A stretch of 64,000 nt of DNA from Cellvibrionaceae bacterium. GTDB lineage: Bacteria; Pseudomonadota; Gammaproteobacteria; Pseudomonadales; Cellvibrionaceae. The stretch is taken from NCBI GenBank assembly GCA_025800435.1, contig JAOXRV010000044.1, forward strand, positions 2,152-66,151. The letters run 5' to 3'. The notes below the pieces were generated by a model. It was given only the letters and a program-made list of their open reading frames with translations, did no database searches and had not been told where the DNA came from. The position numbers and the translations under genes were made by a program. Below, piece by piece: positions 1-64,000 of this stretch (position 1 is the stretch's first letter; each line of letters opens with the position of its first letter).

Positions 1-1050
1 GCGGCAGCGGAAGGCATAGGTGAATTACTGCGCGCTCTGCCGCCACTGATCAACCCCTTTGTGCCCCTGCTGGCGGTGATGGCGCTGGCGGGGCTTTTGC
101 TTTTCTACCTAGGCCGCCGGGCCAAGTTGGACCCCACCGAAGGGTCTCGCTACCGCAGCCAGTGGATGGGGGTCTTAGTTACCCTGGTGGCGCTGTGTGC
201 GGTAATTATTGTGTTGCCGGTTAGCGACAGTTTGCAGGGCAACCTGCTGACCATGCTGGGTTTGCTGCTCACTGCCATTATCACTCTGTCTTCTACCACC
301 ATTGCCGCCAATGCCATGGCTGGGCTAATGATTCGCGCCTTAGACAATTTTAAGCCCGGAGATTTTATTCAGGTAAACGGCCATTTTGGCCGGGTGACAG
401 AGCAAGATTTATTTCATATTGAAATTCAAACCGAAGACCGCGACCTATTAACCCTGCCCAACACCTATGTGGCTGCCAACCCAGTTAAGGTGGTGCACGC
501 CTCGGGTACGGTTGTGACTGCCGAGATTACCTTGGGCTACGACCTCGACAACCACCAAATAGAAACCCTGCTAAAACGAGCGGCCAGCGAGGCCGGCCTG
601 GACGAGCCTTTTGTTTATGTGATGGACCTGGGTGACTACTCAGTTCGCTACCGGGTGGCGGGGTTTTTAAAACAGGTTAAACAATTATTGTCGGCCCGCT
701 CCAAGCTGCGCCAACATATGTTGGATGTGCTGCACGGCGCCGATATCGAAATTGTGTCCCCGGCATTTATGAACCAGCGCCAGCTTGGCGATGCGGTGGT
801 TATCCCTGAGCAGGCCTATCGCCCGCGCTTTAAGAAACCCGAAAACCCCGAGGCGATCGTGTTTGATAAGGCCGAGCGAGCCCAGTCTTTGCAAGAGCTA
901 AAAGACAGCTACGACGAGCTAAAAAAAGAGCTGGAAGCGCTGCAAGGTAAAACTGCCGAGCCGGATCAGCAAGATAAAATCGATCAGAAAAAGCGCCGTT
1001 TAAAAGCCATTCGCCTATTGATCAAGCGCTTTGAGGAGCGTGAGGTTTAA
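1..1050 (+). CDS. MscS-family mechanosensitive channel, probably 5'-partial
   Basis: Frame 1 is open from nt 1; the listed ORF 61..1050 starts at an internal GTG. TM helices are followed by the MscS beta-domain motif FKPGDFIQVNGHFGRVTEQDLFHIEIQTEDRDLLTLPN and a K/E-rich coiled-coil tail. Confidence 0.8.
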   Translation, partial: AAAEGIGELLRALPPLINPFVPLLAVMALAGLLLFYLGRRAKLDPTEGSRYRSQWMGVLVTLVALCAVIIVLPVSDSLQGNLLTMLGLLLTAIITLSSTTIAANAMAGLMIRALDNFKPGDFIQVNGHFGRVTEQDLFHIEIQTEDRDLLTLPNTYVAANPVKVVHASGTVVTAEITLGYDLDNHQIETLLKRAASEAGLDEPFVYVMDLGDYSVRYRVAGFLKQVKQLLSARSKLRQHMLDVLHGADIEIVSPAFMNQRQLGDAVVIPEQAYRPRFKKPENPEAIVFDKAERAQSLQELKDSYDELKKELEALQGKTAEPDQQDKIDQKKRRLKAIRLLIKRFEEREV

Positions 1051-1066
1051 ACCTCAGCAGCGGTAT

Positions 1067-1107
1067 AAAAAAACCGCCCCAGCGCTTGGCGTTGGGGCGG
1101 TTTTTTT
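1067..1107. terminator. Bidirectional Rho-independent terminator between convergent MscS-family genes
   Basis: GC-rich hairpin CCGCCCCAGCGC-TTG-GCGTTGGGGCGG, flanked by an A-run on the left and a T7 run on the right. Confidence 0.8.
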
Positions 1108-1116
1108 ATCGGGTTT

Positions 1117-1914
1117 TTAGGCCACATTGTGCATATGCACATCCTGCTGGGGGTAGGGGATAGAGATATTCTGGGCATCGAAGGTTTTCTTAACCGCTTC
1201 TTGCATGGAAAAGAACACACCCCAGTAATCGGCGGAGTTGACCCACACGCGCACGGTAAAATTAACCGAGCTGTCGGCCAGCTCGGCCACCACGATCAGG
1301 TGTGGTGGGTCAGTTAAAATGCGATCTTCGGCGGCGATAATTTGTTCCAGGGCGGCCTTGGCCGCGTCGATATCGTCGTCGTAGCCAATGCCAAAGCTCA
1401 TGTCTACCCGGCGGGTGGCCTCGGTGGAATAGTTGACGATACTGCCGTTAGAGATGGGGCCATTGGGGATAATAATGGTTTTGTTGTCGCCAGTTTTTAA
1501 AACGGTGTTAAAAATCTGGATCGACTGTACCACGCCGTTGTGGCCCTGGGTCTCGATAAAATCACCGACTTTGTAAGGCTTAAATAAGATCAGTAATACG
1601 CCGCCGGCAAAGTTAGAGAGGCTGCCCTGTAGCGCCAGGCCGACGGCCAGGCCGGCGGCACCCAGAACCGCCACAAATGAGGTGGTGGCAATGCCGACCA
1701 TGGAGGCGACGCTGACGATCAACAGTGCTTTGAGGCCGATATTCATCAGGCTGCTAAAAAAGCGGCGCAGGGTTGAATCGATATCTTTTTTCTCCATCGC
1801 CTTGTTGGCCATTTTGACCGCGAAGCCTATCGCCAGCCAACCGGCGATTAATATCAGAATGGCGAAGGCCGCTTGTGGTGCCCAGGCGGCAATAAAGTTT
1901 GAAATCGCTTCCAT
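1117..1914 (-). CDS. mscS: Small-conductance mechanosensitive channel MscS
   Basis: 3 TM helices plus the MscS core KVGDFIETQGHNGVVQSIQIFNTVLKTGDNKTIIIPNGPISNGSIVNYS. Start re-picked at ATG 1914 (AAGGA Shine-Dalgarno), because the longer ORF to 1947 would run into the rho terminator. Confidence 0.85.
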   Translation of the reverse strand: MEAISNFIAAWAPQAAFAILILIAGWLAIGFAVKMANKAMEKKDIDSTLRRFFSSLMNIGLKALLIVSVASMVGIATTSFVAVLGAAGLAVGLALQGSLSNFAGGVLLILFKPYKVGDFIETQGHNGVVQSIQIFNTVLKTGDNKTIIIPNGPISNGSIVNYSTEATRRVDMSFGIGYDDDIDAAKAALEQIIAAEDRILTDPPHLIVVAELADSSVNFTVRVWVNSADYWGVFFSMQEAVKKTFDAQNISIPYPQQDVHMHNVA

Positions 1915-1940
1915 AGTGTTGTCCTTGAGCAGGGTAAAAC

Positions 1941-1966
1941 GAAACAAAAAAGGGCCTTGCGGCCCC
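1941..1966 (-). terminator. Rho-independent terminator downstream of rho
   Basis: On the minus strand, GGGCC-GCAA-GGCCC is followed by TTTTTTGTTTCG, starting 8 nt after the rho stop codon. Confidence 0.75.
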
Positions 1967-1973
1967 TTCGGTG

Positions 1974-3233
1974 TTATTTGCGTTTCATCGACAAGAAGAA
2001 TTCATCGTTGGTCTTAAAGTCTTTAAGACGGTCCACCAAAAATTCGGTGGCGGCGATATCTTCCATGTCGTGCAGCAGCTTGCGCAGAATCCACACGCGT
2101 TGCAACTCGTCCTCTTTCATCAACAGGTCTTCGCGGCGGGTGCCGGAGCGGCGCACATTGATGGCGGGGTAGATGCGTTTTTCAGAAACCTTGCGATCCA
2201 GGTGTAGCTCCTGGTTGCCGGTACCCTTAAATTCTTCGTAGATCACCTCGTCCATCTTCGAACCGGTGTCGATCAGAGCGGTGGCGACGATGGAGAGGCT
2301 GCCGCCTTCCTCGATATTGCGGGCGGCACCGAAGAAACGCTTGGGACGCTCCAGTGCGTGGGCATCTACACCACCGGTCAGTACCTTGCCGGAGCTTGGA
2401 ATAACGGTGTTGTAAGCACGGGCCAGACGAGTGATGGAGTCGAGCAGGATGACCACGTCTTTTTTGTGTTCAACCAGGCGCTTGGCCTTTTCGATTACCA
2501 TCTCGGCAACCTGCACATGGCGCGAGGGGGGCTCATCAAAGGTAGAGGCCACCACTTCGCCGCGCACCGAGCGCTGCATCTCGGTTACTTCCTCGGGGCG
2601 CTCGTCGATCAGCAGCACGATCAGGTGCACCTCGGGGTTATTGCGGGTAATCGCCTGGGCGATGTTCTGCATCATAATGGTTTTACCGGCCTTGGGCGGG
2701 GCCACGATCAGGCCGCGCTGGCCCTTGCCGATGGGGGCAATCAAATCGATGATGCGGCCGGTCAGGTCTTCGGTAGAGCCATTGCCCGCTTCCAGGTGTA
2801 AGCGATCATCTGGAAACAGAGGGGTCAGGTTTTCGAACAGAATTTTATTTTTTGAATTCTCGGGCTTGTCGAAGTTGATCTGGCCAACTTTGAGCAGGGC
2901 GAAGTAGCGCTCGCCCTCTTTGGGGGGGCGAATCTTGCCCGAGATGGTATCACCGGTGCGCAGGTTAAAGCGTCGAATTTGACTGGGCGATACATAGATA
3001 TCGTCTGGGCCGGCCAGGTAAGAGGAGTCGGCCGAGCGCAGGAAACCAAAGCCATCTTGCAAAATTTCGAGCACGCCGTCGCCGTAGATATCTTCGCCGC
3101 TTTTGGCGTGGCGCTTTAAGATGTTAAAAATAATGTCCTGCTTGCGCGAGCGGCCGACATTGTCGAGGCCGACTTCTTTGGCGATATTAAGCAGTTCTTC
3201 AATGGGTTTGGTTTTTAGGTCTGTTAAATTCAT
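1974..3233 (-). CDS. rho: Transcription termination factor Rho
   Basis: 419 aa. N-terminal [23 protein letters not shown]-binding OB domain, Walker A PPKAGKT, and typical Rho C-terminus with RVWILRKLL. Confidence 0.98.
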
Positions 3234-3657
3234 AAAGATAGAAATGGAAGTGTGGCCTGAGAATCTGGCCAGCTGTGGGTGAATGATTAATGGATTGGGT
3301 CGTAATTAAAATCTTAATATTGGCTCGGCCAGGCCGGGCAGTTATATATACTTGAGGTCGTTAAGTTCTATATCACTAGGCTGTTATTCGGCGGCGTTTA
3401 TTTCTGGTTTTTTGGGCCGCGGGCACAGCGCCTTTAAGAGTCATGGTTTTTTGAATAGTTCCATGCCTGTATCCGAACCGCCGATTGTTTCACAGTGTGG
3501 GGTATCCGTTAATGGAGAAAGCCTTGGGCCTTTGCCGTTAGCGCTGTGGTTCAGTGGGGGGATAGTGCTGTGCGATTGGGTCAATTATAGCGTACTTTAA
3601 AGGCCGTGCAAGGGTGCGGGGCTTTTCGCCCTGCATTACCCTCGCATGTGACCCGCT

Positions 3658-3981
3658 TTATAAGCTGGCTTCGATAAATTCAACCAGCTGGGTCTTGGAC
3701 AGGGCGCCGACCTTCATGGCGTCCATATTGCCGCCTTTGAAGATCATCAGGGTCGGAATACCGCGAATATTAAACTTGGCCGGGGTTTCCTTGTTGGCAT
3801 CCACATCCATTTTGCAGATCTTGATCTTGCCCGCGTAGTCACCACACAGCTCGTCCAGAACGGGGGCGATCATCTTGCAGGGACCACACCACTCTGCCCA
3901 AAAATCAACCAGTACAGGGCCGTCGGCCTGCAGTACATCGGCTTCAAAACTGCTGTCGGTTACGTGAACAATGCTACTCAT
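3658..3981 (-). CDS. trxA: Thioredoxin
   Basis: 108 aa from ATG 3981 (GGAGAAA Shine-Dalgarno) with active site WCGPCK. The N-terminal extension of the listed ORF to 4065 is unlikely to be translated. Confidence 0.95.
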
Positions 3982-4147
3982 TGGGTTTCTCCAAAATTGG
4001 CTGGCCACTGAGCGGCCGCGAGAAAAAGATAGCGGTATGATAAGGATTGCGCCTGCCCTAGACAAGGGCGGATAGGGGTCGCAGCCCCGCTGGGGCCGGC
4101 CAATATTTATTGGTGCAAGTACTTACTATCGCTGCGGGCTTCAGTAT

Positions 4148-4170
4148 CTAGGGCACCTCTGAATACCCGG
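4148..4170 (-). repeat. Copy of short interspersed repeat (core ATTCAGAGGTGCCCTAG) forming the ppk 3' end
   Basis: The minus strand reads CCGGGTATTCAGAGGTGCCCTAG. This is almost identical to the copies at 40597-40648 and related to those at 8523-8560 and 22668-22765. Confidence 0.8.
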
Positions 4171-6277
4171 CTAATTGTTCTAACAATAGCAGCTGCTGCG
4201 GCTTTTGTTCGCTAGTGGCGGCGGGGGGCTGCTGGTAGTTGCCCTCGGCGTCCAGTTCCCAGCGGCCCGGAGCGGCCTCTATATAACCGCGCAGCTCGTT
4301 AATGACACGCTTGGCTAGGGTCGGTTTGGCCACCGGGAAGCAAGTTTCAACCCGGCGGTTTAGGTTGCGCTCCATTAAATCGGCGCTGGCGCAGTAAACC
4401 TGGGGGTTGGCGTTGGCAAAATAATAGGCTCGGGTGTGCTCTAAGAAGCGGCCGATAATCGAGTAGACGCGGATATTGTCAGACACCCCGGCAATGCCTG
4501 GGCGCAGGCAGCACATGCCGCGAATCACCAGCTCAATTTTTACCCCGGCCTGGCTGGCCTTGTACAGGGCCTCGATCACTTTCGGCTCGGTCAGGCCATT
4601 GGCCTTCATCATGATATGGGCTTGTTTGCCGGCCAGGGCCGCTTCGGCCTCGGCCTCAATCAGTTTCAGCAGTTGCTTTTTCAGGGTAAAAGGCGCATGC
4701 AGTAGGCGGCTGATGCGTTCCGTTTTGCCCATGCCGGTAAGCATATGGAAAACTCGGTGCACATCCTCGCCCAATACCGGGTCGGCGGACATAAACGAGT
4801 AATCGGTGTACAGGCGGGCGTTGCCACTGTGGTAATTGCCGGTGCCCAGGTGCACATAGCGCTTGAGTTCGCACTCTTCGCGCCGCACCACCAGCAGCAT
4901 CTTGGCGTGGGTTTTATAGCCCACCACCCCGTATACCACTACCGCACCGGCCTCTTGCAGGCGGCTGGCCAGCTCTAGGTTTTCTTCCTCATCAAAGCGG
5001 GCGCGCAGCTCTACTACGACGGTTACCTCTTTGCCGTGGCGGGCCGCTTCAATCAGCGCCGCCACCATGGGTGAGCTGCTGCCACTGCGGTACAAGGTCT
5101 GCTTAATGGCGACCACATCCGGGTCTTTGGCGGCCTGGCGCAACATATCCACCACCGGGTTAAAGGATTCAAAAGGATGCAGCAGCAGCTTGTCTTTGGC
5201 GCTTAGGGCTTCAAAGATATTGTCTTTACGGCTCAGACCCTTGGGCAGGCCGGGGACAAAATCCGGGTACAGCAGGTCTGGGCGCTGTACCATCGAAGGC
5301 AGGCTCATCAGTCGTTTCAGATTAACCGGGCCATTGACCAGATACAGTTCTTTTTCGCTTAGGCCCACCTCGTCCAATAAAAACTGCACCAGTTCGTGCG
5401 GACAGTTATCGGCCACCTCCAGCCGCACGGCATTGCCAAAGCGGCGGCTGTGCAGCTCGCCGCGCAGGGCGCGGGCCAAATCTTCTACGCCCTCGGTATC
5501 CACATCCAAATCGGCGTTGCGAGTAATGCGGAACTGATAGCAGCCCTTGGATTGCATGCCGGGGAATAGCTCCTCGGCGTGGGCGTGAATCATCGATGAC
5601 AGAAACACAAAATTGTCGCCGGGCTCACACAGCTCATCGGGCAGGCGCACTATCCGCGACAGTGAGCGGGGCGCGGGTACAATAGCCAGGCCCGATTCGC
5701 GGCCAAAGGCGTCTTTGCCCTCCAGCTCGACAATAAAGTTAAGGCTTTTATTAACCAAGCGGGGAAAGGGGTGGGCGTGGTCTAGGCCGATGGGGCTGAT
5801 CACCGGCAGTACCTCTTTGTGTACAAAGTCGCTAATCCACTGGCCCTGGGCCTGGGTCCACTGGCTGCGGCGCAAAAAGCGGATCTGTTCGGCCTCCATC
5901 GCTGGAATGAGAATATCGTTGAGAATATCGTACTGCTGCTTTACTGTCGCATGGCACTCTTCGGCCAGTCGTTCAATGATTTCCTGTGGGTGCAGGGCAT
6001 CGGGGCCGGGGTTGTCGCGGTCCATCTGAATGCGTTGCAATAGGCCCGCCACCCGAATCTCAAAAAACTCGTCCAGATTGGAGCTAAAAATCAGCAAAAA
6101 CTTAAGTCGCTCTAGCAGTGGGTGGCTGTTGTCCAAGGCCTGGGCCAGCACCCGCTGGTTAAATTTTAAGTGGCTCAGCTCGCGGTTGTTGTAGTACTGC
6201 GGAAGGCTGACATCCAGTGGCTCGACGGCGCTGCCAATGGGGGTGATATCATTGCTTAAGGTGGTGGGCTCGGACAT
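4148..6277 (-). CDS. ppk: Polyphosphate kinase 1
   Basis: 709 aa. N-terminal YYNRELSHLKFNQRVLAQA, GYKTHAKMLLVVRRE (autophosphorylated His region), HLGTGNYH, and PLD-like C-terminal domains. Confidence 0.97.
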   Translation of the reverse strand: MSEPTTLSNDITPIGSAVEPLDVSLPQYYNNRELSHLKFNQRVLAQALDNSHPLLERLKFLLIFSSNLDEFFEIRVAGLLQRIQMDRDNPGPDALHPQEIIERLAEECHATVKQQYDILNDILIPAMEAEQIRFLRRSQWTQAQGQWISDFVHKEVLPVISPIGLDHAHPFPRLVNKSLNFIVELEGKDAFGRESGLAIVPAPRSLSRIVRLPDELCEPGDNFVFLSSMIHAHAEELFPGMQSKGCYQFRITRNADLDVDTEGVEDLARALRGELHSRRFGNAVRLEVADNCPHELVQFLLDEVGLSEKELYLVNGPVNLKRLMSLPSMVQRPDLLYPDFVPGLPKGLSRKDNIFEALSAKDKLLLHPFESFNPVVDMLRQAAKDPDVVAIKQTLYRSGSSSPMVAALIEAARHGKEVTVVVELRARFDEEENLELASRLQEAGAVVVYGVVGYKTHAKMLLVVRREECELKRYVHLGTGNYHSGNARLYTDYSFMSADPVLGEDVHRVFHMLTGMGKTERISRLLHAPFTLKKQLLKLIEAEAEAALAGKQAHIMMKANGLTEPKVIEALYKASQAGVKIELVIRGMCCLRPGIAGVSDNIRVYSIIGRFLEHTRAYYFANANPQVYCASADLMERNLNRRVETCFPVAKPTLAKRVINELRGYIEAAPGRWELDAEGNYQQPPAATSEQKPQQLLLLEQLAGYSEVP

Positions 6278-6396
6278 GGTGCTGCTCGATGTAGACTAAG
6301 ATATTGTGATAATTATAGAGCCTCACTGTGACAATAGTATGGTCTAATGTCAAAGTAGCGCGATGATAGCGACAGTCGAGATCTTTAGGGGAAAAT

Positions 6397-7062
6397 ATGG
6401 TTAAAAAAATAGGGGCTTTGCTATTGCTGCTGGCGCTGTTGGTGGCTTTTTATGTGGGCGCTGGTGAGCAGTACCTCTCGCTGGATTTCTTTCGTCAGTT
6501 TATCGAGCGCCAACCGCTGCTGGCAGCGGCAGTTTTCTTTGCCCTGTATGTGGCCATCACCGCCGCCTCCCTGCCCGGTGCGGCCTTGCTAACGCTTATG
6601 GCCGGGGCCCTGTTTGGGCTGGGTTGGGGCCTGCTGATCGTCTCGTTTGCCAGTACTATCGGTGCCAGCTTGGCATTTTTATTCGCCCGCACCCTGCTGG
6701 GGGGCTGGGTGCAGCAGCGCTTTGGCGAGCAGCTGCAAACCGTCAACGCGGGTTTGGCCCGAGATGGGGGCTTTTACCTGTTTACCCTAAGGCTGATACC
6801 GGTAATTCCATTTTTTGTGATCAATCTGGTATTTGGTCTCAGTCGTATACGCCTGTGGACATTTTACTGGGTTAGCCAGCTCGGCATGCTGGCCGGCACC
6901 GCTGTGTATGTAAACGCCGGCGCCGAGCTGGGGGCGGTAGAGGAACTAAGCCTACAAGGCATACTGACACCCCAATTGATTTTGGCCTTTGTGTTGCTGG
7001 GTTTGTTTCCCTGGTTGGCCAAGGCCCTGGTGGCACGTTTTAGACCAACTGAGGAAGCCTAA
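6397..7062 (+). CDS. TVP38/TMEM64 (DedA-related) family inner-membrane protein
   Basis: 221 aa with multiple TM helices and the family-typical LRLIPVIPFFVINLVFGLS segment. Confidence 0.8.
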   Translation: MVKKIGALLLLLALLVAFYVGAGEQYLSLDFFRQFIERQPLLAAAVFFALYVAITAASLPGAALLTLMAGALFGLGWGLLIVSFASTIGASLAFLFARTLLGGWVQQRFGEQLQTVNAGLARDGGFYLFTLRLIPVIPFFVINLVFGLSRIRLWTFYWVSQLGMLAGTAVYVNAGAELGAVEELSLQGILTPQLILAFVLLGLFPWLAKALVARFRPTEEA

Positions 7063-7064
7063 AA

Positions 7065-8510
7065 ATGGGTAGAGCTAAGGGTAAAAAATACGATACCAAT
7101 CTAGTGGTGATCGGCGCGGGTGCGGCGGGCTTAATCAGTGCCAATATTGCCGCCACGCTAAAGGCCAAGGTAACCCTAATTGAGCGCCACAAAATGGGTG
7201 GCGACTGTCTTAACACCGGCTGCGTGCCCAGCAAAACCCTGCTGCGCTCGGCCAAGCTTATGCACAGTATTGGGCGGGCTAAAGAGTTTGGCATTGACGT
7301 GGCGCCAGCCAAGGTGAATTTTGCCGCGCTTATGGGCCGGGTGCAGGGCGTTATTAAGCATATTGAGCCGGTAGATTCGGTCGAGCGCTATACCGAACTG
7401 GGGGTGGACTGTATCAGTGGTGAGGCGCGACTGCTCGATGCCAACCGAGTTGAGATTGACGGCAATATTATTTCAGCCCGCCATATAATTATTGCCAGTG
7501 GCGCCAGGCCGGCGCTGCCCCAATTGGCTGGGCTGGATGGGGTAGATTATTTGACTTCAGATAACCTCTGGGGGCTTCAGGATTTACCCGAATCCCTATT
7601 GATTGTCGGCGGTGGCCCCATCGCCTGTGAAATGGCCCAGGCATTTAGCCGCTTGGGCTCAGTGGTAAGCATCGCTCAGCGCTCGGATAGTTTATTGCGC
7701 CGCGAAGAAGCAGAAGTGGGTGAGTTTATTGCCAACAGCTTAGCCGACGAAGGTGTCGAGCTGCTGTTTAACTGTAAGTTAAGCGCGGTTGAGCAAGATA
7801 AAACTGGGGCGGTACTGGCCACCTTGGCCAATGGTGAGCAGCGCCGCTTTAGCAAAATACTATTTGCTATTGGGCGTACGCCCAATACCGAAGACCTGGG
7901 GCTTGAGCAAGCTGGGGTTAAGCTAAACAGCGATGGCAGCATCAAGGTGGATGCCTACCTGCGCAGCAGCCAGAAAAATATTTTGGCCTGCGGCGATGTG
8001 GTGGGGCCATATCAGTTTACCCATATGGCGTCTCACCAGGCCTGGTATGCCTGTGTTAATGCCTTGCTCGGTTTTGTTAAAAAATTCAAGGTCGACTACA
8101 GCCTGGTGCCCAGGGCAACCTTTACCGACCCGGAAGTGGCCAGTGTGGGTAAACTAGAAACTGAGCTAAAGCGAGAAGGCCGCGACTACGAAAGCTTGTT
8201 GTTCCCTTTAGACGATATGGATCGGGCCCTGACCGAGGGCGAGGCCAAAGGCTTTATTAAAGTACTTACCGCTAAAGGCAGCGATAAAATTTTAGGGGTG
8301 ACGATTGTCGGTGCCCACGCCGCCGAGCTGCTTACCGAGTTTGTGGCGGCCATGAAAAACGGTTACGGACTCAATCGTATTCTGGGCACTATTCATATTT
8401 ACCCCAGCTTTAGCGAGGCCAATAAATATTTGGCCGGCCAGTGGAAGCGCCGCCACGCACCGCAGTGGGCGCTAGGCTTGCTGCAGAAATTACACGCCTG
8501 GCGTCGCTAG
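7065..8510 (+). CDS. Class I pyridine nucleotide-disulfide oxidoreductase (mercuric reductase / dihydrolipoamide dehydrogenase-like)
   Basis: FAD fingerprint VVIGAGAAGL, redox-active GGDCLNTGCVPSK, NAD(P) fingerprint LLIVGGGPIACEMA, and C-terminal HIYPSFSE dimerisation motif. Starts 2 nt after the TVP38 stop codon. Confidence 0.85.
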   Translation: MGRAKGKKYDTNLVVIGAGAAGLISANIAATLKAKVTLIERHKMGGDCLNTGCVPSKTLLRSAKLMHSIGRAKEFGIDVAPAKVNFAALMGRVQGVIKHIEPVDSVERYTELGVDCISGEARLLDANRVEIDGNIISARHIIIASGARPALPQLAGLDGVDYLTSDNLWGLQDLPESLLIVGGGPIACEMAQAFSRLGSVVSIAQRSDSLLRREEAEVGEFIANSLADEGVELLFNCKLSAVEQDKTGAVLATLANGEQRRFSKILFAIGRTPNTEDLGLEQAGVKLNSDGSIKVDAYLRSSQKNILACGDVVGPYQFTHMASHQAWYACVNALLGFVKKFKVDYSLVPRATFTDPEVASVGKLETELKREGRDYESLLFPLDDMDRALTEGEAKGFIKVLTAKGSDKILGVTIVGAHAAELLTEFVAAMKNGYGLNRILGTIHIYPSFSEANKYLAGQWKRRHAPQWALGLLQKLHAWRR

Positions 8511-8522
8511 CGCCTTTGCCTC

Positions 8523-8560
8523 AGGCCTGAGCGTCACCGAGTTATTCAGAGGTACCCTAG
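8523..8560 (+). repeat. Copy of short interspersed repeat (long form)
   Basis: AGGCCTGAGCGTCACCGAGTTATTCAGAGGTACCCTAG aligns over about 38 nt with 22727-22765. Its terminal CTAG contains the TAG stop (8557-8559, minus strand) of the hybrid kinase gene. Confidence 0.8.
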
Positions 8561-10596
8561 CGGCGACGTACCTTATTGTTCATCTGACTGATGCCGATAT
8601 GGCTAAATAACTCGGCAAAGGCGTTGATGGTTAGGGGTTTACTCAGGTGATCGTCGATACCGGCGCTGTAGGCGCGGTCGGTGTATTCACCTTTTTCATG
8701 GGCGGTCAGGGCAATAATTTGGCAGGGCTCTAGATCTTTTTCCTGTTCTAATGCACGGATGGCTTCGGTAGCGGCAATGCCATCCATTACCGGCATTTCA
8801 ATATCCATTAGCAGCAATGGAAACTGGCCCAGGTGCTCGTTAAAAATATCCACGGCTTGCTGGCCGTTATTGGCAATAATGGGCTCTACATTAAATTTGG
8901 CCAATATTTTTTGGGCCACAATAATGTTCACACCGTTATCATCCACCAGCAGTACATTAAGCCCATCTATAGCCTGGGGCATGGGTATGTTTTCGATCTC
9001 AAGCGGTTCTGGCTCGGTGCTGGTTTGGGTGCTGACAATCTTGCTTGGCTCTTGCAGCTGTATTTTAAAGGTAAACCAAAAGGTTGAGCCCTTGCCCGGG
9101 TCGCTTTTAACATCGATCTCGCCCTGGCCCAGCATCACCAAGCTTTTACAAATGGCTAGGCCTAAACCCGAGCCGCCGTAGCGGCGAGTGGTGCTGCTGT
9201 CTGCCTGCTTAAATGGATCAAACAGTTTTTTAATGGCGTCCTTGTCAATACCGATACCTGTGTCGGCAATGGTAAAGCGTAACATCGCCGCATCGCCCTG
9301 GTTCTGTTCCAGTGTTACCGACAAAGTCACCTGGCCGCGATCGGTGAATTTAATGGAGTTGCTCAACAGGTTAACAATGATTTGGCGTAGGCGGGTCGGG
9401 TCGCCGATTACTTTATTGGGTACTGCCTCGTGGCATACGGTGCGAAAGCTAATGCCTTTTTGCTCGGCCTGGCGCGAGTATATTTGGCTGCAATCGCTAA
9501 TTAAATCGTGCAGGTCAAAGGGGTAGCTTTCAAAGTTGACTTTATTGGCTTCAATTTTTGAATAGTCGAGCACATCGTTAAGAATGTGCATTAGCGAGTC
9601 GCCAGAGCGGCGCATAATGTTTAGGTAGTGGCGCTGGGTGTCATCCAGCTCGGTATCGTTGAGCAGATCGGTCATGCCGATAATGCCGTTCATGGGGGTG
9701 CGAATTTCGTGGCTCATGGCAGCCAGGAAAAAGCTCTTGGCCTGGCTTGCGCTCTCGGCTTCTTGTTGCTGTTTAATAAAATCTAATTTTTGCTGTTGCT
9801 CCTGTACCAGCTGCTGGGACATGCTGCGTCGCATTTCAATATCCCGCAGCAAGCTGGTGCGCATAATATTAAAGCCCCTTACCACATTGCCGAGTTCATC
9901 TTCCTGTTCAATTTTACGCTCTAGGCGCAGTGGTTGGTTTAGATTTTTAAGGGAAAGTTTACTGGCATAGTTGGCAATATGAGCCAGGTGTTTGGTGAAC
10001 AGGGCGCGAATTAAAAAGAAGATGGTCAGCGATACAATTAGGGATTTGGTAAATTGCAAGACGATAATAAAACGGGCTCGCTCCCACAGTTTGTCGTATA
10101 CGCTTTCTAGGCTGACCACCAGGGTAAGATCGCCCAGGTGCTGCTCATCGGTATTATTGGCAGTGTGCACCAGTGGGTAGATCCGGGTTATACGACGTTC
10201 GCTGGCCGCCATATCTTTATCTTGGGCCATTATTGCCCGGGGTTTTTCATCCCAGTTTTGCCAGTTGACTATAACCTGCAGCACATCGTCCACTTCGAGC
10301 AGGCTGTAAACCTGCAGCTGCAACTGCTCCTCGTTAAAATTCCACAGGCTCTGGGTGATACTGGGCAAGCTACTAATGCGAATTTGCTGTAGCCGTTTAT
10401 CAAGATCGTCCATGTCGTCCTGAAAAGAAGCGCGCAGTTGCAACACCACGGCCACCAGAGTAATGACCGAGCTGATCACTAAAATCCAGGCCAGCAGGCG
10501 CACGGTGAGGGAGTGGCGTCTAGCCCCGGTGTCGAGGTTGAGCAGACGTTTGAGCCCCCAATTGCTGTACAGTAGCTTGCTTTTGTCCATGGCCAC
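8557..10596 (-). CDS. Hybrid sensor histidine kinase / response regulator
   Basis: 2 TM helices with a periplasmic loop, HAMP, H-box [16 protein letters not shown] boxes [16 protein letters not shown] and [11 protein letters not shown], and a C-terminal receiver (VLLVDDN ... [13 protein letters not shown] ... SKP). Confidence 0.9.
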
Positions 10597-10656
10597 ACCT
10601 TAGCAGTAATGGCGGTTGAAGCAAATAGTGCTGGGTCTGGCAAGGGCTGGGGTTTA

Positions 10657-11790
10657 CTACGCCATAAAGCTGCCGATTACGTCATTGAGAAAACGCTGGC
10701 CCAGATCGCTGGCTCGCAAGTGGCCGGCTTCAATGTCGATAAGACCGCGCTCGCTCAGTTGCCGCAGCTGGGGCTCGATGCTCGACAGTGGCAGATTGCT
10801 GCGCTGACTAAACAGCTCCAACTCAAAGCCCTGGCTTAGGCGCAGGGCATTCATCATAAATTCCAGCGCCAGCTGTTCGGCTTCAATTGCCTTGCTGCCG
10901 GCCAGGTAGTCGCCGCCGCGGGCTAAATAATGGTTGGGGGCGCGGGTCTTCCAGCGCCGTTCAACGGTACCGTCGGTGTAGCTGATTTTGCCGTGGGCAC
11001 CAGCGCCAATGCCCAGATAATCGCCAAAGCGCCAGTAATTTAAATTGTGGCGGCTGGGCCTCTGGCGGCTATAGGCGGATACCTCATACTGCTGATAGCC
11101 GGCCTCGGCCAGCTGGGCCTGGCCCTGTTGCTGTATCTCGGCCAGGGCATCATCCACAGGCAGTGTGGGCGGGCGGTGGTAGTATTCGGTATTGGGCTCG
11201 ATGGTCAGTTGATACCAAGATAAGTGCTCGGGCCCAAGTTGAATGGCCCGCGCCAAATCTTGTTGGGCCTGGGCCGGTGATTGGCCCGGCAGGCCGTGCA
11301 TAATATCGATATTAATATTGTCAAAGCCGGCCCGGCGCGCCATGTCCACTGCGGCTTCGGCCTGCTCGGCGCTGTGAATACGGCCGAGTTTTTGCAACTG
11401 TGCAGGGGCAAAGCTCTGCACTCCAATCGATAAGCGGTCGATGCCGGCGCGGCGGTAATCGCCAAAGCGAGTCTGCTCGGCGGTACCGGGGTTGGCCTCT
11501 AGGGTGATTTCAATATCGTCGGCAAAACCCAGCTGCGCTTCGATTGCCCTAAGCAGCTGATCAAAACTGGCGCCGCCAAATAAGCTGGGGGTGCCGCCGC
11601 CGATAAAAATGGATTGCAGTTTACGCCCCTGGGCCAGCGCTTGCTCGGCCTTAAGGTCACAGATTAGGGCGTTTATATATTCGGTTTCGGGCAGGTTTTC
11701 GCCGGCGGCATGGGAGTTAAAATCACAGTAGGGGCATTTGCGCACACACCAGGGTATATGTACATAGAGGGCCAGCGGCGGGGGTTTCAT
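10657..11790 (-). CDS. hemW: Radical SAM heme chaperone HemW (HemN-like)
   Basis: CVRKCPYCDF radical-SAM cluster motif and a HemN C-terminal domain. Synteny with rdgB as in Pseudomonas. Confidence 0.9.
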   Translation of the reverse strand: MKPPPLALYVHIPWCVRKCPYCDFNSHAAGENLPETEYINALICDLKAEQALAQGRKLQSIFIGGGTPSLFGGASFDQLLRAIEAQLGFADDIEITLEANPGTAEQTRFGDYRRAGIDRLSIGVQSFAPAQLQKLGRIHSAEQAEAAVDMARRAGFDNINIDIMHGLPGQSPAQAQQDLARAIQLGPEHLSWYQLTIEPNTEYYHRPPTLPVDDALAEIQQQGQAQLAEAGYQQYEVSAYSRQRPSRHNLNYWRFGDYLGIGAGAHGKISYTDGTVERRWKTRAPNHYLARGGDYLAGSKAIEAEQLALEFMMNALRLSQGFELELFSQRSNLPLSSIEPQLRQLSERGLIDIEAGHLRASDLGQRFLNDVIGSFMA

Positions 11791-11802
11791 AAATTTAGCC
11801 GA

Positions 11803-12396
11803 TTAACTTAGGGCTTGCAGCAGCTTGGCCATGGCCTGGCCCCGGTGGCTGATGCGGTTTTTTAAGGCCCGGTCTAACTCGGCCGAGCTCTGCTGTCGCT
11901 CGGGCAGCCAAAACAGCGGGTCGTAGCCAAAGCCCTGCTCGCCTCTGGGTGCTTGCAAAATAAGCCCCTCCCAACTGGCGTGGCAGATAATAGGGGTGGG
12001 GTCTAGGGCCTGGCGCATATACACCAGTACACAGTGAAAGCGTGCGCTGCGCTCGGCCTCGGTTTTGCCGGCGAGTTTTTGCAGCAGTAGATCATTATTG
12101 CTTGCGTCGCTCGCGCCTTCGCCGCTAAAGCGGGCCGAGTAGATGCCGGGGGCACCGTTAAGTGCGTCTACTTCCAGCCCAGAGTCGTCGGCAATGGCGG
12201 CCATGCCGCTGTGCTCACAGGCGTGGCGGGCCTTGAGAATGGCGTTCTCAACAAAGCTAAGGCCGGTCTCTTCGGCATCGCTAATGCCCAGCTCACGCTG
12301 AGCGATAACCGCCATATTTTTATCCGCCAACAGCTGTTGGAACTCTTTTAATTTGCCGGCGTTGTTGCTGGCCAGAACTATTGTTTGTGCGCTCAT
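11803..12396 (-). CDS. rdgB: dITP/XTP pyrophosphatase RdgB
   Basis: Ham1 family motifs SNNAGKLKEF, ALNGAPGIYSARF and FGYDPLF. Confidence 0.93.
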   Translation of the reverse strand: MSAQTIVLASNNAGKLKEFQQLLADKNMAVIAQRELGISDAEETGLSFVENAILKARHACEHSGMAAIADDSGLEVDALNGAPGIYSARFSGEGASDASNNDLLLQKLAGKTEAERSARFHCVLVYMRQALDPTPIICHASWEGLILQAPRGEQGFGYDPLFWLPERQQSSAELDRALKNRISHRGQAMAKLLQALS

Positions 12397-12848
12397 TATT
12401 TATCGACGTGCATTTTTCGTTTAAAACTAAAGCTGTGGTTCTGCTCGCTGCCTTCGGGGGTGACGCTGATATTGATGGTCAGAATATCTTCGGTGGTAAA
12501 GCGCAGCGGCGCGAGATAGTAGACTGCATCCTGCTCGCGAATTTGTTTAAACTCCAGCGTGCGCTGTTGTTGTAACAGGTTGGTATAGCTGCCGCTAATT
12601 TTCGCCTTTGAGCCGCTAATAGCCTTGCCTTTTAATACCGAGATATTGACCAGGGCACGGTCGTTGCCGCGCACTAAATTATAGGCCTCGGCTACTTTGG
12701 GGCTGATAAAATTACTGTTAAACAGGCTGTAAAAAACTTTGTACTCGCCAAAGCTCTCATAGGGTTGGCCCAGTTCCCGAGCTTCTTGTTGGGCCAGGCT
12801 GGCGGCGGCCCAGCAGCTGCATAACAGGGTGAGCAAAAAGCGTTTCAT
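12396..12848 (-). CDS. DUF4426-like secreted protein
   Basis: Signal peptide MKRFLLTLLCSCWAAASLA. Conserved position between metW and rdgB as in Pseudomonas, with a 1-nt overlap onto the rdgB start. Confidence 0.65.
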   Translation of the reverse strand: MKRFLLTLLCSCWAAASLAQQEARELGQPYESFGEYKVFYSLFNSNFISPKVAEAYNLVRGNDRALVNISVLKGKAISGSKAKISGSYTNLLQQQRTLEFKQIREQDAVYYLAPLRFTTEDILTINISVTPEGSEQNHSFSFKRKMHVDK

Positions 12849-12857
12849 GGTGTGCTC

Positions 12858-13445
12858 CTAGCGTTTGCGTAAATGGTAAATGGCGGTAACCCCAAATAAA
12901 TTGGGTAGCTTTTGTTTGAGCGCGTTAGCGCTGCCCTGGGTGGTGACTCGGCGCTCGATAATTTCGATACCCAGCTCGCGGCACAGCACCTCAAAATCTT
13001 TAAAGGTACAAAAGTGAATATTGGGGGTGTCGTACCACTGGTAGGGCAATAGGTCAGAGACCGGCATGCGGCCGGAAAAAGCCAAGTGCCAACGGGCCCG
13101 CCAGTGGCCAAAATTGGGGAAGGTGACAATGCAATCGCGCCCAACCCGCAGCATTTCTTGCAGCACCAGATGGGGGAAGCGCATGGTTTGCAATGCCTGG
13201 GTCATGATCACTGTGTCGAAACTGTTATCGGCAAAATTGCCCAGACCTCGGTCGAGGTTTTGCTCCACCACATTGACGCCCTTGGCGATACAACGGCTGA
13301 TTTGCTCCGGGTCTATTTCTAAACCGTAGCCGCTAATATTGTGCTGTTGCAGTTTCTCCAGTAGCTCGCCATCGCCACAGGCCAGGTCGAGTACCCGGCT
13401 GTCGGGTTTAATCCAGGTGCTGATGATATCGAGGTCGCTGCGCAT
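12858..13445 (-). CDS. metW: Methionine biosynthesis protein MetW
   Basis: SAM-methyltransferase-like VLDLACGDGELL. Overlaps the metX stop codon by 1 nt. Confidence 0.92.
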   Translation of the reverse strand: MRSDLDIISTWIKPDSRVLDLACGDGELLEKLQQHNISGYGLEIDPEQISRCIAKGVNVVEQNLDRGLGNFADNSFDTVIMTQALQTMRFPHLVLQEMLRVGRDCIVTFPNFGHWRARWHLAFSGRMPVSDLLPYQWYDTPNIHFCTFKDFEVLCRELGIEIIERRVTTQGSANALKQKLPNLFGVTAIYHLRKR

Positions 13446-14626
13446 CAGTTACCCGCCTCCTGCTCGCCGGTTTCAATTTCGTCGGCCAGTTTGGCCATAT
13501 AGTTACCGAACACCGCCTGGTAGCGCATATTGGGCAGCAAAAAGGCGTCGTGGCCCGCGTCCGATTCAATTTCTGCATAGCTCACCTCTTTATTGGCGGC
13601 CATCAGTGCGTCGGCAATTTCGCGCGAGCGGGCCGGTGCGAAGCGCCAGTCGCTGGTAAAAGAGACCACCAAAAATTTGCACTGGGCGTGGCTAAAAGCT
13701 TTGACCGGATCGTTCTGGTACTCCCGCGCCAGGTCAAAGTAATCCAGTGCCCGGGTCATCAGAATATAAGTGTTGGCATCGAAACTGTCGGAAAAGCGCT
13801 CACCCTGGTAGCGCAGATAACTCTGTACCTGAAATTCCACTGGCTCGTCTTGGCCCTGGGTGAAACTGCCCGAGCGCAGTTGGCGGCCGAATTTTTCGCC
13901 CATGCCGTCGCCGGATAAATAGGTGATGTGGCCAATCATGCGCGCCACCGATAGGCCCGAGCGGGGCACGGTGTCGCTGCGTTGGTAGTGGCCGTCTTTA
14001 AATTCCGGGTCGCGGCTAATGGCCTGGCGCGCGGTTTCATTAAAGGCAATATTCTGGGCGGTCAGTTTCATCGCCGAGGCGATTGCCACACAGCGATTGA
14101 CGCGCTCTGGGTATTCCAGTGCCCAGCGCATGGCCTGCATGCCGCCGAGGCTGCCGCCGACAACAGCGGCCCAGCGCGCAATGCCGAGTCGATCGGCCAG
14201 GCGCGCCTGTGAGTGAACCCAGTCGCGCACTCGCAGGCTGGGAAAATCTGGCCCCCAGACCTCGCCGCTGGCCGGGTTGATGCTGGTGGGGCCAGTGGAA
14301 CCGTCGCAGCCACCCAAATTATTGAGCGAGACCACAAAAAAGCGATTGGTATCAATGGCTTTGCCGGGGCCGATATAGGCGTCCCACCAACCGGGTTTGG
14401 GGTCGTCGTAGCTGTGCAGGCCGGCGGCGTGGTGGTTGCCGGACAGGGCGTGGCAAATCAGAACCCCATTGCTGGCGTCCTTATTGAGTGTGCCGTAGGT
14501 CTCGTAGAGCAGTTGGTAGCGCGCTAAGCTGCGGCCATTGGCCAGGCTTAGCGGCTCGTCAAACTCGGCGGTTTGGGGTTTGACGATACCAATACTGTTG
14601 TCGCTGCTAGTGCTTGCTTCAGCCAT
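13445..14626 (-). CDS. metX: Homoserine O-acyl(succinyl)transferase MetX
   Basis: Alpha/beta hydrolase with nucleophile elbow GGSLGGMQA. Paired with metW. Confidence 0.93.
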
Positions 14627-14643
14627 GGGTGTCTCTAATGGTA

Positions 14644-15240
14644 TTAAATGCCGATGACCAAGTGCGCTATGCCGCCGCTGATGCCGGTCTGGAAGGCGGC
14701 TTGGGCCAGTAATATCTCGCCGATTTGCAGCGCCATAATCGCAAACAGCGGGCTCAGGTCAATACCGCCTAAGTCTGGTGTTATACGGCGGAAGGGGCGC
14801 AACACTGGCGCAGTCAGTTGGTGTAATAACAACACTGCGGGGTTGGGGTTATTGGGTGCTAGCCAGCTTAAAACAATGGAGATAATCAGGCCCCACTTGT
14901 AGATCGCGAGCACCATGCCGACAAGGCCCAAAATAGCCCAGGTAAGTGCGTGGAAGGGGTTTGGAAATGCGCTGGCGACCAGCAGCGAAAGGGCGTTGAT
15001 CAATACCCAGTGCAGCACTATCGCCAACACCACACAGGCCATATCCAGGCCGAAGATGCCGGGCACAATTTTGCGCAGCGGCAGCAGCAGTGGGTTGGTG
15101 GCTTTGACTAAAAACTGGGACACGGGGTTGTAAAAATCGGCCCGGGCCAGCTGTAGCAAAAAGCGCAAGATCACCAGCGCCAGGTAGAGGCTGCCCAGTG
15201 TCTGCAATACATACAAACCGATTTCGGTTAAGGCCCCCAT
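14644..15240 (-). CDS. yggT: YggT family membrane protein
   Basis: 198 aa with about 4-5 TM helices, lying downstream of proC in the conserved yggS-proC-yggT arrangement. Confidence 0.85.
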
Positions 15241-15310
15241 AGGTTTCTCCTTGTTACTGGCGGGTCGAGTCTAGGTGTTGTCATTTAGTTGCTGTGCTTA
15301 ATTATAGGCG

Positions 15311-16135
15311 CTAGCCCAACTGCTTGGCCATTTCTCGGGCGCGATCGCTACAGGCCTGCATGGCGCCGGCATAGAGCTGGCGCAGGCCATTGTTCTCAAA
15401 GTGGGCAATGGCCTGGGCGGTGGTGCCACCGGGGGAGGTAACTCGGCGGCGCAGCTCGGCCACATCCACATCGCTGGCCTGGGCCAGCTTGGCGGCGCCA
15501 AAGGCAGTTTGCAAGGTGAGTTCGGTGGCGGCCTCGGTGCTTAGGCCCTGTTTGATGCCGGCGTCAATCATCGCCTCCATGGCTAAAAAGAAATAGGCCG
15601 GGCCACTGCCAGAGACGGCGATAACCGCGTCGATCAAGCTCTCTTGCGCGACCCATTGGGTAATGCCGACCGCGGCCAGTACCGATTCGGCCTGTCGGCG
15701 CTGGGTTTGGCTGCAATTGTCATTGGCGTAGAGGCCACTGGCGCCGGCCCCCACCAGTGAGGGGGTATTGGGCATGGCCCGCACTATCGCCTGGTCTTGG
15801 CCCAGCCACTGTTGCAGGCTGGCCACGGGAATGCCGGCGGCGAGGGAGACAAGCAGCGGCTTGTGGCCGAGCTGGGGGGCCAGCTCGGCGCAGACTTCGG
15901 CCATAATCTGGGGTTTAACCCCCAGTACCACGACATCGGCGGCGCGGCAGGCGGCGCCGTTATCGCTGCCGCTGGCGATACCGTACTGGTCGCTCAGCGG
16001 TTTAAGGTTGCGCTCACTGGGGGCGGTGGCGTGAATTTGTGCAGCTGGGTAGCCCTGCTGTACCAGGCCACCGATTACCGCACCGGCCATATTGCCGGCG
16101 CCGATAAAGGCGATAGAGGCGCTGGGTTTTGTCAT
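15311..16135 (-). CDS. proC: Pyrroline-5-carboxylate reductase
   Basis: Rossmann motif IAFIGAGNMAGA and C-terminal signature VTSPGGTT. Confidence 0.95.
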   Translation of the reverse strand: MTKPSASIAFIGAGNMAGAVIGGLVQQGYPAAQIHATAPSERNLKPLSDQYGIASGSDNGAACRAADVVVLGVKPQIMAEVCAELAPQLGHKPLLVSLAAGIPVASLQQWLGQDQAIVRAMPNTPSLVGAGASGLYANDNCSQTQRRQAESVLAAVGITQWVAQESLIDAVIAVSGSGPAYFFLAMEAMIDAGIKQGLSTEAATELTLQTAFGAAKLAQASDVDVAELRRRVTSPGGTTAQAIAHFENNGLRQLYAGAMQACSDRAREMAKQLG

Positions 16136-16188
16136 AGTGATACCTTTATATACGGTTATTTTTTATAGGCGCTTAACGTTACAGGCGC

Positions 16189-16914
16189 TTAATGGGCCGG
16201 GGCGTTTGCTTGGCGGGGCCCAAAAATATCGGTGCCCACTCGCACCATGGTGCTGCCGGCGGCGATGGCTGCCTCTAAATCTGCGGACATGCCCATCGAC
16301 AGGGTGTCCAGCGCCAAACCCTCGGCCTGCAGTTGTCGTTGGGCTTGGCTTAGGCGCGCTAGGCTTTGGCGCTGCTGCTCAAACGCCTGCTGCGGGGCGG
16401 GTATCGCCATTAAGCCGCGCAGCTTAAGCCGGGGCAGTGCCGCCACCGCCTGGGCCAGCTCGACCAGTTGGTTTAGGGCCACTCCGGATTTACTGGGCTC
16501 GGCGTCTAGATTCACCTGTAGGCAGATATTTAACGGCTCTAATTTGGCCGGCCGGGCGGCACTGAGGCGCTCGGCGATCTTGACTCGATCGACACTGTGC
16601 ACCCAGCTAAAATTTTCTGCGATGGCCCGGCTTTTGTTTGACTGAATTGGGCCGATAAAATGCCAGTGGAGCGATTCAAGCCCGGGTTCATTAGCCAGCT
16701 CGACCTGCTTGGCCAGGGCTTCTTGCAGATAGTTTTCGCCAAAGTGGCGCTGGCCGGCCCTGGCTGCCTCGGCCACAAGGGCGGCGGGCTTTGTTTTGCT
16801 CACCGCCAGCAGGCACAGTTCAGCGCTGTCCCGGCCGTGCTCGCGGCAGGCAGCATTTATACGGGCTTGTACGCTTTTTAAGCGCTCGGCAATAGAAGGG
16901 AGAACCAATGTCAT
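16189..16914 (-). CDS. yggS: YggS family pyridoxal-phosphate homeostasis protein
   Basis: Alanine-racemase N-terminal-like fold with the PLP lysine in LLAVSKTKP. Divergent from pilT as in Pseudomonas. Confidence 0.9.
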   Translation of the reverse strand: MTLVLPSIAERLKSVQARINAACREHGRDSAELCLLAVSKTKPAALVAEAARAGQRHFGENYLQEALAKQVELANEPGLESLHWHFIGPIQSNKSRAIAENFSWVHSVDRVKIAERLSAARPAKLEPLNICLQVNLDAEPSKSGVALNQLVELAQAVAALPRLKLRGLMAIPAPQQAFEQQRQSLARLSQAQRQLQAEGLALDTLSMGMSADLEAAIAAGSTMVRVGTDIFGPRQANAPAH

Positions 16915-17087
16915 TTTTTACGGCTTTTTGGCAGATGAGGTTTGCTTTTCAGCAAGCGCTGGGTCAAAGTTTACCTCATGAGAATGAAAAACTCCTAAAC
17001 TATGTGTGTGGGCCCGCGATAAGCTTGGCCCGCCGGGACTTGGCAATACCAATCACGCTGTGTTGAGGCAGCTATTTTGAGGCAACT

Positions 17088-18122
17088 ATGGATATTACCG
17101 AACTGTTAGCATTTAGTTCTAAGCAAGGCGCATCAGATTTACACCTCTCCGCCGGATTACCACCGATGATCCGGGTGGACGGCGATGTGCGTCGCATCAA
17201 CCTGCCGCCGATGGAGCACAAGCAGGTGCACGGCCTCATCTATGAAATCATGAATGACAAGCAGCGCAAGGACTTCGAAGAACATCTGGAGACGGATTTC
17301 TCGTTCGAAGTACCCGGTGTTGCTCGTTTTCGTGTCAATGCCTTTAACCAGAATCGCGGTGCCGGTGCGGTATTTCGGACCATTCCCTCCAAGGTTTTAA
17401 CCATGGAAGAGCTGGGCATGGGCCAGGTGTTTCGGGATATTGCCGCCACCCCGCGCGGCCTGTGTCTGGTAACTGGCCCAACCGGTTCGGGTAAATCGAC
17501 CACGCTGGCGGCGATGATCGATTACATTAACGACAATAAGTACGAGCATATTCTCACCATCGAAGACCCTATCGAATTTGTCCACGAATCAAAAAAATGC
17601 CTGGTTAACCAGCGCGAGGTACACCGCGATACCCACAGCTTTACCCACGCCCTGCGCTCGGCACTGCGTGAAGACCCCGACATCATTCTGGTGGGCGAGA
17701 TGCGAGATTTGGAAACCATTCGCCTGGCCTTGACCGCGGCCGAAACCGGCCACTTGGTATTCGGCACCTTGCACACTACCTCGGCCGCTAAGACCATTGA
17801 CCGGGTGGTGGATGTGTTCCCGGCCGAAGAAAAGGCCATGGTGCGTTCGATGCTGTCAGAATCGTTGCAGGCGGTTATCTCCCAGACCCTGCTCAAGCGT
17901 CAAGAGGGCGGCCGGGTCGCGGCCCACGAAATTATGCGCGGCACCTCGGCCATTCGTAACCTGATTCGAGAAGATAAAGTGGCGCAGATGTATTCGGCGA
18001 TTCAAACCGGTGGCTCGATTGGCATGCAGACTATGGATCAGTGTTTGGCGGATCTGGTCGATCGGCGTATTATTTCCCGGGATGTGGCGCGTGAAAAAGC
18101 CCGCATGCCAGAGAATTTTTAA
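17088..18122 (+). CDS. pilT: Type IV pilus retraction ATPase PilT
   Basis: Walker A GPTGSGKST, Walker B ILVGEMRD, His box TGHLVFGTLHT, and the PilT motif AIRNLIRE. Confidence 0.97.
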   Translation: MDITELLAFSSKQGASDLHLSAGLPPMIRVDGDVRRINLPPMEHKQVHGLIYEIMNDKQRKDFEEHLETDFSFEVPGVARFRVNAFNQNRGAGAVFRTIPSKVLTMEELGMGQVFRDIAATPRGLCLVTGPTGSGKSTTLAAMIDYINDNKYEHILTIEDPIEFVHESKKCLVNQREVHRDTHSFTHALRSALREDPDIILVGEMRDLETIRLALTAAETGHLVFGTLHTTSAAKTIDRVVDVFPAEEKAMVRSMLSESLQAVISQTLLKRQEGGRVAAHEIMRGTSAIRNLIREDKVAQMYSAIQTGGSIGMQTMDQCLADLVDRRIISRDVAREKARMPENF

Positions 18123-18161
18123 TCACTAAGCAATAGCAGGGCAGCACCCTGGGGAAGAAAT

Positions 18162-19307
18162 ATGGAATTTGAGCGTTTATTATCCATGATGGTAGAGAAG
18201 GGTGCTTCCGACTTGTTTATTACCGCCGGGGTGCCGCCGTCGATTAAACTGCACGGCAAGGTGGTGCCGGTAACCACCACTCCGCTGTCCCCGGAAAAAA
18301 CCCGCGAGGTAGTACTGGGGGTAATGAACGAGCCCCAGCGGCAAGAGTTTATTGCCACCCACGAGCTTAATTTTGCCATCAGTGCTAGGGGCATTGGCCG
18401 TTTTCGGGTCAGCGCGTTTTACCAGCGCAACCTGGCCGGCATGGTGTTGCGGCGGATTGAAACCATTATTCCCAAAATTGACGATTTGGGCCTGCCGGCC
18501 ATTATTAAAGACCTGGCCATGGTCAAACGCGGTTTGATTATTTATGTGGGTGCCACCGGCACCGGTAAGTCGACCTCGCTGGCGGCGATGATCGGCCACC
18601 GCAACGGCAACTCCAAGGGTCATATTATTTCCATCGAAGACCCGATTGAATTTATTCACCAGCACCAGGGTTGCATTGTTACCCAGCGCGAGGTCGGTAT
18701 CGATACCGATTCGTTTGAGGTGGCCCTTAAAAACACCCTGCGCCAGGCGCCGGATGTGATTATGATCGGCGAGGTGCGCACCCGCGAAACCATGGAGCAC
18801 GCGATTGCCTTTGCTGAAACCGGCCACTTATGCCTGTGTACCCTACACGCCAATAACGCCAACCAGGCGCTGGACCGAATTATTCATTTCTTTCCGGCCG
18901 ACCGACACCCCCAGTTGTGGATGGATTTATCGTTAAACTTAAAAGCGATTGTGGCCCAGCAGTTAATTCCCACCCCCGATGGCAATGGCCGCCGGGCCTG
19001 CTTGGAGGTAATGTTAAATTCACCCCTGGCGGCGGATATGATTCGCAAGGGCGATGTGCACGAGCTAAAAGAGTTGATGAAAAAGTCCAACGAGTTGGGC
19101 ATGCAGACCTTCGATCAGGCCCTGTACGAGTTGTACGATTCGGGCGAGATCACCTATGAAGACGCCCTCGCCCACGCCGACTCACCCAATGACCTGCGCT
19201 TGATGATCAAGCTCGGCTCGGAAACCGATGCGGATTACCTTTCCAATGTGGCGAACGAACTGTCATTGCAGGGCGAGGATAGCGACAATCGAGGTAACTT
19301 GTTTTAG
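18162..19307 (+). CDS. pilU: Type IV pilus ATPase PilU
   Basis: PilT paralogue with GATGTGKST, IMIGEVRT and TGHLCLCTLHA, immediately downstream of pilT. Confidence 0.93.
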   Translation: MEFERLLSMMVEKGASDLFITAGVPPSIKLHGKVVPVTTTPLSPEKTREVVLGVMNEPQRQEFIATHELNFAISARGIGRFRVSAFYQRNLAGMVLRRIETIIPKIDDLGLPAIIKDLAMVKRGLIIYVGATGTGKSTSLAAMIGHRNGNSKGHIISIEDPIEFIHQHQGCIVTQREVGIDTDSFEVALKNTLRQAPDVIMIGEVRTRETMEHAIAFAETGHLCLCTLHANNANQALDRIIHFFPADRHPQLWMDLSLNLKAIVAQQLIPTPDGNGRRACLEVMLNSPLAADMIRKGDVHELKELMKKSNELGMQTFDQALYELYDSGEITYEDALAHADSPNDLRLMIKLGSETDADYLSNVANELSLQGEDSDNRGNLF

Positions 19308-19361
19308 TTTGTGATTTTGTGGCTTAGAGGTTTTTATTTAACCGCGGTTACAATCCTTGCC

Positions 19362-19592
19362 TTCGCTGTCGAGCCTTGTGTCGATACCGGTTTGGAGTGA
19401 GGGTTGTGCGGGCATCATGTTGCTAAAAGCTATTTTTATGGTCAGCACGCTTCAGAATTCTGCACATTGTAGAGCCTTGGGGTGGGAGGTGGGTTCTGGG
19501 GGCTTGGGAGGCATGGACGCCGGACGAGAGCTACATGGATGTATTTATGCGTTCCCCAGAACCCACCTCCCACCCCAAGGCTCGGCAGCGAA
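19362..19592. repeat. Nested inverted-repeat element (MITE/REP-like) in the convergent pilU-ruvX spacer
   Basis: Outer 17-nt arms are TTCGCTGTCGAGCCTTG (19362-19378) and CAAGGCTCGGCAGCGAA (19576-19592), matching 16/17. Inner perfect 29-nt arms lie at 19473-19501 and 19554-19582, around a 52-nt loop. Confidence 0.75.
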
Positions 19593-19637
19593 ATCACGTT
19601 ATCATTATAAGATATTGCAACAAGGACACATTAAAAA

Positions 19638-20048
19638 CTAACCCTGCAACCAACTCTCTAAAATAATCCGCGCCGCAATAGAATCAATCGGCTGCTTGCT
19701 GTAATCCCCGCGGTGGCCTTGCTCGGCGGCTTGTTGTTTGGCTTCAAAACTCGATAGACGCTCGTCGACCATTTCTATCGCCACCCCGAAGCGCCCGTGC
19801 AGGCGGTTGCCGAATTTGCGCGCGCGCCGGCTCAGTTCGCTTTCGCTGCCGTCCATATTTAAGGGCAGGCCCACAAGTACTAGATCCGGTTGCCATTCTG
19901 TCAGGATCGCCTCAACCGCGTCCCAGTTGGGGACGCCGTCGCGGGCTTTGAGCGGGGGCAGTTCCTGGCAGGTGGCGGTAAGGCTATTGCCCTGGGCCAG
20001 GCCGATATTTTTTAGGCCGTAATCAAAAGCCAATAGGGTTTGGGCCAT
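19638..20048 (-). CDS. ruvX: Holliday junction resolvase-like / pre-16S rRNA nuclease RuvX (YqgF)
   Basis: 136 aa with N-terminal LAFDYGLKNIGLA. Overlaps the yqgE stop codon. Confidence 0.93.
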   Translation of the reverse strand: MAQTLLAFDYGLKNIGLAQGNSLTATCQELPPLKARDGVPNWDAVEAILTEWQPDLVLVGLPLNMDGSESELSRRARKFGNRLHGRFGVAIEMVDERLSSFEAKQQAAEQGHRGDYSKQPIDSIAARIILESWLQG

Positions 20049-20620
20049 TAAGCGTGTCCAGCGGTATCGATCAGGGTCGCCGGGTCAAAGCCCAGTGAGG
20101 CCACTGCTCGCTCCCAGCGCTTGTCGATGGGGCAGTTAAAAATAATATCGGTATCCGCCTCGGCGGTGAGCCAACTGTTACGAACAATCTCAGTTTCGAG
20201 TTGATCGGCGCCCCAGCCGGAATAGCCCAGGCTGACCAGATACTGCCTGGGGCCTTTGCCCGCTGCAATAGAGCGCAGCATTTCCAGCGAGCCAGACAGG
20301 CCCACCTGTTCGTCAATGGTTTGAGAGGCGGCGTTGCTGAGCGGCTCGCCATCATTGCTGTGCAAGATAAAACCCTGCTCGGGTTTGACCGGGCCGCCGT
20401 ACAGCACCTTGGTATCCAGCCGAATTTCCGACTCAATATTGACTTGCGCCAGCAATTGATCGAGGCCGGCACTGGTCTCGCGGTTGATCACAATACCCAT
20501 GGCGCCCTCGGCGTCGTGGTGGCAAATATAGATCAGGGTGCGGCTGAAATTGGGGTCGTCCATACCGGGCATGGCAATCAAAAATTGATTGCTTAGGTTT
20601 AGTGCTTGCTTATCGGCCAT
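20048..20620 (-). CDS. yqgE: YqgE/AlgH family protein
   Basis: FLIAMPGMDDPNFSRTLIYICHH is typical of the family. Synteny with ruvX. Confidence 0.9.
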   Translation of the reverse strand: MADKQALNLSNQFLIAMPGMDDPNFSRTLIYICHHDAEGAMGIVINRETSAGLDQLLAQVNIESEIRLDTKVLYGGPVKPEQGFILHSNDGEPLSNAASQTIDEQVGLSGSLEMLRSIAAGKGPRQYLVSLGYSGWGADQLETEIVRNSWLTAEADTDIIFNCPIDKRWERAVASLGFDPATLIDTAGHA

Positions 20621-20631
20621 GGTGTCGTGTC

Positions 20632-21513
20632 CTAGCGGCTGGTACTGAGGCCAGAGATTTCGAAATGCCAGGTGCGAATAATCTCTAACTTATCAGTAGT
20701 TTTGCGAATTTCCGGCGGAAATGGCGCATAGGGGGCGGCTAAATACACAATTTGCAAAGCGGCCCTGTCTAATAATTTATAGCCTGAGGAATGCAGTATC
20801 TCTACCTTATCGACATTGCCGTTCGGCAGTAAGGTAACGGCGGCGCGTAACGTGCCGGTAATATTTTGGCGCAGGGCTTCATCCGGGTAGTTGCGGTTGC
20901 CCACAAACTCTACCTTACTGGCCCATTTACTCAGGTACTCCGCATCCACCGAGGCGCGAGTGGCGACCGAGGTTAGCCGACGAATGCGCGGGCGCTTGGC
21001 GTAGGCCTGGCGCTGGCGCGCCAGCTTGGCGTGCAGGCTGGCAATTTCGGCACTGTGCTGCAACTGTTGCTTAGACAGGCCCTGACTTTTTTGTTTGTGC
21101 TGGGCTTTTTCCTGGCTTTTGCGCAATTGGCGGCTGCTCTGGCCAACCGTGGTAATCACTTTTTGTTTGCTGGGCGTGTGCTCGGCCAGCAGCTCCTGGG
21201 GCGGCGGGCTAATTTCGTTAACCTGGGTGGCGGCCATGGGCGCCTGCTTGTCGACGGTAAGCTCTTTAACTTGTTGCTCAGTGCCGCTGGCTTGTTGGTT
21301 GTGCTGGGCCAAAAAATCAGCTTGCTCTGGTGTGCGCTCGTCTTTATGGGTGGCTAGGGTAATATTGAGCGAGGCCGAGGCCTTGGGCTTGAGGTCGATT
21401 TCAAAGGTCAGGCCGATAATCAGCAGGGCGTGCAGTGCCGCCGCCACAAAAGCAGTAAAGAACAGGCGGTCGTTACTGCTGGCTGGGTTGGCGGCGGCGT
21501 TAGACATGGGCAC
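20632..21513 (-). CDS. tonB: TonB-family energy transducer (TonB3-like)
   Basis: N-terminal TM anchor, K/Q-rich linker, and C-terminal TonB domain YPDEALRQNITGTLRAAVTLLPNGNVDKVEILHSSGYKLLDRAAL. Its position between gshB and algH matches P. aeruginosa tonB3. Confidence 0.8.
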   Translation of the reverse strand: MPMSNAAANPASSNDRLFFTAFVAAALHALLIIGLTFEIDLKPKASASLNITLATHKDERTPEQADFLAQHNQQASGTEQQVKELTVDKQAPMAATQVNEISPPPQELLAEHTPSKQKVITTVGQSSRQLRKSQEKAQHKQKSQGLSKQQLQHSAEIASLHAKLARQRQAYAKRPRIRRLTSVATRASVDAEYLSKWASKVEFVGNRNYPDEALRQNITGTLRAAVTLLPNGNVDKVEILHSSGYKLLDRAALQIVYLAAPYAPFPPEIRKTTDKLEIIRTWHFEISGLSTSR

Positions 21514-21535
21514 AGTATAACAAGCGTTGGCTGCT

Positions 21536-22486
21536 CTAGGCTGCTAAACGCTTGGCAATTGCTGCCATCAAGCGCTGGCCAATGGCGGTGTCATAGGCGG
21601 CGTCGATCTCGCGCAGGCAAGTGGGGCTGGTGACATTGATCTCGGTAAGGTAATCGCCGATCACATCCAGGCCCACAAATAGCAGCCCCTTGTCTTTTAA
21701 GCTGGGGGCAATCTGCCTGGCAATCCACCAGTCGCGCTCGCTCAGCGGCTGGGCCACGCCACGGCCGCCGGCGGCGAGGTTGCCGCGGGTCTCGCCCTCG
21801 GCGGGGATACGGGCCAGACAGTAGGGCACCGGCTCGCCGTCGACCACCAAGATACGCTTATCGCCGTTGCTGATATCGGGGATAAACTTCTGCGCCATGA
21901 TGGTTTCCTGGCCAAAGCGGGTCAGGGTTTCCAGAATCACCCCAATATTGGGGTCGTCGGCGCGACAGCGGAAGATGCCGGCACCGCCCATGCCGTCCAA
22001 GGGCTTAAAGATTACATCGCCGTGCTCGGCGTGGAACTCCCGCAGCTGTTGATCGTTGCGGCTGACCAGTACCGGCGGGCAGCACTGGGGGAACTGGGTG
22101 GCAAATACCTTCTCATTGCAGTCGCGCAGGCTCTGGGGCTTGTTAACCACCAGGGTGCCGGCGCGCTCGGCCGCCTCCAGGATATAGCTGGAGTAGATAA
22201 ACTCCGAGTCGAACGGCGGGTCTTTGCGCATTAAAATCACGTCCAGCTCGGCCAGGGGGGTGGGTGTTGGCTCACCCAGTTCGAACCATTTTTCGGGCTG
22301 GGCAAATACCTGCAGCGGCCGCAGCAGGGCCTTGGCCTCGCCTTGATCTAGGTAGAGGTCGGCCTGCTCCATATAAAACAGCTCCCAATCGCGCTCGGCT
22401 GCCGCCAGCAACAGACCAAGGGTGGTGTCTTTTTTGTAGCTGATTTGGGCAATGGGGTCCATTACCACGCCGAGTTTGACGCGCAT
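21536..22486 (-). CDS. gshB: Glutathione synthetase
   Basis: 316 aa prokaryotic GSH synthetase with an ATP-grasp fold (VFKPLDGMGGAGIFR, EINVTSPT). Confidence 0.95.
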   Translation of the reverse strand: MRVKLGVVMDPIAQISYKKDTTLGLLLAAAERDWELFYMEQADLYLDQGEAKALLRPLQVFAQPEKWFELGEPTPTPLAELDVILMRKDPPFDSEFIYSSYILEAAERAGTLVVNKPQSLRDCNEKVFATQFPQCCPPVLVSRNDQQLREFHAEHGDVIFKPLDGMGGAGIFRCRADDPNIGVILETLTRFGQETIMAQKFIPDISNGDKRILVVDGEPVPYCLARIPAEGETRGNLAAGGRGVAQPLSERDWWIARQIAPSLKDKGLLFVGLDVIGDYLTEINVTSPTCLREIDAAYDTAIGQRLMAAIAKRLAA

Positions 22487-22667
22487 TCTTTGGCCTCGCG
22501 ATGGCTAAAAGTAAAAGGCCAAAGAATAAGAACTTAAGACACATTAAGCAAACCCTGTTTTGCGTCAATGCCCTATCAGATTTGCACGTTAAAGTGTCGC
22601 TTAAACCAATTTGTCGACATTTTGACCGGCCAGCCCCAAAAGGCCGGGCTGAGATTGAGCAAATTGC

Positions 22668-22705
22668 CTGGGGCGCCTCTGAATAACTCGATGATGCTCA
22701 GCGGG
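22668..22705 (-). repeat. Copy of short interspersed repeat (inverted orientation), left arm of a pair
   Basis: The reverse complement reads CCCGCTGAGCATCATCGAGTTATTCAGAGGCGCCCCAG and aligns with the copies at 8523-8560 and 22727-22765. Confidence 0.75.
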
Positions 22706-22726
22706 ATCCTAAAGCCTTCAGCTGCA

Positions 22727-22765
22727 AGGCCTGGGTGTCACCGAGTTATTCAGAGATGCCCCTAT
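22727..22765 (+). repeat. Copy of short interspersed repeat, right arm of the inverted pair
   Basis: AGGCCTGGGTGTCACCGAGTTATTCAGAGATGCCCCTAT. Together with 22668-22705 it can form a hairpin with arms of about 30 nt. Confidence 0.75.
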
Positions 22766-23006
22766 CTCGATGTGGCTTAGATCTCATCTGTGTGAGGTTT
22801 TGCTTATCTATATCAATAGGTTATGGATAAAAGCTAGGAAACATGTTAAAAATCGATTGATTAGTTGTAAGATACGCTTATCAGCCCTTTTCCTTAGAAA
22901 TGGTGGCGCAGTGAACTACCCGGTATTAACAGGGGCGGGCACAGATAAGCAATACAGTTCCGCTGCGGCGGCAAACTAACAAGATAAATTCAAAGGTCAC
23001 ACTCCA

Positions 23007-23399
23007 ATGGATGTAGATTTTGAAAGCCTGACGGTAATGGTTATCGACGATAGCAAAACCATTCGTCGCACCGCCGAGACCCTGCTTAAAAAAGCAGGCT
23101 GCGCCGTGGTGACAGCCACAGATGGGTTTGATGCCCTGGCCAAGATAGCCGATAACCGCCCGGATATTATTTTTGTCGATATTATGATGCCGCGCCTCGA
23201 CGGTTATCAAACCTGTGCTTTGATTAAAAACAACAGTCAGTTTAAGGCGACGCCGGTAATCATGTTGTCCAGCAAAGACGGCCTGTTCGACAAGGCCAAG
23301 GGGCGCATTGTGGGTTCTGATGAATATCTGACCAAACCGTTCAGCAAAAGTGAATTAATTGGCGCAATTGAATCCCAGGTTCGCCTGGCCAGCGCTTAA
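23007..23399 (+). CDS. pilG: Twitching-motility response regulator PilG (CheY-like)
   Basis: Single receiver domain with MVIDDSKTIRRTAETLLKK and FVDIMMPRLDGYQTCALIKNN, near-identical in pattern to P. aeruginosa PilG. First gene of the pilGHIJK-chpABC cluster. Confidence 0.95.
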   Translation: MDVDFESLTVMVIDDSKTIRRTAETLLKKAGCAVVTATDGFDALAKIADNRPDIIFVDIMMPRLDGYQTCALIKNNSQFKATPVIMLSSKDGLFDKAKGRIVGSDEYLTKPFSKSELIGAIESQVRLASA

Positions 23400-23436
23400 T
23401 ATTGGCATAACAAAAGGCCTGTTTTGGGGGGTGTTG

Positions 23437-23799
23437 ATGGCAACCGTACTTATCATTGATGATTCGCCGACTGAGACGCATAAGCTGTCGGGAATATTGA
23501 GTAAACACGGGCATTCAGTGATCACGGCAGAGACCGGTGAGCTGGGTATGGACAAGGCCAAGGCCGAACGTCCCGATGTGGTGCTGATGGATATCGTAAT
23601 GCCGGGCCTGAATGGTTTTCAGGCGACTCGCCAGTTAACCAAAGCGCCTGAGACCGCCGGTATTCCGGTGATTATTGTCACCACTAAAGACCAGCAGACC
23701 GATAAAGTCTGGGGCATGCGCCAGGGCGCTAAAGCCTATTTAACCAAGCCGATTGAGGAGCAGGTCTTACTCCAGACCATCTCCGAAGTAATGGCCTGA
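23437..23799 (+). CDS. pilH: Twitching-motility response regulator PilH (CheY-like)
   Basis: 120 aa from ATG 23437 (MATVLIIDDSPTE, LMDIVMPGLNG, LTKP). The listed ORF start at 23359 would overlap pilG. Confidence 0.92.
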   Translation: MATVLIIDDSPTETHKLSGILSKHGHSVITAETGELGMDKAKAERPDVVLMDIVMPGLNGFQATRQLTKAPETAGIPVIIVTTKDQQTDKVWGMRQGAKAYLTKPIEEQVLLQTISEVMA

Positions 23800-23810
23800 G
23801 GGGAAACACC

Positions 23811-24347
23811 ATGACGGCAGTCGCCAGTGCTTTTGATGCCCTTGCCGAGTTGGCCCTTACGGCCCGCGCCGGTGGCTCGGAGCTGACCGCCGAGGCTCAG
23901 GCCCAGTGGAGTGGTATTGGCTTTTCCCTGTTCGGCAAACACTTTATCGCCCCGGTGGGCGAAATCTCAGAAATGTTAGAAATACCGCCCTCGACCCGCC
24001 TGCCCGGTGTGCAGCCCTGGGTTGTGGGGGTTGCCAATGTGCGCGGCCGGCTTTTACCCATTTTTGATATGGCCGAGTTTTTTGGCGGTAAACTGGGCGC
24101 TTCCCGGCGTCAGCACCGGGTGCTGATCCTTGAGCGCGATAATATTTACGCCGGCTTGATCGTTGAGCAGGTATTGGGTATGCAGCACTTTGCCCCCGAG
24201 ACCTTTCACCAGCAGGTCGATGGCGAGTACGGCCAAATGCAGCACTGCCTGGCAGGTTCGTACCGTTTACCCGAAGGCAGCTGGCAGGTGTTTAGCACCG
24301 CCAAATTAATTGAAGACCCGAGATTTGCCAACGCCGCCCGCGGTTAG
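23811..24347 (+). CDS. pilI: CheW-like coupling protein PilI
   Basis: CheW domain (VANVRGRLLPIFDMAEFFG) and cluster position. Confidence 0.88.
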   Translation: MTAVASAFDALAELALTARAGGSELTAEAQAQWSGIGFSLFGKHFIAPVGEISEMLEIPPSTRLPGVQPWVVGVANVRGRLLPIFDMAEFFGGKLGASRRQHRVLILERDNIYAGLIVEQVLGMQHFAPETFHQQVDGEYGQMQHCLAGSYRLPEGSWQVFSTAKLIEDPRFANAARG

Positions 24348-24413
24348 TGGCAACGAATTAAGGCCCCCTGGGGGCTCGTATTTGACTGATGCAATAGGTC
24401 GGGAGCGCCTAGC

Positions 24414-26570
24414 ATGAAAAATGATTCGAAAAACTTCACCCTGAGCGTCCGCAGTAACCCCTTTATGGCGGCGTTGGTGGCTGCCCTGGTGGCGTCACTG
24501 GTGGCGATGGCGGTGGCATTTTATATGCTGCAGCGCTTTGCCGGCCAAGACCAAGAGCAGCTGCAGCTGTCAGCCGAGCTGCGGGCCCTGTCCTATCGTT
24601 TGACCGCGCTGTCCCAGGATGCCACTTCCGGTGATGAAAAGGCCTTTGCCGAACTGTCAAACGTAGTGGGCTCGATGGACACTACCTGGCAGAGCCTGCG
24701 CAGTGAAGACAGCTCCACCATGATGGCGGCCCAATACGCTGCCTTCGACACGGTGTGGAAACGGGTAAAAAGCAACTCGCGCACTATTGTTAGCAACAAA
24801 GACACCATTATCTTCCTCAACGATGTGGCCAACACCCTTAACCAATCACTGCCGGAACTGCAGGCCGAGCACAATAATATTGTCGAAATTCTACTGGAGA
24901 GCAACGCCCCGGCGGATCAGGTGGCGGTCGCCCAGATGCAATCCTGGCGGGCCGAGCGTATCGGTCGTAACGTGGATAAAATGCTGCGCGGTGGCGATGA
25001 TGCAATGGCATCCGCCGATCAGTTTAACCTCGATGCTAACTTGTTCGGTAAAGTACTGACCGGCATGAGCCAGGGCGATGTGGCGATGAGCATCTCCAAG
25101 GTAACCGACAGCCACGCGGTAGAAAGTTTGGGCGAGATTAAAGAGCTGTTCGATTTTGTAAGCTCCTCGGTAAAAGAAATTTTTGAAGCCTCGCCCGCGC
25201 TGTTTAAGGCGCGCCAGGCCGCCGATGCCATGCTCGACGATTCGCCAGTGCTGCTGGAAACGCTGAGTGACCTAACCGACGGTATTGCTTCAGCCGCCGA
25301 CCAGCGCCAACCCAATAACACCACCATCGCTATTATCGCCCTGGTCGGCGTAATCCTATTGATTGTTATCGGTGTGCAACTGCTGAGCGCTTCGCGCAAT
25401 CGCCTGGAGGAAACCAACGAGGCCAACGAACGTAACCAGCAAGCTATTTTGCGACTGCTGGACGAACTGGCCGGCCTTGCAGACGGTGACTTAACCACCT
25501 CGGCCACAGTAACCGAGGATTTTACCGGGGCCATTGCGGACTCGGTCAACTACGCCATTGACCAACTGCGCATTCTGGTTTCGCGCATTAACGAAACCTC
25601 GGTCAGCGTATCCTCGGCAGCCCAGGGTACCCAGCAAACCGCGTTGCACCTGGCTGAGGCCTCTGAACACCAGGCCCAGGAAATTGCCGGCGCCTCGGCG
25701 GCGGTAAATGAAATGGCGGTCACCATTGATCAGGTATCGGTTAACGCCGCTGAATCAGCGGGCGTTGCGGAGCGTTCGGTAACCATTGCAAACAAAGGCT
25801 CCGAGGTGGTACAGGATACCATCCGCGGCATGGATACGATTCGCGAGCAGATTCAGGATACCTCCAAGCGAATTAAACGCCTGGGTGAATCGTCCCAAGA
25901 GATTGGTGATATCGTTAGCTTGATTAACGACATCGCCGACCAGACCAACATTCTGGCATTGAACGCCGCTATTCAGGCCTCGATGGCCGGTGACGCAGGT
26001 CGTGGTTTTGCGGTGGTTGCGGATGAGGTACAGCGTCTTGCAGAACGCTCGGCTGCGGCAACCAAGCAGATTGAGGGCCTGGTAAAAGCGATTCAGAACG
26101 ATACCAATGAGGCGGTAACCTCGATGGAACAAACCACTTCTGAAGTGGTTAAAGGTGCGCGCCTAGCACAGGATGCAGGTGTGGCACTGGAAGAAATTGA
26201 AAACGTATCGTCCAACTTGGCGGAATTGATCCAGAGTATTTCGAACGCCGCTCGCCAGCAGGCCTCCTCGGCCGGCCACATCTCAAACACCATGAATGTG
26301 ATTCAGGAAATCACCTCACAGACCTCTGCCGGTACCGGTGCCACCGCTCAGTCGATTGGTAATTTGGCCGATATGGCCACCGACCTGCGCGATTCGGTAG
26401 CGGGCTTTAAACTGCCCGAAGAGCTGCGCGTAAACCTAGCCGAGCAGGAAGGTGATGTGGTGTTTAGTGCGAGCGATGACGAAGAACTTGAAATTAGCTT
26501 GGATGACGTCGGTGAACTGGACGAGAGTTTGGACGAAGAGCAGGGCTACCTTGAGGTGGCCGTTAAATAA
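24414..26570 (+). CDS. pilJ: Methyl-accepting chemotaxis protein PilJ
   Basis: 2 TM helices with a large periplasmic domain, HAMP, MCP signalling hairpin [40 protein letters not shown], and an acidic C-terminal tail. Confidence 0.93.
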
Positions 26571-26597
26571 TAATTTGCTACCGTCAAAACAAACCGT

Positions 26598-27467
26598 ATG
26601 TCTTGGTCGCTAAAGGTATCGCCGGGGCTCGACCAGCTGCAGTTTAACCGCTGGCGAAAACTGCTGGAGCAACGCACGGGCATTGATCTGGGCGAGCAGC
26701 TGCGCAGCTTACTGCAAGTGCAAATTAACCGGCGCATGAGCGCGTTGGGCTGCGCCAGCTACGACGAGTATTACGATCTTATTCAGGCTGGTGTGGGTGG
26801 TCGCTTAGAGCAGACCCTGCTGATTGAAAACCTGGTGGTCAAGGAAACCCGGTTTTATCGGCACCGCCCCTCGTATGACTTTGTCGGTGCACAATTTAAA
26901 GAGTTTTTGCAGCGCTCGCAGACGACCGGCGAGCGCAACTGCTTTGATGTTTGGAGCTTGGGTTGCGCCAGTGGCGAAGAGGCCTACTCGCTGGCGATTT
27001 GCCTAGAGCAGCAGCTGGCTGAGTTTGCGCCCGCAGTTGCCGCTGCTGATAACTACAGTATTGTGGCGACCGATATCAGCCACCGGGCGATTCAGCGGGC
27101 CAGGGCTGGAGCTTACCCGCTGGCGCGGCTGGCGCCGCTCGATGAGCAGCAGCGGCAGCGTTATTTTGACCCCCAGGGGGATGGCACAATGCGGGTTAAA
27201 CCCGCTTTGGCTCGAAAAATTTGTTTTAGCCAAGCTAATATAATTGAGATAAACAAACAGCCGTCAATGGCAATGGATTTAGTGTTTACTCAGAATATGT
27301 TGGTGTACTTTCGCAAGCCGCAGCGGCTGCGAATTTTGGATTTTATAGCTCAGCGCCTCAATATCGGAGGCCATTTAGTGCTGGGCCTAGGAGAGGTAAC
27401 CCAGTGGCACAACCGACAGATGCAGCTGCTCGATGTCGACGGTGCCCAGGTTTACCGGCGCAGTTAA
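26598..27467 (+). CDS. pilK: CheR-type methyltransferase PilK
   Basis: CheR fold with ETRFYRH and SAM-binding VWSLGCASGEEAYSLAI. Confidence 0.9.
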   Translation: MSWSLKVSPGLDQLQFNRWRKLLEQRTGIDLGEQLRSLLQVQINRRMSALGCASYDEYYDLIQAGVGGRLEQTLLIENLVVKETRFYRHRPSYDFVGAQFKEFLQRSQTTGERNCFDVWSLGCASGEEAYSLAICLEQQLAEFAPAVAAADNYSIVATDISHRAIQRARAGAYPLARLAPLDEQQRQRYFDPQGDGTMRVKPALARKICFSQANIIEINKQPSMAMDLVFTQNMLVYFRKPQRLRILDFIAQRLNIGGHLVLGLGEVTQWHNRQMQLLDVDGAQVYRRS

Positions 27468-27492
27468 TACAGTATTGGGGAAGCTTCCCACG

Positions 27493-30400
27493 ATGGAAGA
27501 GAAAACAGATCTAACGGCTTTGGATTGGGTGCTGGGCGAAATTGCCGAGTCCCTCAATCAATCCCAGCAGGCTCTCGAAGCCTATATGGCCAATGCCGAT
27601 GACGCTACCCAGCTGCGCTTTTGCCTGACCCATTTGCACCAGGTCTACGGCAGCTTGCAAATGATCGAGCTGGAGGCCCCGGCGATGTTGGCCGGCGAGA
27701 TGGAACGGCTGACACAAGAGATGCTCGACGGTGCGGTTACCACCGAAGAATCCGTCGCCAAACTATTGATGCGGGCAATTGTGCAGCTGCCCCTGTACCT
27801 GCAACAAATTAAACGCGAACAAAAATTCCATTCGGCCTCGGTATACCCTTTAGTTAATGAGCTGCGGTCGGCCCGAGGCGACTCGCTGATTATTGACGCG
27901 GTGGGCTTTAACCCCAAGCTGGATATGCTGCAGCAAAGCAGCGGCATGGCCCCCAAGTTAGTCAAACAGCCCGATCATTTTTTACAGGTGGCCAAAAAGC
28001 TACAGCAGATGTTTCAATTTGCTGCGGCCAGCGCCCTGCGTGGAATCGACTTAAAACAAAACCGCGAATACCTTAAAAAAGTCTTCCTGCGTTTAAAGAG
28101 TATCAGTCAGGCCAGTCCGCGCCTAGCCCAGTGGCAAATTGCAGAGGCCTGGCTGGATGGCATAGACAACGAAGAACTCAGTGGCGGCCTGGCCGTGCGT
28201 GCGCTAATGCGCCATTTGCACCGGGATATAAAACTGTTGTCGCAGCAAGGCATTAAAGCCCTGGCCGTACCAGCCAGCAATGAGTTGCTGCGCACACTTT
28301 TGTTTTATGTGGCCTGTAGCAGCGCCGAGAGTGAGGCAATTGCCCTGGTCAAACAGCGCTACCGCTTAGATCAGGCCTTTGGTGAGCCGGGCCACAAGGG
28401 TTTTGGTGAACTGGCCGAACCTGAATTTGACACGGTAGCTTCGGTTACCAAGGCGTTAAAAGAAGAGCTGGACGAGATCAAGCAAACCCTGGAAAAGTTC
28501 AGTGGCAATAGCACTGACTACAGCAGCTTGGAAGAGGTGCTGCCGGTGTTTCAACGGGTCGCCGATACCATGACAGTAATGGGCATTAATGAATTGCCCG
28601 AGCGCATTAAAGCGGTAGGGGCTGAGTTAAAGCAAGGCTTAAATAGGGCCACACTGAAGCCGGCGCAACTGATGCCGATGGCGGAGCAAATACTGCAGCT
28701 AGAACAACAGCTAGAGGCGATTGCCGCCTCGGGCCGGCTGCAGAATAAAGTTGACCAGCAAACCCTTAACGCACTGCGCATTAACGATGCCCAGCAAGCG
28801 GTGGTGGCAGAGGCCTATTTGGGGCTGGAGCAAGTCAAACAATCTATCGTTGATTATCTCTCCTCCCAGTGGGAGAGCGAGCACCTGGCCGGCACCCCCG
28901 CGCTGCTAAAAGAAATCGCCGGTGGTTTGGGCATTATTCCGCTGCAGCGAGCGGCCAATATTCTCTATACCGCCGCCTGTTATGTGGAAGATAAATTACT
29001 CAGTGGCGATGCTGGTGCCCCCCAGTGGGTCGAGCTGGATACCTTGGCCGATACCATCTCCAGCGTTGAATACTATTTGGAAATGCTAAAGAGTAGCATT
29101 GCCAGTACCGATGACAACCAACTGCAGATGGCCGAGGACAGTCTGGCCAAGCTCGGCTACAACGTTGCCGAGCTACAGCACGTTAGTAGCGAGCAAGCAG
29201 CAGCACCCGAAGCATCGAATTTTGGTGGCACAGCGGCGCCCTTATTGAGTGTTGTTGAAACCGAGCCGACGCCAGCTGCACAAGTTTCCGAGGTGAATCC
29301 ACAATGCAGCCCAGAGCCTGAGCCGGTTGCAGAAGCCCAGCCCGAGGACGATGAGGTTGACGAAGAGATCCGCGAGATCTTTATCGAAGAGGCGGGTGAA
29401 GTGATTGAAGCCATTGGCGAATACTTTCCCCGTTGGGCGGCAGATTTTAATGACAGTGAGGCGCTGGCCGAATTCCGCCGCGCGTTCCACACCCTCAAGG
29501 GCAGTGGCCGCCTAGTTAAGGCGGAGCAGATAGGCGAGCTGGCCTGGTCGGTTGAGAATATGCTCAACCGGGTTATGGATGGTGCGATTGAGGCGAACCA
29601 GCAGCAGGCCAGTTTAATACAGCAGGTGCAAGCCCTACTGCCGGCGATGGTCGAAGCCTTTGCCGATGGTCGTCAGGCTGAGCCCGCAGAAGAGATAGCA
29701 CAACTGCAGGCTTGGGCCGGGCAGCTTGCGCAAAACCAAACCCCCGAGGCTATGTTGGCAGCGGTGACCGAGGCTGGCACTGCTGCGCCGGTAGCAGGGG
29801 AAACCGAAATAGATGAAGAGCTGGAAGAGCAGTACCAGCTGTGGGATATTTTCGTCTCTGAGGCTGAGTCGCACCTGGCCGTGGTGAAGAGTTTTACCGA
29901 TCGCCAATGCGCAGTGGCGCCATTATTCGAAGCGCCGCCGGACCCATTTCAACGCGCCTTGCACACCCTTAAGGGCAGCGCTCATATGGCCGCGGTTACT
30001 GAAGTGGCCGAAATTGCCACCCCGCTGGAGGGCTTGGCCAAGGAAATGCGCAACTATCAGGTTGTATTAAACCAAGATAGTTTGCAGCTGTTTATCGATG
30101 CCCATGACCGCATCAAAGCAGCGTTGGCGCAAATCAATGCGCGCGAGCCCATTGTTATAGAAGATAAAGAGCTGTTATTGGCGCGCGTCGCCGAACAGTA
30201 CGATCTTAATGTTGGCCACCTAATCCATCAAGAGCAAGATTCGCCCCTGGGCTTTGCCGACCCGGCCAAGCTGGTGGCCTTTATGGCCGAGGGTATGGAC
30301 CTGTTGCTGGATGCAGACCGTTTGATGGTTAGCTGGCGCAGCGGTGCGCCCAAGCCCGATGTCGCCGCCATCAGGGCCGAGCTACAGGCCTTGCATCGCG

Positions 30401-33219
30401 CTGCCGAAGAGGCGCGCCTGCCCCAGGTGGCACAGATTAGTGCGCAGCTAGAAAAAGTGTACCTGGCTATTCCGGCGCAGAGCGAAACAATAGACAGCGC
30501 CATATGCCAACACTTAGAGAGCGGCCACGAAAAAATTCTGGATATGCTCGATGCGGTGGCCGCTACCCAAGAGTTGCCCGAAGCCGGTGAAGCGCTGCTC
30601 AATACCTTGGCAACGGACGCCCAACAGCTGGCTACTGAAGCAGAAGCGCCCGCGGCTGAGATAGAAGCGCTCACAGCTGTGTCAGAAGAACCCGCCGCCG
30701 AGCCCGAACAAGCCGGCGCACAGACAGCGGTCGAGACAGACGAAGCTGGCGCCGAGACGCTAGCGCGGTTGGCCGAAGTCGAGCAGCTTTCCCAGGTTGA
30801 AGTGCCCGCAGCAATTGCTGCGCCCGAGGCCGAGCTAGAGCAGCCTCAAGCACAAGACGCTGACGCGACCGATGTCACGGCCGAAACGCTGGAGCGTGAT
30901 GAGGACCTAGACCCAGAGATTCTCGCCATCTTCTATGAAGAGGCCGATGAGCATATTGAAGAGATTGAAGAGGCGGTGCACCAGTGGGAAGAAACTCCCG
31001 GCCAAACCCAGCACGCCGATGAGCTCAAGCGAATATTGCACACCCTCAAAGGTGGTGCACGCCTGGCTGGTTTGATGGGCCTGGGCCAGCTGGCCCACGA
31101 TTTTGAAACCTATCTGATTCACCAGGGCGATAGCGCCGCCAAAGACCCGAGCTTTTTTGAGCGGGTGCACAGCTTTCAAGACCGGGTGATTCGCGGTATT
31201 AAAGCCAGCCCCGGGCAAGCGCCAGCTAAAGAGCCCGAAGCAGCGCCGGCGCTGGAAGTTGCCGAGCCCGAAGCCCCCACCGAAGTAGCGACCATTGACG
31301 CCGAACAGGTACAAATGCGCACCCAGGCACCGGTACAGGGTGAAAATACGCCGCTTCACGTACAGCGCAGTATGCCCCAGGAAGTGATAAAGGTACCCGC
31401 CGACCTGATTGAAGATTTGGTTAACCTAGCCGGTGAGACATCAATTAGCCGTGGCCGGATGGAGCAACAGGTTTCCGATTGGAGTGGCTCTATCGATGAA
31501 ATGAACGCAACTATTTTGCGTTTGCAAGAACAGCTGCGCCGGCTCGACATTGAGACCGAGGCACAAATATTGTTCCGCCAGGAACAGCTGCAGCAACACG
31601 AAGACTTCGACCCGCTGGAAATGGACCGCTACTCACAGTTGCAGCAACTGTCGCGCTCCCTGGCTGAGTCGGCTTCGGATTTGATGGATTTAAAAAACAC
31701 TCTCGGCGACAGTGCCCGGGATGCGGAACAGCTGCTGTTGCAGCAGTCGCGCATTAATACCGACCTGCAAGAGGGCCTGATGCGCTCGCGCATGGTACCT
31801 TTCTCGCGCATGGTGCCGCGCTTGCGGAGGATTGTGCGCCAGGTATCTACCGAACTTGGCAAACACGTTAACCTGCAGATGGAAAACGTAGAGGGTGAAC
31901 TGGACCGATCGGTGCTTGAGCGCATGGTTACGCCGCTGGAGCATATGCTGCGCAATGCGGTCGACCACGGTATTGAATCGGCCGCCGAGCGCAGTGCCAA
32001 AGGTAAACCCTCTGAGGGCCGAATTGTTATCAGCCTTTCCCGCGAGGGTGGCGATGTGCTACTGCGTTTGGCCGATGACGGTCGCGGCATCAGCTTAGAC
32101 AAGGTAAAAGCCAAGGCGATTGAGCGCGGTATGATGAGCCCCGATGCCAATCTGAGCGACCGCGAGATTATGCAGTTTGTGGTGCAAGCTGGCTTCACCA
32201 CCGCCGAGTCGGTTACCCAGATCTCCGGTCGTGGTGTGGGCCTGGATGTGGTCTCCAGTGAGATTAAACAACTGGGCGGTTCGGTTACTATTAACTCCCA
32301 GGAGGGGCAGGGCACCGAGTTTTTAGTTCGCCTGCCGTTCACCGTGTCGGTAAACCGCGCCCTGATGGTACAGATTGGTGATGATTCTTATGCACTGCCG
32401 CTCAATACCATTGAGGGTATTGTGCGAGTCAGCCCATTTGAGCTGGAGCATTACTACCAAGACCCCCAGTCGCGCTTTGAATACGCCGGTGAAAACTACA
32501 AGGTGCGCTATCTGGGCGAGATGTTGGGCACTGGTGCCCAACCCAAATTAGAAGATCAAATCCTGCCCTTGCCGGTTGTATTGGTGCGCACCTCCGAGCA
32601 TGTGGTGGCTATCCAGGTGGATACCTTGATGGGCAGCCGAGAGATTGTGGTAAAAAGTCTTGGTCCACAGTTTGCGGGGGTGCAGGGTTTGTCTGGTGCC
32701 ACCGTAATGGGTGATGGTAGCGTGGTGGTGATTATCGATCCGGTGGCGCTGATTCGTCGGCAGGAGGCCCTTAGTTATCAGCCCCAGCTATTGCCAGAGC
32801 AGGCCAGTGCATCACTGGATAGCGACGAAATTACGGTGATGGTGGTGGATGACTCGGTAACCGTGCGCAAGGTAAGCAGCCGTTTCTTAGAGCGCCAAGG
32901 CTATCGGGTAATTACTGCTAAAGATGGTATGGAAGCGCTGAAAGTACTGCAGGACGAAATTCCGGCCATTATGCTGCTGGATATTGAAATGCCGCGCATG
33001 GATGGTTTTGAAGTGGCCAAAAATGTGCGCTCCAGCCGCCGCCTGCAAGATTTGCCAATTATTATGATCACTTCGCGCACCGGTGAAAAGCACCGGGATA
33101 GGGCGATGGAGTTGGGGGTAAACCGCTATATGGGCAAGCCCTACCAAGAAGAGGCACTGCTTGAGAATATTAACGACCTGATTGGTGTGGTGCCGCGCGC
33201 CCAAGAGCAACAGGCTTGA
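27493..33219 (+). CDS. chpA: Multi-Hpt CheA-type hybrid histidine kinase ChpA
   Basis: 1908 aa from ATG 27493, the first ATG after the pilK stop codon. Three canonical Hpt motifs: FHTLKGSGR (His codon 29488-29490), LHTLKGSAH (29962-29964) and LHTLKGGAR (31039-31041). Also a CheA dimerisation/ATPase core (HMLRNAVDHGIE, DDGRGI, GRGVGLD), a CheW-like domain and a C-terminal receiver (MVVDDS ... LLDIEMPRMDG ... GKP). Confidence 0.93.
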   Translation: MEEKTDLTALDWVLGEIAESLNQSQQALEAYMANADDATQLRFCLTHLHQVYGSLQMIELEAPAMLAGEMERLTQEMLDGAVTTEESVAKLLMRAIVQLPLYLQQIKREQKFHSASVYPLVNELRSARGDSLIIDAVGFNPKLDMLQQSSGMAPKLVKQPDHFLQVAKKLQQMFQFAAASALRGIDLKQNREYLKKVFLRLKSISQASPRLAQWQIAEAWLDGIDNEELSGGLAVRALMRHLHRDIKLLSQQGIKALAVPASNELLRTLLFYVACSSAESEAIALVKQRYRLDQAFGEPGHKGFGELAEPEFDTVASVTKALKEELDEIKQTLEKFSGNSTDYSSLEEVLPVFQRVADTMTVMGINELPERIKAVGAELKQGLNRATLKPAQLMPMAEQILQLEQQLEAIAASGRLQNKVDQQTLNALRINDAQQAVVAEAYLGLEQVKQSIVDYLSSQWESEHLAGTPALLKEIAGGLGIIPLQRAANILYTAACYVEDKLLSGDAGAPQWVELDTLADTISSVEYYLEMLKSSIASTDDNQLQMAEDSLAKLGYNVAELQHVSSEQAAAPEASNFGGTAAPLLSVVETEPTPAAQVSEVNPQCSPEPEPVAEAQPEDDEVDEEIREIFIEEAGEVIEAIGEYFPRWAADFNDSEALAEFRRAFHTLKGSGRLVKAEQIGELAWSVENMLNRVMDGAIEANQQQASLIQQVQALLPAMVEAFADGRQAEPAEEIAQLQAWAGQLAQNQTPEAMLAAVTEAGTAAPVAGETEIDEELEEQYQLWDIFVSEAESHLAVVKSFTDRQCAVAPLFEAPPDPFQRALHTLKGSAHMAAVTEVAEIATPLEGLAKEMRNYQVVLNQDSLQLFIDAHDRIKAALAQINAREPIVIEDKELLLARVAEQYDLNVGHLIHQEQDSPLGFADPAKLVAFMAEGMDLLLDADRLMVSWRSGAPKPDVAAIRAELQALHRAAEEARLPQVAQISAQLEKVYLAIPAQSETIDSAICQHLESGHEKILDMLDAVAATQELPEAGEALLNTLATDAQQLATEAEAPAAEIEALTAVSEEPAAEPEQAGAQTAVETDEAGAETLARLAEVEQLSQVEVPAAIAAPEAELEQPQAQDADATDVTAETLERDEDLDPEILAIFYEEADEHIEEIEEAVHQWEETPGQTQHADELKRILHTLKGGARLAGLMGLGQLAHDFETYLIHQGDSAAKDPSFFERVHSFQDRVIRGIKASPGQAPAKEPEAAPALEVAEPEAPTEVATIDAEQVQMRTQAPVQGENTPLHVQRSMPQEVIKVPADLIEDLVNLAGETSISRGRMEQQVSDWSGSIDEMNATILRLQEQLRRLDIETEAQILFRQEQLQQHEDFDPLEMDRYSQLQQLSRSLAESASDLMDLKNTLGDSARDAEQLLLQQSRINTDLQEGLMRSRMVPFSRMVPRLRRIVRQVSTELGKHVNLQMENVEGELDRSVLERMVTPLEHMLRNAVDHGIESAAERSAKGKPSEGRIVISLSREGGDVLLRLADDGRGISLDKVKAKAIERGMMSPDANLSDREIMQFVVQAGFTTAESVTQISGRGVGLDVVSSEIKQLGGSVTINSQEGQGTEFLVRLPFTVSVNRALMVQIGDDSYALPLNTIEGIVRVSPFELEHYYQDPQSRFEYAGENYKVRYLGEMLGTGAQPKLEDQILPLPVVLVRTSEHVVAIQVDTLMGSREIVVKSLGPQFAGVQGLSGATVMGDGSVVVIIDPVALIRRQEALSYQPQLLPEQASASLDSDEITVMVVDDSVTVRKVSSRFLERQGYRVITAKDGMEALKVLQDEIPAIMLLDIEMPRMDGFEVAKNVRSSRRLQDLPIIMITSRTGEKHRDRAMELGVNRYMGKPYQEEALLENINDLIGVVPRAQEQQA

Positions 33220-33221
33220 GT

Positions 33222-34190
33222 ATGAGTTCAGAGTTCGCTTTAAGTATCGGCCTGATTGCCGATCAGCCGTCCCAGTTACAGCGCATGCGCCAGATGCTCA
33301 ACAAGCTTGGTTCTGAGCCTGAGCTGAGCCTGTTACTGGCCCAGCAAGATTGGCCCCAGTGGCAGCCTCCGCGTGAGGTGCAGGCCTGGCTGGTTTGTGT
33401 GGATTTAGAAAACTCAGACCACACCGATTTTGAAGACTGGTTGGCCGAACGGGATGAGGTGGTGATTCTCGCCGATGAAGAAATTCCCAGCCCCTCTAGC
33501 CCCAGCCACCGCGTGTGGCTAGAACGCTGGCAGCGCAAACTGCTGCAACTGGCGCAGGCCCAGCCGAGCAGCGTGCAATGGCCCGGCCAGCTGTGGCTAT
33601 TGGCCGCCTCTACCGGCGGGCCCGATGCGGTGGCGGAGTTTTTAAGTGAGTTGCCGGCCGATCTCGATGCCGCTTTTGTGTATTTGCAGCATGGGCGACC
33701 CGAGGCTGAGCCCAATACCCTGGCGGTGTTAAACCGCCACAGCAAGTTACCGATTAGGATGGCGCGCCCTGGTGAGGCGATTGCACCAGCCCAGGTTTAT
33801 ATGGTGGCGGCGGCCGAGGCTATCGCCCTTAATAGCCAGGGTTGTTTTGTCAGCGAGGGCAAACCCTGGCTGGCCGGGCCCGCCCCCAATGCGGACCAGT
33901 TTATTCACGCCGCAATACATCGCTTGGGTCCGGCCGACAAAACCAGTTTGGGGATGATCGTGTTCTCGGGCATGGGCGAGGACAGTGCCGCCGCCTGCCG
34001 CTTTGCCCAGCGTTGGGGCTGCAAGGTTTGGGCGCAAAGCCCAGACAGCTGTATTAGCCCTTATATGCCCAGTGCTGCGCTGCAAACCGGTTGTGTGTCT
34101 TACAGTGCTAGCCCACGCGGTTTGGCCCAGCGTTTGTTAAATGAATTGGTTCTGGGCGACGATATAGAGGCCCAGTTAGTGGGCGGCTAA
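33222..34190 (+). CDS. chpB: CheB-type methylesterase ChpB
   Basis: C-terminal CheB catalytic residues in LLAASTGGPDAV (Ser), YLQHG (His) and FSGMGEDS (Asp), with an atypical N-terminal receiver-like region. ATG 33222 lies 3 nt after the chpA stop codon. Confidence 0.85.
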   Translation: MSSEFALSIGLIADQPSQLQRMRQMLNKLGSEPELSLLLAQQDWPQWQPPREVQAWLVCVDLENSDHTDFEDWLAERDEVVILADEEIPSPSSPSHRVWLERWQRKLLQLAQAQPSSVQWPGQLWLLAASTGGPDAVAEFLSELPADLDAAFVYLQHGRPEAEPNTLAVLNRHSKLPIRMARPGEAIAPAQVYMVAAAEAIALNSQGCFVSEGKPWLAGPAPNADQFIHAAIHRLGPADKTSLGMIVFSGMGEDSAAACRFAQRWGCKVWAQSPDSCISPYMPSAALQTGCVSYSASPRGLAQRLLNELVLGDDIEAQLVGG

Positions 34191-34217
34191 GCTCTAGCAA
34201 GATTTGGTAGCGACAGT

Positions 34218-34703
34218 ATGCAACAGTTACAACAGCAAAAACCCACTGAAGTACCCACACTGGTGGTGCCCGTAGCCGGCTTTACCCTGTTACTGCCGAC
34301 GGTATCGGTGGCAGAGATGGTGCCGTATCGCAAATCTCGTTTTTTACCTGAAAAAACGACTGGGCCGCTCAGTGGTTATTTGGGCCGTTACGAGTGGCGC
34401 GATCAGCAAGTGCCATTACTATCGTTTGAAGAACTAAACGGCCTGCCCCGGGGCGAGGTGTCCGGCTATAATCAGGTGGCCATTATCAATGCCACTGGGG
34501 TGGATAAAAATTTGGCCTATGTAGCGCTAATCGCCCAGGGTATTCCTCACCTAATGCGCATTACCCCAGCGACCATCACGCCAAGTGAAGATGCGCCGGA
34601 GTTGCCCTTTGTCACAATGACGGTGGTGGCTGAGGGGCGGGAGGCGGTGATTCCCGATGTGGCGGCACTGGAACGCGAGGCTTTAGGACAGCTAGGGCAC
34701 TGA
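34218..34703 (+). CDS. chpC: CheW-like protein ChpC
   Basis: 161 aa CheW-like fold, the last gene of the Chp cluster by synteny. Confidence 0.8.
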   Translation: MQQLQQQKPTEVPTLVVPVAGFTLLLPTVSVAEMVPYRKSRFLPEKTTGPLSGYLGRYEWRDQQVPLLSFEELNGLPRGEVSGYNQVAIINATGVDKNLAYVALIAQGIPHLMRITPATITPSEDAPELPFVTMTVVAEGREAVIPDVAALEREALGQLGH

Positions 34704-34789
34704 GCCAGGTCCTAGAGGTTCTGCGAGATGTAAGCTTGAAGGGTAGGGGGTACTTTCGCCGTAAATGACTTTAGGACCGGGCGAGTAAC

Positions 34790-35518
34790 TTAAAAATCTC
34801 CCCAGCGCTGTTGCAGCAAACTTAAGGCGACTATCGGCGCTGTCTCGGTGCGTAAAACTCGTGGCCCCATGGTTAGGCCCTTAAATTCTTGCTGGCGTGC
34901 CCGTTCAATTTCCTGCTCGCTTAAACCACCCTCGGGGCCAATCAGCAGCATGGCGCTGTTGTCGGCTAGTTTATAATCGCCGAGGCCGGCACTGTCTCGA
35001 TGATGCATAACCAGTTTAAGGCCGGCGACCGCTTGGCTTAAGAAATCGTCTATTTTTTGAACCGGGTTAAGTGCTGGCAGACGGCTGCGGCCGCACTGCT
35101 CGCAGGCGCTAATAATTATTTGTTGCCAGTGTTTGTGTTTTTTTTCCAGCCTGGGGCCGCTGAGTTTAACTTCGGTGCGGCTAGTAAACAGAGGGCTGAT
35201 TTCACTAACCCCCAGTTCTGTGGCCTTTTGCAGTACCCAGTCCATACGCTCGCCCCGGGAGATACCAATGGCCAAGTGGGTATGCAGAGGGGATTCGCCT
35301 TGTGCGCTGTAACTCTTGGTAATCTTTACACGGGTGACTTTTTTACCTGTCTCATTAATAATAGCGAGATATTCATTGCCCGTTCCATTAAATAGTACTA
35401 GTTCCCGACCGGCGCTCATCCGCAGCACTCGGCTTATATGGTGGGATGGCCCCTCTTCCAGCTCGACTTCGGCCGCATTTTGTAGGTCTTGGGGGGTATA
35501 GATTCTGGGTACGCGCAT
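34790..35518 (-). CDS. rsmE: 16S rRNA (uracil1498-N3)-methyltransferase RsmE
   Basis: N-terminal MRVPRIY plus the SPOUT C-terminal motif LLIGPEGGLSEQE ... LGPRVLRTETA. Confidence 0.92.
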   Translation of the reverse strand: MRVPRIYTPQDLQNAAEVELEEGPSHHISRVLRMSAGRELVLFNGTGNEYLAIINETGKKVTRVKITKSYSAQGESPLHTHLAIGISRGERMDWVLQKATELGVSEISPLFTSRTEVKLSGPRLEKKHKHWQQIIISACEQCGRSRLPALNPVQKIDDFLSQAVAGLKLVMHHRDSAGLGDYKLADNSAMLLIGPEGGLSEQEIERARQQEFKGLTMGPRVLRTETAPIVALSLLQQRWGDF

Positions 35519-35626
35519 AGAATTAGATGGATTTAGCGATTTCAGATGATATAAGCGCCAGCTTTGTCGGTGAGGTCGTAATAGTAGCAGATAAGTCGTT
35601 ATAGATAAGTAGAAATCGAGAGGTCC

Positions 35627-36268
35627 ATGAAAGCGTCGCTGTTAATAGTTGAAGATTGCGAAGCCACCCGCGAGCGAATGGAAAATGCCATTATCGAGGG
35701 GGGAGAGTATCGCTTAGTGGGGTCGGTGGGTTCTTTTAAAGCGGCCCAGGCATTATTGGAAAGCGCTGCACCGGATATTCTGCTGACCGATTTAGACCTG
35801 CCCGATGGCAATGGTATCAATCTAATAAAAATGTTGAGTCTGCCACATATAACCACCCAGCTGGCGATTGTAATCACGGTTTTTGGCGATGAGGAGCATG
35901 TGATTAAAGCCTTGCGCGCGGGTGCCTCGGGCTATTTGTTAAAAGATGATGACTTTATTGAGATCAATAGTGCAATCGGTCAAATGCGTGATGGTGGAGC
36001 GCCCATCAGCCCCGGTGTGGCGCGCTTTTTATTGCAAGAGTTAAGCCCTGCACCTAAGCGCCAGGAAGACAGACCAGTGGGCTTAAGCGAGCGCGAAAAC
36101 GAGATTCTACTGTTGGTGAGCAAGGGCTATACCTCCAAAGAAATCGGCAATATGCTCAATGTCTCTTTTCACACGGTCAACGCCCACGTAAAAAATATCT
36201 ATAAAAAACTGGCTGTCACCAATCGCACCGGCGCCATTTATGAGGCCACCAAAAAAGGCATTATCTAA
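35627..36268 (+). CDS. NarL/LuxR-family response regulator
   Basis: Receiver (LLIVEDCE ... ILLTDLDLPDGNG ... YLLKD) plus a LuxR helix-turn-helix (LSERENEILLLVSKGYTSKEIGNMLNVSFHTVNAHVKNIYKKL). Confidence 0.92.
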   Translation: MKASLLIVEDCEATRERMENAIIEGGEYRLVGSVGSFKAAQALLESAAPDILLTDLDLPDGNGINLIKMLSLPHITTQLAIVITVFGDEEHVIKALRAGASGYLLKDDDFIEINSAIGQMRDGGAPISPGVARFLLQELSPAPKRQEDRPVGLSERENEILLLVSKGYTSKEIGNMLNVSFHTVNAHVKNIYKKLAVTNRTGAIYEATKKGII

Positions 36269-36277
36269 GGTTTTATT

Positions 36278-38272
36278 ATGTCTAAACCCCTGTATTTGAC
36301 TGCGTTGTTATTGGCTAGCCAGGCACAGGCGGTAGATGAAATCTTAGAGTTTGAGCTTCCTTTAGTTGTCAGTGCCAGCCGCATCACCCAAACCGCCCTT
36401 ACCAGCCCTGCGGCTATTACGGTGATCGATAAGCATATGATTGCCGCCAGCCCCTATAACGATATTGCCGACCTCTTGCGCCTGGTGCCGGGTTTTCAGG
36501 TGGCCAAGGCCGATGGCCGAACATTTTCGGTTAACTCTCACGGCGGTGGTTGGGAATACGCCAACCGCATGCAGGTGCTAGTAAATGGCCGCTCGACTTA
36601 TTTGCCCACGCTGTCGGTGGTTGATTGGGATAATTTGGGTGTGCATATTCAGGATATCGAGCGAATTGAAATAGTGCGCGGGCCCAGCGCCTCGGCCTAC
36701 GGCTCCAACTCATTCTCTGCGGCCATCAATATTATTACTAAGGCCGCTGCTATCGATGAGGCCTATAACATCAGCACCCGAGTGGGCAATAACGGCGAGC
36801 GTGAAGTGCTGGGTCGCTATGCTGGCCGCAGCGAGCAAATGGACTACCGCCTGAGCCTGTGGAAGCGACGCAATAATGGCCTGGATAGTTTTCACGACTT
36901 TCGAGACCACAACAACTTCTCTTTTAGTGCTCGTACAGATTTGCGCGAGCGGGGCGAGCTGGATGTCGAGTTCAACCTGTTTAAGGGCAAGACCGGAGCC
37001 GGTGAGTTTGATTTGCTTGAGCGAGTTGACCGGCAGGTGCAAGGGTTTGGGGCCAAGGTTGCCTGGGCGAAAAACGTCAGCGCCAGCGAAGAGCTAAAGC
37101 TACAGCTCTACTATAACTACCGCAATGATGATGACCTGAGCCAAACCATCCCTCTGGCCGACATTTTCGGGGTATCCCAGCAGGTGTTTGAAGCGATTAC
37201 CGGCGCCGATGATGTGGTGTATCGCACTGGCTATAACACCCACCGGGCTCGGCGGCTGGATTTTGAAACCCTATACAGCTGGTTTAAGGACTCTGGCTTT
37301 AAAGCGGTTGCAGGCCTCGGCATACGTCAAGATTTTCTCAAAAGTGTTTCCTACTTCCCTCAAAAAGGCGAGGTAGAGGAAACCAGTTTGCGCGGCTTTG
37401 CCAATGTCCAACAACCCCTGTTAAAGGGGCTGCTGCTCAATGCCGGTGTGCTGTATGAGCTGCCCGGTGATGACAGCGGCCACTGGTCGCCCCGTTTAAG
37501 TCTTAACTGGAGCTTTCAGCCTCAGCAAAGTTTTCGGATGAGTGTGTCTAAGGCCTACCGCATGCCGTCTTTGCTTGAGGCCAACTTTTTTACCGAGACT
37601 CGTTTAAGTAACGGTTTTATAGTGGATAAACGCTATTATACGGATCGGGATATCTCCGCCGAACAACTACTGAGTTACAGTTTGGGCTACCAGGGTAAAT
37701 ACCGAGCCTGGCAGTGGGAGCTCAATTTGTACAAGGAAGAGTACGACCATATGATCGATTATGTGATCGATTATAATATTATGGACCTCGCCCAGGATCA
37801 CGCCTCTCGGGTTGGTAATTACGATAGTTATGACGCCTACGGTGTCGAAGGCGAAGTAATATACCGGCCCCAGCTGGATCAATTTATTCGCCTGCACTTT
37901 AATCGCGGTAAAAGCCTGCAGAAATCACTGCACCGTTTTAACTACAACGGTGTGCCCGAACGTTATCGCTACTACCGCGATCGAGCGCCAGAGAACAGTG
38001 TGGGTCTGCTCGCGGTACACAAGTTTGGTGCCTGGCAGTTTAGCCTCGGCGCTCAGTATATGGGGGCGGTGCACTGGGACGGCTTCGGCGATCGGGTAAA
38101 ATCCTATAGCCGCTACGATGCCAGTGTGCAGCGTTACTGGGCAATCGGTCAGCAGCAACTCAAGCTTAAGCTCGGCGCCCTGAGTTTTGGTGGTCACTAC
38201 CACGAGTTTCATCGTGAGCTGGAAGTAAAACCCGAATACTACCTAAGCCTGTGCTTGAGCGGTCGCGAATGA
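36278..38272 (+). CDS. TonB-dependent outer-membrane receptor (small, 664 aa)
   Basis: Signal peptide ...ASQAQA/VDE, TonB-box-like PLVVSAS, plug motifs (LLRLVPGF, IERIEIVRGPSASAYGSNSFSAAINIITK) and beta-barrel repeats. AAGG Shine-Dalgarno 7 nt upstream. Confidence 0.88.
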   Translation: MSKPLYLTALLLASQAQAVDEILEFELPLVVSASRITQTALTSPAAITVIDKHMIAASPYNDIADLLRLVPGFQVAKADGRTFSVNSHGGGWEYANRMQVLVNGRSTYLPTLSVVDWDNLGVHIQDIERIEIVRGPSASAYGSNSFSAAINIITKAAAIDEAYNISTRVGNNGEREVLGRYAGRSEQMDYRLSLWKRRNNGLDSFHDFRDHNNFSFSARTDLRERGELDVEFNLFKGKTGAGEFDLLERVDRQVQGFGAKVAWAKNVSASEELKLQLYYNYRNDDDLSQTIPLADIFGVSQQVFEAITGADDVVYRTGYNTHRARRLDFETLYSWFKDSGFKAVAGLGIRQDFLKSVSYFPQKGEVEETSLRGFANVQQPLLKGLLLNAGVLYELPGDDSGHWSPRLSLNWSFQPQQSFRMSVSKAYRMPSLLEANFFTETRLSNGFIVDKRYYTDRDISAEQLLSYSLGYQGKYRAWQWELNLYKEEYDHMIDYVIDYNIMDLAQDHASRVGNYDSYDAYGVEGEVIYRPQLDQFIRLHFNRGKSLQKSLHRFNYNGVPERYRYYRDRAPENSVGLLAVHKFGAWQFSLGAQYMGAVHWDGFGDRVKSYSRYDASVQRYWAIGQQQLKLKLGALSFGGHYHEFHRELEVKPEYYLSLCLSGRE

Positions 38273-39201
38273 AACCCTGGTTCTGTGTTTTACTGTTGAG
38301 CTGCAGCGCGCTGCTGCCACAGTGGGTCAGTGCCGATGTCTTGTTGTTATTACCCAATCGCCAGCCCTCCTTTATCAATGCTGCTGAGCTGATAAAAAAG
38401 CAAATGCTGGCCAACGGGGTGCAGGCCGGGCAGGTTAAAATTCGAGATATCGGGCAGGCCGCTGCTTGGGATGAAGACGATTTAATACTGCCCCTGGGGC
38501 CGCTCGCCGCTGGCTTCGTTCAGCGCCAAAGTGTGGCTAACTCGGTGTTGTACACTTTTGTGCAAGAAGCGTTTGTGCGCGAGCTGCCGCGCCAGGGGCT
38601 TGCCAACTGGGCGGCGGTTGTTATTGATCAGCCTCTTGAGCGTATGGTGGTATTGGCCGATGCCCTAAACGAGGGGCGCTATAAAAACAAAATACTGTTA
38701 CTGCATTCATCTGCCAACCAAGCCCTGGCCGAGCAAATTAAACGCCTGCCAACGTTAAAGCACGCCGAGCTGGAAAATATACCCCTGGCGACAACTGGCT
38801 TGGCGGCAGGGCTAGAGAGCCGCTTATACAACGCTGGGCTATTGCTAGCGCCGAGCGACCCAGAGCTGTGGCGCGGTAAAAATGCGCGCTGGCTTTTGTT
38901 GCAAGCCTATAACTATCGCGTGCCGATATTGGCCTACAACCCGGCCCTGATTAAGGCCGGCGCTATGTTGGCGATATATTCAGAAAAACAAGCGATTGCC
39001 AAAGAAAGTGCTCGAATCGCTACCGCTTGGCTGCGCCAGCAGCGTTTTAAGCCAGGCCGTGTGCACTACGCCGAGGCCAGCGTAGCCGTCAACGACAGTA
39101 TTGCCCAGGCATTGCATTTTAATGTTGAAGAGCTGCAGGCACTTATTGAGCGCATTAAAAAGCTCAAGCAGTTTCAGGAGGGGCTAAGCCATGGGCGCTA
39201 G
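38269..39201 (+). CDS. Secreted periplasmic-binding-protein-like protein (PF04392 ABC_sub_bind-like), orphan
   Basis: ATG 38269 overlaps the receptor stop codon (ATGA). Signal peptide MKPWFCVLLLSCSALLPQWVSA. Alternating beta/alpha pattern with ...AYNPALIKAGAMLAIY... and ...VAVNDSIAQALHFNV... resembles the ABC_sub_bind family. This assignment is by eye only. Confidence 0.6.
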   Translation: MKPWFCVLLLSCSALLPQWVSADVLLLLPNRQPSFINAAELIKKQMLANGVQAGQVKIRDIGQAAAWDEDDLILPLGPLAAGFVQRQSVANSVLYTFVQEAFVRELPRQGLANWAAVVIDQPLERMVVLADALNEGRYKNKILLLHSSANQALAEQIKRLPTLKHAELENIPLATTGLAAGLESRLYNAGLLLAPSDPELWRGKNARWLLLQAYNYRVPILAYNPALIKAGAMLAIYSEKQAIAKESARIATAWLRQQRFKPGRVHYAEASVAVNDSIAQALHFNVEELQALIERIKKLKQFQEGLSHGR

Positions 39202-40621
39202 CAGCATTCGCCGCCAATTGTTGAGCCTGGCCTTGATGCCACTGTCGTTAACCATTTTGGCGGTTAGTGTTTTGGCCGTGGTGGCGTCTTTGGAGGATAT
39301 TGAGTCACGCTTAAAGCAGCGCGGCCAAGATATTGGCAAGCAAGCCGTGTTGATGTCGGAGTTTTACTTTTACACCGGAGATCAGCTGCAGCTCAATAAT
39401 GTCGCCGCTATTGTGGCGGGTTTGGAAGGGGTTAGCAGTATTCGCTTTCTAAATGCCCAGGGCGAGGTAATGGTAAAGCGCCGCAATAATGCGGCGGATA
39501 AAGACTTGGATGATCAACATTTGTTTGTGATCCCGATATACAGCAAGGGCATCAGTCTGGATGAGGTCGCGCAGTTGGCGGGTGCGCAAACTGAGCTGAG
39601 CGAAAAACTGGGCAGTATTGAAATCTCGCTATCGAAGGCGGCGTTGACACCGCTGCGTGAGGCCGCCTATATGCGTATTCTGTTGGTGGCCCTAGGGGCA
39701 CTGCTGCTGGGAGTGTTGATGGTGTATTTATTTGGGCGCCGTTTAAGTGCAGCGCTTAGTGAAACCATTGAAGCGGCAAAGTCGGTAAAACGGGGCAATA
39801 TGAATAGCCGCGCGCCGGAAAATGGTGAAGGTGAAATACTGGAGTTTCAAAAAGTATTTAACCGCATGGTGGGCTCGGTGCAGCAGAACGAAGTCCAGCT
39901 GCAAGATCGTATCAATAGCGCCACTCGCTCTTTGAATGAAACCGTGGCAGAGCTTTCCCAAAGCAACCGCGAGTTGGCCGCGACCCGCCAGGCAACCATT
40001 GAACTTGAACGCAGCAAGGCCATCTCGGATGAGCGCGCCCGTATCATGAAAGATATGCACGATGGTATTGGCGGCCAGTTGGTGGCTTCCTTGGCGCTGA
40101 TTGAAAAAGAGCAAAACAGTGAGATTCGCGCGAATATTTCCAGTACCCTGCGCGAGTGCCTGGATGACCTGCGCCTGATTATCTTATCTTTAAATATGCG
40201 CGATAGTACTGTGTCGGCGGTGTTGGCGGATTTTAAGTACCGCGTCCATAAAAAACTGCAAAAACTGGAGATCGAGCTGATCTGGGAGGTCGACGATATT
40301 GCCGACCATATCAGCTTACAGCCCCAGCAGAGCCTGCATTTATTGCGTATTTTACAAGAAGTGTTTACCAACACCTTAAAGCATGCAGGCGCCAGCCAAA
40401 TACACCTAAGGCTTACAAGTGAGCAGGGTAAGGTGCGCTTATCGATTGACGATGATGGAATATTCACGCTGGACGAGGAGCAGCGCGACTGCCACGGCTT
40501 GAATAATATGCAGTGGCGCGCGGCTGAGCTGGGTGGCAATTTAACAGTCGCTTGCAACGAGGCCGGTGGTTGCGCAGTGCGTTTAGACTTTGCAGCTGCC
40601 GATTTATCAGAGGTGCCCTAG
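39191..40621 (+). CDS. Sensor histidine kinase, HisKA_3 (NarX/DesK-type)
   Basis: TM1, a periplasmic loop of about 130 aa, TM2, HAMP, a coiled coil, H-box RIMKDMHDGIGGQL and an HATPase_c domain (LQEVFTNTLKHAG, DDDG). Overlaps the upstream gene by 11 nt. The last five codons lie in the interspersed repeat. Confidence 0.9.
   Translation: MGASSIRRQLLSLALMPLSLTILAVSVLAVVASLEDIESRLKQRGQDIGKQAVLMSEFYFYTGDQLQLNNVAAIVAGLEGVSSIRFLNAQGEVMVKRRNNAADKDLDDQHLFVIPIYSKGISLDEVAQLAGAQTELSEKLGSIEISLSKAALTPLREAAYMRILLVALGALLLGVLMVYLFGRRLSAALSETIEAAKSVKRGNMNSRAPENGEGEILEFQKVFNRMVGSVQQNEVQLQDRINSATRSLNETVAELSQSNRELAATRQATIELERSKAISDERARIMKDMHDGIGGQLVASLALIEKEQNSEIRANISSTLRECLDDLRLIILSLNMRDSTVSAVLADFKYRVHKKLQKLEIELIWEVDDIADHISLQPQQSLHLLRILQEVFTNTLKHAGASQIHLRLTSEQGKVRLSIDDDGIFTLDEEQRDCHGLNNMQWRAAELGGNLTVACNEAGGCAVRLDFAAADLSEVP
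40597..40621 (+). repeat. Copy of short interspersed repeat forming the kinase 3' end
   Basis: GCCGATTTATCAGAGGTGCCCTAG encodes ...DLSEVP*, the same nucleotides that end ppk. Confidence 0.75.
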
Positions 40622-40627
40622 GGTCGG

Positions 40628-40648
40628 GGTATTCAGAGGTGCCCTAAG
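40628..40648 (+). repeat. Tandem second copy of the short interspersed repeat
   Basis: GGTATTCAGAGGTGCCCTAAG, 6 nt after the previous copy, shares GGTATTCAGAGGTGCCCTA with the ppk-end copy. Confidence 0.8.
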
Positions 40649-40705
40649 CATTGATTGGTCGAAGATCGCCAACTGGCAATAGCTGATGCAGCCCCCATGG
40701 AGATA

Positions 40706-41170
40706 TTAAATGGGCTCTGTAATTTGAATAGCCCGAATGCGAGACTCCACCATTTCGACTGCCCGTGATTTCATGGCCTCTGGCATATAGCTACGGTTGA
40801 TTAAATCAATAATTGTTTTCTGGCTGGTCTTTAGCTTGGTAATGAACGTTTGAATAGGTTTTTCTTGCAAGCCAAGTCGCCGCCCTAATTCAAGGAAGTC
40901 AAAGCCGGTGTAATAGCCGTAATGGCTGTAGCTATCAGTAAATTCTTCATCTCCAGCTTCTTGATCGTGCAGCAATCCAAGTGCCTACAATCCCATACCG
41001 GAATCCTCGGCTCTAAAGGCATCGCAAAATAAGCAGTCGTAGTTAGGGCTTAGCTTGTCGTAGAAGCGGCCGCTGTTATCCGGGAGTCGCTGAACACTGA
41101 AATTTTTGAGGTGTAGATCATCGTTGCCGGTGGCATAGGCTAGTATGAGGCTGTAAAAACATCTGTGTTT
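40706..41170 (-). pseudogene. hipA: HipA-family Ser/Thr kinase toxin remnant (N-terminally truncated, in-frame stop)
   Basis: The minus-strand frame reads ...SLILAYATGNDDLHLKNFSVQRLPDNSGRFYDKLSPNYDCLF...GMGL*ALG then LHDQEAG...FLELGRRLGLQEKPIQTFITKLK...LINRSYMPEAMKSRAVEMVESRIRAI. It has the HipA catalytic loop GNxDxHxKNxS and the typical C-terminal tail. A TAG stop sits at 40985-40987. About 300 N-terminal residues are absent. Confidence 0.8.
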
Positions 41171-41228
41171 TAACCCTAATGAGAGGGATCAACGAATACC
41201 ATTCATACAGATGTTTTTACGGTCTCAG

Positions 41229-42911
41229 TTATTTGGCTTTACGATATTTTAATTGACCGTTTTGCTTTTCAATAATTGCCTCTTTAATGCGCTTCACCTT
41301 GTACTTTTCTGTCAACACATTATCGACGCTGATAAATTCTGCTTTGGCCTGCTTGTGGTCTAAGCTCAATTTAACAAAGCCTCGGTGCAGGTTGTCTGTC
41401 CATTCCACCTCTTTGTTGTGTTGGGCCAATAGCTTATCCATATGGGCGGCCTTGTCCCGGTCGTAGTTTTCGAAATCTCCCGGTGAGGTGATGCCGGCAG
41501 TGCCTAATTCTACGCCCATTGGCTCATTGTTTTTATTGTAAAGGCTGTTGGTCCAAAAGCTGTGGCTGTCACCAGTCAGAACTAACAGGTCGTTTATGCC
41601 GCGGCTCTTATTTTGCTGGTAAAAAGCCTCGCGCGCGCCGGGGTAGCCATCCCAGGTATCCAAGTACAGAGGTAAGTCCAGCTCGCCCAGGCGACGGAAC
41701 TGGGCATGCTCATCGGCAACCGGATCGTAGCCCTCGGATTTCTTTTGCCCCAATATGGCGGAGACATCGGGCATATGGGTGCGCGCCATCGGAATTTGGT
41801 TGCCGAGCAAATGCCACTGGCTGTTTTGTACCGCATCGCTGGCAATGGCCTTGCCATAGAAACTTTTCATATGGGCCGATAGCATTTCTCGGCCCGGAGC
41901 GGCAAGTACCTTATCCAAAAAGCGCTGGCGATCCTCGCTTGTGTTAATTTCAGCCAAGTGATCTTTATAGTCTACCTGTAAGCTGCGCCCAGTGTGGCGA
42001 GTCTCTAGGGTGAGCAGACTGGCCAGGTCACCAAACTGAAAGTGACGCCAAAGTTGTTCGCGGCTGCGGCCGGGCCCGGGGTCGCGCACTGGCATCCACT
42101 CATAATAGGCTTGCACCGAAGCATGGCGACGGCTGCCCCAATCGCCCTCTGTTTCGCTCTGGTGATTTTGGGCGCCTTGCATATGGGGGTTATTGGTAGA
42201 CTCGTGATCATCCCAAGTGGGAATCAGCGGATGCGCCGCGTGCATTAGGCGCGAGGCGGGGTCGGCTTTGTATTGGGCGTGGCGTTGACGGTAGTCGGCC
42301 AAGCTGACAATTTCATGGCTGGGCTGGTGGTTTCGGTTGATGGTTTTGCCGGTTTTGCCGCCGTAGCCATCGTGGCCGTATTCATAAATATAGTCGCCCA
42401 GGTGCAAGATAAAATCGATATCTTTATCGGCGGCGATAACCTCATAGGCATTAAAGTAGCCAAATGGGTAGTTAGAACAGGAGGCCACCGCGATACACAA
42501 TTTATCGACCTTGCCCACCGGGGTGGTGCGGCTGCGGCCGGGTTCGGAGTAAACCCCCTGATATTCAAAGCGATAGTAATAAACCTGGCCGGGTTTGAGG
42601 CCTTGTGGCTCCACTTTAACGCAGTAGTCGCGGCTGGCATCGGTGTTGGCCTGGCCCTGCTGTACAATTGTTTGAAAATTATCGTCTGCAGCCAACTGCC
42701 AGTTAACTTGGGCGCTGTTGTCGCTGCTACTAATACGCGTCCACAGTAATACACTGTGTGGGCCCGGCTCGCCGCTGGCAATGCCGTGTTGAAACACAGC
42801 TTGTACTTTAGGGTCGCTGCTGGCGGCGATAACTTTGGCCGCAAAACTACCGGCGCCAATACCGGCTAGGGAGGCCTTGAGTAGGCGTCGACGAGATAGT
42901 TCTAAATTCAT
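41229..42911 (-). CDS. phoD: Alkaline phosphatase D family (PhoD), Tat-exported
   Basis: Twin-arginine signal LSRRRLLKASLAGIGAG and PhoD metallophosphatase motifs HLGDYIYEYG, PTWDDHE and VLTGDSHSFW. Confidence 0.9.
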   Translation of the reverse strand: MNLELSRRRLLKASLAGIGAGSFAAKVIAASSDPKVQAVFQHGIASGEPGPHSVLLWTRISSSDNSAQVNWQLAADDNFQTIVQQGQANTDASRDYCVKVEPQGLKPGQVYYYRFEYQGVYSEPGRSRTTPVGKVDKLCIAVASCSNYPFGYFNAYEVIAADKDIDFILHLGDYIYEYGHDGYGGKTGKTINRNHQPSHEIVSLADYRQRHAQYKADPASRLMHAAHPLIPTWDDHESTNNPHMQGAQNHQSETEGDWGSRRHASVQAYYEWMPVRDPGPGRSREQLWRHFQFGDLASLLTLETRHTGRSLQVDYKDHLAEINTSEDRQRFLDKVLAAPGREMLSAHMKSFYGKAIASDAVQNSQWHLLGNQIPMARTHMPDVSAILGQKKSEGYDPVADEHAQFRRLGELDLPLYLDTWDGYPGAREAFYQQNKSRGINDLLVLTGDSHSFWTNSLYNKNNEPMGVELGTAGITSPGDFENYDRDKAAHMDKLLAQHNKEVEWTDNLHRGFVKLSLDHKQAKAEFISVDNVLTEKYKVKRIKEAIIEKQNGQLKYRKAK

Positions 42912-43969
42912 AATGGGCTCCTGTTATTAGGCACGCTCAGTGCGGAGAAAGGATACTGTTGCCGGGCCAAAACCTGGCCGGTTTCGGACTTTAGGCCAAA
43001 CTGCAATTGTTGGCCCTGCCAGTCGATATCGATAAAGCCGTAGTTGACCTTGCTGAAGGCTTTGCCCTGGCGATGTTTATTGGGGCTGATCTGCTTCCAT
43101 TCTTCGCTCAGGCCCGAGCTGGTTATCTCCCACAGTGGGTAGCTGTGTTGAAGGCGGCTGATCTCGCCCCAGTGGGTATCACCGCTGATAAACAGCACGC
43201 CTTCAATTTTTTGCTCGGCAATAAAATCTAATAGCCGCTGGCGGTCGCCAGGGTAGTTGGCCCAGCTTTCCCAACCGGTAAATTCCGGTAACAGTTGTAA
43301 GCTGCTGGCAATAATTTTTAGCTTGGCGGGTTTTTTTAATTCTTGTTGCAGCCACTGCCATTGCTTTTGTCCCAGCATTGAGGCGCTGGCGTCAGCTGGT
43401 CGATAGGGGCCCATATCTTTTCTGGCCCTATATAGCCAGTTCCAAAGGCCATTAACCTTGGGCAGCGGGTCACGGTTCCAGCGCAGATCGGGCAATATAA
43501 TATGCACACTCTGCTCGCCCTCGCCAAAAAAATAGGCGGTGTAGTTGCCATCGCTGCGCTGGCGGCGGGGTGAGTTGCTGGGCTCCCCAAAGAAGTCCAG
43601 CATAATCTGTTTGGACTCCGCTTTTTTGGGGTATTCGGCGCCGGCGTCGTTTTCGCCGTAGTCATGGTCGTCCCAAATGGCTATTAGCTGGCTCTGTTGG
43701 CGCAGGGTTTGAAAGCGCGGCTTGGCGCCGAGTTTTTGATACTTGGCCGCCAGCTCCTTCATATCTTCGGTATCGCCGTAAATATTATCGCCCAGCATAA
43801 TAAATAGATCGGGGTGTTCGGCATTAATGGCATCGAGAATGGCAAGCTCGCTGTCCTGGTGTGAGCAGGAGCCAAACAAGATTCGCTTTGGCAGCTCGGC
43901 GCTACTGTGCTCAGCGGCGGCGATGCAAAGCAATAATACGCAGTATGTCAAAAATTTAGCGGTGGACAA
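42908..43969 (-). CDS. PhoD-like metallophosphatase (short form), Sec-exported
   Basis: Motifs ILFGSCSHQD, MLGDNIYGD, WDDHDYGENDAG and ISGDTHWGE. Start re-picked at TTG 43969 (GGAGG 7 nt upstream), giving the signal peptide MSTAKFLTYCVLLLCIAAA. The longer ORF to 44008 would begin inside a strong hairpin. Its stop codon overlaps the phoD start (ATGA). Confidence 0.8.
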   Translation of the reverse strand: MSTAKFLTYCVLLLCIAAAEHSSAELPKRILFGSCSHQDSELAILDAINAEHPDLFIMLGDNIYGDTEDMKELAAKYQKLGAKPRFQTLRQQSQLIAIWDDHDYGENDAGAEYPKKAESKQIMLDFFGEPSNSPRRQRSDGNYTAYFFGEGEQSVHIILPDLRWNRDPLPKVNGLWNWLYRARKDMGPYRPADASASMLGQKQWQWLQQELKKPAKLKIIASSLQLLPEFTGWESWANYPGDRQRLLDFIAEQKIEGVLFISGDTHWGEISRLQHSYPLWEITSSGLSEEWKQISPNKHRQGKAFSKVNYGFIDIDWQGQQLQFGLKSETGQVLARQQYPFSALSVPNNRSPL

Positions 43970-43981
43970 TGTAAAGCCTCC

Positions 43982-44020
43982 AAAAACACTAAAACCCCAC
44001 AGCGGCAAACCGCTGTGGGG
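43982..44020 (-). terminator. Intrinsic terminator / attenuator hairpin between the receptor and phosphatase genes
   Basis: On the minus strand, CCCCACAGCGG-TTTG-CCGCTGTGGGG (perfect 11-bp stem) is followed by TTTTAGTGTTTTT. Confidence 0.7.
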
Positions 44021-44038
44021 TTGTTGGCCGGGCCCGGT

Positions 44039-46363
44039 TTAAAAGCTGGCCTGCAGGTTTACCGCAGCGGTGCGCGGTGCGCCAATCCAGGCGCCGCTAC
44101 CGGCCACACCACCGAGGTAAGACTCGTCGGTAATGTTGTTGATAGTTAAGCGCAGCTGCACATCTTCAACTTGCTCGCCAATAGCACCGAGGCTGACCGC
44201 GGCGTAGAAATCGGCAACGGTGTAGGCATCAATACGCTGGGTATTGGCCGCATCCAACCAGCGTTCGCCAACCCATTTGGTGGACAGGCCGGCGCTGTAG
44301 CTGTCTTTCTGCCAGTCGATCGATAATACGCCCATACGCTCGGCAGAACCGAACACAGTGTTGCCAGTGGGGAAACCGGGGCTGCGATCGGCGTACTCGG
44401 AATCGTTATCGGTGTAGGAGGCGTAAACACTCCAGTTGTCGTTAACGGCAACGGTCAGAGACGCCTCCAGACCTTTAGATTCGATACCACCGGTGTTGAT
44501 ATAGCTGCCGTTGGTGCCGATCAAATAGTCGATACCGTCGGGCGAATCGGGGGCCAAAAAGGTCAGGCGGTTTTCAAACTCGATGCTGTAGTAAGTCAGG
44601 CTGGCACTGATGCTGTCGCCTTCGTAACGCAGACCCAGGTCGATATTGTCGGCAGTTTCAGGCTCGATATTGGCCAGTGCCGAAGCGTCGCGTTCGAGCA
44701 CGCCATCTTTGATGGCAGCGAAGTTCTCGGCGTAACCGGCGAATACTTCCAGGCCTTCAACCGGGGTGCGCACAACCACACCGGCAGATAGCAGGGTGTC
44801 AGAGTCGGAATCAACGCTCAGGCCCTGGCCGCTAAACTTGTCTTGTTTTTCCAGCTCGACGTCAAAGCGCTTTAAGCCGACGCGGGCGGTTAGCGGGCCG
44901 ACTTCAATTTGGTCTTCCAGATACATCATCATGGTGTCGACCGGGAAGGCTACAGAATACTGTACCCAGTAGGCCTGGTGATCAAAGTTGTAGCCTACGC
45001 TGGAATCGATAATTTTGTGCCAGTCGCGGTACTCTTCACGGTGGTAATCTTCGTACCAAATGCCGCCACGCAGGGTGTTGTCGACATCGCCAAAGCTGGT
45101 TTCCCATACAAAATCGGCGTTAAAGCCTTTGCGCTCTTTAGCGTAGTGGGTGTGCCGGTAAGAGCCCACGGCAATGGCGCCAGCGCCGTAACACTTGGGG
45201 TCATACTCGGGGCCGGCACCGCCGTAGGGGAAGGTGATGGAGCTTTGGCAGCCAGCATTGGGGCTGAGGCTATTGCCATTGGCATCGACAAAGAAAATAC
45301 GGCCCAAAGGCGCGCCGCCCATCACCGTATTGCCCTGTAGCTCGCTGTGACCATTGGCACCGTCGTCAGTTACGTCAACCATATAAGGGGGCACCCAATC
45401 GCCGCGGCCTTCATTCTTGTGGTAGTAAATATTGGTGTTTACTTCCACTTGGCCCAGCTCAAATTCAGCTTTGAGGTAGCCGAATAGGTTTTCACGCAGG
45501 GTAGACCAGCCTTTGCGGTAGAGCTGATCCACATAGGGGGTGCCGGTCCATTCGCCGGTCAGGCGATCCCAGCTGGGGTCTTGTTCGAACTGGGCCAGGG
45601 ATACGCGCTGGTAGTTGTCTTCGTGTACATCGTCGTAGGAGACATAGGCCGTGATGTTAATATCGTTGATCGTGCTGATCAGTTTGCCGGCAAAGTGATC
45701 GCGAGTGTTTTCGGCAGAGCCATCAATCCAGTCGGCGTTTTCGCTGCTGGAAACACTCAACCAGGCGTAGGTTTCGGGCAAAATTTCGCCGGTCTCGTAG
45801 CGAACAAAATACTTGCTGGCATCGGCATCGCCGGCGGTTACACTCAGGGTCAAACGCTCTTCTTCACCTGGGTCGATGGTGGTGAAGTTCAAAGTACCAC
45901 CCAGGGCCTCGTTAGAGCGTGAGGCTACATCTGCGGTACCCTGGGATACTTCAACGGTTTGCAGGTTTTCGGTATCGATATAGCGGTTGGCCTTGGCACC
46001 GCCGCCGTAGTTGGAGTTGCCATTGGCAATACCGTCAACGGTGACGCCCACTTGTTGCGAATCCAGGCTCAGCTGAAAGCCGCGAATCGAAACGGTGGTC
46101 GACCAGTCGTCGGTGCCGAAAGTATCGCCTTCGTTAACCAATACACCGGGCAGATTGTCGATCACCGCCAGCGGGCTGGTCATGGCCGACTGCTGTTTGA
46201 TCATTTCAGAGCTGGCAGAGTTATTAGCGTAGGAAACGCTTTTGCCAATTACGGTGACTTCTTCAATTGTATCGTTGGCAGGCGCTGCATCTTCCGCCTG
46301 TGCGTAAGCAGCACTGGTGGCCATGGCCAGGGCTAATAGGTTCTTAGAAAAATTGGTTTTCAT
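44039..46363 (-). CDS. TonB-dependent outer-membrane receptor (Pho-regulon candidate)
   Basis: Signal peptide MKTNFSKNLLALAMATSAAYAQA, TonB box EEVTVIG, plug, a 22-strand-type barrel, and canonical C-terminal ...AAVNLQASF. Confidence 0.92.
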   Translation of the reverse strand: MKTNFSKNLLALAMATSAAYAQAEDAAPANDTIEEVTVIGKSVSYANNSASSEMIKQQSAMTSPLAVIDNLPGVLVNEGDTFGTDDWSTTVSIRGFQLSLDSQQVGVTVDGIANGNSNYGGGAKANRYIDTENLQTVEVSQGTADVASRSNEALGGTLNFTTIDPGEEERLTLSVTAGDADASKYFVRYETGEILPETYAWLSVSSSENADWIDGSAENTRDHFAGKLISTINDINITAYVSYDDVHEDNYQRVSLAQFEQDPSWDRLTGEWTGTPYVDQLYRKGWSTLRENLFGYLKAEFELGQVEVNTNIYYHKNEGRGDWVPPYMVDVTDDGANGHSELQGNTVMGGAPLGRIFFVDANGNSLSPNAGCQSSITFPYGGAGPEYDPKCYGAGAIAVGSYRHTHYAKERKGFNADFVWETSFGDVDNTLRGGIWYEDYHREEYRDWHKIIDSSVGYNFDHQAYWVQYSVAFPVDTMMMYLEDQIEVGPLTARVGLKRFDVELEKQDKFSGQGLSVDSDSDTLLSAGVVVRTPVEGLEVFAGYAENFAAIKDGVLERDASALANIEPETADNIDLGLRYEGDSISASLTYYSIEFENRLTFLAPDSPDGIDYLIGTNGSYINTGGIESKGLEASLTVAVNDNWSVYASYTDNDSEYADRSPGFPTGNTVFGSAERMGVLSIDWQKDSYSAGLSTKWVGERWLDAANTQRIDAYTVADFYAAVSLGAIGEQVEDVQLRLTINNITDESYLGGVAGSGAWIGAPRTAAVNLQASF

Positions 46364-46426
46364 TGACTGCCTCTCAACATTTTTTGCTATAGGTAGGTTG
46401 ATGGGCGGCGAGTATGTGGCCTATTT

Positions 46427-46444
46427 GTGACACACATATGGCAG
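46427..46444 (-). promoter_or_regulatory. Putative Pho box (PhoB binding site)
   Basis: The minus strand reads CTGCCATATGTGTGTCAC, versus the E. coli consensus CTGTCATA(A/T)A(T/A)CTGTCA(C/T). About 15/18 positions match, as two 7-mers 11 bp apart. It lies 64-81 nt upstream of the receptor ATG. Confidence 0.5.
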
Positions 46445-46707
46445 TTTGTTTTAAATCTGTGTATTTATTTGGTTTTTGTTAAGTCGCTACCACTGTTTGC
46501 CAAAGAAATACACAAACATGAAGTTTTTGTGAAGGTGGTAAAAATTCTAGATGAATTATAAGTGACAGCTTTGGGAGTTTAACTGTTTTGCCCTGGGCCC
46601 TTGAGGGAGCTGGCCCCCTGGCCGTTTGATTATTGTGGGTGGGGAACTGTTATGCACAGTTGTTTATAATGTGATAAATACCTGTACCCGAGACAATAAT
46701 AAACCCA

Positions 46708-48060
46708 ATGATAAAACCCAGTGAGAGTTGTGTGAATTTCGATCAATCCTATTGCAGTCATATCGCCGCGAAGCTTGAAGCTACCCAAGCCTATATGGCT
46801 GGCGCCCAGTGGGGCGGTCTCGTTATTGCCTCCGGTGCGCTGGAGCCAATCTTTAAAGACGACTACCACCACCCCTTTGTGGTGAACCCCTATTTTAAGG
46901 AATGGCTGCCCCTGACCGGGGTGCCTAACTGCTATTTATATATTCCCGTCAGTGGTCGCCCCAGCTTGTACTTTTATAAGCCCCAGGATATTTGGCACAA
47001 GGTCAGCGCGCTGCCAGATGAGTTCTGGAGTCGCCACTTTGATATCTTAGAGTATGGCGACGAGGCACTGTTGACCAAGTTACTGGCCACAATTAAGGGG
47101 CGCACCGCCTTTATCGGCCCAGCGGCGGCACTGCCCAGTGTGCCCGCGGCTGCCGATTGGCAGCTGAACGACGCCGGGCTGCTCAACTATTTTAATTATC
47201 GGCGGGCCTGTAAATCCGCCTATGAGGTTGACTCGATCGAGGCGGCCAATCAGCGTGCGGCCATTGCCCACAAAGCGGCGGCCGAGGCGTTTCACACCGG
47301 TGCCAGCGAATACGAGATTAACCGCGCCTATTTGGCGGCGGTAAATCTGCGTGAGGCCGAGTTGCCCTACGGCAATATTATCGCCCTTAACGAGAACGGC
47401 GCAATTTTACACTACACCCATATGGACACCGAGGCGCCGAGCCCCAGTCGTTCTTTTTTGATTGATGCCGGTTTTAGCGTCAATGGCTATGCGGCTGATA
47501 TCAGCCGCAGCTACTGCCGCGATAACAGTGATAGTGGGGCCCTGTTTAGCCACCTGATTGCGCAGCTGGATAAGGCTCAGCAACAGCTGATTGGCCAACT
47601 GCAAGTGGGGCAGGAGTATTTGCAGGCGCATTTGGCCATGCACCGAATGCTGGGCGATATCTTATACGCTGCTGGCCTTATTAAGGTTGATGGCGAAAGT
47701 GCCCTGGCCGAAGGTATCACCTCTAGCTTTTTACCCCACGGCCTAGGTCACCTTTTGGGTGTACAAGTACACGATTTGGGTGGCTGGCAGCGCAACCTGG
47801 CGGGGCAGATCCAAGAGCCGCCGGCCGAGCACCCCTATTTGCGCCTTAACCGCCCCTTGGCCGATGGCATGGTTATTACCGTCGAGCCCGGCATTTATTT
47901 TATTGAGCCGCTATTGGCACAGCTAAAAGCCAGCACCAAATCACTGTTGGTAGATTGGCAGCAGGTGGATAGGCTGCGGCCTTTTGGTGGCATTCGAATT
48001 GAAGATAATGTGCTGATCAGCGAGCGCGGCGCCCGCAATTTAACCCGGCCTTATTTATAG
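46708..48060 (+). CDS. pepQ: Xaa-Pro dipeptidase PepQ (M24B)
   Basis: N-terminal region collinear with E. coli PepQ (HPFVVNPYFKEWLPLTGVPNCYL) and M24 metal ligands in FLIDAGF, HGLGHLLGVQVHD, TVEPGIYF and IRIEDNV. Confidence 0.9.
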   Translation: MIKPSESCVNFDQSYCSHIAAKLEATQAYMAGAQWGGLVIASGALEPIFKDDYHHPFVVNPYFKEWLPLTGVPNCYLYIPVSGRPSLYFYKPQDIWHKVSALPDEFWSRHFDILEYGDEALLTKLLATIKGRTAFIGPAAALPSVPAAADWQLNDAGLLNYFNYRRACKSAYEVDSIEAANQRAAIAHKAAAEAFHTGASEYEINRAYLAAVNLREAELPYGNIIALNENGAILHYTHMDTEAPSPSRSFLIDAGFSVNGYAADISRSYCRDNSDSGALFSHLIAQLDKAQQQLIGQLQVGQEYLQAHLAMHRMLGDILYAAGLIKVDGESALAEGITSSFLPHGLGHLLGVQVHDLGGWQRNLAGQIQEPPAEHPYLRLNRPLADGMVITVEPGIYFIEPLLAQLKASTKSLLVDWQQVDRLRPFGGIRIEDNVLISERGARNLTRPYL

Positions 48061-48070
48061 CTTTGCTGAC

Positions 48071-48093
48071 TTCACTGTCGCGCCTTGTGTCGG
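48071..48093 (+). repeat. Solo copy of the left-end motif of the 19362-19592 element
   Basis: TTCACTGTCGCGCCTTGTGTCGG versus TTCGCTGTCGAGCCTTGTGTCGA at 19362-19384, matching 20/23. Both lie just downstream of a plus-strand gene in a convergent spacer. Confidence 0.55.
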
Positions 48094-48128
48094 GACTTGC
48101 TGTTGGGTCTTGTAACTCTCGTTTGCCG

Positions 48129-49544
48129 TCACTGCTTAATGCTCGCCAGTGCATCCAGTGCCAGCTGGCGCGATTCTTTTAAACTGACCAGCGGCAGCGG
48201 GTAATTAAGCCCAAGCTTTACCCCGGCCTCGGCCAATACCTCGGCCGGTGCCTCCCAGGGTTTGAATAAGTATTTATTTGGCAGGTCTTTTAGCTCGGGT
48301 ACAAAGCGGCGCGTGTACTCGCCCTGGGGGTCGAACTTTTCGCCCTGGGTGGCAGGGTTAAAAATGCGAAAAAAGGGTGCGGCATCGGCGCCACAACCGG
48401 CCACCCACTGCCAGCCGGCCGAGTTATTGGCCAGGTCTGCATCGAATAGGGTATCCCAAAACCAGCGCTCCCCGACGCGCCAATCTTGCAATAGATTCTT
48501 AACCAAAAACGAGGCGACCACCATCCGCACCCGGTTGTGCATGGTGCCGGTTTGCCACAGCTCGCGCATGCCCGCGTCCACAAATGGGATGCCGGTACGG
48601 CCCTGCTGCCAGGCGGCGATTAGGCTGGGCTCGTGGCGCCATGGGAAGTGTTCATATTTACTTTGCAGGCATTGCTCGGGCAGCTTGTTATTGTAAAACA
48701 ACAAGCTATAGGAAAACTCGCGCCACACCAATTGCCGGCAAAAGGCTTCAATGGCCGCATTATTGCCGCTCATCTGGGCGGCGTGCCAGATTTGATTGGG
48801 GCTTAACTCGCCAAAATGCAAATAGGGCGACAGCCGCGAGACGCTCATCTGGGCGGGAAAGTCGCGCCCGGTTTGATAGTTTTGTACCGCAGCCTGTAAA
48901 AAAGTTTGCAGCTGTTGCTGGGCGGCGGCTTCGCCAAAGCGCCAGTGTTGTGTGAGCGTATCGGCCCAGTCCAGTTCGGGTAGTAGAGACAGCGCCTCGA
49001 CCGAACTGGGGCTTTTAGGTTTAAGCAAATTGAGCGCTGTGGCCGCCCCCTGGGGTTGGCGCGGCGCTGCGGCGGCAAGGCAGCCCTTTTGGTAAAAGGG
49101 GGTAAAAACTTTATAGGGTGTGCCGGCGGCGGTGCTGATTGTCCAGGGCTCCCACAGCAGCGAGCCGTTGCTGCTGTGGGCGCTAATGCCTTTATTTTTT
49201 AGCTGGGTTTTCAGGAGTTTGTCGCGTTGGATCCGCCAGGGCTCATAGCAGCGGTTCCAAAAAACCTGTTCGATATTGTACTGGCTGCACAGCTCGGGAA
49301 TTAAACTGAGCGGATCGCCGCTTAGCAGTAATAGTTTATTATTAAGGGATTTGTTGAGCGCGGTTAGGGAGTGGTGCAGCCAGACTTGGCCGGCGCCGCC
49401 GGGGGCATGATCACCACTGTTGTGGCGGTCTAGGATATAGACCGGCAGCACCTTGCCCGCCTCGGCGGCTTGCTGTAAAGCGGGGTTGTCCGCCAGGCGC
49501 AGGTCCTGGCGAAACCACATAAGTACTGGGGCAGACTTGGCCAT
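48129..49544 (-). CDS. phrB: Deoxyribodipyrimidine photolyase (class I CPD photolyase)
   Basis: Start at ATG 49544 (GGAG Shine-Dalgarno 6 nt upstream). Motifs LMWFRQDLRLADNPAL and FAD-binding DADLANNSAGWQWVAGCGADAAPFFRIFNP. Confidence 0.92.
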   Translation of the reverse strand: MAKSAPVLMWFRQDLRLADNPALQQAAEAGKVLPVYILDRHNSGDHAPGGAGQVWLHHSLTALNKSLNNKLLLLSGDPLSLIPELCSQYNIEQVFWNRCYEPWRIQRDKLLKTQLKNKGISAHSSNGSLLWEPWTISTAAGTPYKVFTPFYQKGCLAAAAPRQPQGAATALNLLKPKSPSSVEALSLLPELDWADTLTQHWRFGEAAAQQQLQTFLQAAVQNYQTGRDFPAQMSVSRLSPYLHFGELSPNQIWHAAQMSGNNAAIEAFCRQLVWREFSYSLLFYNNKLPEQCLQSKYEHFPWRHEPSLIAAWQQGRTGIPFVDAGMRELWQTGTMHNRVRMVVASFLVKNLLQDWRVGERWFWDTLFDADLANNSAGWQWVAGCGADAAPFFRIFNPATQGEKFDPQGEYTRRFVPELKDLPNKYLFKPWEAPAEVLAEAGVKLGLNYPLPLVSLKESRQLALDALASIKQ

Positions 49545-49589
49545 TGCTAACTCCAAAACAAAATCTTGCCGAGTGTAGGCCGGCCACTG

Positions 49590-50777
49590 CTAGTCGGTCA
49601 ATAAGCCAAAGCCATGCTGGGCCATAATGGCTTCTTCATTGGTGGGGATAACGCGGGCGCACAGTTTAGAATCTGCGCGGCTAATAATATCCGCAGCTCG
49701 GCTGTTGGCTTGCTCATCTAAGCGAAGCCCCAGCCATTGGCAGCGGCGGCTGATCTGGGCCCGCACTGCCGCATCGTTTTCACCTACTCCGCCGGTAAAT
49801 ACCAGGGTGTCGATGCCCTCAATGGCAGCGCTTAAGCGGCCAATTTCCAGCGCTGCGCGGTAGCAAAACATATCGATCGCCAGCTTGGCGTTGGGGTCGC
49901 TGCTGGCCGCCAGGGTTTTCATTTCTGCGCTAATGCCGGAAACCCCTTTCCAGCCGCTGTCTTTATATAAAAACTGTTCCAGCTGATTGGCATCCATGCC
50001 GTAGTGGCGCTGTAAATACAGCAGCACGCCGGGGTCGATGGCGCCGCTGCGGCTGCCCATGGGTAGGCCATCGACGGCGCTAAAGCCCATGCTCGATGCC
50101 TGGGAGCGGCCCTCGGCTATGGCGCACATACTGGCGCCGGCACCGAGATGGCAGACAATAATTTTTTTGCCCTCGGTCTCGGGGTCTAATTGTGTCAGGC
50201 GCTGCAGAATATATTCGTAGCTGAGGCCGTGAAAGCCGTAGCGGTGAATGCCGGCTTCGGAGTATTTTTGATCGATGGCATAGTAGCGTTCTAGCTTGCT
50301 TTGACCGACGTGGAACATGGTGTCGAAGCAGGCAAACTGGGGCAGCTCGGGGCGCAGGGTTTGGGCGGTGGCCACCAGTTTTAAGTTAAAGGGCTGGTGC
50401 AGGGGCGCCAGGGGAATAAATTCTTCTAGCGCGGCGATAACCTCGGCGCTCAATTTTTGCGGCCGGTAAAAGCGCTCGCCGCCGTGCACGATGCGGTGGC
50501 ATATGCCGGCCAGCCTGGCATCGGGCAGTTTTTTTTCTATCCACTGCAAGGTAGTTTGCAAGCAGAAGAGGTGGCGTTGGTCGCTGGCCACCTCGGCACA
50601 ATCGAGTTCAATTTCTTCGCCGGCAATGGCTAAGCTGCCGGGGATAATTTTTAGCTTGGCCCGGCCCAACACATCGCCAAACTTAAAACGCAGCAGGCTC
50701 TGTTGTTGCTCGCTGCTAAACAGGCCGCATTTAAGGCTGGATGAACCGGCGTTGACGGTGAGCAGTAACTGGGCCAC
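49590..50777 (-). CDS. ackA: Acetate (propionate) kinase
   Basis: ASKHA family with LLTVNAGSSSLKC, HRIVHGG, GFHGLSYEY and VCHLGAGAS. Confidence 0.92.
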   Translation of the reverse strand: MAQLLLTVNAGSSSLKCGLFSSEQQQSLLRFKFGDVLGRAKLKIIPGSLAIAGEEIELDCAEVASDQRHLFCLQTTLQWIEKKLPDARLAGICHRIVHGGERFYRPQKLSAEVIAALEEFIPLAPLHQPFNLKLVATAQTLRPELPQFACFDTMFHVGQSKLERYYAIDQKYSEAGIHRYGFHGLSYEYILQRLTQLDPETEGKKIIVCHLGAGASMCAIAEGRSQASSMGFSAVDGLPMGSRSGAIDPGVLLYLQRHYGMDANQLEQFLYKDSGWKGVSGISAEMKTLAASSDPNAKLAIDMFCYRAALEIGRLSAAIEGIDTLVFTGGVGENDAAVRAQISRRCQWLGLRLDEQANSRAADIISRADSKLCARVIPTNEEAIMAQHGFGLLTD

Positions 50778-50780
50778 GGT

Positions 50781-51719
50781 TTAGGCTTCCTTCTCAGCTT
50801 GGGTTTGCGACAGCACCATATGAGAGGCCAGGGCACTGGAGGCTAGGCGTGCCAGGGTGCCGTCCGAGCGGCTGTTGAGAATAATCGGCACCCGCGCGCC
50901 GAGGGCGATACCGGCAGATTTAGCACTGGCCAAATACATTAATTGCTTGGCTATCATATTGGCCGATTCCAAATCCGGCGCCAGTAAAATATCCGCATCC
51001 CCAGACACCGGTGAATCGATGTGCTTATCGATAGCGGCCTCGCGCGAGATGGCGTTATCAAAGGCCAGCGGGCCATCCAAAATGCCGCCTTTAATTTGCC
51101 CGCGATCGGCCATTTTGCACAGCGCGGCCGCATCGATGGTAGCGGGCATATAGGATTTCACTTTTTCCACCGCCGCTAAGATGGCGACCTTGGGCTGGGC
51201 AATGCCGAGGGCCAGACAGAAGTCGATACAGTTTTGCACTATGTCTTTTTTCTGGTCGAGCTTGGGATCGACGTTAATCGCGGCGTCGGTAATAAACAAT
51301 GGCTTGTGGTAGTTGGGAACATCCAGCACAAACACATGGGATAAACGTCGCTCGGTGCGGATGCCGTGTTGTTTGTGAATGACCGCGGCAAGTAACTCGG
51401 AGGTTGAAATATCACCTTTCATTAGGGTTTCGGCGCTGCCCTCGCGGATTAGATTTACGGCGGCTTCTGCGGCGGCGTGGCTGTGGGGCACGTCGATGAT
51501 TTCAAGCCCGCTGATATTCAGCTGCTCGGCGTCGGCGGTGGCCTGGATTTTGTACGCGGGGCCGATCAGGATCGGTTTGATCAGGCCTTTGTTGCTGGCC
51601 TCCACGGCGCCGCTGAGGCCGTTCTCGGCGACTGGGTGTACCACTGCGGTGGTGACCGGGCGGGCGGTAGTTGCCTGTTCGATAAATTGTTCCAGTTGTC
51701 CGTGGCCGGTGGTCATCAT
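50781..51719 (-). CDS. pta: Phosphate acetyl/butyryl-transferase, short PTA_PTB-only form
   Basis: 312 aa PTA_PTB domain only (LMKGDISTSELL, PLFITDAAINV). Lies 3 nt upstream of ackA. Confidence 0.82.
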   Translation of the reverse strand: MMTTGHGQLEQFIEQATTARPVTTAVVHPVAENGLSGAVEASNKGLIKPILIGPAYKIQATADAEQLNISGLEIIDVPHSHAAAEAAVNLIREGSAETLMKGDISTSELLAAVIHKQHGIRTERRLSHVFVLDVPNYHKPLFITDAAINVDPKLDQKKDIVQNCIDFCLALGIAQPKVAILAAVEKVKSYMPATIDAAALCKMADRGQIKGGILDGPLAFDNAISREAAIDKHIDSPVSGDADILLAPDLESANMIAKQLMYLASAKSAGIALGARVPIILNSRSDGTLARLASSALASHMVLSQTQAEKEA

Positions 51720-51895
51720 GACGGTATTAGCTCCAAGGTTAATGGGATGCTAATAATAGTCGAAAACTGTGAACCTAGTGTGTCTGAGATCAAGTCGGGG
51801 TGCTGATAATGACTAAATAGCGGCCTCGGTTTAGCGGCTCTACTACAACTTGAATTGTAGTGAGCGCTGGTATGTAGGGGTTGGTGGGGCCGACG

Positions 51896-52126
51896 CTAGG
51901 CCGCGGTTTGATATTTTTTTAGCGTCTCTGAGAATTCGGGCTTACGGCATAAAAATTCAATAAACGCCGCAACGCCTTCTTCGGCTTGCCGGCGGTCATC
52001 GAAGGGGCCGATATCGATATGCTCACGGGTACAGTAGTACCAGTACTCGCCCTGCTGAAAGCAGCGGTTGCTGCGCTGGGGGATGGCCCCCTGTTCGCCG
52101 TTGCGGTGTGCTTGTTGTGCTGCCAT
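51896..52126 (-). CDS. Small conserved hypothetical protein (76 aa)
   Basis: Strong AAGGAG Shine-Dalgarno 7 nt upstream. The core RCFQQGEYWYYCTREHIDIGPFDDRRQAEEG resembles a small gammaproteobacterial DUF, recalled from memory only. Confidence 0.55.
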   Translation of the reverse strand: MAAQQAHRNGEQGAIPQRSNRCFQQGEYWYYCTREHIDIGPFDDRRQAEEGVAAFIEFLCRKPEFSETLKKYQTAA

Positions 52127-52256
52127 GGTAGTTTCTCCTTAACTCTTGCCGAACCACTGCCTTTGGTTCGTACTGCCTTTGGTTAGCGTAGACCAAAACC
52201 AGCCGCCGTTTGTGTGTGTCGGAATATGACGGCAGCTGTGCCTAAAAATAGAACAG

Positions 52257-53018
52257 CTAGGGGTCGAGATCTACTTTGCTGAGCTGATTTTGTGAACTGG
52301 TTCTGCTTATTAGTGCCGAAGCGTGCACAAATTCAATGCCAGCCTTGGCCAGGGCGGGGCCTATACGTTCCAGTACCTCTAAGGTTTCTGGGTGGGGGTG
52401 GCCGATAACCACCGCAGAACCACTGCGCTGGGCCCGTTTTACGGCTTTTTCCAGCTGCACCAAGATGTCTTGGTGCTTGCGGCTATTGTCTAGAAACACA
52501 TGTCGGGTGGCGCTGGGGATACGGTTTTCCTGGGCGATGCGATGGGCCTGGCTATTGGGGCTGGTGCGGCTGTCGATAAAGTAATAGGGCGTATCTTTGA
52601 GCTCGTCCATCAGCCATTGCATGGCCCGCGGTTGCTGGGTTAGGGCCGAACCCATATGGTTGTTGACCCCTACGATATGGGGCACCGCGGCCAGGCCCTG
52701 GCGCACCGTGCTTTTGAACTCGGCCTCGCTCATTTTATCGGTGAGGCCGCCCTTATCCAGGGTGCGGGGCTTATCGGTGCTCATGGGGATGTGCAGCATT
52801 ATTTCTTTGCCTGCATCGTGGCCGGCAGTGGCCAGCTCTCTGGCATTGGGGCTGTGGGGAATCACCGACAGGGTCACAGCCACCGGCAACTGGGCGCTGC
52901 GGTAGCCGTTCTCTAGGTGGTAGCCAATATCATCGATAATGATGGCCAGCTTGGTGGCGCTGGCCTGGGTGCAGCTTAGCGCGGCCAGCAGGCTCAACAG
53001 CGTGGTGGTAACTCTCAT
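52257..53018 (-). CDS. Divergent polysaccharide deacetylase family protein (YibQ-like)
   Basis: Signal peptide plus KLAIIIDDIGY and VTLSVIPHSP motifs. Synteny downstream of ctpA. Confidence 0.85.
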   Translation of the reverse strand: MRVTTTLLSLLAALSCTQASATKLAIIIDDIGYHLENGYRSAQLPVAVTLSVIPHSPNARELATAGHDAGKEIMLHIPMSTDKPRTLDKGGLTDKMSEAEFKSTVRQGLAAVPHIVGVNNHMGSALTQQPRAMQWLMDELKDTPYYFIDSRTSPNSQAHRIAQENRIPSATRHVFLDNSRKHQDILVQLEKAVKRAQRSGSAVVIGHPHPETLEVLERIGPALAKAGIEFVHASALISRTSSQNQLSKVDLDP

Positions 53019-53051
53019 GGTGGTGCGGTCCTGTCTATCCCTATCCTATCG

Positions 53052-54344
53052 CTATCGCTTGCTCAGCAGAGCCAAACCCTTGAGGATATTGATGGCTTCG
53101 TACAGTTGGTTGTCGCGCTCAAGCAGCTTGAGCTTTTGCTTTTGCTGGGCCTGTCGGTCTTTGGCCTTGTTCTCGCCGCCATTGCGATTGCCCAGGTGGC
53201 CGGATAGATCCGCCTCGCTCACTCGTGCCCTGGGTTTAACGGCGGTAACTCTAACCCGCTCCACCTCTATATCGGGTTCAATGCCCTGGGCTTGAATAGA
53301 GCGGCCCTTGGGGGTGAAGTAGAGGGCGGTGGTGAGTTTAATGGCCTTGTCTTTATTGATCGGCAGTACGCTTTGTACCGAACCCTTGCCAAAGCTGCGG
53401 GTGCCCAGCACTACGGCGCGGCCGTGATCCTGCCAGGCGCCGGCGACAATCTCCGAGGCCGAGGCCGAGCCGCCGTTGATCAGCACCACCAGTGGCAGGC
53501 CATCGGTGATGTCACCGGGCTTGGCATCGAATTCGCTGTTAGAGCCCTTGAGCCGGCCTTCGGTGTAAACAATTTGGCCGCCATCGAGCAATGCATCGGC
53601 GACGGTGACCGAAGAGCGCAGCACGCCACCGGGGTTATTGCGCAGGTCGATAATCAAACCTTTGAGTGGCTCCGCCTCGGTTTTAAGTTTTTCTACCGCG
53701 GCGATAAAGTCTTTGCCGGTGGGAATTTGAAACTGGGCGATGCGGATTAAACCAAAGTTTTCCCCCACTACCCGCGAGCGTACGCTGGTGACTTTGATGT
53801 GGTCGCGCACCAGGGTAAAGTCGCGGGGCTTGTCATCGCCTGCACGCATAACTTTTAGTTCAATCTTGCTGCCCTTCTCGCCGCGCATGCGCTCAATTGC
53901 CTCGGCTAGGCTCTTGCCTTTAATGCTTTCGCCGTCGATCTGCACAATTAAATCACCGGCTTCAATGCCGGCTTTGGAGGCGGGGGTGTCATCCATGGGG
54001 GCGATCACTTTGACAAAGCCATCTTCCATGCCCACCTCAATGCCCAGGCCGCCGTATTTGCCACTGGTGTTCTCTTTGAGATCGTCAAAGTGGCTGGCAT
54101 CTAAATATGTTGAGTGAGGGTCCAGCTCGCTGAGCATGCCTTTAATTGCGTACTCAAACAGGGTGGCGTCGTCTATCTCTTCGACATAGCCGCTGCGGAT
54201 GTCGTCAAACACTCGGGTGAAGATCCGCAGGTCGTCCAGCGGCAGTGGGCCTTGGGCTTCGGGGGCCGTGTCCTGGGCCGCGAGCAGTGGGCTCAGGCTC
54301 AGCAGTAGCACCGCCGCGCAGCGGCGCATCGGGTTTATGCGCAT
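53052..54344 (-). CDS. ctpA: Carboxy-terminal processing (S41) protease CtpA
   Basis: PDZ domain (GGLGIEV ... AGDLIVQIDG) and S41 catalytic region LINGGSASASEIVAGA ... GKGSVQ. The start is uncertain (ATG at 54344, 54356 or 54329; ORF open to 54416). Confidence 0.88.
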   Translation of the reverse strand: MRINPMRRCAAVLLLSLSPLLAAQDTAPEAQGPLPLDDLRIFTRVFDDIRSGYVEEIDDATLFEYAIKGMLSELDPHSTYLDASHFDDLKENTSGKYGGLGIEVGMEDGFVKVIAPMDDTPASKAGIEAGDLIVQIDGESIKGKSLAEAIERMRGEKGSKIELKVMRAGDDKPRDFTLVRDHIKVTSVRSRVVGENFGLIRIAQFQIPTGKDFIAAVEKLKTEAEPLKGLIIDLRNNPGGVLRSSVTVADALLDGGQIVYTEGRLKGSNSEFDAKPGDITDGLPLVVLINGGSASASEIVAGAWQDHGRAVVLGTRSFGKGSVQSVLPINKDKAIKLTTALYFTPKGRSIQAQGIEPDIEVERVRVTAVKPRARVSEADLSGHLGNRNGGENKAKDRQAQQKQKLKLLERDNQLYEAINILKGLALLSKR

Positions 54345-54469
54345 AGTGGAATCCATGGTCAGTTGGCGGGCATCTCTAAACAGCGTCTTTTGTGCCCTGG
54401 GGCAACCATACCACACTCTACCCTAAGCAGCAGAAATTTGGCACTGATGGGGGTGTCTATGGGCGCAAC

Positions 54470-55618
54470 TTAGGCCCGACACCAGCGGGCGGGGTTGGTT
54501 GGGCTGCCCTTGTGGCGGATCTCGAAGTAGAGCCCGGGCTCGCTGAGGCCGCCGGTGTTGCCAACCCGCCCGATAGTATCGCCGCCATCGACCCAGTCGC
54601 CGGTTTCTTTGAGCAGGGTTTGGTTGTGGGCGTATAGGCTCATATAGCCGTCGCCGTGATCAATAATTAGCAGCATGCCGTGGCCTTTGAGATAGTCGGA
54701 GAAGACCACCCGGCCGTGGTGTATGGCCTTAACCGCCCGGCCGTTGTTGGCGCGGATAAATACCCCCTGCCAGCGCAGCTTGCCCCGCGCCCGGGGGCTG
54801 CCGTAGCGGTGTTTGATGCGCCCGCTGGTGGGCCACTTGAGTTTGCCCTTGCGCTTGTTAAAGGCCACGCCACTTTTCGGCAGTTTGATATTGGCCAGGG
54901 CCTGGGTCACCTCGTCCAGCAGTTTTTTCAGGCGTCGCTGGTCGCCCGCCTTTTCTTGCAAAGAGGCGTCTTTGTCGGCCAGGGTGCGGTTGAGGTCGGC
55001 CAGGGTGCGCTTGCGTTCGGACTGGCGCGACAGCAGTTGCTTGTGCTCTGATTCGAGGTTTAGTTTTTGACGCTCGATGGCGCTGGCCTTGGCGGCAATT
55101 TTCGGTTCGAGCTTGGTCAGGTCGATCAGCACCTGGCGGTACTGGTCCAGTTTTTCCCGGCGGGCGTCAATAACGTAGTTGTAATACTGCATCTGCCGGC
55201 CCAGTTCCGCCGGCTGCTGTTGGTTGAGCAGTAATTTAATGTTGCCCTGGCGGCCAATGCGATAGGCACTGCTCAGGTGTTGGACAATATGGCGTTGCTG
55301 CTGGCGCTTTTTTTGACGGAGTTCTGCCCGCTCGTTATGGAGCCGGCTGAGCTGCTTTTTTTGGCTGGCAAGCTCCTCCTTTAAGCGCTCGATTTTTTTG
55401 CTTAAGTCGCTGATCGAGACTTCCGAGCTCTGCAGCTTTTGCTTGAGCTTGTCGCGGCTGGTTTTGGTCGCGTTGATCTGGCTTTTTAGCTCGGCAATGG
55501 TCTGCTTAAGCTCTTTTAGCTTGGCCTCGTACTCGGCCTGCTCATCGGCCAGGGCCGCTGGCGCCAGCGTTAGGCAGAGGCTTAGCAGTAACCCTTTAAA
55601 AACACGTTTCGCAGTCAT
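54470..55618 (-). CDS. envC: Murein hydrolase activator EnvC (coiled-coil + M23/LytM domain)
   Basis: Signal peptide, long Q/K/E coiled coil, and C-terminal LytM domain (LLIIDHGDGYMSLYAHN ... GLYFEIRHKG). Confidence 0.88.
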   Translation of the reverse strand: MTAKRVFKGLLLSLCLTLAPAALADEQAEYEAKLKELKQTIAELKSQINATKTSRDKLKQKLQSSEVSISDLSKKIERLKEELASQKKQLSRLHNERAELRQKKRQQQRHIVQHLSSAYRIGRQGNIKLLLNQQQPAELGRQMQYYNYVIDARREKLDQYRQVLIDLTKLEPKIAAKASAIERQKLNLESEHKQLLSRQSERKRTLADLNRTLADKDASLQEKAGDQRRLKKLLDEVTQALANIKLPKSGVAFNKRKGKLKWPTSGRIKHRYGSPRARGKLRWQGVFIRANNGRAVKAIHHGRVVFSDYLKGHGMLLIIDHGDGYMSLYAHNQTLLKETGDWVDGGDTIGRVGNTGGLSEPGLYFEIRHKGSPTNPARWCRA

Positions 55619-55636
55619 AGGTTTGTCTCTGTCCGA

Positions 55637-57178
55637 TTACTTCAGCAGGCTTTGACCATCCATCTCGGCGGCTTGTTCAATACCCATTAAGGCTAGCATG
55701 GTGGGGGCCACATCCGCCAGGCTGCCGCCCTCGGCCAATTGCAGTTGGCGCTCGCCTACATAGACAAGCGGCACTGGGCCGGTGGTGTGCTGGGTGTGTT
55801 TCTGGCCGCTGACCTCGTCGAACATGGTTTCCACATTGCCGTGATCGGCGGTAATCAGGGTTTCGCCCCCGGCCCGCTCGACGGCGGCCAGTACCTCGGC
55901 CAGGCTCTGGTCGACCGCCTGCACCGCCTCGATGGCGGCCTCGTAGTTGCCGGTGTGGCCCACCTGGTCGCAGTTGGCGTAGTTACAGATAATACAGTCG
56001 TAATCGTCCGAGTCGATGGCGGCCACCAGTTTGGCGGTTACCTCGGGCGCGCTCATCTGTGGTTGCAGGTCGTAGGTTTCAACATCGGGGGAGGGGATCA
56101 GCTCACGGCTCTCGCCCTCGAACAGCGCCTCTTGGCCGCCGCTAAAAAAGAAGGTCACATGGGCGTATTTTTCGGTTTCGGCAATACGCAGTTGGCGCTT
56201 GTTGTTTTTAGCCAGCAGCTCGCCCAGGGAGTTAAGCAGATTCTGGGGTGGGAAGGCGCAGCTGGCCTTGATATCGGCGGCGTATTCGGTGGTCATCACA
56301 AAATCGGCCAGGGCCGGGCGGCGGCTGCGCGCAAAGCCGTCGAAGTCATCTTCCACAAAGGCGCGGCTGATTTGGCGAGCCCGGTCGGGGCGGAAGTTCA
56401 TAAATAGCAGGCAGTCGCCATCTTCAACCGCCACCGGCGCTTCGCCGTCGCTGGCGATAACGCTGGCTTTGACAAATTCATCGTCTTCGCCGCGCTCATA
56501 GGCGGCGGCCAGGGCGGCCAGTGGGTCGGCGTAGCGGTATTCGGCCTTGGCTTGGGTCATTAAATCATAGGCTTGTTGAACCCGCTCCCAGCGCTGGTCG
56601 CGGTCCATGCCGAAGAAGCGCCCGCTGACCGAAGCGATACGACCCAGGCCCTGATCGCGCAGCAGTTTATCGGTGCTGGCCAAGGAGGGCTCGGCGCTGC
56701 GCGGTGGCACATCGCGGCCATCCAGCAGGGCGTGCACATACACCTGTTTGGCGCCTCGGCGCTCGGCCAATTCAATCGCGGCGTTGATATGGGCCTCGTG
56801 GCTATGTACACCGCCGGGGGAGAGCAGGCCCATAATATGCACCGCCTTGCCGGCGTTTACGGCCTTGTCGATGGCCGCGCAGTAAACCGGGTTGTTGTAG
56901 AAGTCGCCATCGGCGATGGCTTTGTTGATACGGGTATAGTTTTGGTACACCACCCGGCCAGCGCCGAGGGTCATATGCCCCACTTCGGAGTTGCCCATCT
57001 GGCCCTCGGGCAGGCCCACCGCCATGCCGGAAGTGCCGATTAGAGTACTTGGGCAGTGCTGCCAGAGACGATCCCAAACAGGGGTCTGGGCTTGGTTAAT
57101 GGCGTTGTATTTGGACTCATCGCTGTGGCCAAAACCGTCGAGAATTAATAACAACAGGGGGCGCTTTGGCGCGGACAT
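55637..57178 (-). CDS. gpmI: 2,3-bisphosphoglycerate-independent phosphoglycerate mutase
   Basis: 513 aa with [17 protein letters not shown] (catalytic Ser) and ADHGN. Confidence 0.97.
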
Positions 57179-57332
57179 AGTACTTACCTTAATACCAGGG
57201 GGCGAAAAACCGCGAATTTTACCCTTTTCGGGGCTTTAAGACCATGAAATCGGCGGCAGAGTGTGTATACTGCGGCGTTTTGATTGGCCGACCCAGGCCA
57301 CACAGCCCCAAGCTCGGAGGAAAGGTAGCAAG

Positions 57333-57743
57333 GTGGATATATTGGTATTTGTCAGCGAGCAGTGGCTGCTGGTCAGTGTGTTGTTCGGCTTGTTGTTTAT
57401 CTATGTATGGCGCGAGCGCCAAAAGGGCGGTGCCAATATCAGCTGCCACGAGATGACGCGTCTGGTTAACGATGGCAATGCGGTACTGTTGGATATCCGC
57501 GAGGCCAAAGACTACAAGGCCGGCCATATTGTCGATGCCATCAATATTCCCGCTGCCTCCATCGAAAAGCGCATGGTCGAGCTGGATAAATACAAGGGCA
57601 AAAAGGTTGTCATCATCTGTAAAATGGGCCAGACCGCCAGTGCGGTGGGCAAGCAGCTGGGCGCCCAGGGCTTTGATATCTGCCGCTTAGGCGGCGGTAT
57701 GATGGAGTGGCAGAGCCAGAACCTGCCCGTGGTTAAGAAGTAG
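57333..57743 (+). CDS. Membrane-anchored rhodanese-domain protein
   Basis: GTG 57333 (GGAGG upstream). N-terminal TM helix, then a rhodanese domain with the active-site loop IICKMGQTA. Synteny with grxC-secB. Confidence 0.8.
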   Translation: MDILVFVSEQWLLVSVLFGLLFIYVWRERQKGGANISCHEMTRLVNDGNAVLLDIREAKDYKAGHIVDAINIPAASIEKRMVELDKYKGKKVVIICKMGQTASAVGKQLGAQGFDICRLGGGMMEWQSQNLPVVKK

Positions 57744-57762
57744 GGCGGGCGGAGCGATCGAG

Positions 57763-58020
57763 GTGTCAACAGTAACGATTTACTCCAGCGATTTTTGCCC
57801 CTTTTGCCATCGGGCCAAGGCCCTGCTGGCCAGTAAAGGGGTAACGTTTAAAGAACTCAATGTCGACGGCGACCCAAAACTGCGGCAAGAGGCCATGCGC
57901 AAAAGTGGCCAGCGCACGGTGCCGCAGATATGGATTAACAGCCAACATGTGGGTGGCTGCGATGATTTATACGCCCTGGAGCGAGCTGGGCGCCTAGAGC
58001 CACTGTTGGCTGGCGCCTAA
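57763..58020 (+). CDS. grxC: Glutaredoxin 3
   Basis: 85 aa with active site CPFC and the TVPQIWI motif. Confidence 0.95.
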   Translation: MSTVTIYSSDFCPFCHRAKALLASKGVTFKELNVDGDPKLRQEAMRKSGQRTVPQIWINSQHVGGCDDLYALERAGRLEPLLAGA

Positions 58021-58180
58021 AACTCCAAAACCAGACCCTTGAAATTAACAATTTAAGCCCAAACTGTTCAATACTGCGAAATAAACTAGGCTAACAATAG
58101 AGATTGGCAAATTTCCTCAGGGTGAGTAATTTTTTTAGTAATCGGGTGTTCGCACCTAACAGTAAATCAAAGGCAAAACT

Positions 58181-58666
58181 ATGGCTGAAGAGAGCAAGCA
58201 AGAAGCTGCTGAAGCGGGACAACAGTTCGCGGTTCAGCGTATCTATATCAAGGATCTGTCGTTTGAAGCCCCGATGGGCTCACAGGCGTTTACCAAGCAG
58301 TGGCAGCCAGCTGTCAACCAAGAGCTGGGCAATAAGGTAAACAAGCTGGACGATAACAACTACGAGGTGGTTCTGACCATCACCGTTACCGTTAAGCTGG
58401 GCGAAGAAACTGCCTTTTTGGCCGAAGTACACCAGGCCGGCATCTTCACCATCTCCGGCTTGGAAGAGCAGCAGCTGGCCCACGTGATGAACACCATGTG
58501 CCCCAACATTCTGTTCCCCTACGCCCGTGAGGCGATTGACAGTGTGATCACCAAAGGCACCTTCCCCGCCTTGATGCTGCCACCTGTTAACTTCGATGCC
58601 CTGTTCGCCCAAGCGATGCAGAAAGCCCAGACCGAAGATCAGGCTGAAGCCGAGGCTTCGCACTAA
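58181..58666 (+). CDS. secB: Protein-export chaperone SecB
   Basis: [16 protein letters not shown] ... [13 protein letters not shown], and an acidic C-terminus. Confidence 0.96.
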
Positions 58667-58673
58667 GTTTTAC

Positions 58674-58699
58674 GGCGGCCATTCGGCCGCCCGCTTTTC
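58674..58699 (+). terminator. Rho-independent terminator of secB
   Basis: GGCGGCC-ATTC-GGCCGCC followed by CGCTTTTCC, starting 8 nt after the stop codon. Confidence 0.75.
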
Positions 58700-58811
58700 C
58701 CTTGTGCAAGTTGGTTAATCAAGTTGTTGCCCCTCCCCTTTACACCTTGACGTCAGGCTGTGGGCTGCAGTACTGTGCCTCGCAATTGCCTTGAGCACAT
58801 AAGGACGCCTA

Positions 58812-59963
58812 GTGGCCAATAAACATTCCATGCCCGCTCTCACGGGGCTACGTGGCCTAGCGGCAATTTGGGTTTTGCTGTTTCATGTTTGGGACGCGGC
58901 GGGACCAAGAGAGTGGCTTGTTACCCTGTTTGGCTACAGTCATAACATGCAGTATGTGGTGACCTGCGGCTGGGCGGGTGTGCAGATGCTGTTTGTGTTA
59001 TCGGCTTTTCTGTTGGCCAGCCAATTTGTTCGGGCCAATGAGTCAGAGCGGCCGCAGCCGGCCTGGCGCGGCTATTATCTGCGCCGTTTATTGCGTGTCT
59101 TCCCCGCTTATTATCTGCAATTGGGTCTGTTGTTGCTGATTGCCTTTGTTATCCAGGGGCAGCAGATTATGCGCCTAGAGGAACTGCCCTATTATCTCAC
59201 TATGTGGTTTGCCCCGCCGCCGGTTGGGCTGGGCACACCGCCGGAGATCAATAAAGTGTGGTGGACGCTACCGATCGAGCTGGCCTTTTATTTGCTCTTG
59301 CCTTTTTTTAGTGGTTTGCTGCGCTGGCGCTATCGGTATGTTGTATTCGCCCTGTCGTTATTGATTATGATCAGCTGGCGTTGGTCTTCCCTTAGCTTTT
59401 TCCCCAATGGCAACTCGCCAAGTGTGTTGATGCAGTTGCCCGGCTCGTTTGACTCGTTTGGCTTGGGCATGGTTGCCGCGTTGCTGCATCACCACTTTTA
59501 TGTTGAAGCCCCCAGTCAAGCATCCCGGCAAGCTTACTTAAGTCGTCTAAAAAAACTGGCTCTGGCAGCACTGTTGGTGCTGTGGGGGCTGTTGATATGG
59601 ATCACCTACGGCGTTGAGAATTACTGGAAGGTGAGCTTTATGTTCTTTAGCTGGTCGCCAATATACAACTCAGTGGCTGCCGTTTGGGTGTTGCTGGCCG
59701 CTGCCGACAGCAGCCGACTGCTATTGCCGCTTAAATCTCGGCCGGTGTTTTACCTGGGTATGATTAGCTACGGGATCTATATCTGGCATTACCCCATTAT
59801 CAGCTGGGTAAGCCAGATACCGTTGGTGGCCAACTACGACGGGTATAAGTTTGTGCCGTTGCTGCTGCTGACCCTGTTGTTCACCTTTATTGCCGCGAGT
59901 GCTTCCTGGCATTTGTTGGAGCGCCGGGCGGTGGATTTTGGGTCTCGTTTAAAAACAACGTAA
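58812..59963 (+). CDS. Acyltransferase family 3 (OafA/YrhL-like) integral membrane protein
   Basis: GTG start with AAGGA Shine-Dalgarno. N-terminal signature ALTGLRGLAAIWVLLFH and about 10 TM helices. Confidence 0.85.
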   Translation: MANKHSMPALTGLRGLAAIWVLLFHVWDAAGPREWLVTLFGYSHNMQYVVTCGWAGVQMLFVLSAFLLASQFVRANESERPQPAWRGYYLRRLLRVFPAYYLQLGLLLLIAFVIQGQQIMRLEELPYYLTMWFAPPPVGLGTPPEINKVWWTLPIELAFYLLLPFFSGLLRWRYRYVVFALSLLIMISWRWSSLSFFPNGNSPSVLMQLPGSFDSFGLGMVAALLHHHFYVEAPSQASRQAYLSRLKKLALAALLVLWGLLIWITYGVENYWKVSFMFFSWSPIYNSVAAVWVLLAAADSSRLLLPLKSRPVFYLGMISYGIYIWHYPIISWVSQIPLVANYDGYKFVPLLLLTLLFTFIAASASWHLLERRAVDFGSRLKTT

Positions 59964-60079
59964 ACTCTTGAAAGGCAAGTTAGCTGACTAAAAGGGCAGC
60001 CCAAAAGCCATGAAAATAATACCACTGGGATTTAGCTTTATTGTCAAACAGGGGCTATGCTTTGAATCTAGCGTTAACT

Positions 60080-60709
60080 ATGGGGCCTAAAGTGGTTAAA
60101 CAGGATTTAGTTATTGAAGCGGCCAGGCCCACTGATGCGGCCGCAATCGCGCCCCTGATTTATAGCTCTGGTCATCAGGCCTTCGATTATGTATTTGGCC
60201 AGCGGCGCGGTGGCAACCGTGCCCAGGCTTATTTACAGCACGCCTTTGTCCGCAACAGCGGCCAATTCTCCCACCGCAATCACCTCACCATACGCTATCA
60301 GGGCCGGGTGGTGGCCTCCATGTTTAACTATGATAATCGCGGCTTGGGGCGTATGCACTGGGCCACGGTGATGTCGGTGTTGAGCTATTTTCATTGGCAT
60401 ATACTGGGGGTGGCCAAGCGCTCAGGTATTATCGACCAAGTGATCAAGCCGGCGGCCGAAGACATGCTGGTGGTGGCGCACCTGGCGGTGGCGCCGGAAG
60501 CCCAGGGTTTGGGTTTGGGCTCACGCCTAATTAGCCACGCCGAAAACATCGCGCGCGAGCACGGTTACGCCGGCTTGGCCTTAGATGTGGCGATGGACAA
60601 CCCCTCTGCCCAGCGCCTGTACGAACGCCTCGGTTTTTGTGTGCGCGCCGAGCACCCATCACCTATTGGCGAGGTGCCCGGCCACCGCTATATGGAATGG
60701 CGTTTTTAG
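60080..60709 (+). CDS. GNAT family N-acetyltransferase
   Basis: Motif A HLAVAPEAQGLGLGSRLISHAE and YERLGF. The start is uncertain (ATG 60080; ORF open from TTG 60041). Confidence 0.82.
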   Translation: MGPKVVKQDLVIEAARPTDAAAIAPLIYSSGHQAFDYVFGQRRGGNRAQAYLQHAFVRNSGQFSHRNHLTIRYQGRVVASMFNYDNRGLGRMHWATVMSVLSYFHWHILGVAKRSGIIDQVIKPAAEDMLVVAHLAVAPEAQGLGLGSRLISHAENIAREHGYAGLALDVAMDNPSAQRLYERLGFCVRAEHPSPIGEVPGHRYMEWRF

Positions 60710-62115
60710 TCGGTCTCTTCCAGCTGCAGTTCTTTCAATTTTCGAGTTAGGGTATTGCGCCCCCAGCCCAATAGCGCGGCGGCGTCACGCTTGCGCCCGG
60801 CGGTGTGTTTAAGGGCGGTTTCGATCATCGCCTGCTCAAACTTCGGCAGGGCAATATTTAAAATTTCTTTTTGCCCCTGGGCCAAGGCGTTATCGGCCCA
60901 CTGGCGCAGGCCTTTTTCCCAGTCGCCGGCGGCGCTGGTCTCTCCGCTTTCGCTCTGCTGCAGCAGCTCTGGCGGTAAATCCTCAATATGAATTTCCCGG
61001 CTTGAGGCCATTACGGTTAGCCAGCGGCAGGTGTTTTCCAGCTGGCGCACATTACCCGGCCAGTTAAGGGTGCACATATAGCGCTGGGTTTGGGGGAGCA
61101 GCACTTTGGGCTCTACATTTAATTCCAGGGATGCCTTGCGAATAAAGTGCTCGGCCAATTTGGGAATATCCTCTTGGCGCTCGGCTAAGGTGGGAATATG
61201 AATGCGGATAACATTCAGGCGGTGGAATAAATCCTCTCGAAAGCCCCCCTCGGCCACTAACTTTTCAAGATCTTGGTGGGTGGCGGCAATAATGCGCACA
61301 TCGACCTTAACCGGAGTATGGCCGCCGACGCGGTAGAATTCGCCATCGGCCAGAACCCGCAGCAGACGAGTTTGGGTATCCGCCGGCATATCGCCAATTT
61401 CATCCAAAAATAGGGTGCCGCTATTGGCCTGCTCAAAGCGCCCCTGGCGCTGATTGGCGGCGCCGGTAAAGGCGCCTTTCTCATGGCCGAACAGCTCTGA
61501 TTCCATCAGGTCTTTGGGGATGGCAGCCATATTGAGGGCGATAAAGGGCTGGCTGCGGCGCGGGCTGTGGCGGTGCAGTGCCTGGGCCACTAGCTCTTTA
61601 CCGGTGCCCGACTGGCCGTTAATTAGCACCGTGATATTGGACTGGGACAAGCGCCCAATGGCCCGAAACACCTCCTGCATGGCCGGTGCTTCACCAATAA
61701 TTTCCGCATCGCTGGCCTCGCTCTGGCTGGCCTCGCGCACCTGTTCGGCGGCTTGGGTCAGGGCGCGCTGGGTCATCGCCACTGCCTCGTCGATATCGAA
61801 GGGCTTGGGCAGGTATTCAAACGCGCCGCTTTGATAGGCGGACACGGCGCTTTCCAGATCCGAATGGGCGGTCATGATAATGACCGGAAGGTCTGGGTGG
61901 CGTCGCTGTAATTGTTGCAGCAGATCGAGGCCATCGATACCGGGCATGCGGATGTCGCTGATAACCACTGTGGGTTGGGTTTGTTCGAGCTGGTTTAGGG
62001 CCTCGTCGCCATTGGCAAAGCTCTGGGTTTTAATTTTGGCCTGTTGTAGGGCCTTTTCCAGCACCCAGCGGATACTGCGGTCGTCGTCGATAATCCAAAC
62101 GATGGCGTCGCTCAT
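60706..62115 (-). CDS. ntrC: Nitrogen regulation protein NR(I), sigma54-dependent response regulator NtrC
   Basis: Receiver (VWIIDDD ... VISDIRMPGIDG), AAA+ domain (GQSGTGKE, GAFTGA, ESELFGHEKGAFTGA) and a C-terminal Fis-type helix-turn-helix. Confidence 0.96.
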   Translation of the reverse strand: MSDAIVWIIDDDRSIRWVLEKALQQAKIKTQSFANGDEALNQLEQTQPTVVISDIRMPGIDGLDLLQQLQRRHPDLPVIIMTAHSDLESAVSAYQSGAFEYLPKPFDIDEAVAMTQRALTQAAEQVREASQSEASDAEIIGEAPAMQEVFRAIGRLSQSNITVLINGQSGTGKELVAQALHRHSPRRSQPFIALNMAAIPKDLMESELFGHEKGAFTGAANQRQGRFEQANSGTLFLDEIGDMPADTQTRLLRVLADGEFYRVGGHTPVKVDVRIIAATHQDLEKLVAEGGFREDLFHRLNVIRIHIPTLAERQEDIPKLAEHFIRKASLELNVEPKVLLPQTQRYMCTLNWPGNVRQLENTCRWLTVMASSREIHIEDLPPELLQQSESGETSAAGDWEKGLRQWADNALAQGQKEILNIALPKFEQAMIETALKHTAGRKRDAAALLGWGRNTLTRKLKELQLEETD

Positions 62116-63176
62116 AGGGTTTGCTCCAGATCCTGATGCAAGGGCAAATAAATTGAAAACTGGGTGCGGCCTGGCTCGCTCTCACACTCAATTAGGCCGC
62201 CGTGCTGGCTGATCAACTGCTGCGAAATGGCCAGGCCCAAGCCGGTGCCAGTGGCGCGGCCGGTGATCATGGGATAAAAAATATGATTGAGAAGAGCGTT
62301 GGGTATGCCCGGGCCATTGTCGATAATATCGATGCGCACCACCAGCCGATGAAAACGCTTGCCGATAGTAAACTGACGGTGAATACGGCTGCGCAGGGTG
62401 ATACAGGGCGATTTAACCGCGCTTTCTTGCAGCGCTTGTATCGCATTGCTAAGTACATTGAGCAAGGCTTGGATCAGTTGCTCCGGGTCTGCTGGCAGAT
62501 CGGGAATACTGGGGTCGTAATCTTTTACCAGGGTAATACGTTCGCCCACTTCGGCCTGAATAACCGCTAATACTCGCTCCAGCACTTCATGAATATTGAC
62601 CTCGGCGAGCTGCGGCGGCTGGTTGGGGCCAAGCATACGGTCGACCAGATTGCGCAGCCGATCGGCCTCATCGATGATCACCTGGGTATAGTCGCGCAGC
62701 TCTTCTGAGTCCAGCTCTTTGGCCAGTAGCTGGGCGGCGCCGCGAATACCGCCGAGTGGGTTTTTAATCTCATGGGCCATATTGCGCGCCAGGCTGCGGC
62801 TGGTTTCCTGGGCGGTGAGCATAGACTCTTCACGGGAGATGCGCAGCAGTCGATCCAAGGGTTGGATTTCAATCGCCAGGCCCTGATCGTCGGCCAGTGG
62901 GGTTACGCTGTAATCGATGGTCACTTGGCTGCCGTTGGGCAGGCGCCACAGAACCCTGCGCTTGGTGTATTGGTGTTGCTCTTCCAAGGCTTGGTGCAGG
63001 GCGCCAATGGCCTCGGGGTTTTCGTCGAAAAACGATAAAAACGAACTGTTGGCCACCTGCGCCCGGCTGACCGCCAGCAGATCTTCTGCGGCCGGGTTCA
63101 TATGTCGCAGGCGCAGGCGCTCGTCGACGATTATGACCGCCGTGCTGAGGCTATCGAGTAGCTGCTGATAATTCAT
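62112..63176 (-). CDS. ntrB: Nitrogen regulation sensor kinase NtrB (NR-II)
   Basis: 354 aa from ATG 63176 (MNYQQLLDSLSTAVIIVD). PAS domain, H-box LARNMAHEIKNPLGGIRGAAQLL and HATPase_c. Its stop codon overlaps the ntrC start. Confidence 0.94.
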   Translation of the reverse strand: MNYQQLLDSLSTAVIIVDERLRLRHMNPAAEDLLAVSRAQVANSSFLSFFDENPEAIGALHQALEEQHQYTKRRVLWRLPNGSQVTIDYSVTPLADDQGLAIEIQPLDRLLRISREESMLTAQETSRSLARNMAHEIKNPLGGIRGAAQLLAKELDSEELRDYTQVIIDEADRLRNLVDRMLGPNQPPQLAEVNIHEVLERVLAVIQAEVGERITLVKDYDPSIPDLPADPEQLIQALLNVLSNAIQALQESAVKSPCITLRSRIHRQFTIGKRFHRLVVRIDIIDNGPGIPNALLNHIFYPMITGRATGTGLGLAISQQLISQHGGLIECESEPGRTQFSIYLPLHQDLEQTL

Positions 63177-63260
63177 ACTAAGCCCTGAGCTTGCCGTGTT
63201 GCCGCAGCGGTGATCACTGCTGGTGCATGTGCACTTAACAGTGCTGTCGCAGGGAGGAGT

Positions 63261-63276
63261 TGCAAAAACCAAACCA
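63261..63276 (-). promoter_or_regulatory. Sigma54-type (-24/-12) promoter candidate for ntrBC
   Basis: The minus strand reads TGGTTT-GGTTT-TTGCA, versus the consensus TGGCAC-N5-TTGCA. The GG and GC elements have exact spacing. It lies about 85-100 nt upstream of the ntrB ATG. Confidence 0.4.
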
Positions 63277-63402
63277 ATTGCTAAAAATTTAGAGTGTTTT
63301 TATTAACTCATTGTTTTATAAGGTTGTTTTTGAGCTGTCGAGACAGGCCCAAGTCAGCGCGGGACAGTTCCCAGGGCCAGTGTAGTCGATTGCAGGGAGG
63401 TG

Positions 63403-63419
63403 CGCACTATAATGGTGCA
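63403..63419. promoter_or_regulatory. NtrC (NR-I) binding-site candidate
   Basis: CGCACTATAATGGTGCA fits the dyad TGCACC-N5-GGTGCA and, from memory, is close to an E. coli glnA NtrC site. It is centred about 143 bp upstream of the sigma54-like promoter. Confidence 0.55.
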
Positions 63420-63527
63420 TATTGATTGGCTGGCTGGGTTTTATGGCGGGTATCAGCACAACTGACCGGGGGAGGGATTGCCTTTTTAGTCAAAAGGGGG
63501 CGGCCTGAAGATGCAAAGCTCGCCCTG

Positions 63528-63557
63528 GCCGAGCAGTAGCGGCAGCTACTGCTCGGC
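63528..63557 (-). terminator. Strong hairpin just downstream of the PEP-CTERM-like gene (terminator-like, no clear U-tract on the minus strand)
   Basis: Perfect 13-bp stem GCCGAGCAGTAGC-GGCA-GCTACTGCTCGGC, 7 nt after the stop codon. Confidence 0.45.
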
Positions 63558-63564
63558 GTCTTGT

Positions 63565-64000
63565 TTAGGTTTTTTTACGTCGCCGCTGGCCTACCAAACC
63601 GATCAGCGTCAGGCCCAGTAGGGCAAGCGCCACAGGCGGTAAACTTGGTACTTGCGCGGCTGCGGCTGGAGCGCTAGCGGCAGCGGCTGAAATCTGGTAG
63701 AAAAAATTATAGGCTGCGCCGCCGGCAGCACCTGCAACGCCGTTGGAATAGTTGTAGCGCAGTGCTGCAGTCGACGGGCCTGGCAAGCTGCCGGGCAGGC
63801 GGTAGCTGCCGCTACTGTTACTGGCATAGACACAGAAAAAATAGTTACCTGGGCCGATTGCGGCGCTGCCACCGCTGATTAGAAAATTATTCTGGCTCAG
63901 GCTGGGAGGTGAGGTGATAAAGCTAACAGAACTGCTGCCACTGCTGTTTAGGCTGAGGCTACCTTCATCAATCACCGGATAGCCACTGGCGTCACTGCGT
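63565..64000 (-). CDS. PEP-CTERM-type sorting-signal protein (N-terminus outside the window)
   Basis: The frame stays open to nt 64000. The body is S/G/A/N-rich. The C-terminus VPSLPPVALALLGLTLIGLVGQRRRKKT has the layout motif, TM helix, basic cluster typical of exosortase substrates. Confidence 0.7.
   Translation of the reverse strand, partial: RSDASGYPVIDEGSLSLNSSGSSSVSFITSPPSLSQNNFLISGGSAAIGPGNYFFCVYASNSSGSYRLPGSLPGPSTAALRYNYSNGVAGAAGGAAYNFFYQISAAAASAPAAAAQVPSLPPVALALLGLTLIGLVGQRRRKKT

What the first reader, a model, noticed from the sequence alone, without database searches (positions are those of the whole stretch)
35627..40621. Coupled operon of response regulator, TonB-dependent receptor, orphan periplasmic binding protein and HisKA_3 kinase: candidate outer-membrane-to-two-component signalling system
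Seen in sequence: four same-strand genes are packed with a 9-nt gap (36269-36277), an ATGA start/stop overlap (38269-38272) and an 11-nt overlap (39191-39201), so they form one translationally coupled unit. Gene 1 is a NarL/LuxR-type response regulator. Gene 2 is a 664-aa TonB-dependent receptor with plug and TonB box but no FecA-type N-terminal signalling extension. Gene 3 is a secreted protein of about 310 aa whose pattern looks like the PF04392 (ABC_sub_bind) periplasmic-binding fold. Gene 4 is a membrane kinase with a periplasmic loop of about 130 aa, HAMP and a DesK/NarX-type H-box (MHDGIGGQL). No permease, ABC ATPase, sigma/anti-sigma pair or catabolic enzyme is adjacent. An 8-nt direct repeat AGATAAGT (35589-35596 and 35603-35610) just upstream of gene 1 could be an autoregulatory operator. 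Inference: a ligand imported by the receptor is read in the periplasm by the binding protein, which gates the kinase. That would be a TonB-dependent transduction route different from the FecA/FecR/FecI paradigm. I know of no characterised member, but I cannot exclude that one exists.
Basis: partly seen in the sequence, partly recalled or inferred. Interest (0 to 1): 0.7.

Follow-up and report, generated by a model that had tools for sequence, protein, structure and literature searches.

The report
Outer-membrane receptor, binding protein, sensor kinase module
This four-gene operon is one member of a widespread but unstudied bacterial sensing module, in which a periplasmic binding protein is always encoded next to a membrane sensor kinase and usually behind a dedicated outer-membrane TonB-dependent receptor; the well-known Pseudomonas aeruginosa virulence kinase PA1611, whose signal is unknown, appears to sit in the same arrangement.

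Summary
Four same-strand genes sit at the stated coordinates with the stated junctions. They encode a NarL/LuxR response regulator, a TonB-dependent receptor (TBDR) without a signalling extension, a secreted two-lobed PF04392-type binding protein (SBP), and a HisKA_3 kinase. The kinase's periplasmic domain plus HAMP is of the GacS/BarA (sCache_4) type.

The key result is conservation. In 135 loci picked only by an SBP motif, a sensor with the same sCache_4-HAMP input lies directly downstream in 121 of 124 loci with room, mostly with an ATGA overlap. A related TBDR lies directly upstream in 101 of 119. ABC transporter genes are almost never nearby. Sensor outputs vary: hybrid HisKA kinases, GGDEF/EAL, and HisKA_3 plus LuxR regulator only in this Cellvibrionaceae clade.

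The SBP-sensor pair is therefore a conserved input module, and the TBDR is a frequent but dispensable outer-membrane gate. Related logic is already known, so it is not a wholly new principle: PfeA/PfeS/PfeR, TorT/TorS and LuxP/LuxQ. The proposed AGATAAGT operator is not conserved. I found no characterised member. By annotation and my recollection of PAO1 gene numbering, P. aeruginosa PA1613-PA1612-PA1611 matches the triad.

The parts
35575..35587 (+). Conserved -10-like element (GTCGTAATAGTAG; relatives have CATAATAA) about 40 nt upstream of the regulator start. Putative operon promoter.
   Evidence: This is the only block shared by the upstream regions of the window, L001 and L003-L008 (alignment). 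The consensus promoter scan did not call it, so the evidence is weak.
35589..35610 (+).
   Evidence: Present in the sequence. It is absent from all related upstream regions, and comparable repeats occur 98 times in the window. Not supported as a functional site.
35627..36268 (+). NarL/LuxR-family response regulator (REC plus GerE helix-turn-helix), 213 aa.
   Evidence: Pfam Response_reg E 5e-17 and GerE E 6e-17. The best NCBIfam matches are MadR and NarL, both below cut-off. It occupies this position only in the HisKA_3 clade: L001 and L003-L008.
36278..38272 (+). TonB-dependent receptor, 664 aa. It has a signal peptide, a TonB box (LPLVVSA), a plug and a barrel, and no N-terminal signalling domain.
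   Evidence: Pfam Plug and TonB_dep_Rec_b-barrel only. The closest curated family is NF053590, the TOL_0244 TBDR, at 174 bits against a cut-off of 645. Related TBDRs lie directly upstream of the SBP gene in 101 of 119 loci.
38269..39201 (+). Secreted two-lobed solute-binding protein, 310 aa. It belongs to a divergent PF04392 (ABC_sub_bind) subfamily with a DQPxxR motif (DQPLER at residues 120-125).
   Evidence: Family profile against PDB entries 3LKV, 3LFT and 6HNI gives E 6e-19 to 2e-15. The AlphaFold2 model has pLDDT 84.8, and the top Foldseek hits are 3LFT, 3LKV and 6HNJ. The motif is present in 142 of 154 closest representatives.
39191..40621 (+). Membrane sensor histidine kinase, 476 aa. 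Layout: TM1, a periplasmic GacS-type sCache_4 domain (about residues 35-159, nt 39293-39667), TM2, HAMP (nt 39728-39883), a HisKA_3 H-box (His290, nt 40058-40060) and HATPase (nt 40331-40591).
   Evidence: Pfam and NCBIfam results, hydropathy. A sensor profile built without this clade hits residues 1-243 at E 6e-34. The family sensor profile hits the GacS periplasmic domain 5O7J at E 9e-18.

Best explanation
The operon encodes a three-layer envelope sensor.

The core is a periplasmic PF04392-type solute-binding protein made in fixed proportion with, and acting on, the GacS-type (sCache_4) periplasmic domain of the membrane kinase encoded immediately downstream. The SBP closes on a ligand that is still unknown. 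By docking on or leaving the sensor domain, it switches the HAMP-linked transmitter between kinase and phosphatase states.

The TonB-dependent receptor encoded just upstream supplies that ligand across the outer membrane. This implies a molecule too large or too scarce to enter through porins.

In this Cellvibrionaceae clade the transmitter is of the HisKA_3 type and phosphorylates the LuxR-type regulator encoded first in the operon. That regulator then controls unknown target genes, probably including the operon itself.

Shown here: gene order, domain identities, the fold, and very strong conservation of the SBP-sensor pair and of the TBDR-SBP-sensor triad.

Inferred: import by the TBDR, ligand binding by the SBP, SBP-sensor contact, and the regulon.
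For: 1. SBP-sensor adjacency. Loci were selected only by an SBP peptide motif. A gene with the same sCache_4-HAMP input lies directly downstream in 53 of 54 loci (genomes) and 68 of 70 loci (metagenomes). The junction is a 4-nt ATGA overlap in 85 of 128 cases.

2. Variable output. The sensor's output domain varies while its input is constant: HisKA in 41 of 53, REC 38, Hpt 24, GGDEF 3, EAL 2, and HisKA_3 only in the window clade. This is the signature of a shared input module.

3. TBDR linkage. A related TBDR is directly upstream in 43 of 50 and 58 of 69 loci. All three TBDRs tested have as best curated match the same family, and that family is itself defined by linkage to a periplasmic protein and a kinase (NF053590).

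4. No transporter. Only 3 of 55 loci have any ABC ATPase-like ORF within about 8 kb.

5. SBP fold. The SBP is a complete two-lobed type I binding protein. Its near-invariant polar residues (D120, Q121, R125, D197, S224, N275) each follow a beta-strand end in the model. That is where the inter-lobe cleft lies in this fold.

6. Precedents. TorT (in its complex with the TorS sensor domain), LuxP and XylFII are among the structural neighbours; from general knowledge LuxP gates LuxQ and XylFII pairs with the kinase LytS. Import by a TBDR followed by periplasmic sensing by a kinase is established for PfeA/PfeS.
Against: - No experiment or complex model supports SBP-sensor contact.
- The TBDR is absent from about 15% of loci with room, so it is not essential to the module.
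- The solved PF04392 proteins bind aromatic amino acids. These would not need a TBDR, and the ligand here is unknown.
- The window SBP and the HisKA_3 and sCache_4 domains each score below the Pfam thresholds on their own.
- An ABC permease encoded elsewhere in the genome cannot be excluded from a 64-kb window.
Confidence: 0.6

Rival explanations
1. Partner-switch model, similar to YfiB/YfiR/YfiN. The SBP-like protein is a periplasmic inhibitor or activator of the kinase. The TBDR does not import a ligand for it. Instead the TBDR captures or releases the SBP at the outer membrane when it binds something at the cell surface or when the envelope is stressed.
For: The closest curated TBDR family (NF053590) and a weak match of the kinase's TM2-HAMP region (NF053592, 'YfiR-like protein-associated') point to a sister system. 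That system is built from a TBDR, a small periplasmic alpha/beta protein and a kinase. A single-lobe relative of PF04392 exists in the PDB (5Z6V and 6K1W).
Against: The protein here is a full two-lobed binding protein with a conserved cleft-side motif. YfiR itself was not detected by sequence at E <= 10. The TBDR is absent from about 15% of loci while the SBP-sensor pair persists. This fits an access role better than an obligatory signalling partner.
Confidence: 0.15
2. PfeA/PfeS-like model without a signalling role for the SBP. The kinase's own sCache_4 domain senses the imported ligand directly. The TBDR is simply the regulated uptake gene. The SBP serves transport through a permease encoded elsewhere.
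For: TBDR genes next to two-component systems that sense the imported substrate directly are established. PF04392 proteins with known function are ABC transporter SBPs.
Against: SBP-sensor adjacency is 121 of 124 with a translational overlap, and it holds even where the TBDR is missing. ABC genes are almost never nearby. The DQPxxR subfamily is distinct from the transporter SBPs.
Confidence: 0.15
3. The gene clustering has no functional meaning. It is inherited synteny of unrelated genes.
For: None beyond the absence of experiments.
Against: The triad recurs across Gamma- and Betaproteobacteria in unrelated flanking contexts. It also recurs with different output domains.
Confidence: 0.03

Closest known systems
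SBP-gated sensor kinases: TorT/TorS, LuxP/LuxQ, XylFII/LytS, BctC/BctE
   Same: A type I periplasmic binding protein is encoded next to a membrane kinase and controls it through the kinase's periplasmic domain. TorT, LuxP and XylFII are structural neighbours of the model. The class is reviewed in PMC8050422 and PMC9602780.
   Different: Those SBPs belong to other Pfam families. PF04392 is not mentioned in that review, which lists the known cases. Their sensor domains are not the GacS-type sCache_4. None has a dedicated TBDR in the operon.
PfeA/PfeS/PfeR and PirA/PirS/PirR of Pseudomonas aeruginosa
   Same: A TBDR imports the signal molecule, and an inner-membrane kinase of a two-component system then senses it in the periplasm. 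The genes are clustered. There is no sigma/anti-sigma pair (PMC8001512).
   Different: That system has no SBP intermediary, and ferri-enterobactin is reported to interact with PfeS. From general knowledge, the regulator is of the OmpR type rather than the LuxR type, and the kinase is not sCache_4/HisKA_3.
PA1613-PA1612-PA1611 of P. aeruginosa (PA1611 is the hybrid kinase that binds RetS and feeds HptB)
   Same: A P. aeruginosa genome table lists a TonB-dependent receptor (702 aa), then an 'ABC-type uncharacterized transport system periplasmic component' (309 aa), then a hybrid kinase (651 aa), next to fabA/fabB and gpsA. The junctions are a 0-nt gap and a 4-nt overlap. This is exactly the triad seen here. 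PA1611 has a periplasmic PAS/Cache-like domain at residues 38-169, and its signal is listed as unknown.
   Different: Its output is a HisKA hybrid kinase feeding HptB, not HisKA_3 plus a LuxR regulator. The assignment to PA numbers rests on my memory of the PAO1 map. I could not obtain the sequences to test family membership.
GacS/BarA/LetS periplasmic detector domain (sCache_4, PDB 5O7J)
   Same: The sensor profile of this family matches the GacS periplasmic domain at E 9e-18. BarA is the best NCBIfam model for the hybrid members.
   Different: As far as I know, GacS and BarA themselves are not encoded next to an SBP or a TBDR. The members here score below the BarA cut-off, so they are paralogues rather than orthologues.
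FecA/FecR/FecI cell-surface signalling
   Same: An outer-membrane TonB-dependent protein sits at the head of a transcriptional signalling route.
   Different: Here there is no N-terminal signalling domain on the TBDR and no sigma/anti-sigma genes nearby.
NCBIfam triad: TOL_0244-family TBDR, YfiR-like protein and associated kinase (NF053590, NF053592)
   Same: It is the closest curated TBDR family for the window TBDR and for two distant relatives. It has the same three-layer layout: outer-membrane receptor, periplasmic alpha/beta protein and HAMP kinase.
   Different: All scores are far below the curated cut-offs (174 against 645, and 24.9 against 194). The periplasmic protein here is a two-lobed PF04392 relative, not YfiR-like.

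Membership tests
PF04392 ABC_sub_bind (type I solute-binding protein) | Match to the family HMM above the gathering score | tested here: inconclusive
   The window protein alone scores 18.1 bits against a cut-off of 25.9. 49 of 51 relatives match at E <= 0.01, and three scanned individually score above the cut-off. An out-of-clade profile hits the window protein at E 6e-41. The family profile hits the PF04392 structures 3LKV, 3LFT and 6HNI at E 6e-19 to 2e-15.
PF04392 ABC_sub_bind (type I solute-binding protein) | Two alpha/beta lobes joined by a hinge, plus a signal peptide | tested here: met
   AlphaFold2 model with pLDDT 84.8 and pTM 0.79 shows alternating strand-helix lobes. The best Foldseek hits are 3LFT, 3LKV and 6HNJ, with probability 1.00. 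The N-terminal signal sequence is visible.
PF04392 ABC_sub_bind (type I solute-binding protein) | Works with an adjacent ABC permease and ATPase | tested here: not met
   There is no ABC ATPase-like ORF in the window, and only 3 of 55 related loci have one. A transporter elsewhere in the genome cannot be excluded.
TonB-dependent receptor | Plug domain, 22-strand barrel domain, TonB box and signal peptide | tested here: met
   Plug E 2e-17 and barrel E 1e-21. The sequence LPLVVSA follows a cleavable signal peptide.
TonB-dependent transducer (FecA-type cell-surface signalling) | N-terminal signalling (STN) domain, and an adjacent ECF sigma / anti-sigma pair | tested here: not met
   Only Plug and barrel are found, with about 24 residues between the signal peptide and the plug. 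The neighbouring genes are rsmE, a small ORF and PhoD phosphatases.
NarL/LuxR-type two-component system (HisKA_3 kinase plus REC-GerE regulator) | REC plus GerE regulator; kinase with a HisKA_3 H-box and an HATPase domain | tested here: met
   REC and GerE are above threshold. The HisKA_3 HMM is weak (18 bits against 24), but the H-box MHDGIGGQL is present. The NarQ and NarX models match residues 280-470 at E 1e-23 and 1e-22.
GacS/BarA-type sCache_4 sensor domain | Periplasmic PF09984 domain between two TM helices, followed by HAMP | tested here: met
   The window kinase alone is weak (E 0.0098). 45 of 49 family sensors match PF09984. The family profile hits the GacS domain 5O7J at E 9e-18. 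An out-of-clade profile covers window residues 1-243 at E 6e-34.
SBP-dependent sensor kinase systems (TorT/TorS class) | SBP gene adjacent to the kinase gene | tested here: met
   There is an 11-nt overlap here. A sensor lies directly downstream in 121 of 124 related loci.
SBP-dependent sensor kinase systems (TorT/TorS class) | Direct, ligand-dependent binding of the SBP to the kinase's periplasmic domain | not testable with these tools
   No multimer prediction and no experiment was available. Only single-chain prediction of window sequences was allowed.
NCBIfam TOL_0244 TBDR / YfiR-like-associated kinase system | Scores above the curated cut-offs of NF053590 and NF053592 | tested here: not met
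   174.3 bits against 645, and 24.9 bits against 194. Distant relatives score 165 and 196 bits.

The most novel reading that the evidence does not exclude
The DQPxxR subfamily of PF04392 binding proteins is the long-sought extracellular input device for a large class of GacS-like (sCache_4-HAMP) sensors. This class would include P. aeruginosa PA1611. Together with its dedicated TBDR, it would form a general 'TonB-dependent three-component' pathway: a scarce molecule is pumped across the outer membrane in order to be sensed, not eaten. The signal then feeds two-component, phosphorelay or c-di-GMP outputs.
Probability: 0.45. Interest if true: 0.8.

Novelty: new variant of a known kind. Interest (0 to 1): 0.62.

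Why it matters
- Only about ten SBP-gated kinases are characterised (PMC9602780), and none involves PF04392 or a GacS-type sensor domain. The signals for the GacS-network kinases are largely unknown (PMC5812489).
- A conserved TBDR-SBP-sensor module gives a concrete handle. The SBP is a soluble protein that can be purified and screened for ligands. The TBDR says the ligand is scarce or bulky.
- If PA1612 and PA1613 belong to the family, the input of PA1611 becomes directly testable. PA1611 is a switch between acute and chronic infection in P. aeruginosa.
- The module would also extend TonB-dependent signalling beyond the sigma/anti-sigma paradigm to kinases and c-di-GMP enzymes across Beta- and Gammaproteobacteria.

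Tried and rejected
**Literature**
None found a paper describing a TBDR plus PF04392 plus kinase system.
- My guess that P. aeruginosa PA3268-PA3271 was a member was dropped. The only informative listed paper on PA3271 concerns the CrbS/R system, and I know CrbS-type kinases carry a different sensor; I did not open that paper.

**Attempts to get P. aeruginosa PA1612 sequence (all failed)**
- Word-indexed protein searches returned only 5, 10 and 6 hits.
- Cluster look-ups of ten 300-350 aa representatives gave no Pseudomonas names.
- A metagenome scan gave 80 more loci, but none with fabA downstream.
- The paper supplements searched held nothing on PA1611, PA1612 or PA1613.
- The Kong et al. 2013 paper on PA1611 is not held.

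**Other dead ends**
A 12-sequence alignment was used instead.
- The first metagenome attempt, with the 150-sequence alignment, failed for lack of a conserved stretch.
- Promoter and terminator scans gave no more sites than shuffled sequence.
- Rfam found nothing in the window.
- The downstream TBDR-PhoD-PhoD cluster was considered as a possible regulon. It is adjacent only in one other genome, L005, so it was not adopted.
- The AGATAAGT operator idea was rejected.


Full report
**1. What is in the sequence**

The window comes from a Cellvibrionaceae metagenome-assembled genome. The SBP is identical to NCBI protein OIF35_12130.

Four + strand ORFs lie at 35627-36268, 36278-38272, 38269-39201 and 39191-40621.
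- A 9-nt gap with an AAGG Shine-Dalgarno-like element.
- An ATGA stop/start overlap at 38269-38272.
- An 11-nt overlap, with a strong AGGAGGGG ribosome-binding site inside the SBP gene, before the kinase ATG.

Pfam and NCBIfam give the following:
- Gene 1: REC plus GerE.
- Gene 2: Plug plus TonB-dependent barrel, with no signalling extension.
- Gene 3: only a sub-threshold PF04392 match.
- Gene 4: HAMP, a weak HisKA_3 match and HATPase.

Hydropathy and motif checks confirm signal peptides on genes 2 and 3. They also confirm the TonB box LPLVVSA, two TM helices that bracket a periplasmic domain of about 125 residues in the kinase, and the H-box MHDGIGGQL with His290.

The AGATAAGT repeat is present. 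However, equivalent close 8-mer repeats occur 98 times in the window, and it is missing from every related upstream region. Those regions instead share a -10-like CATAATA block.

**2. Identity of the two weakly scoring parts**

*The SBP*
- It has few close relatives in the word-indexed database.
- An exhaustive profile search found 7,828 cluster representatives at E <= 1e-3 and 1,645 at E <= 1e-30.
- A profile of 51 relatives matches the solved PF04392 proteins 3LKV, 3LFT and 6HNI at E 6e-19 to 2e-15.
- 49 of 51 relatives match PF04392 at E <= 0.01.
- A profile that excludes the window's own clade still hits the window protein at E 6e-41.
- An AlphaFold2 model (pLDDT 84.8, pTM 0.79) is a two-lobed type I binding protein. 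Its best PDB matches are those same three structures. Next come ribose-type binding proteins, including TorT in complex with the TorS sensor domain, LuxP, LsrB and XylFII.
- The subfamily carries a DQPxxR motif (DQPLER here) in 142 of 154 closest representatives. The solved PF04392 proteins, which bind Tyr, Phe or Trp (PMC6816091), lack it.
- The near-invariant polar residues each follow a beta-strand end in the model. This is the usual position of the inter-lobe cleft. That placement is my inference, because I could not inspect coordinates.

*The kinase sensor region*
- 45 of 49 family members match Pfam sCache_4, and all 49 match HAMP.
- The family profile hits the periplasmic detector domain of P. 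aeruginosa GacS (5O7J) at E 9e-18.
- An out-of-clade profile covers window residues 1-243 at E 6e-34.

**3. Conservation of the arrangement**

One scan of species-representative genomes used a peptide pattern taken only from the SBP. It returned 52 loci from Cellvibrionaceae, Pseudoteredinibacter, Methylophaga, Porticoccaceae, Marinobacterium, Amphritea, Granulosicoccaceae, Berkiella, Gallionellaceae, Sideroxydans, Thiobacillus, Nitrosomonadales, Rhodocyclaceae, Burkholderiales and others. One metagenome scan added 80 more loci.

Uniform profile-based scoring gave these counts:

| Feature | Genome set | Metagenome set |
|---|---|---|
| sCache_4-HAMP sensor gene directly downstream of the SBP gene (loci with room) | 53 of 54 | 68 of 70 |
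| Related TBDR directly upstream (loci with room) | 43 of 50 | 58 of 69 |

- The SBP-sensor junction is a 4-nt overlap in 85 of 128 cases.
- One of the loci counted as having a TBDR (L002) carries only a 90-aa remnant, in a context where relatives have the full gene.
- Only 3 of 55 loci have any ABC ATPase-like ORF within about 8 kb.

The full four-gene order with a LuxR regulator and a HisKA_3 kinase of about 470 aa is confined to the window, L001 and L003-L007. L008 (Methylophaga) has it without the TBDR.

Elsewhere the same input is fused to other outputs: BarA-like hybrid kinases of about 890 aa, HisKA-REC kinases of about 650 aa, a PAS-rich kinase, or GGDEF/EAL proteins.

The TBDRs of the window and of two distant loci all have as best curated match NF053590. 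This is a TBDR family that NCBI names after a locus tag; its sister model NF053592 is described as 'YfiR-like protein-associated'. The scores are far below cut-off.

**4. Mechanism**

The data show a conserved input module (SBP plus sCache_4-HAMP sensor) that is usually served by a dedicated outer-membrane receptor.

The TBDR brings a scarce or bulky ligand into the periplasm. The SBP binds it. The SBP then sets the signalling state of the sensor. Here the output is phosphorylation of the LuxR-type regulator.

Each half has a precedent. The first is SBP-gated kinases. The second is TBDR import followed by periplasmic sensing by a kinase in PfeA/PfeS/PfeR.

The main rivals are:
- A YfiBNR-like partner switch, in which the TBDR sequesters the SBP.
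- A PfeS-like model, in which the sensor reads the ligand itself and the SBP serves a distant transporter.

The persistence of the SBP-sensor pair without the TBDR, the translational coupling, and the absence of ABC genes favour the main model. No step has been tested.

**5. Relation to what is known**

I found no paper on this triad. PF04392 does not appear in the review of signalling SBPs.

One paper's gene table for a P. aeruginosa isolate lists three consecutive genes between fabA/fabB and gpsA:
- A TonB-dependent receptor of 702 aa.
- An 'ABC-type uncharacterized transport system periplasmic component' of 309 aa.
- A hybrid kinase of 651 aa.

The junctions are a 0-nt gap and a 4-nt overlap. 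From my memory of the PAO1 map, these are PA1613, PA1612 and PA1611.

PA1611 is the hybrid kinase that binds RetS and feeds HptB. Its signal is listed as unknown (PMC5812489). It has a periplasmic PAS/Cache-like domain at residues 38-169. PA1612 is absent from the published P. aeruginosa SBP inventories I could read.

I could not retrieve the sequences, so this link rests on annotation and gene order only.

**6. Verdict**

- The operator proposal is rejected.
- The claim of a route unlike anything known is softened. This is a new combination of known principles, built from families not previously tied to signalling.
- It is widespread, uncharacterised, and probably includes a medically relevant kinase.

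Noticed in passing
window 40607-40620 and 40633-40646: A 14-nt direct repeat, TCAGAGGTGCCCTA. The first copy spans the kinase stop codon and the second lies 12 nt downstream. Its function is unknown.
   Followed up: no
window 41229-46363 (- strand): A cluster convergent with the operon. It encodes a second TonB-dependent receptor (774 aa, 44039-46363) and two PhoD-like phosphatases (42908-44008 and 41229-42911). This looks like an organophosphate scavenging unit. It lies next to the operon also in Pseudoteredinibacter isoporae (L005), but not in L003, L004 or L006.
   Followed up: partly
window 24414-35518: A Pil-Chp type chemosensory cluster: a PilJ-like MCP, a 1928-aa ChpA-like multi-Hpt CheA, a CheB-like protein and a CheW. 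It is followed by rsmE on the opposite strand. The CheW-rsmE part is syntenic with the operon in L001 and L003-L006.
   Followed up: partly
window 8557-10596 (- strand) and 4148-6277 (- strand): A separate hybrid histidine kinase with a periplasmic CHASE5 domain, and a polyphosphate kinase.
   Followed up: no
L002 5408-5680; L017 5776-7845: Two Porticoccaceae loci share the same flanking genes. In L002 the TBDR is reduced to a 90-aa remnant that still matches the TBDR profile, while the SBP and kinase are intact. This suggests that loss of the receptor is tolerated.
   Followed up: partly
L012 7623-12129; L101; L129: Rare loci where the SBP gene is not followed by the sCache_4 sensor. In L012 a GGDEF protein lies two genes downstream. 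In three other loci the sensor itself carries GGDEF or EAL outputs.
   Followed up: partly
L043 3352-7626: Marinobacterium sp. YM272 has two tandem TBDR genes upstream of the SBP-kinase pair.
   Followed up: no
L022 2705-3445: An ABC ATPase gene lies immediately upstream of the TBDR in one betaproteobacterial locus. It is one of only three loci with any ABC ATPase nearby.
   Followed up: no
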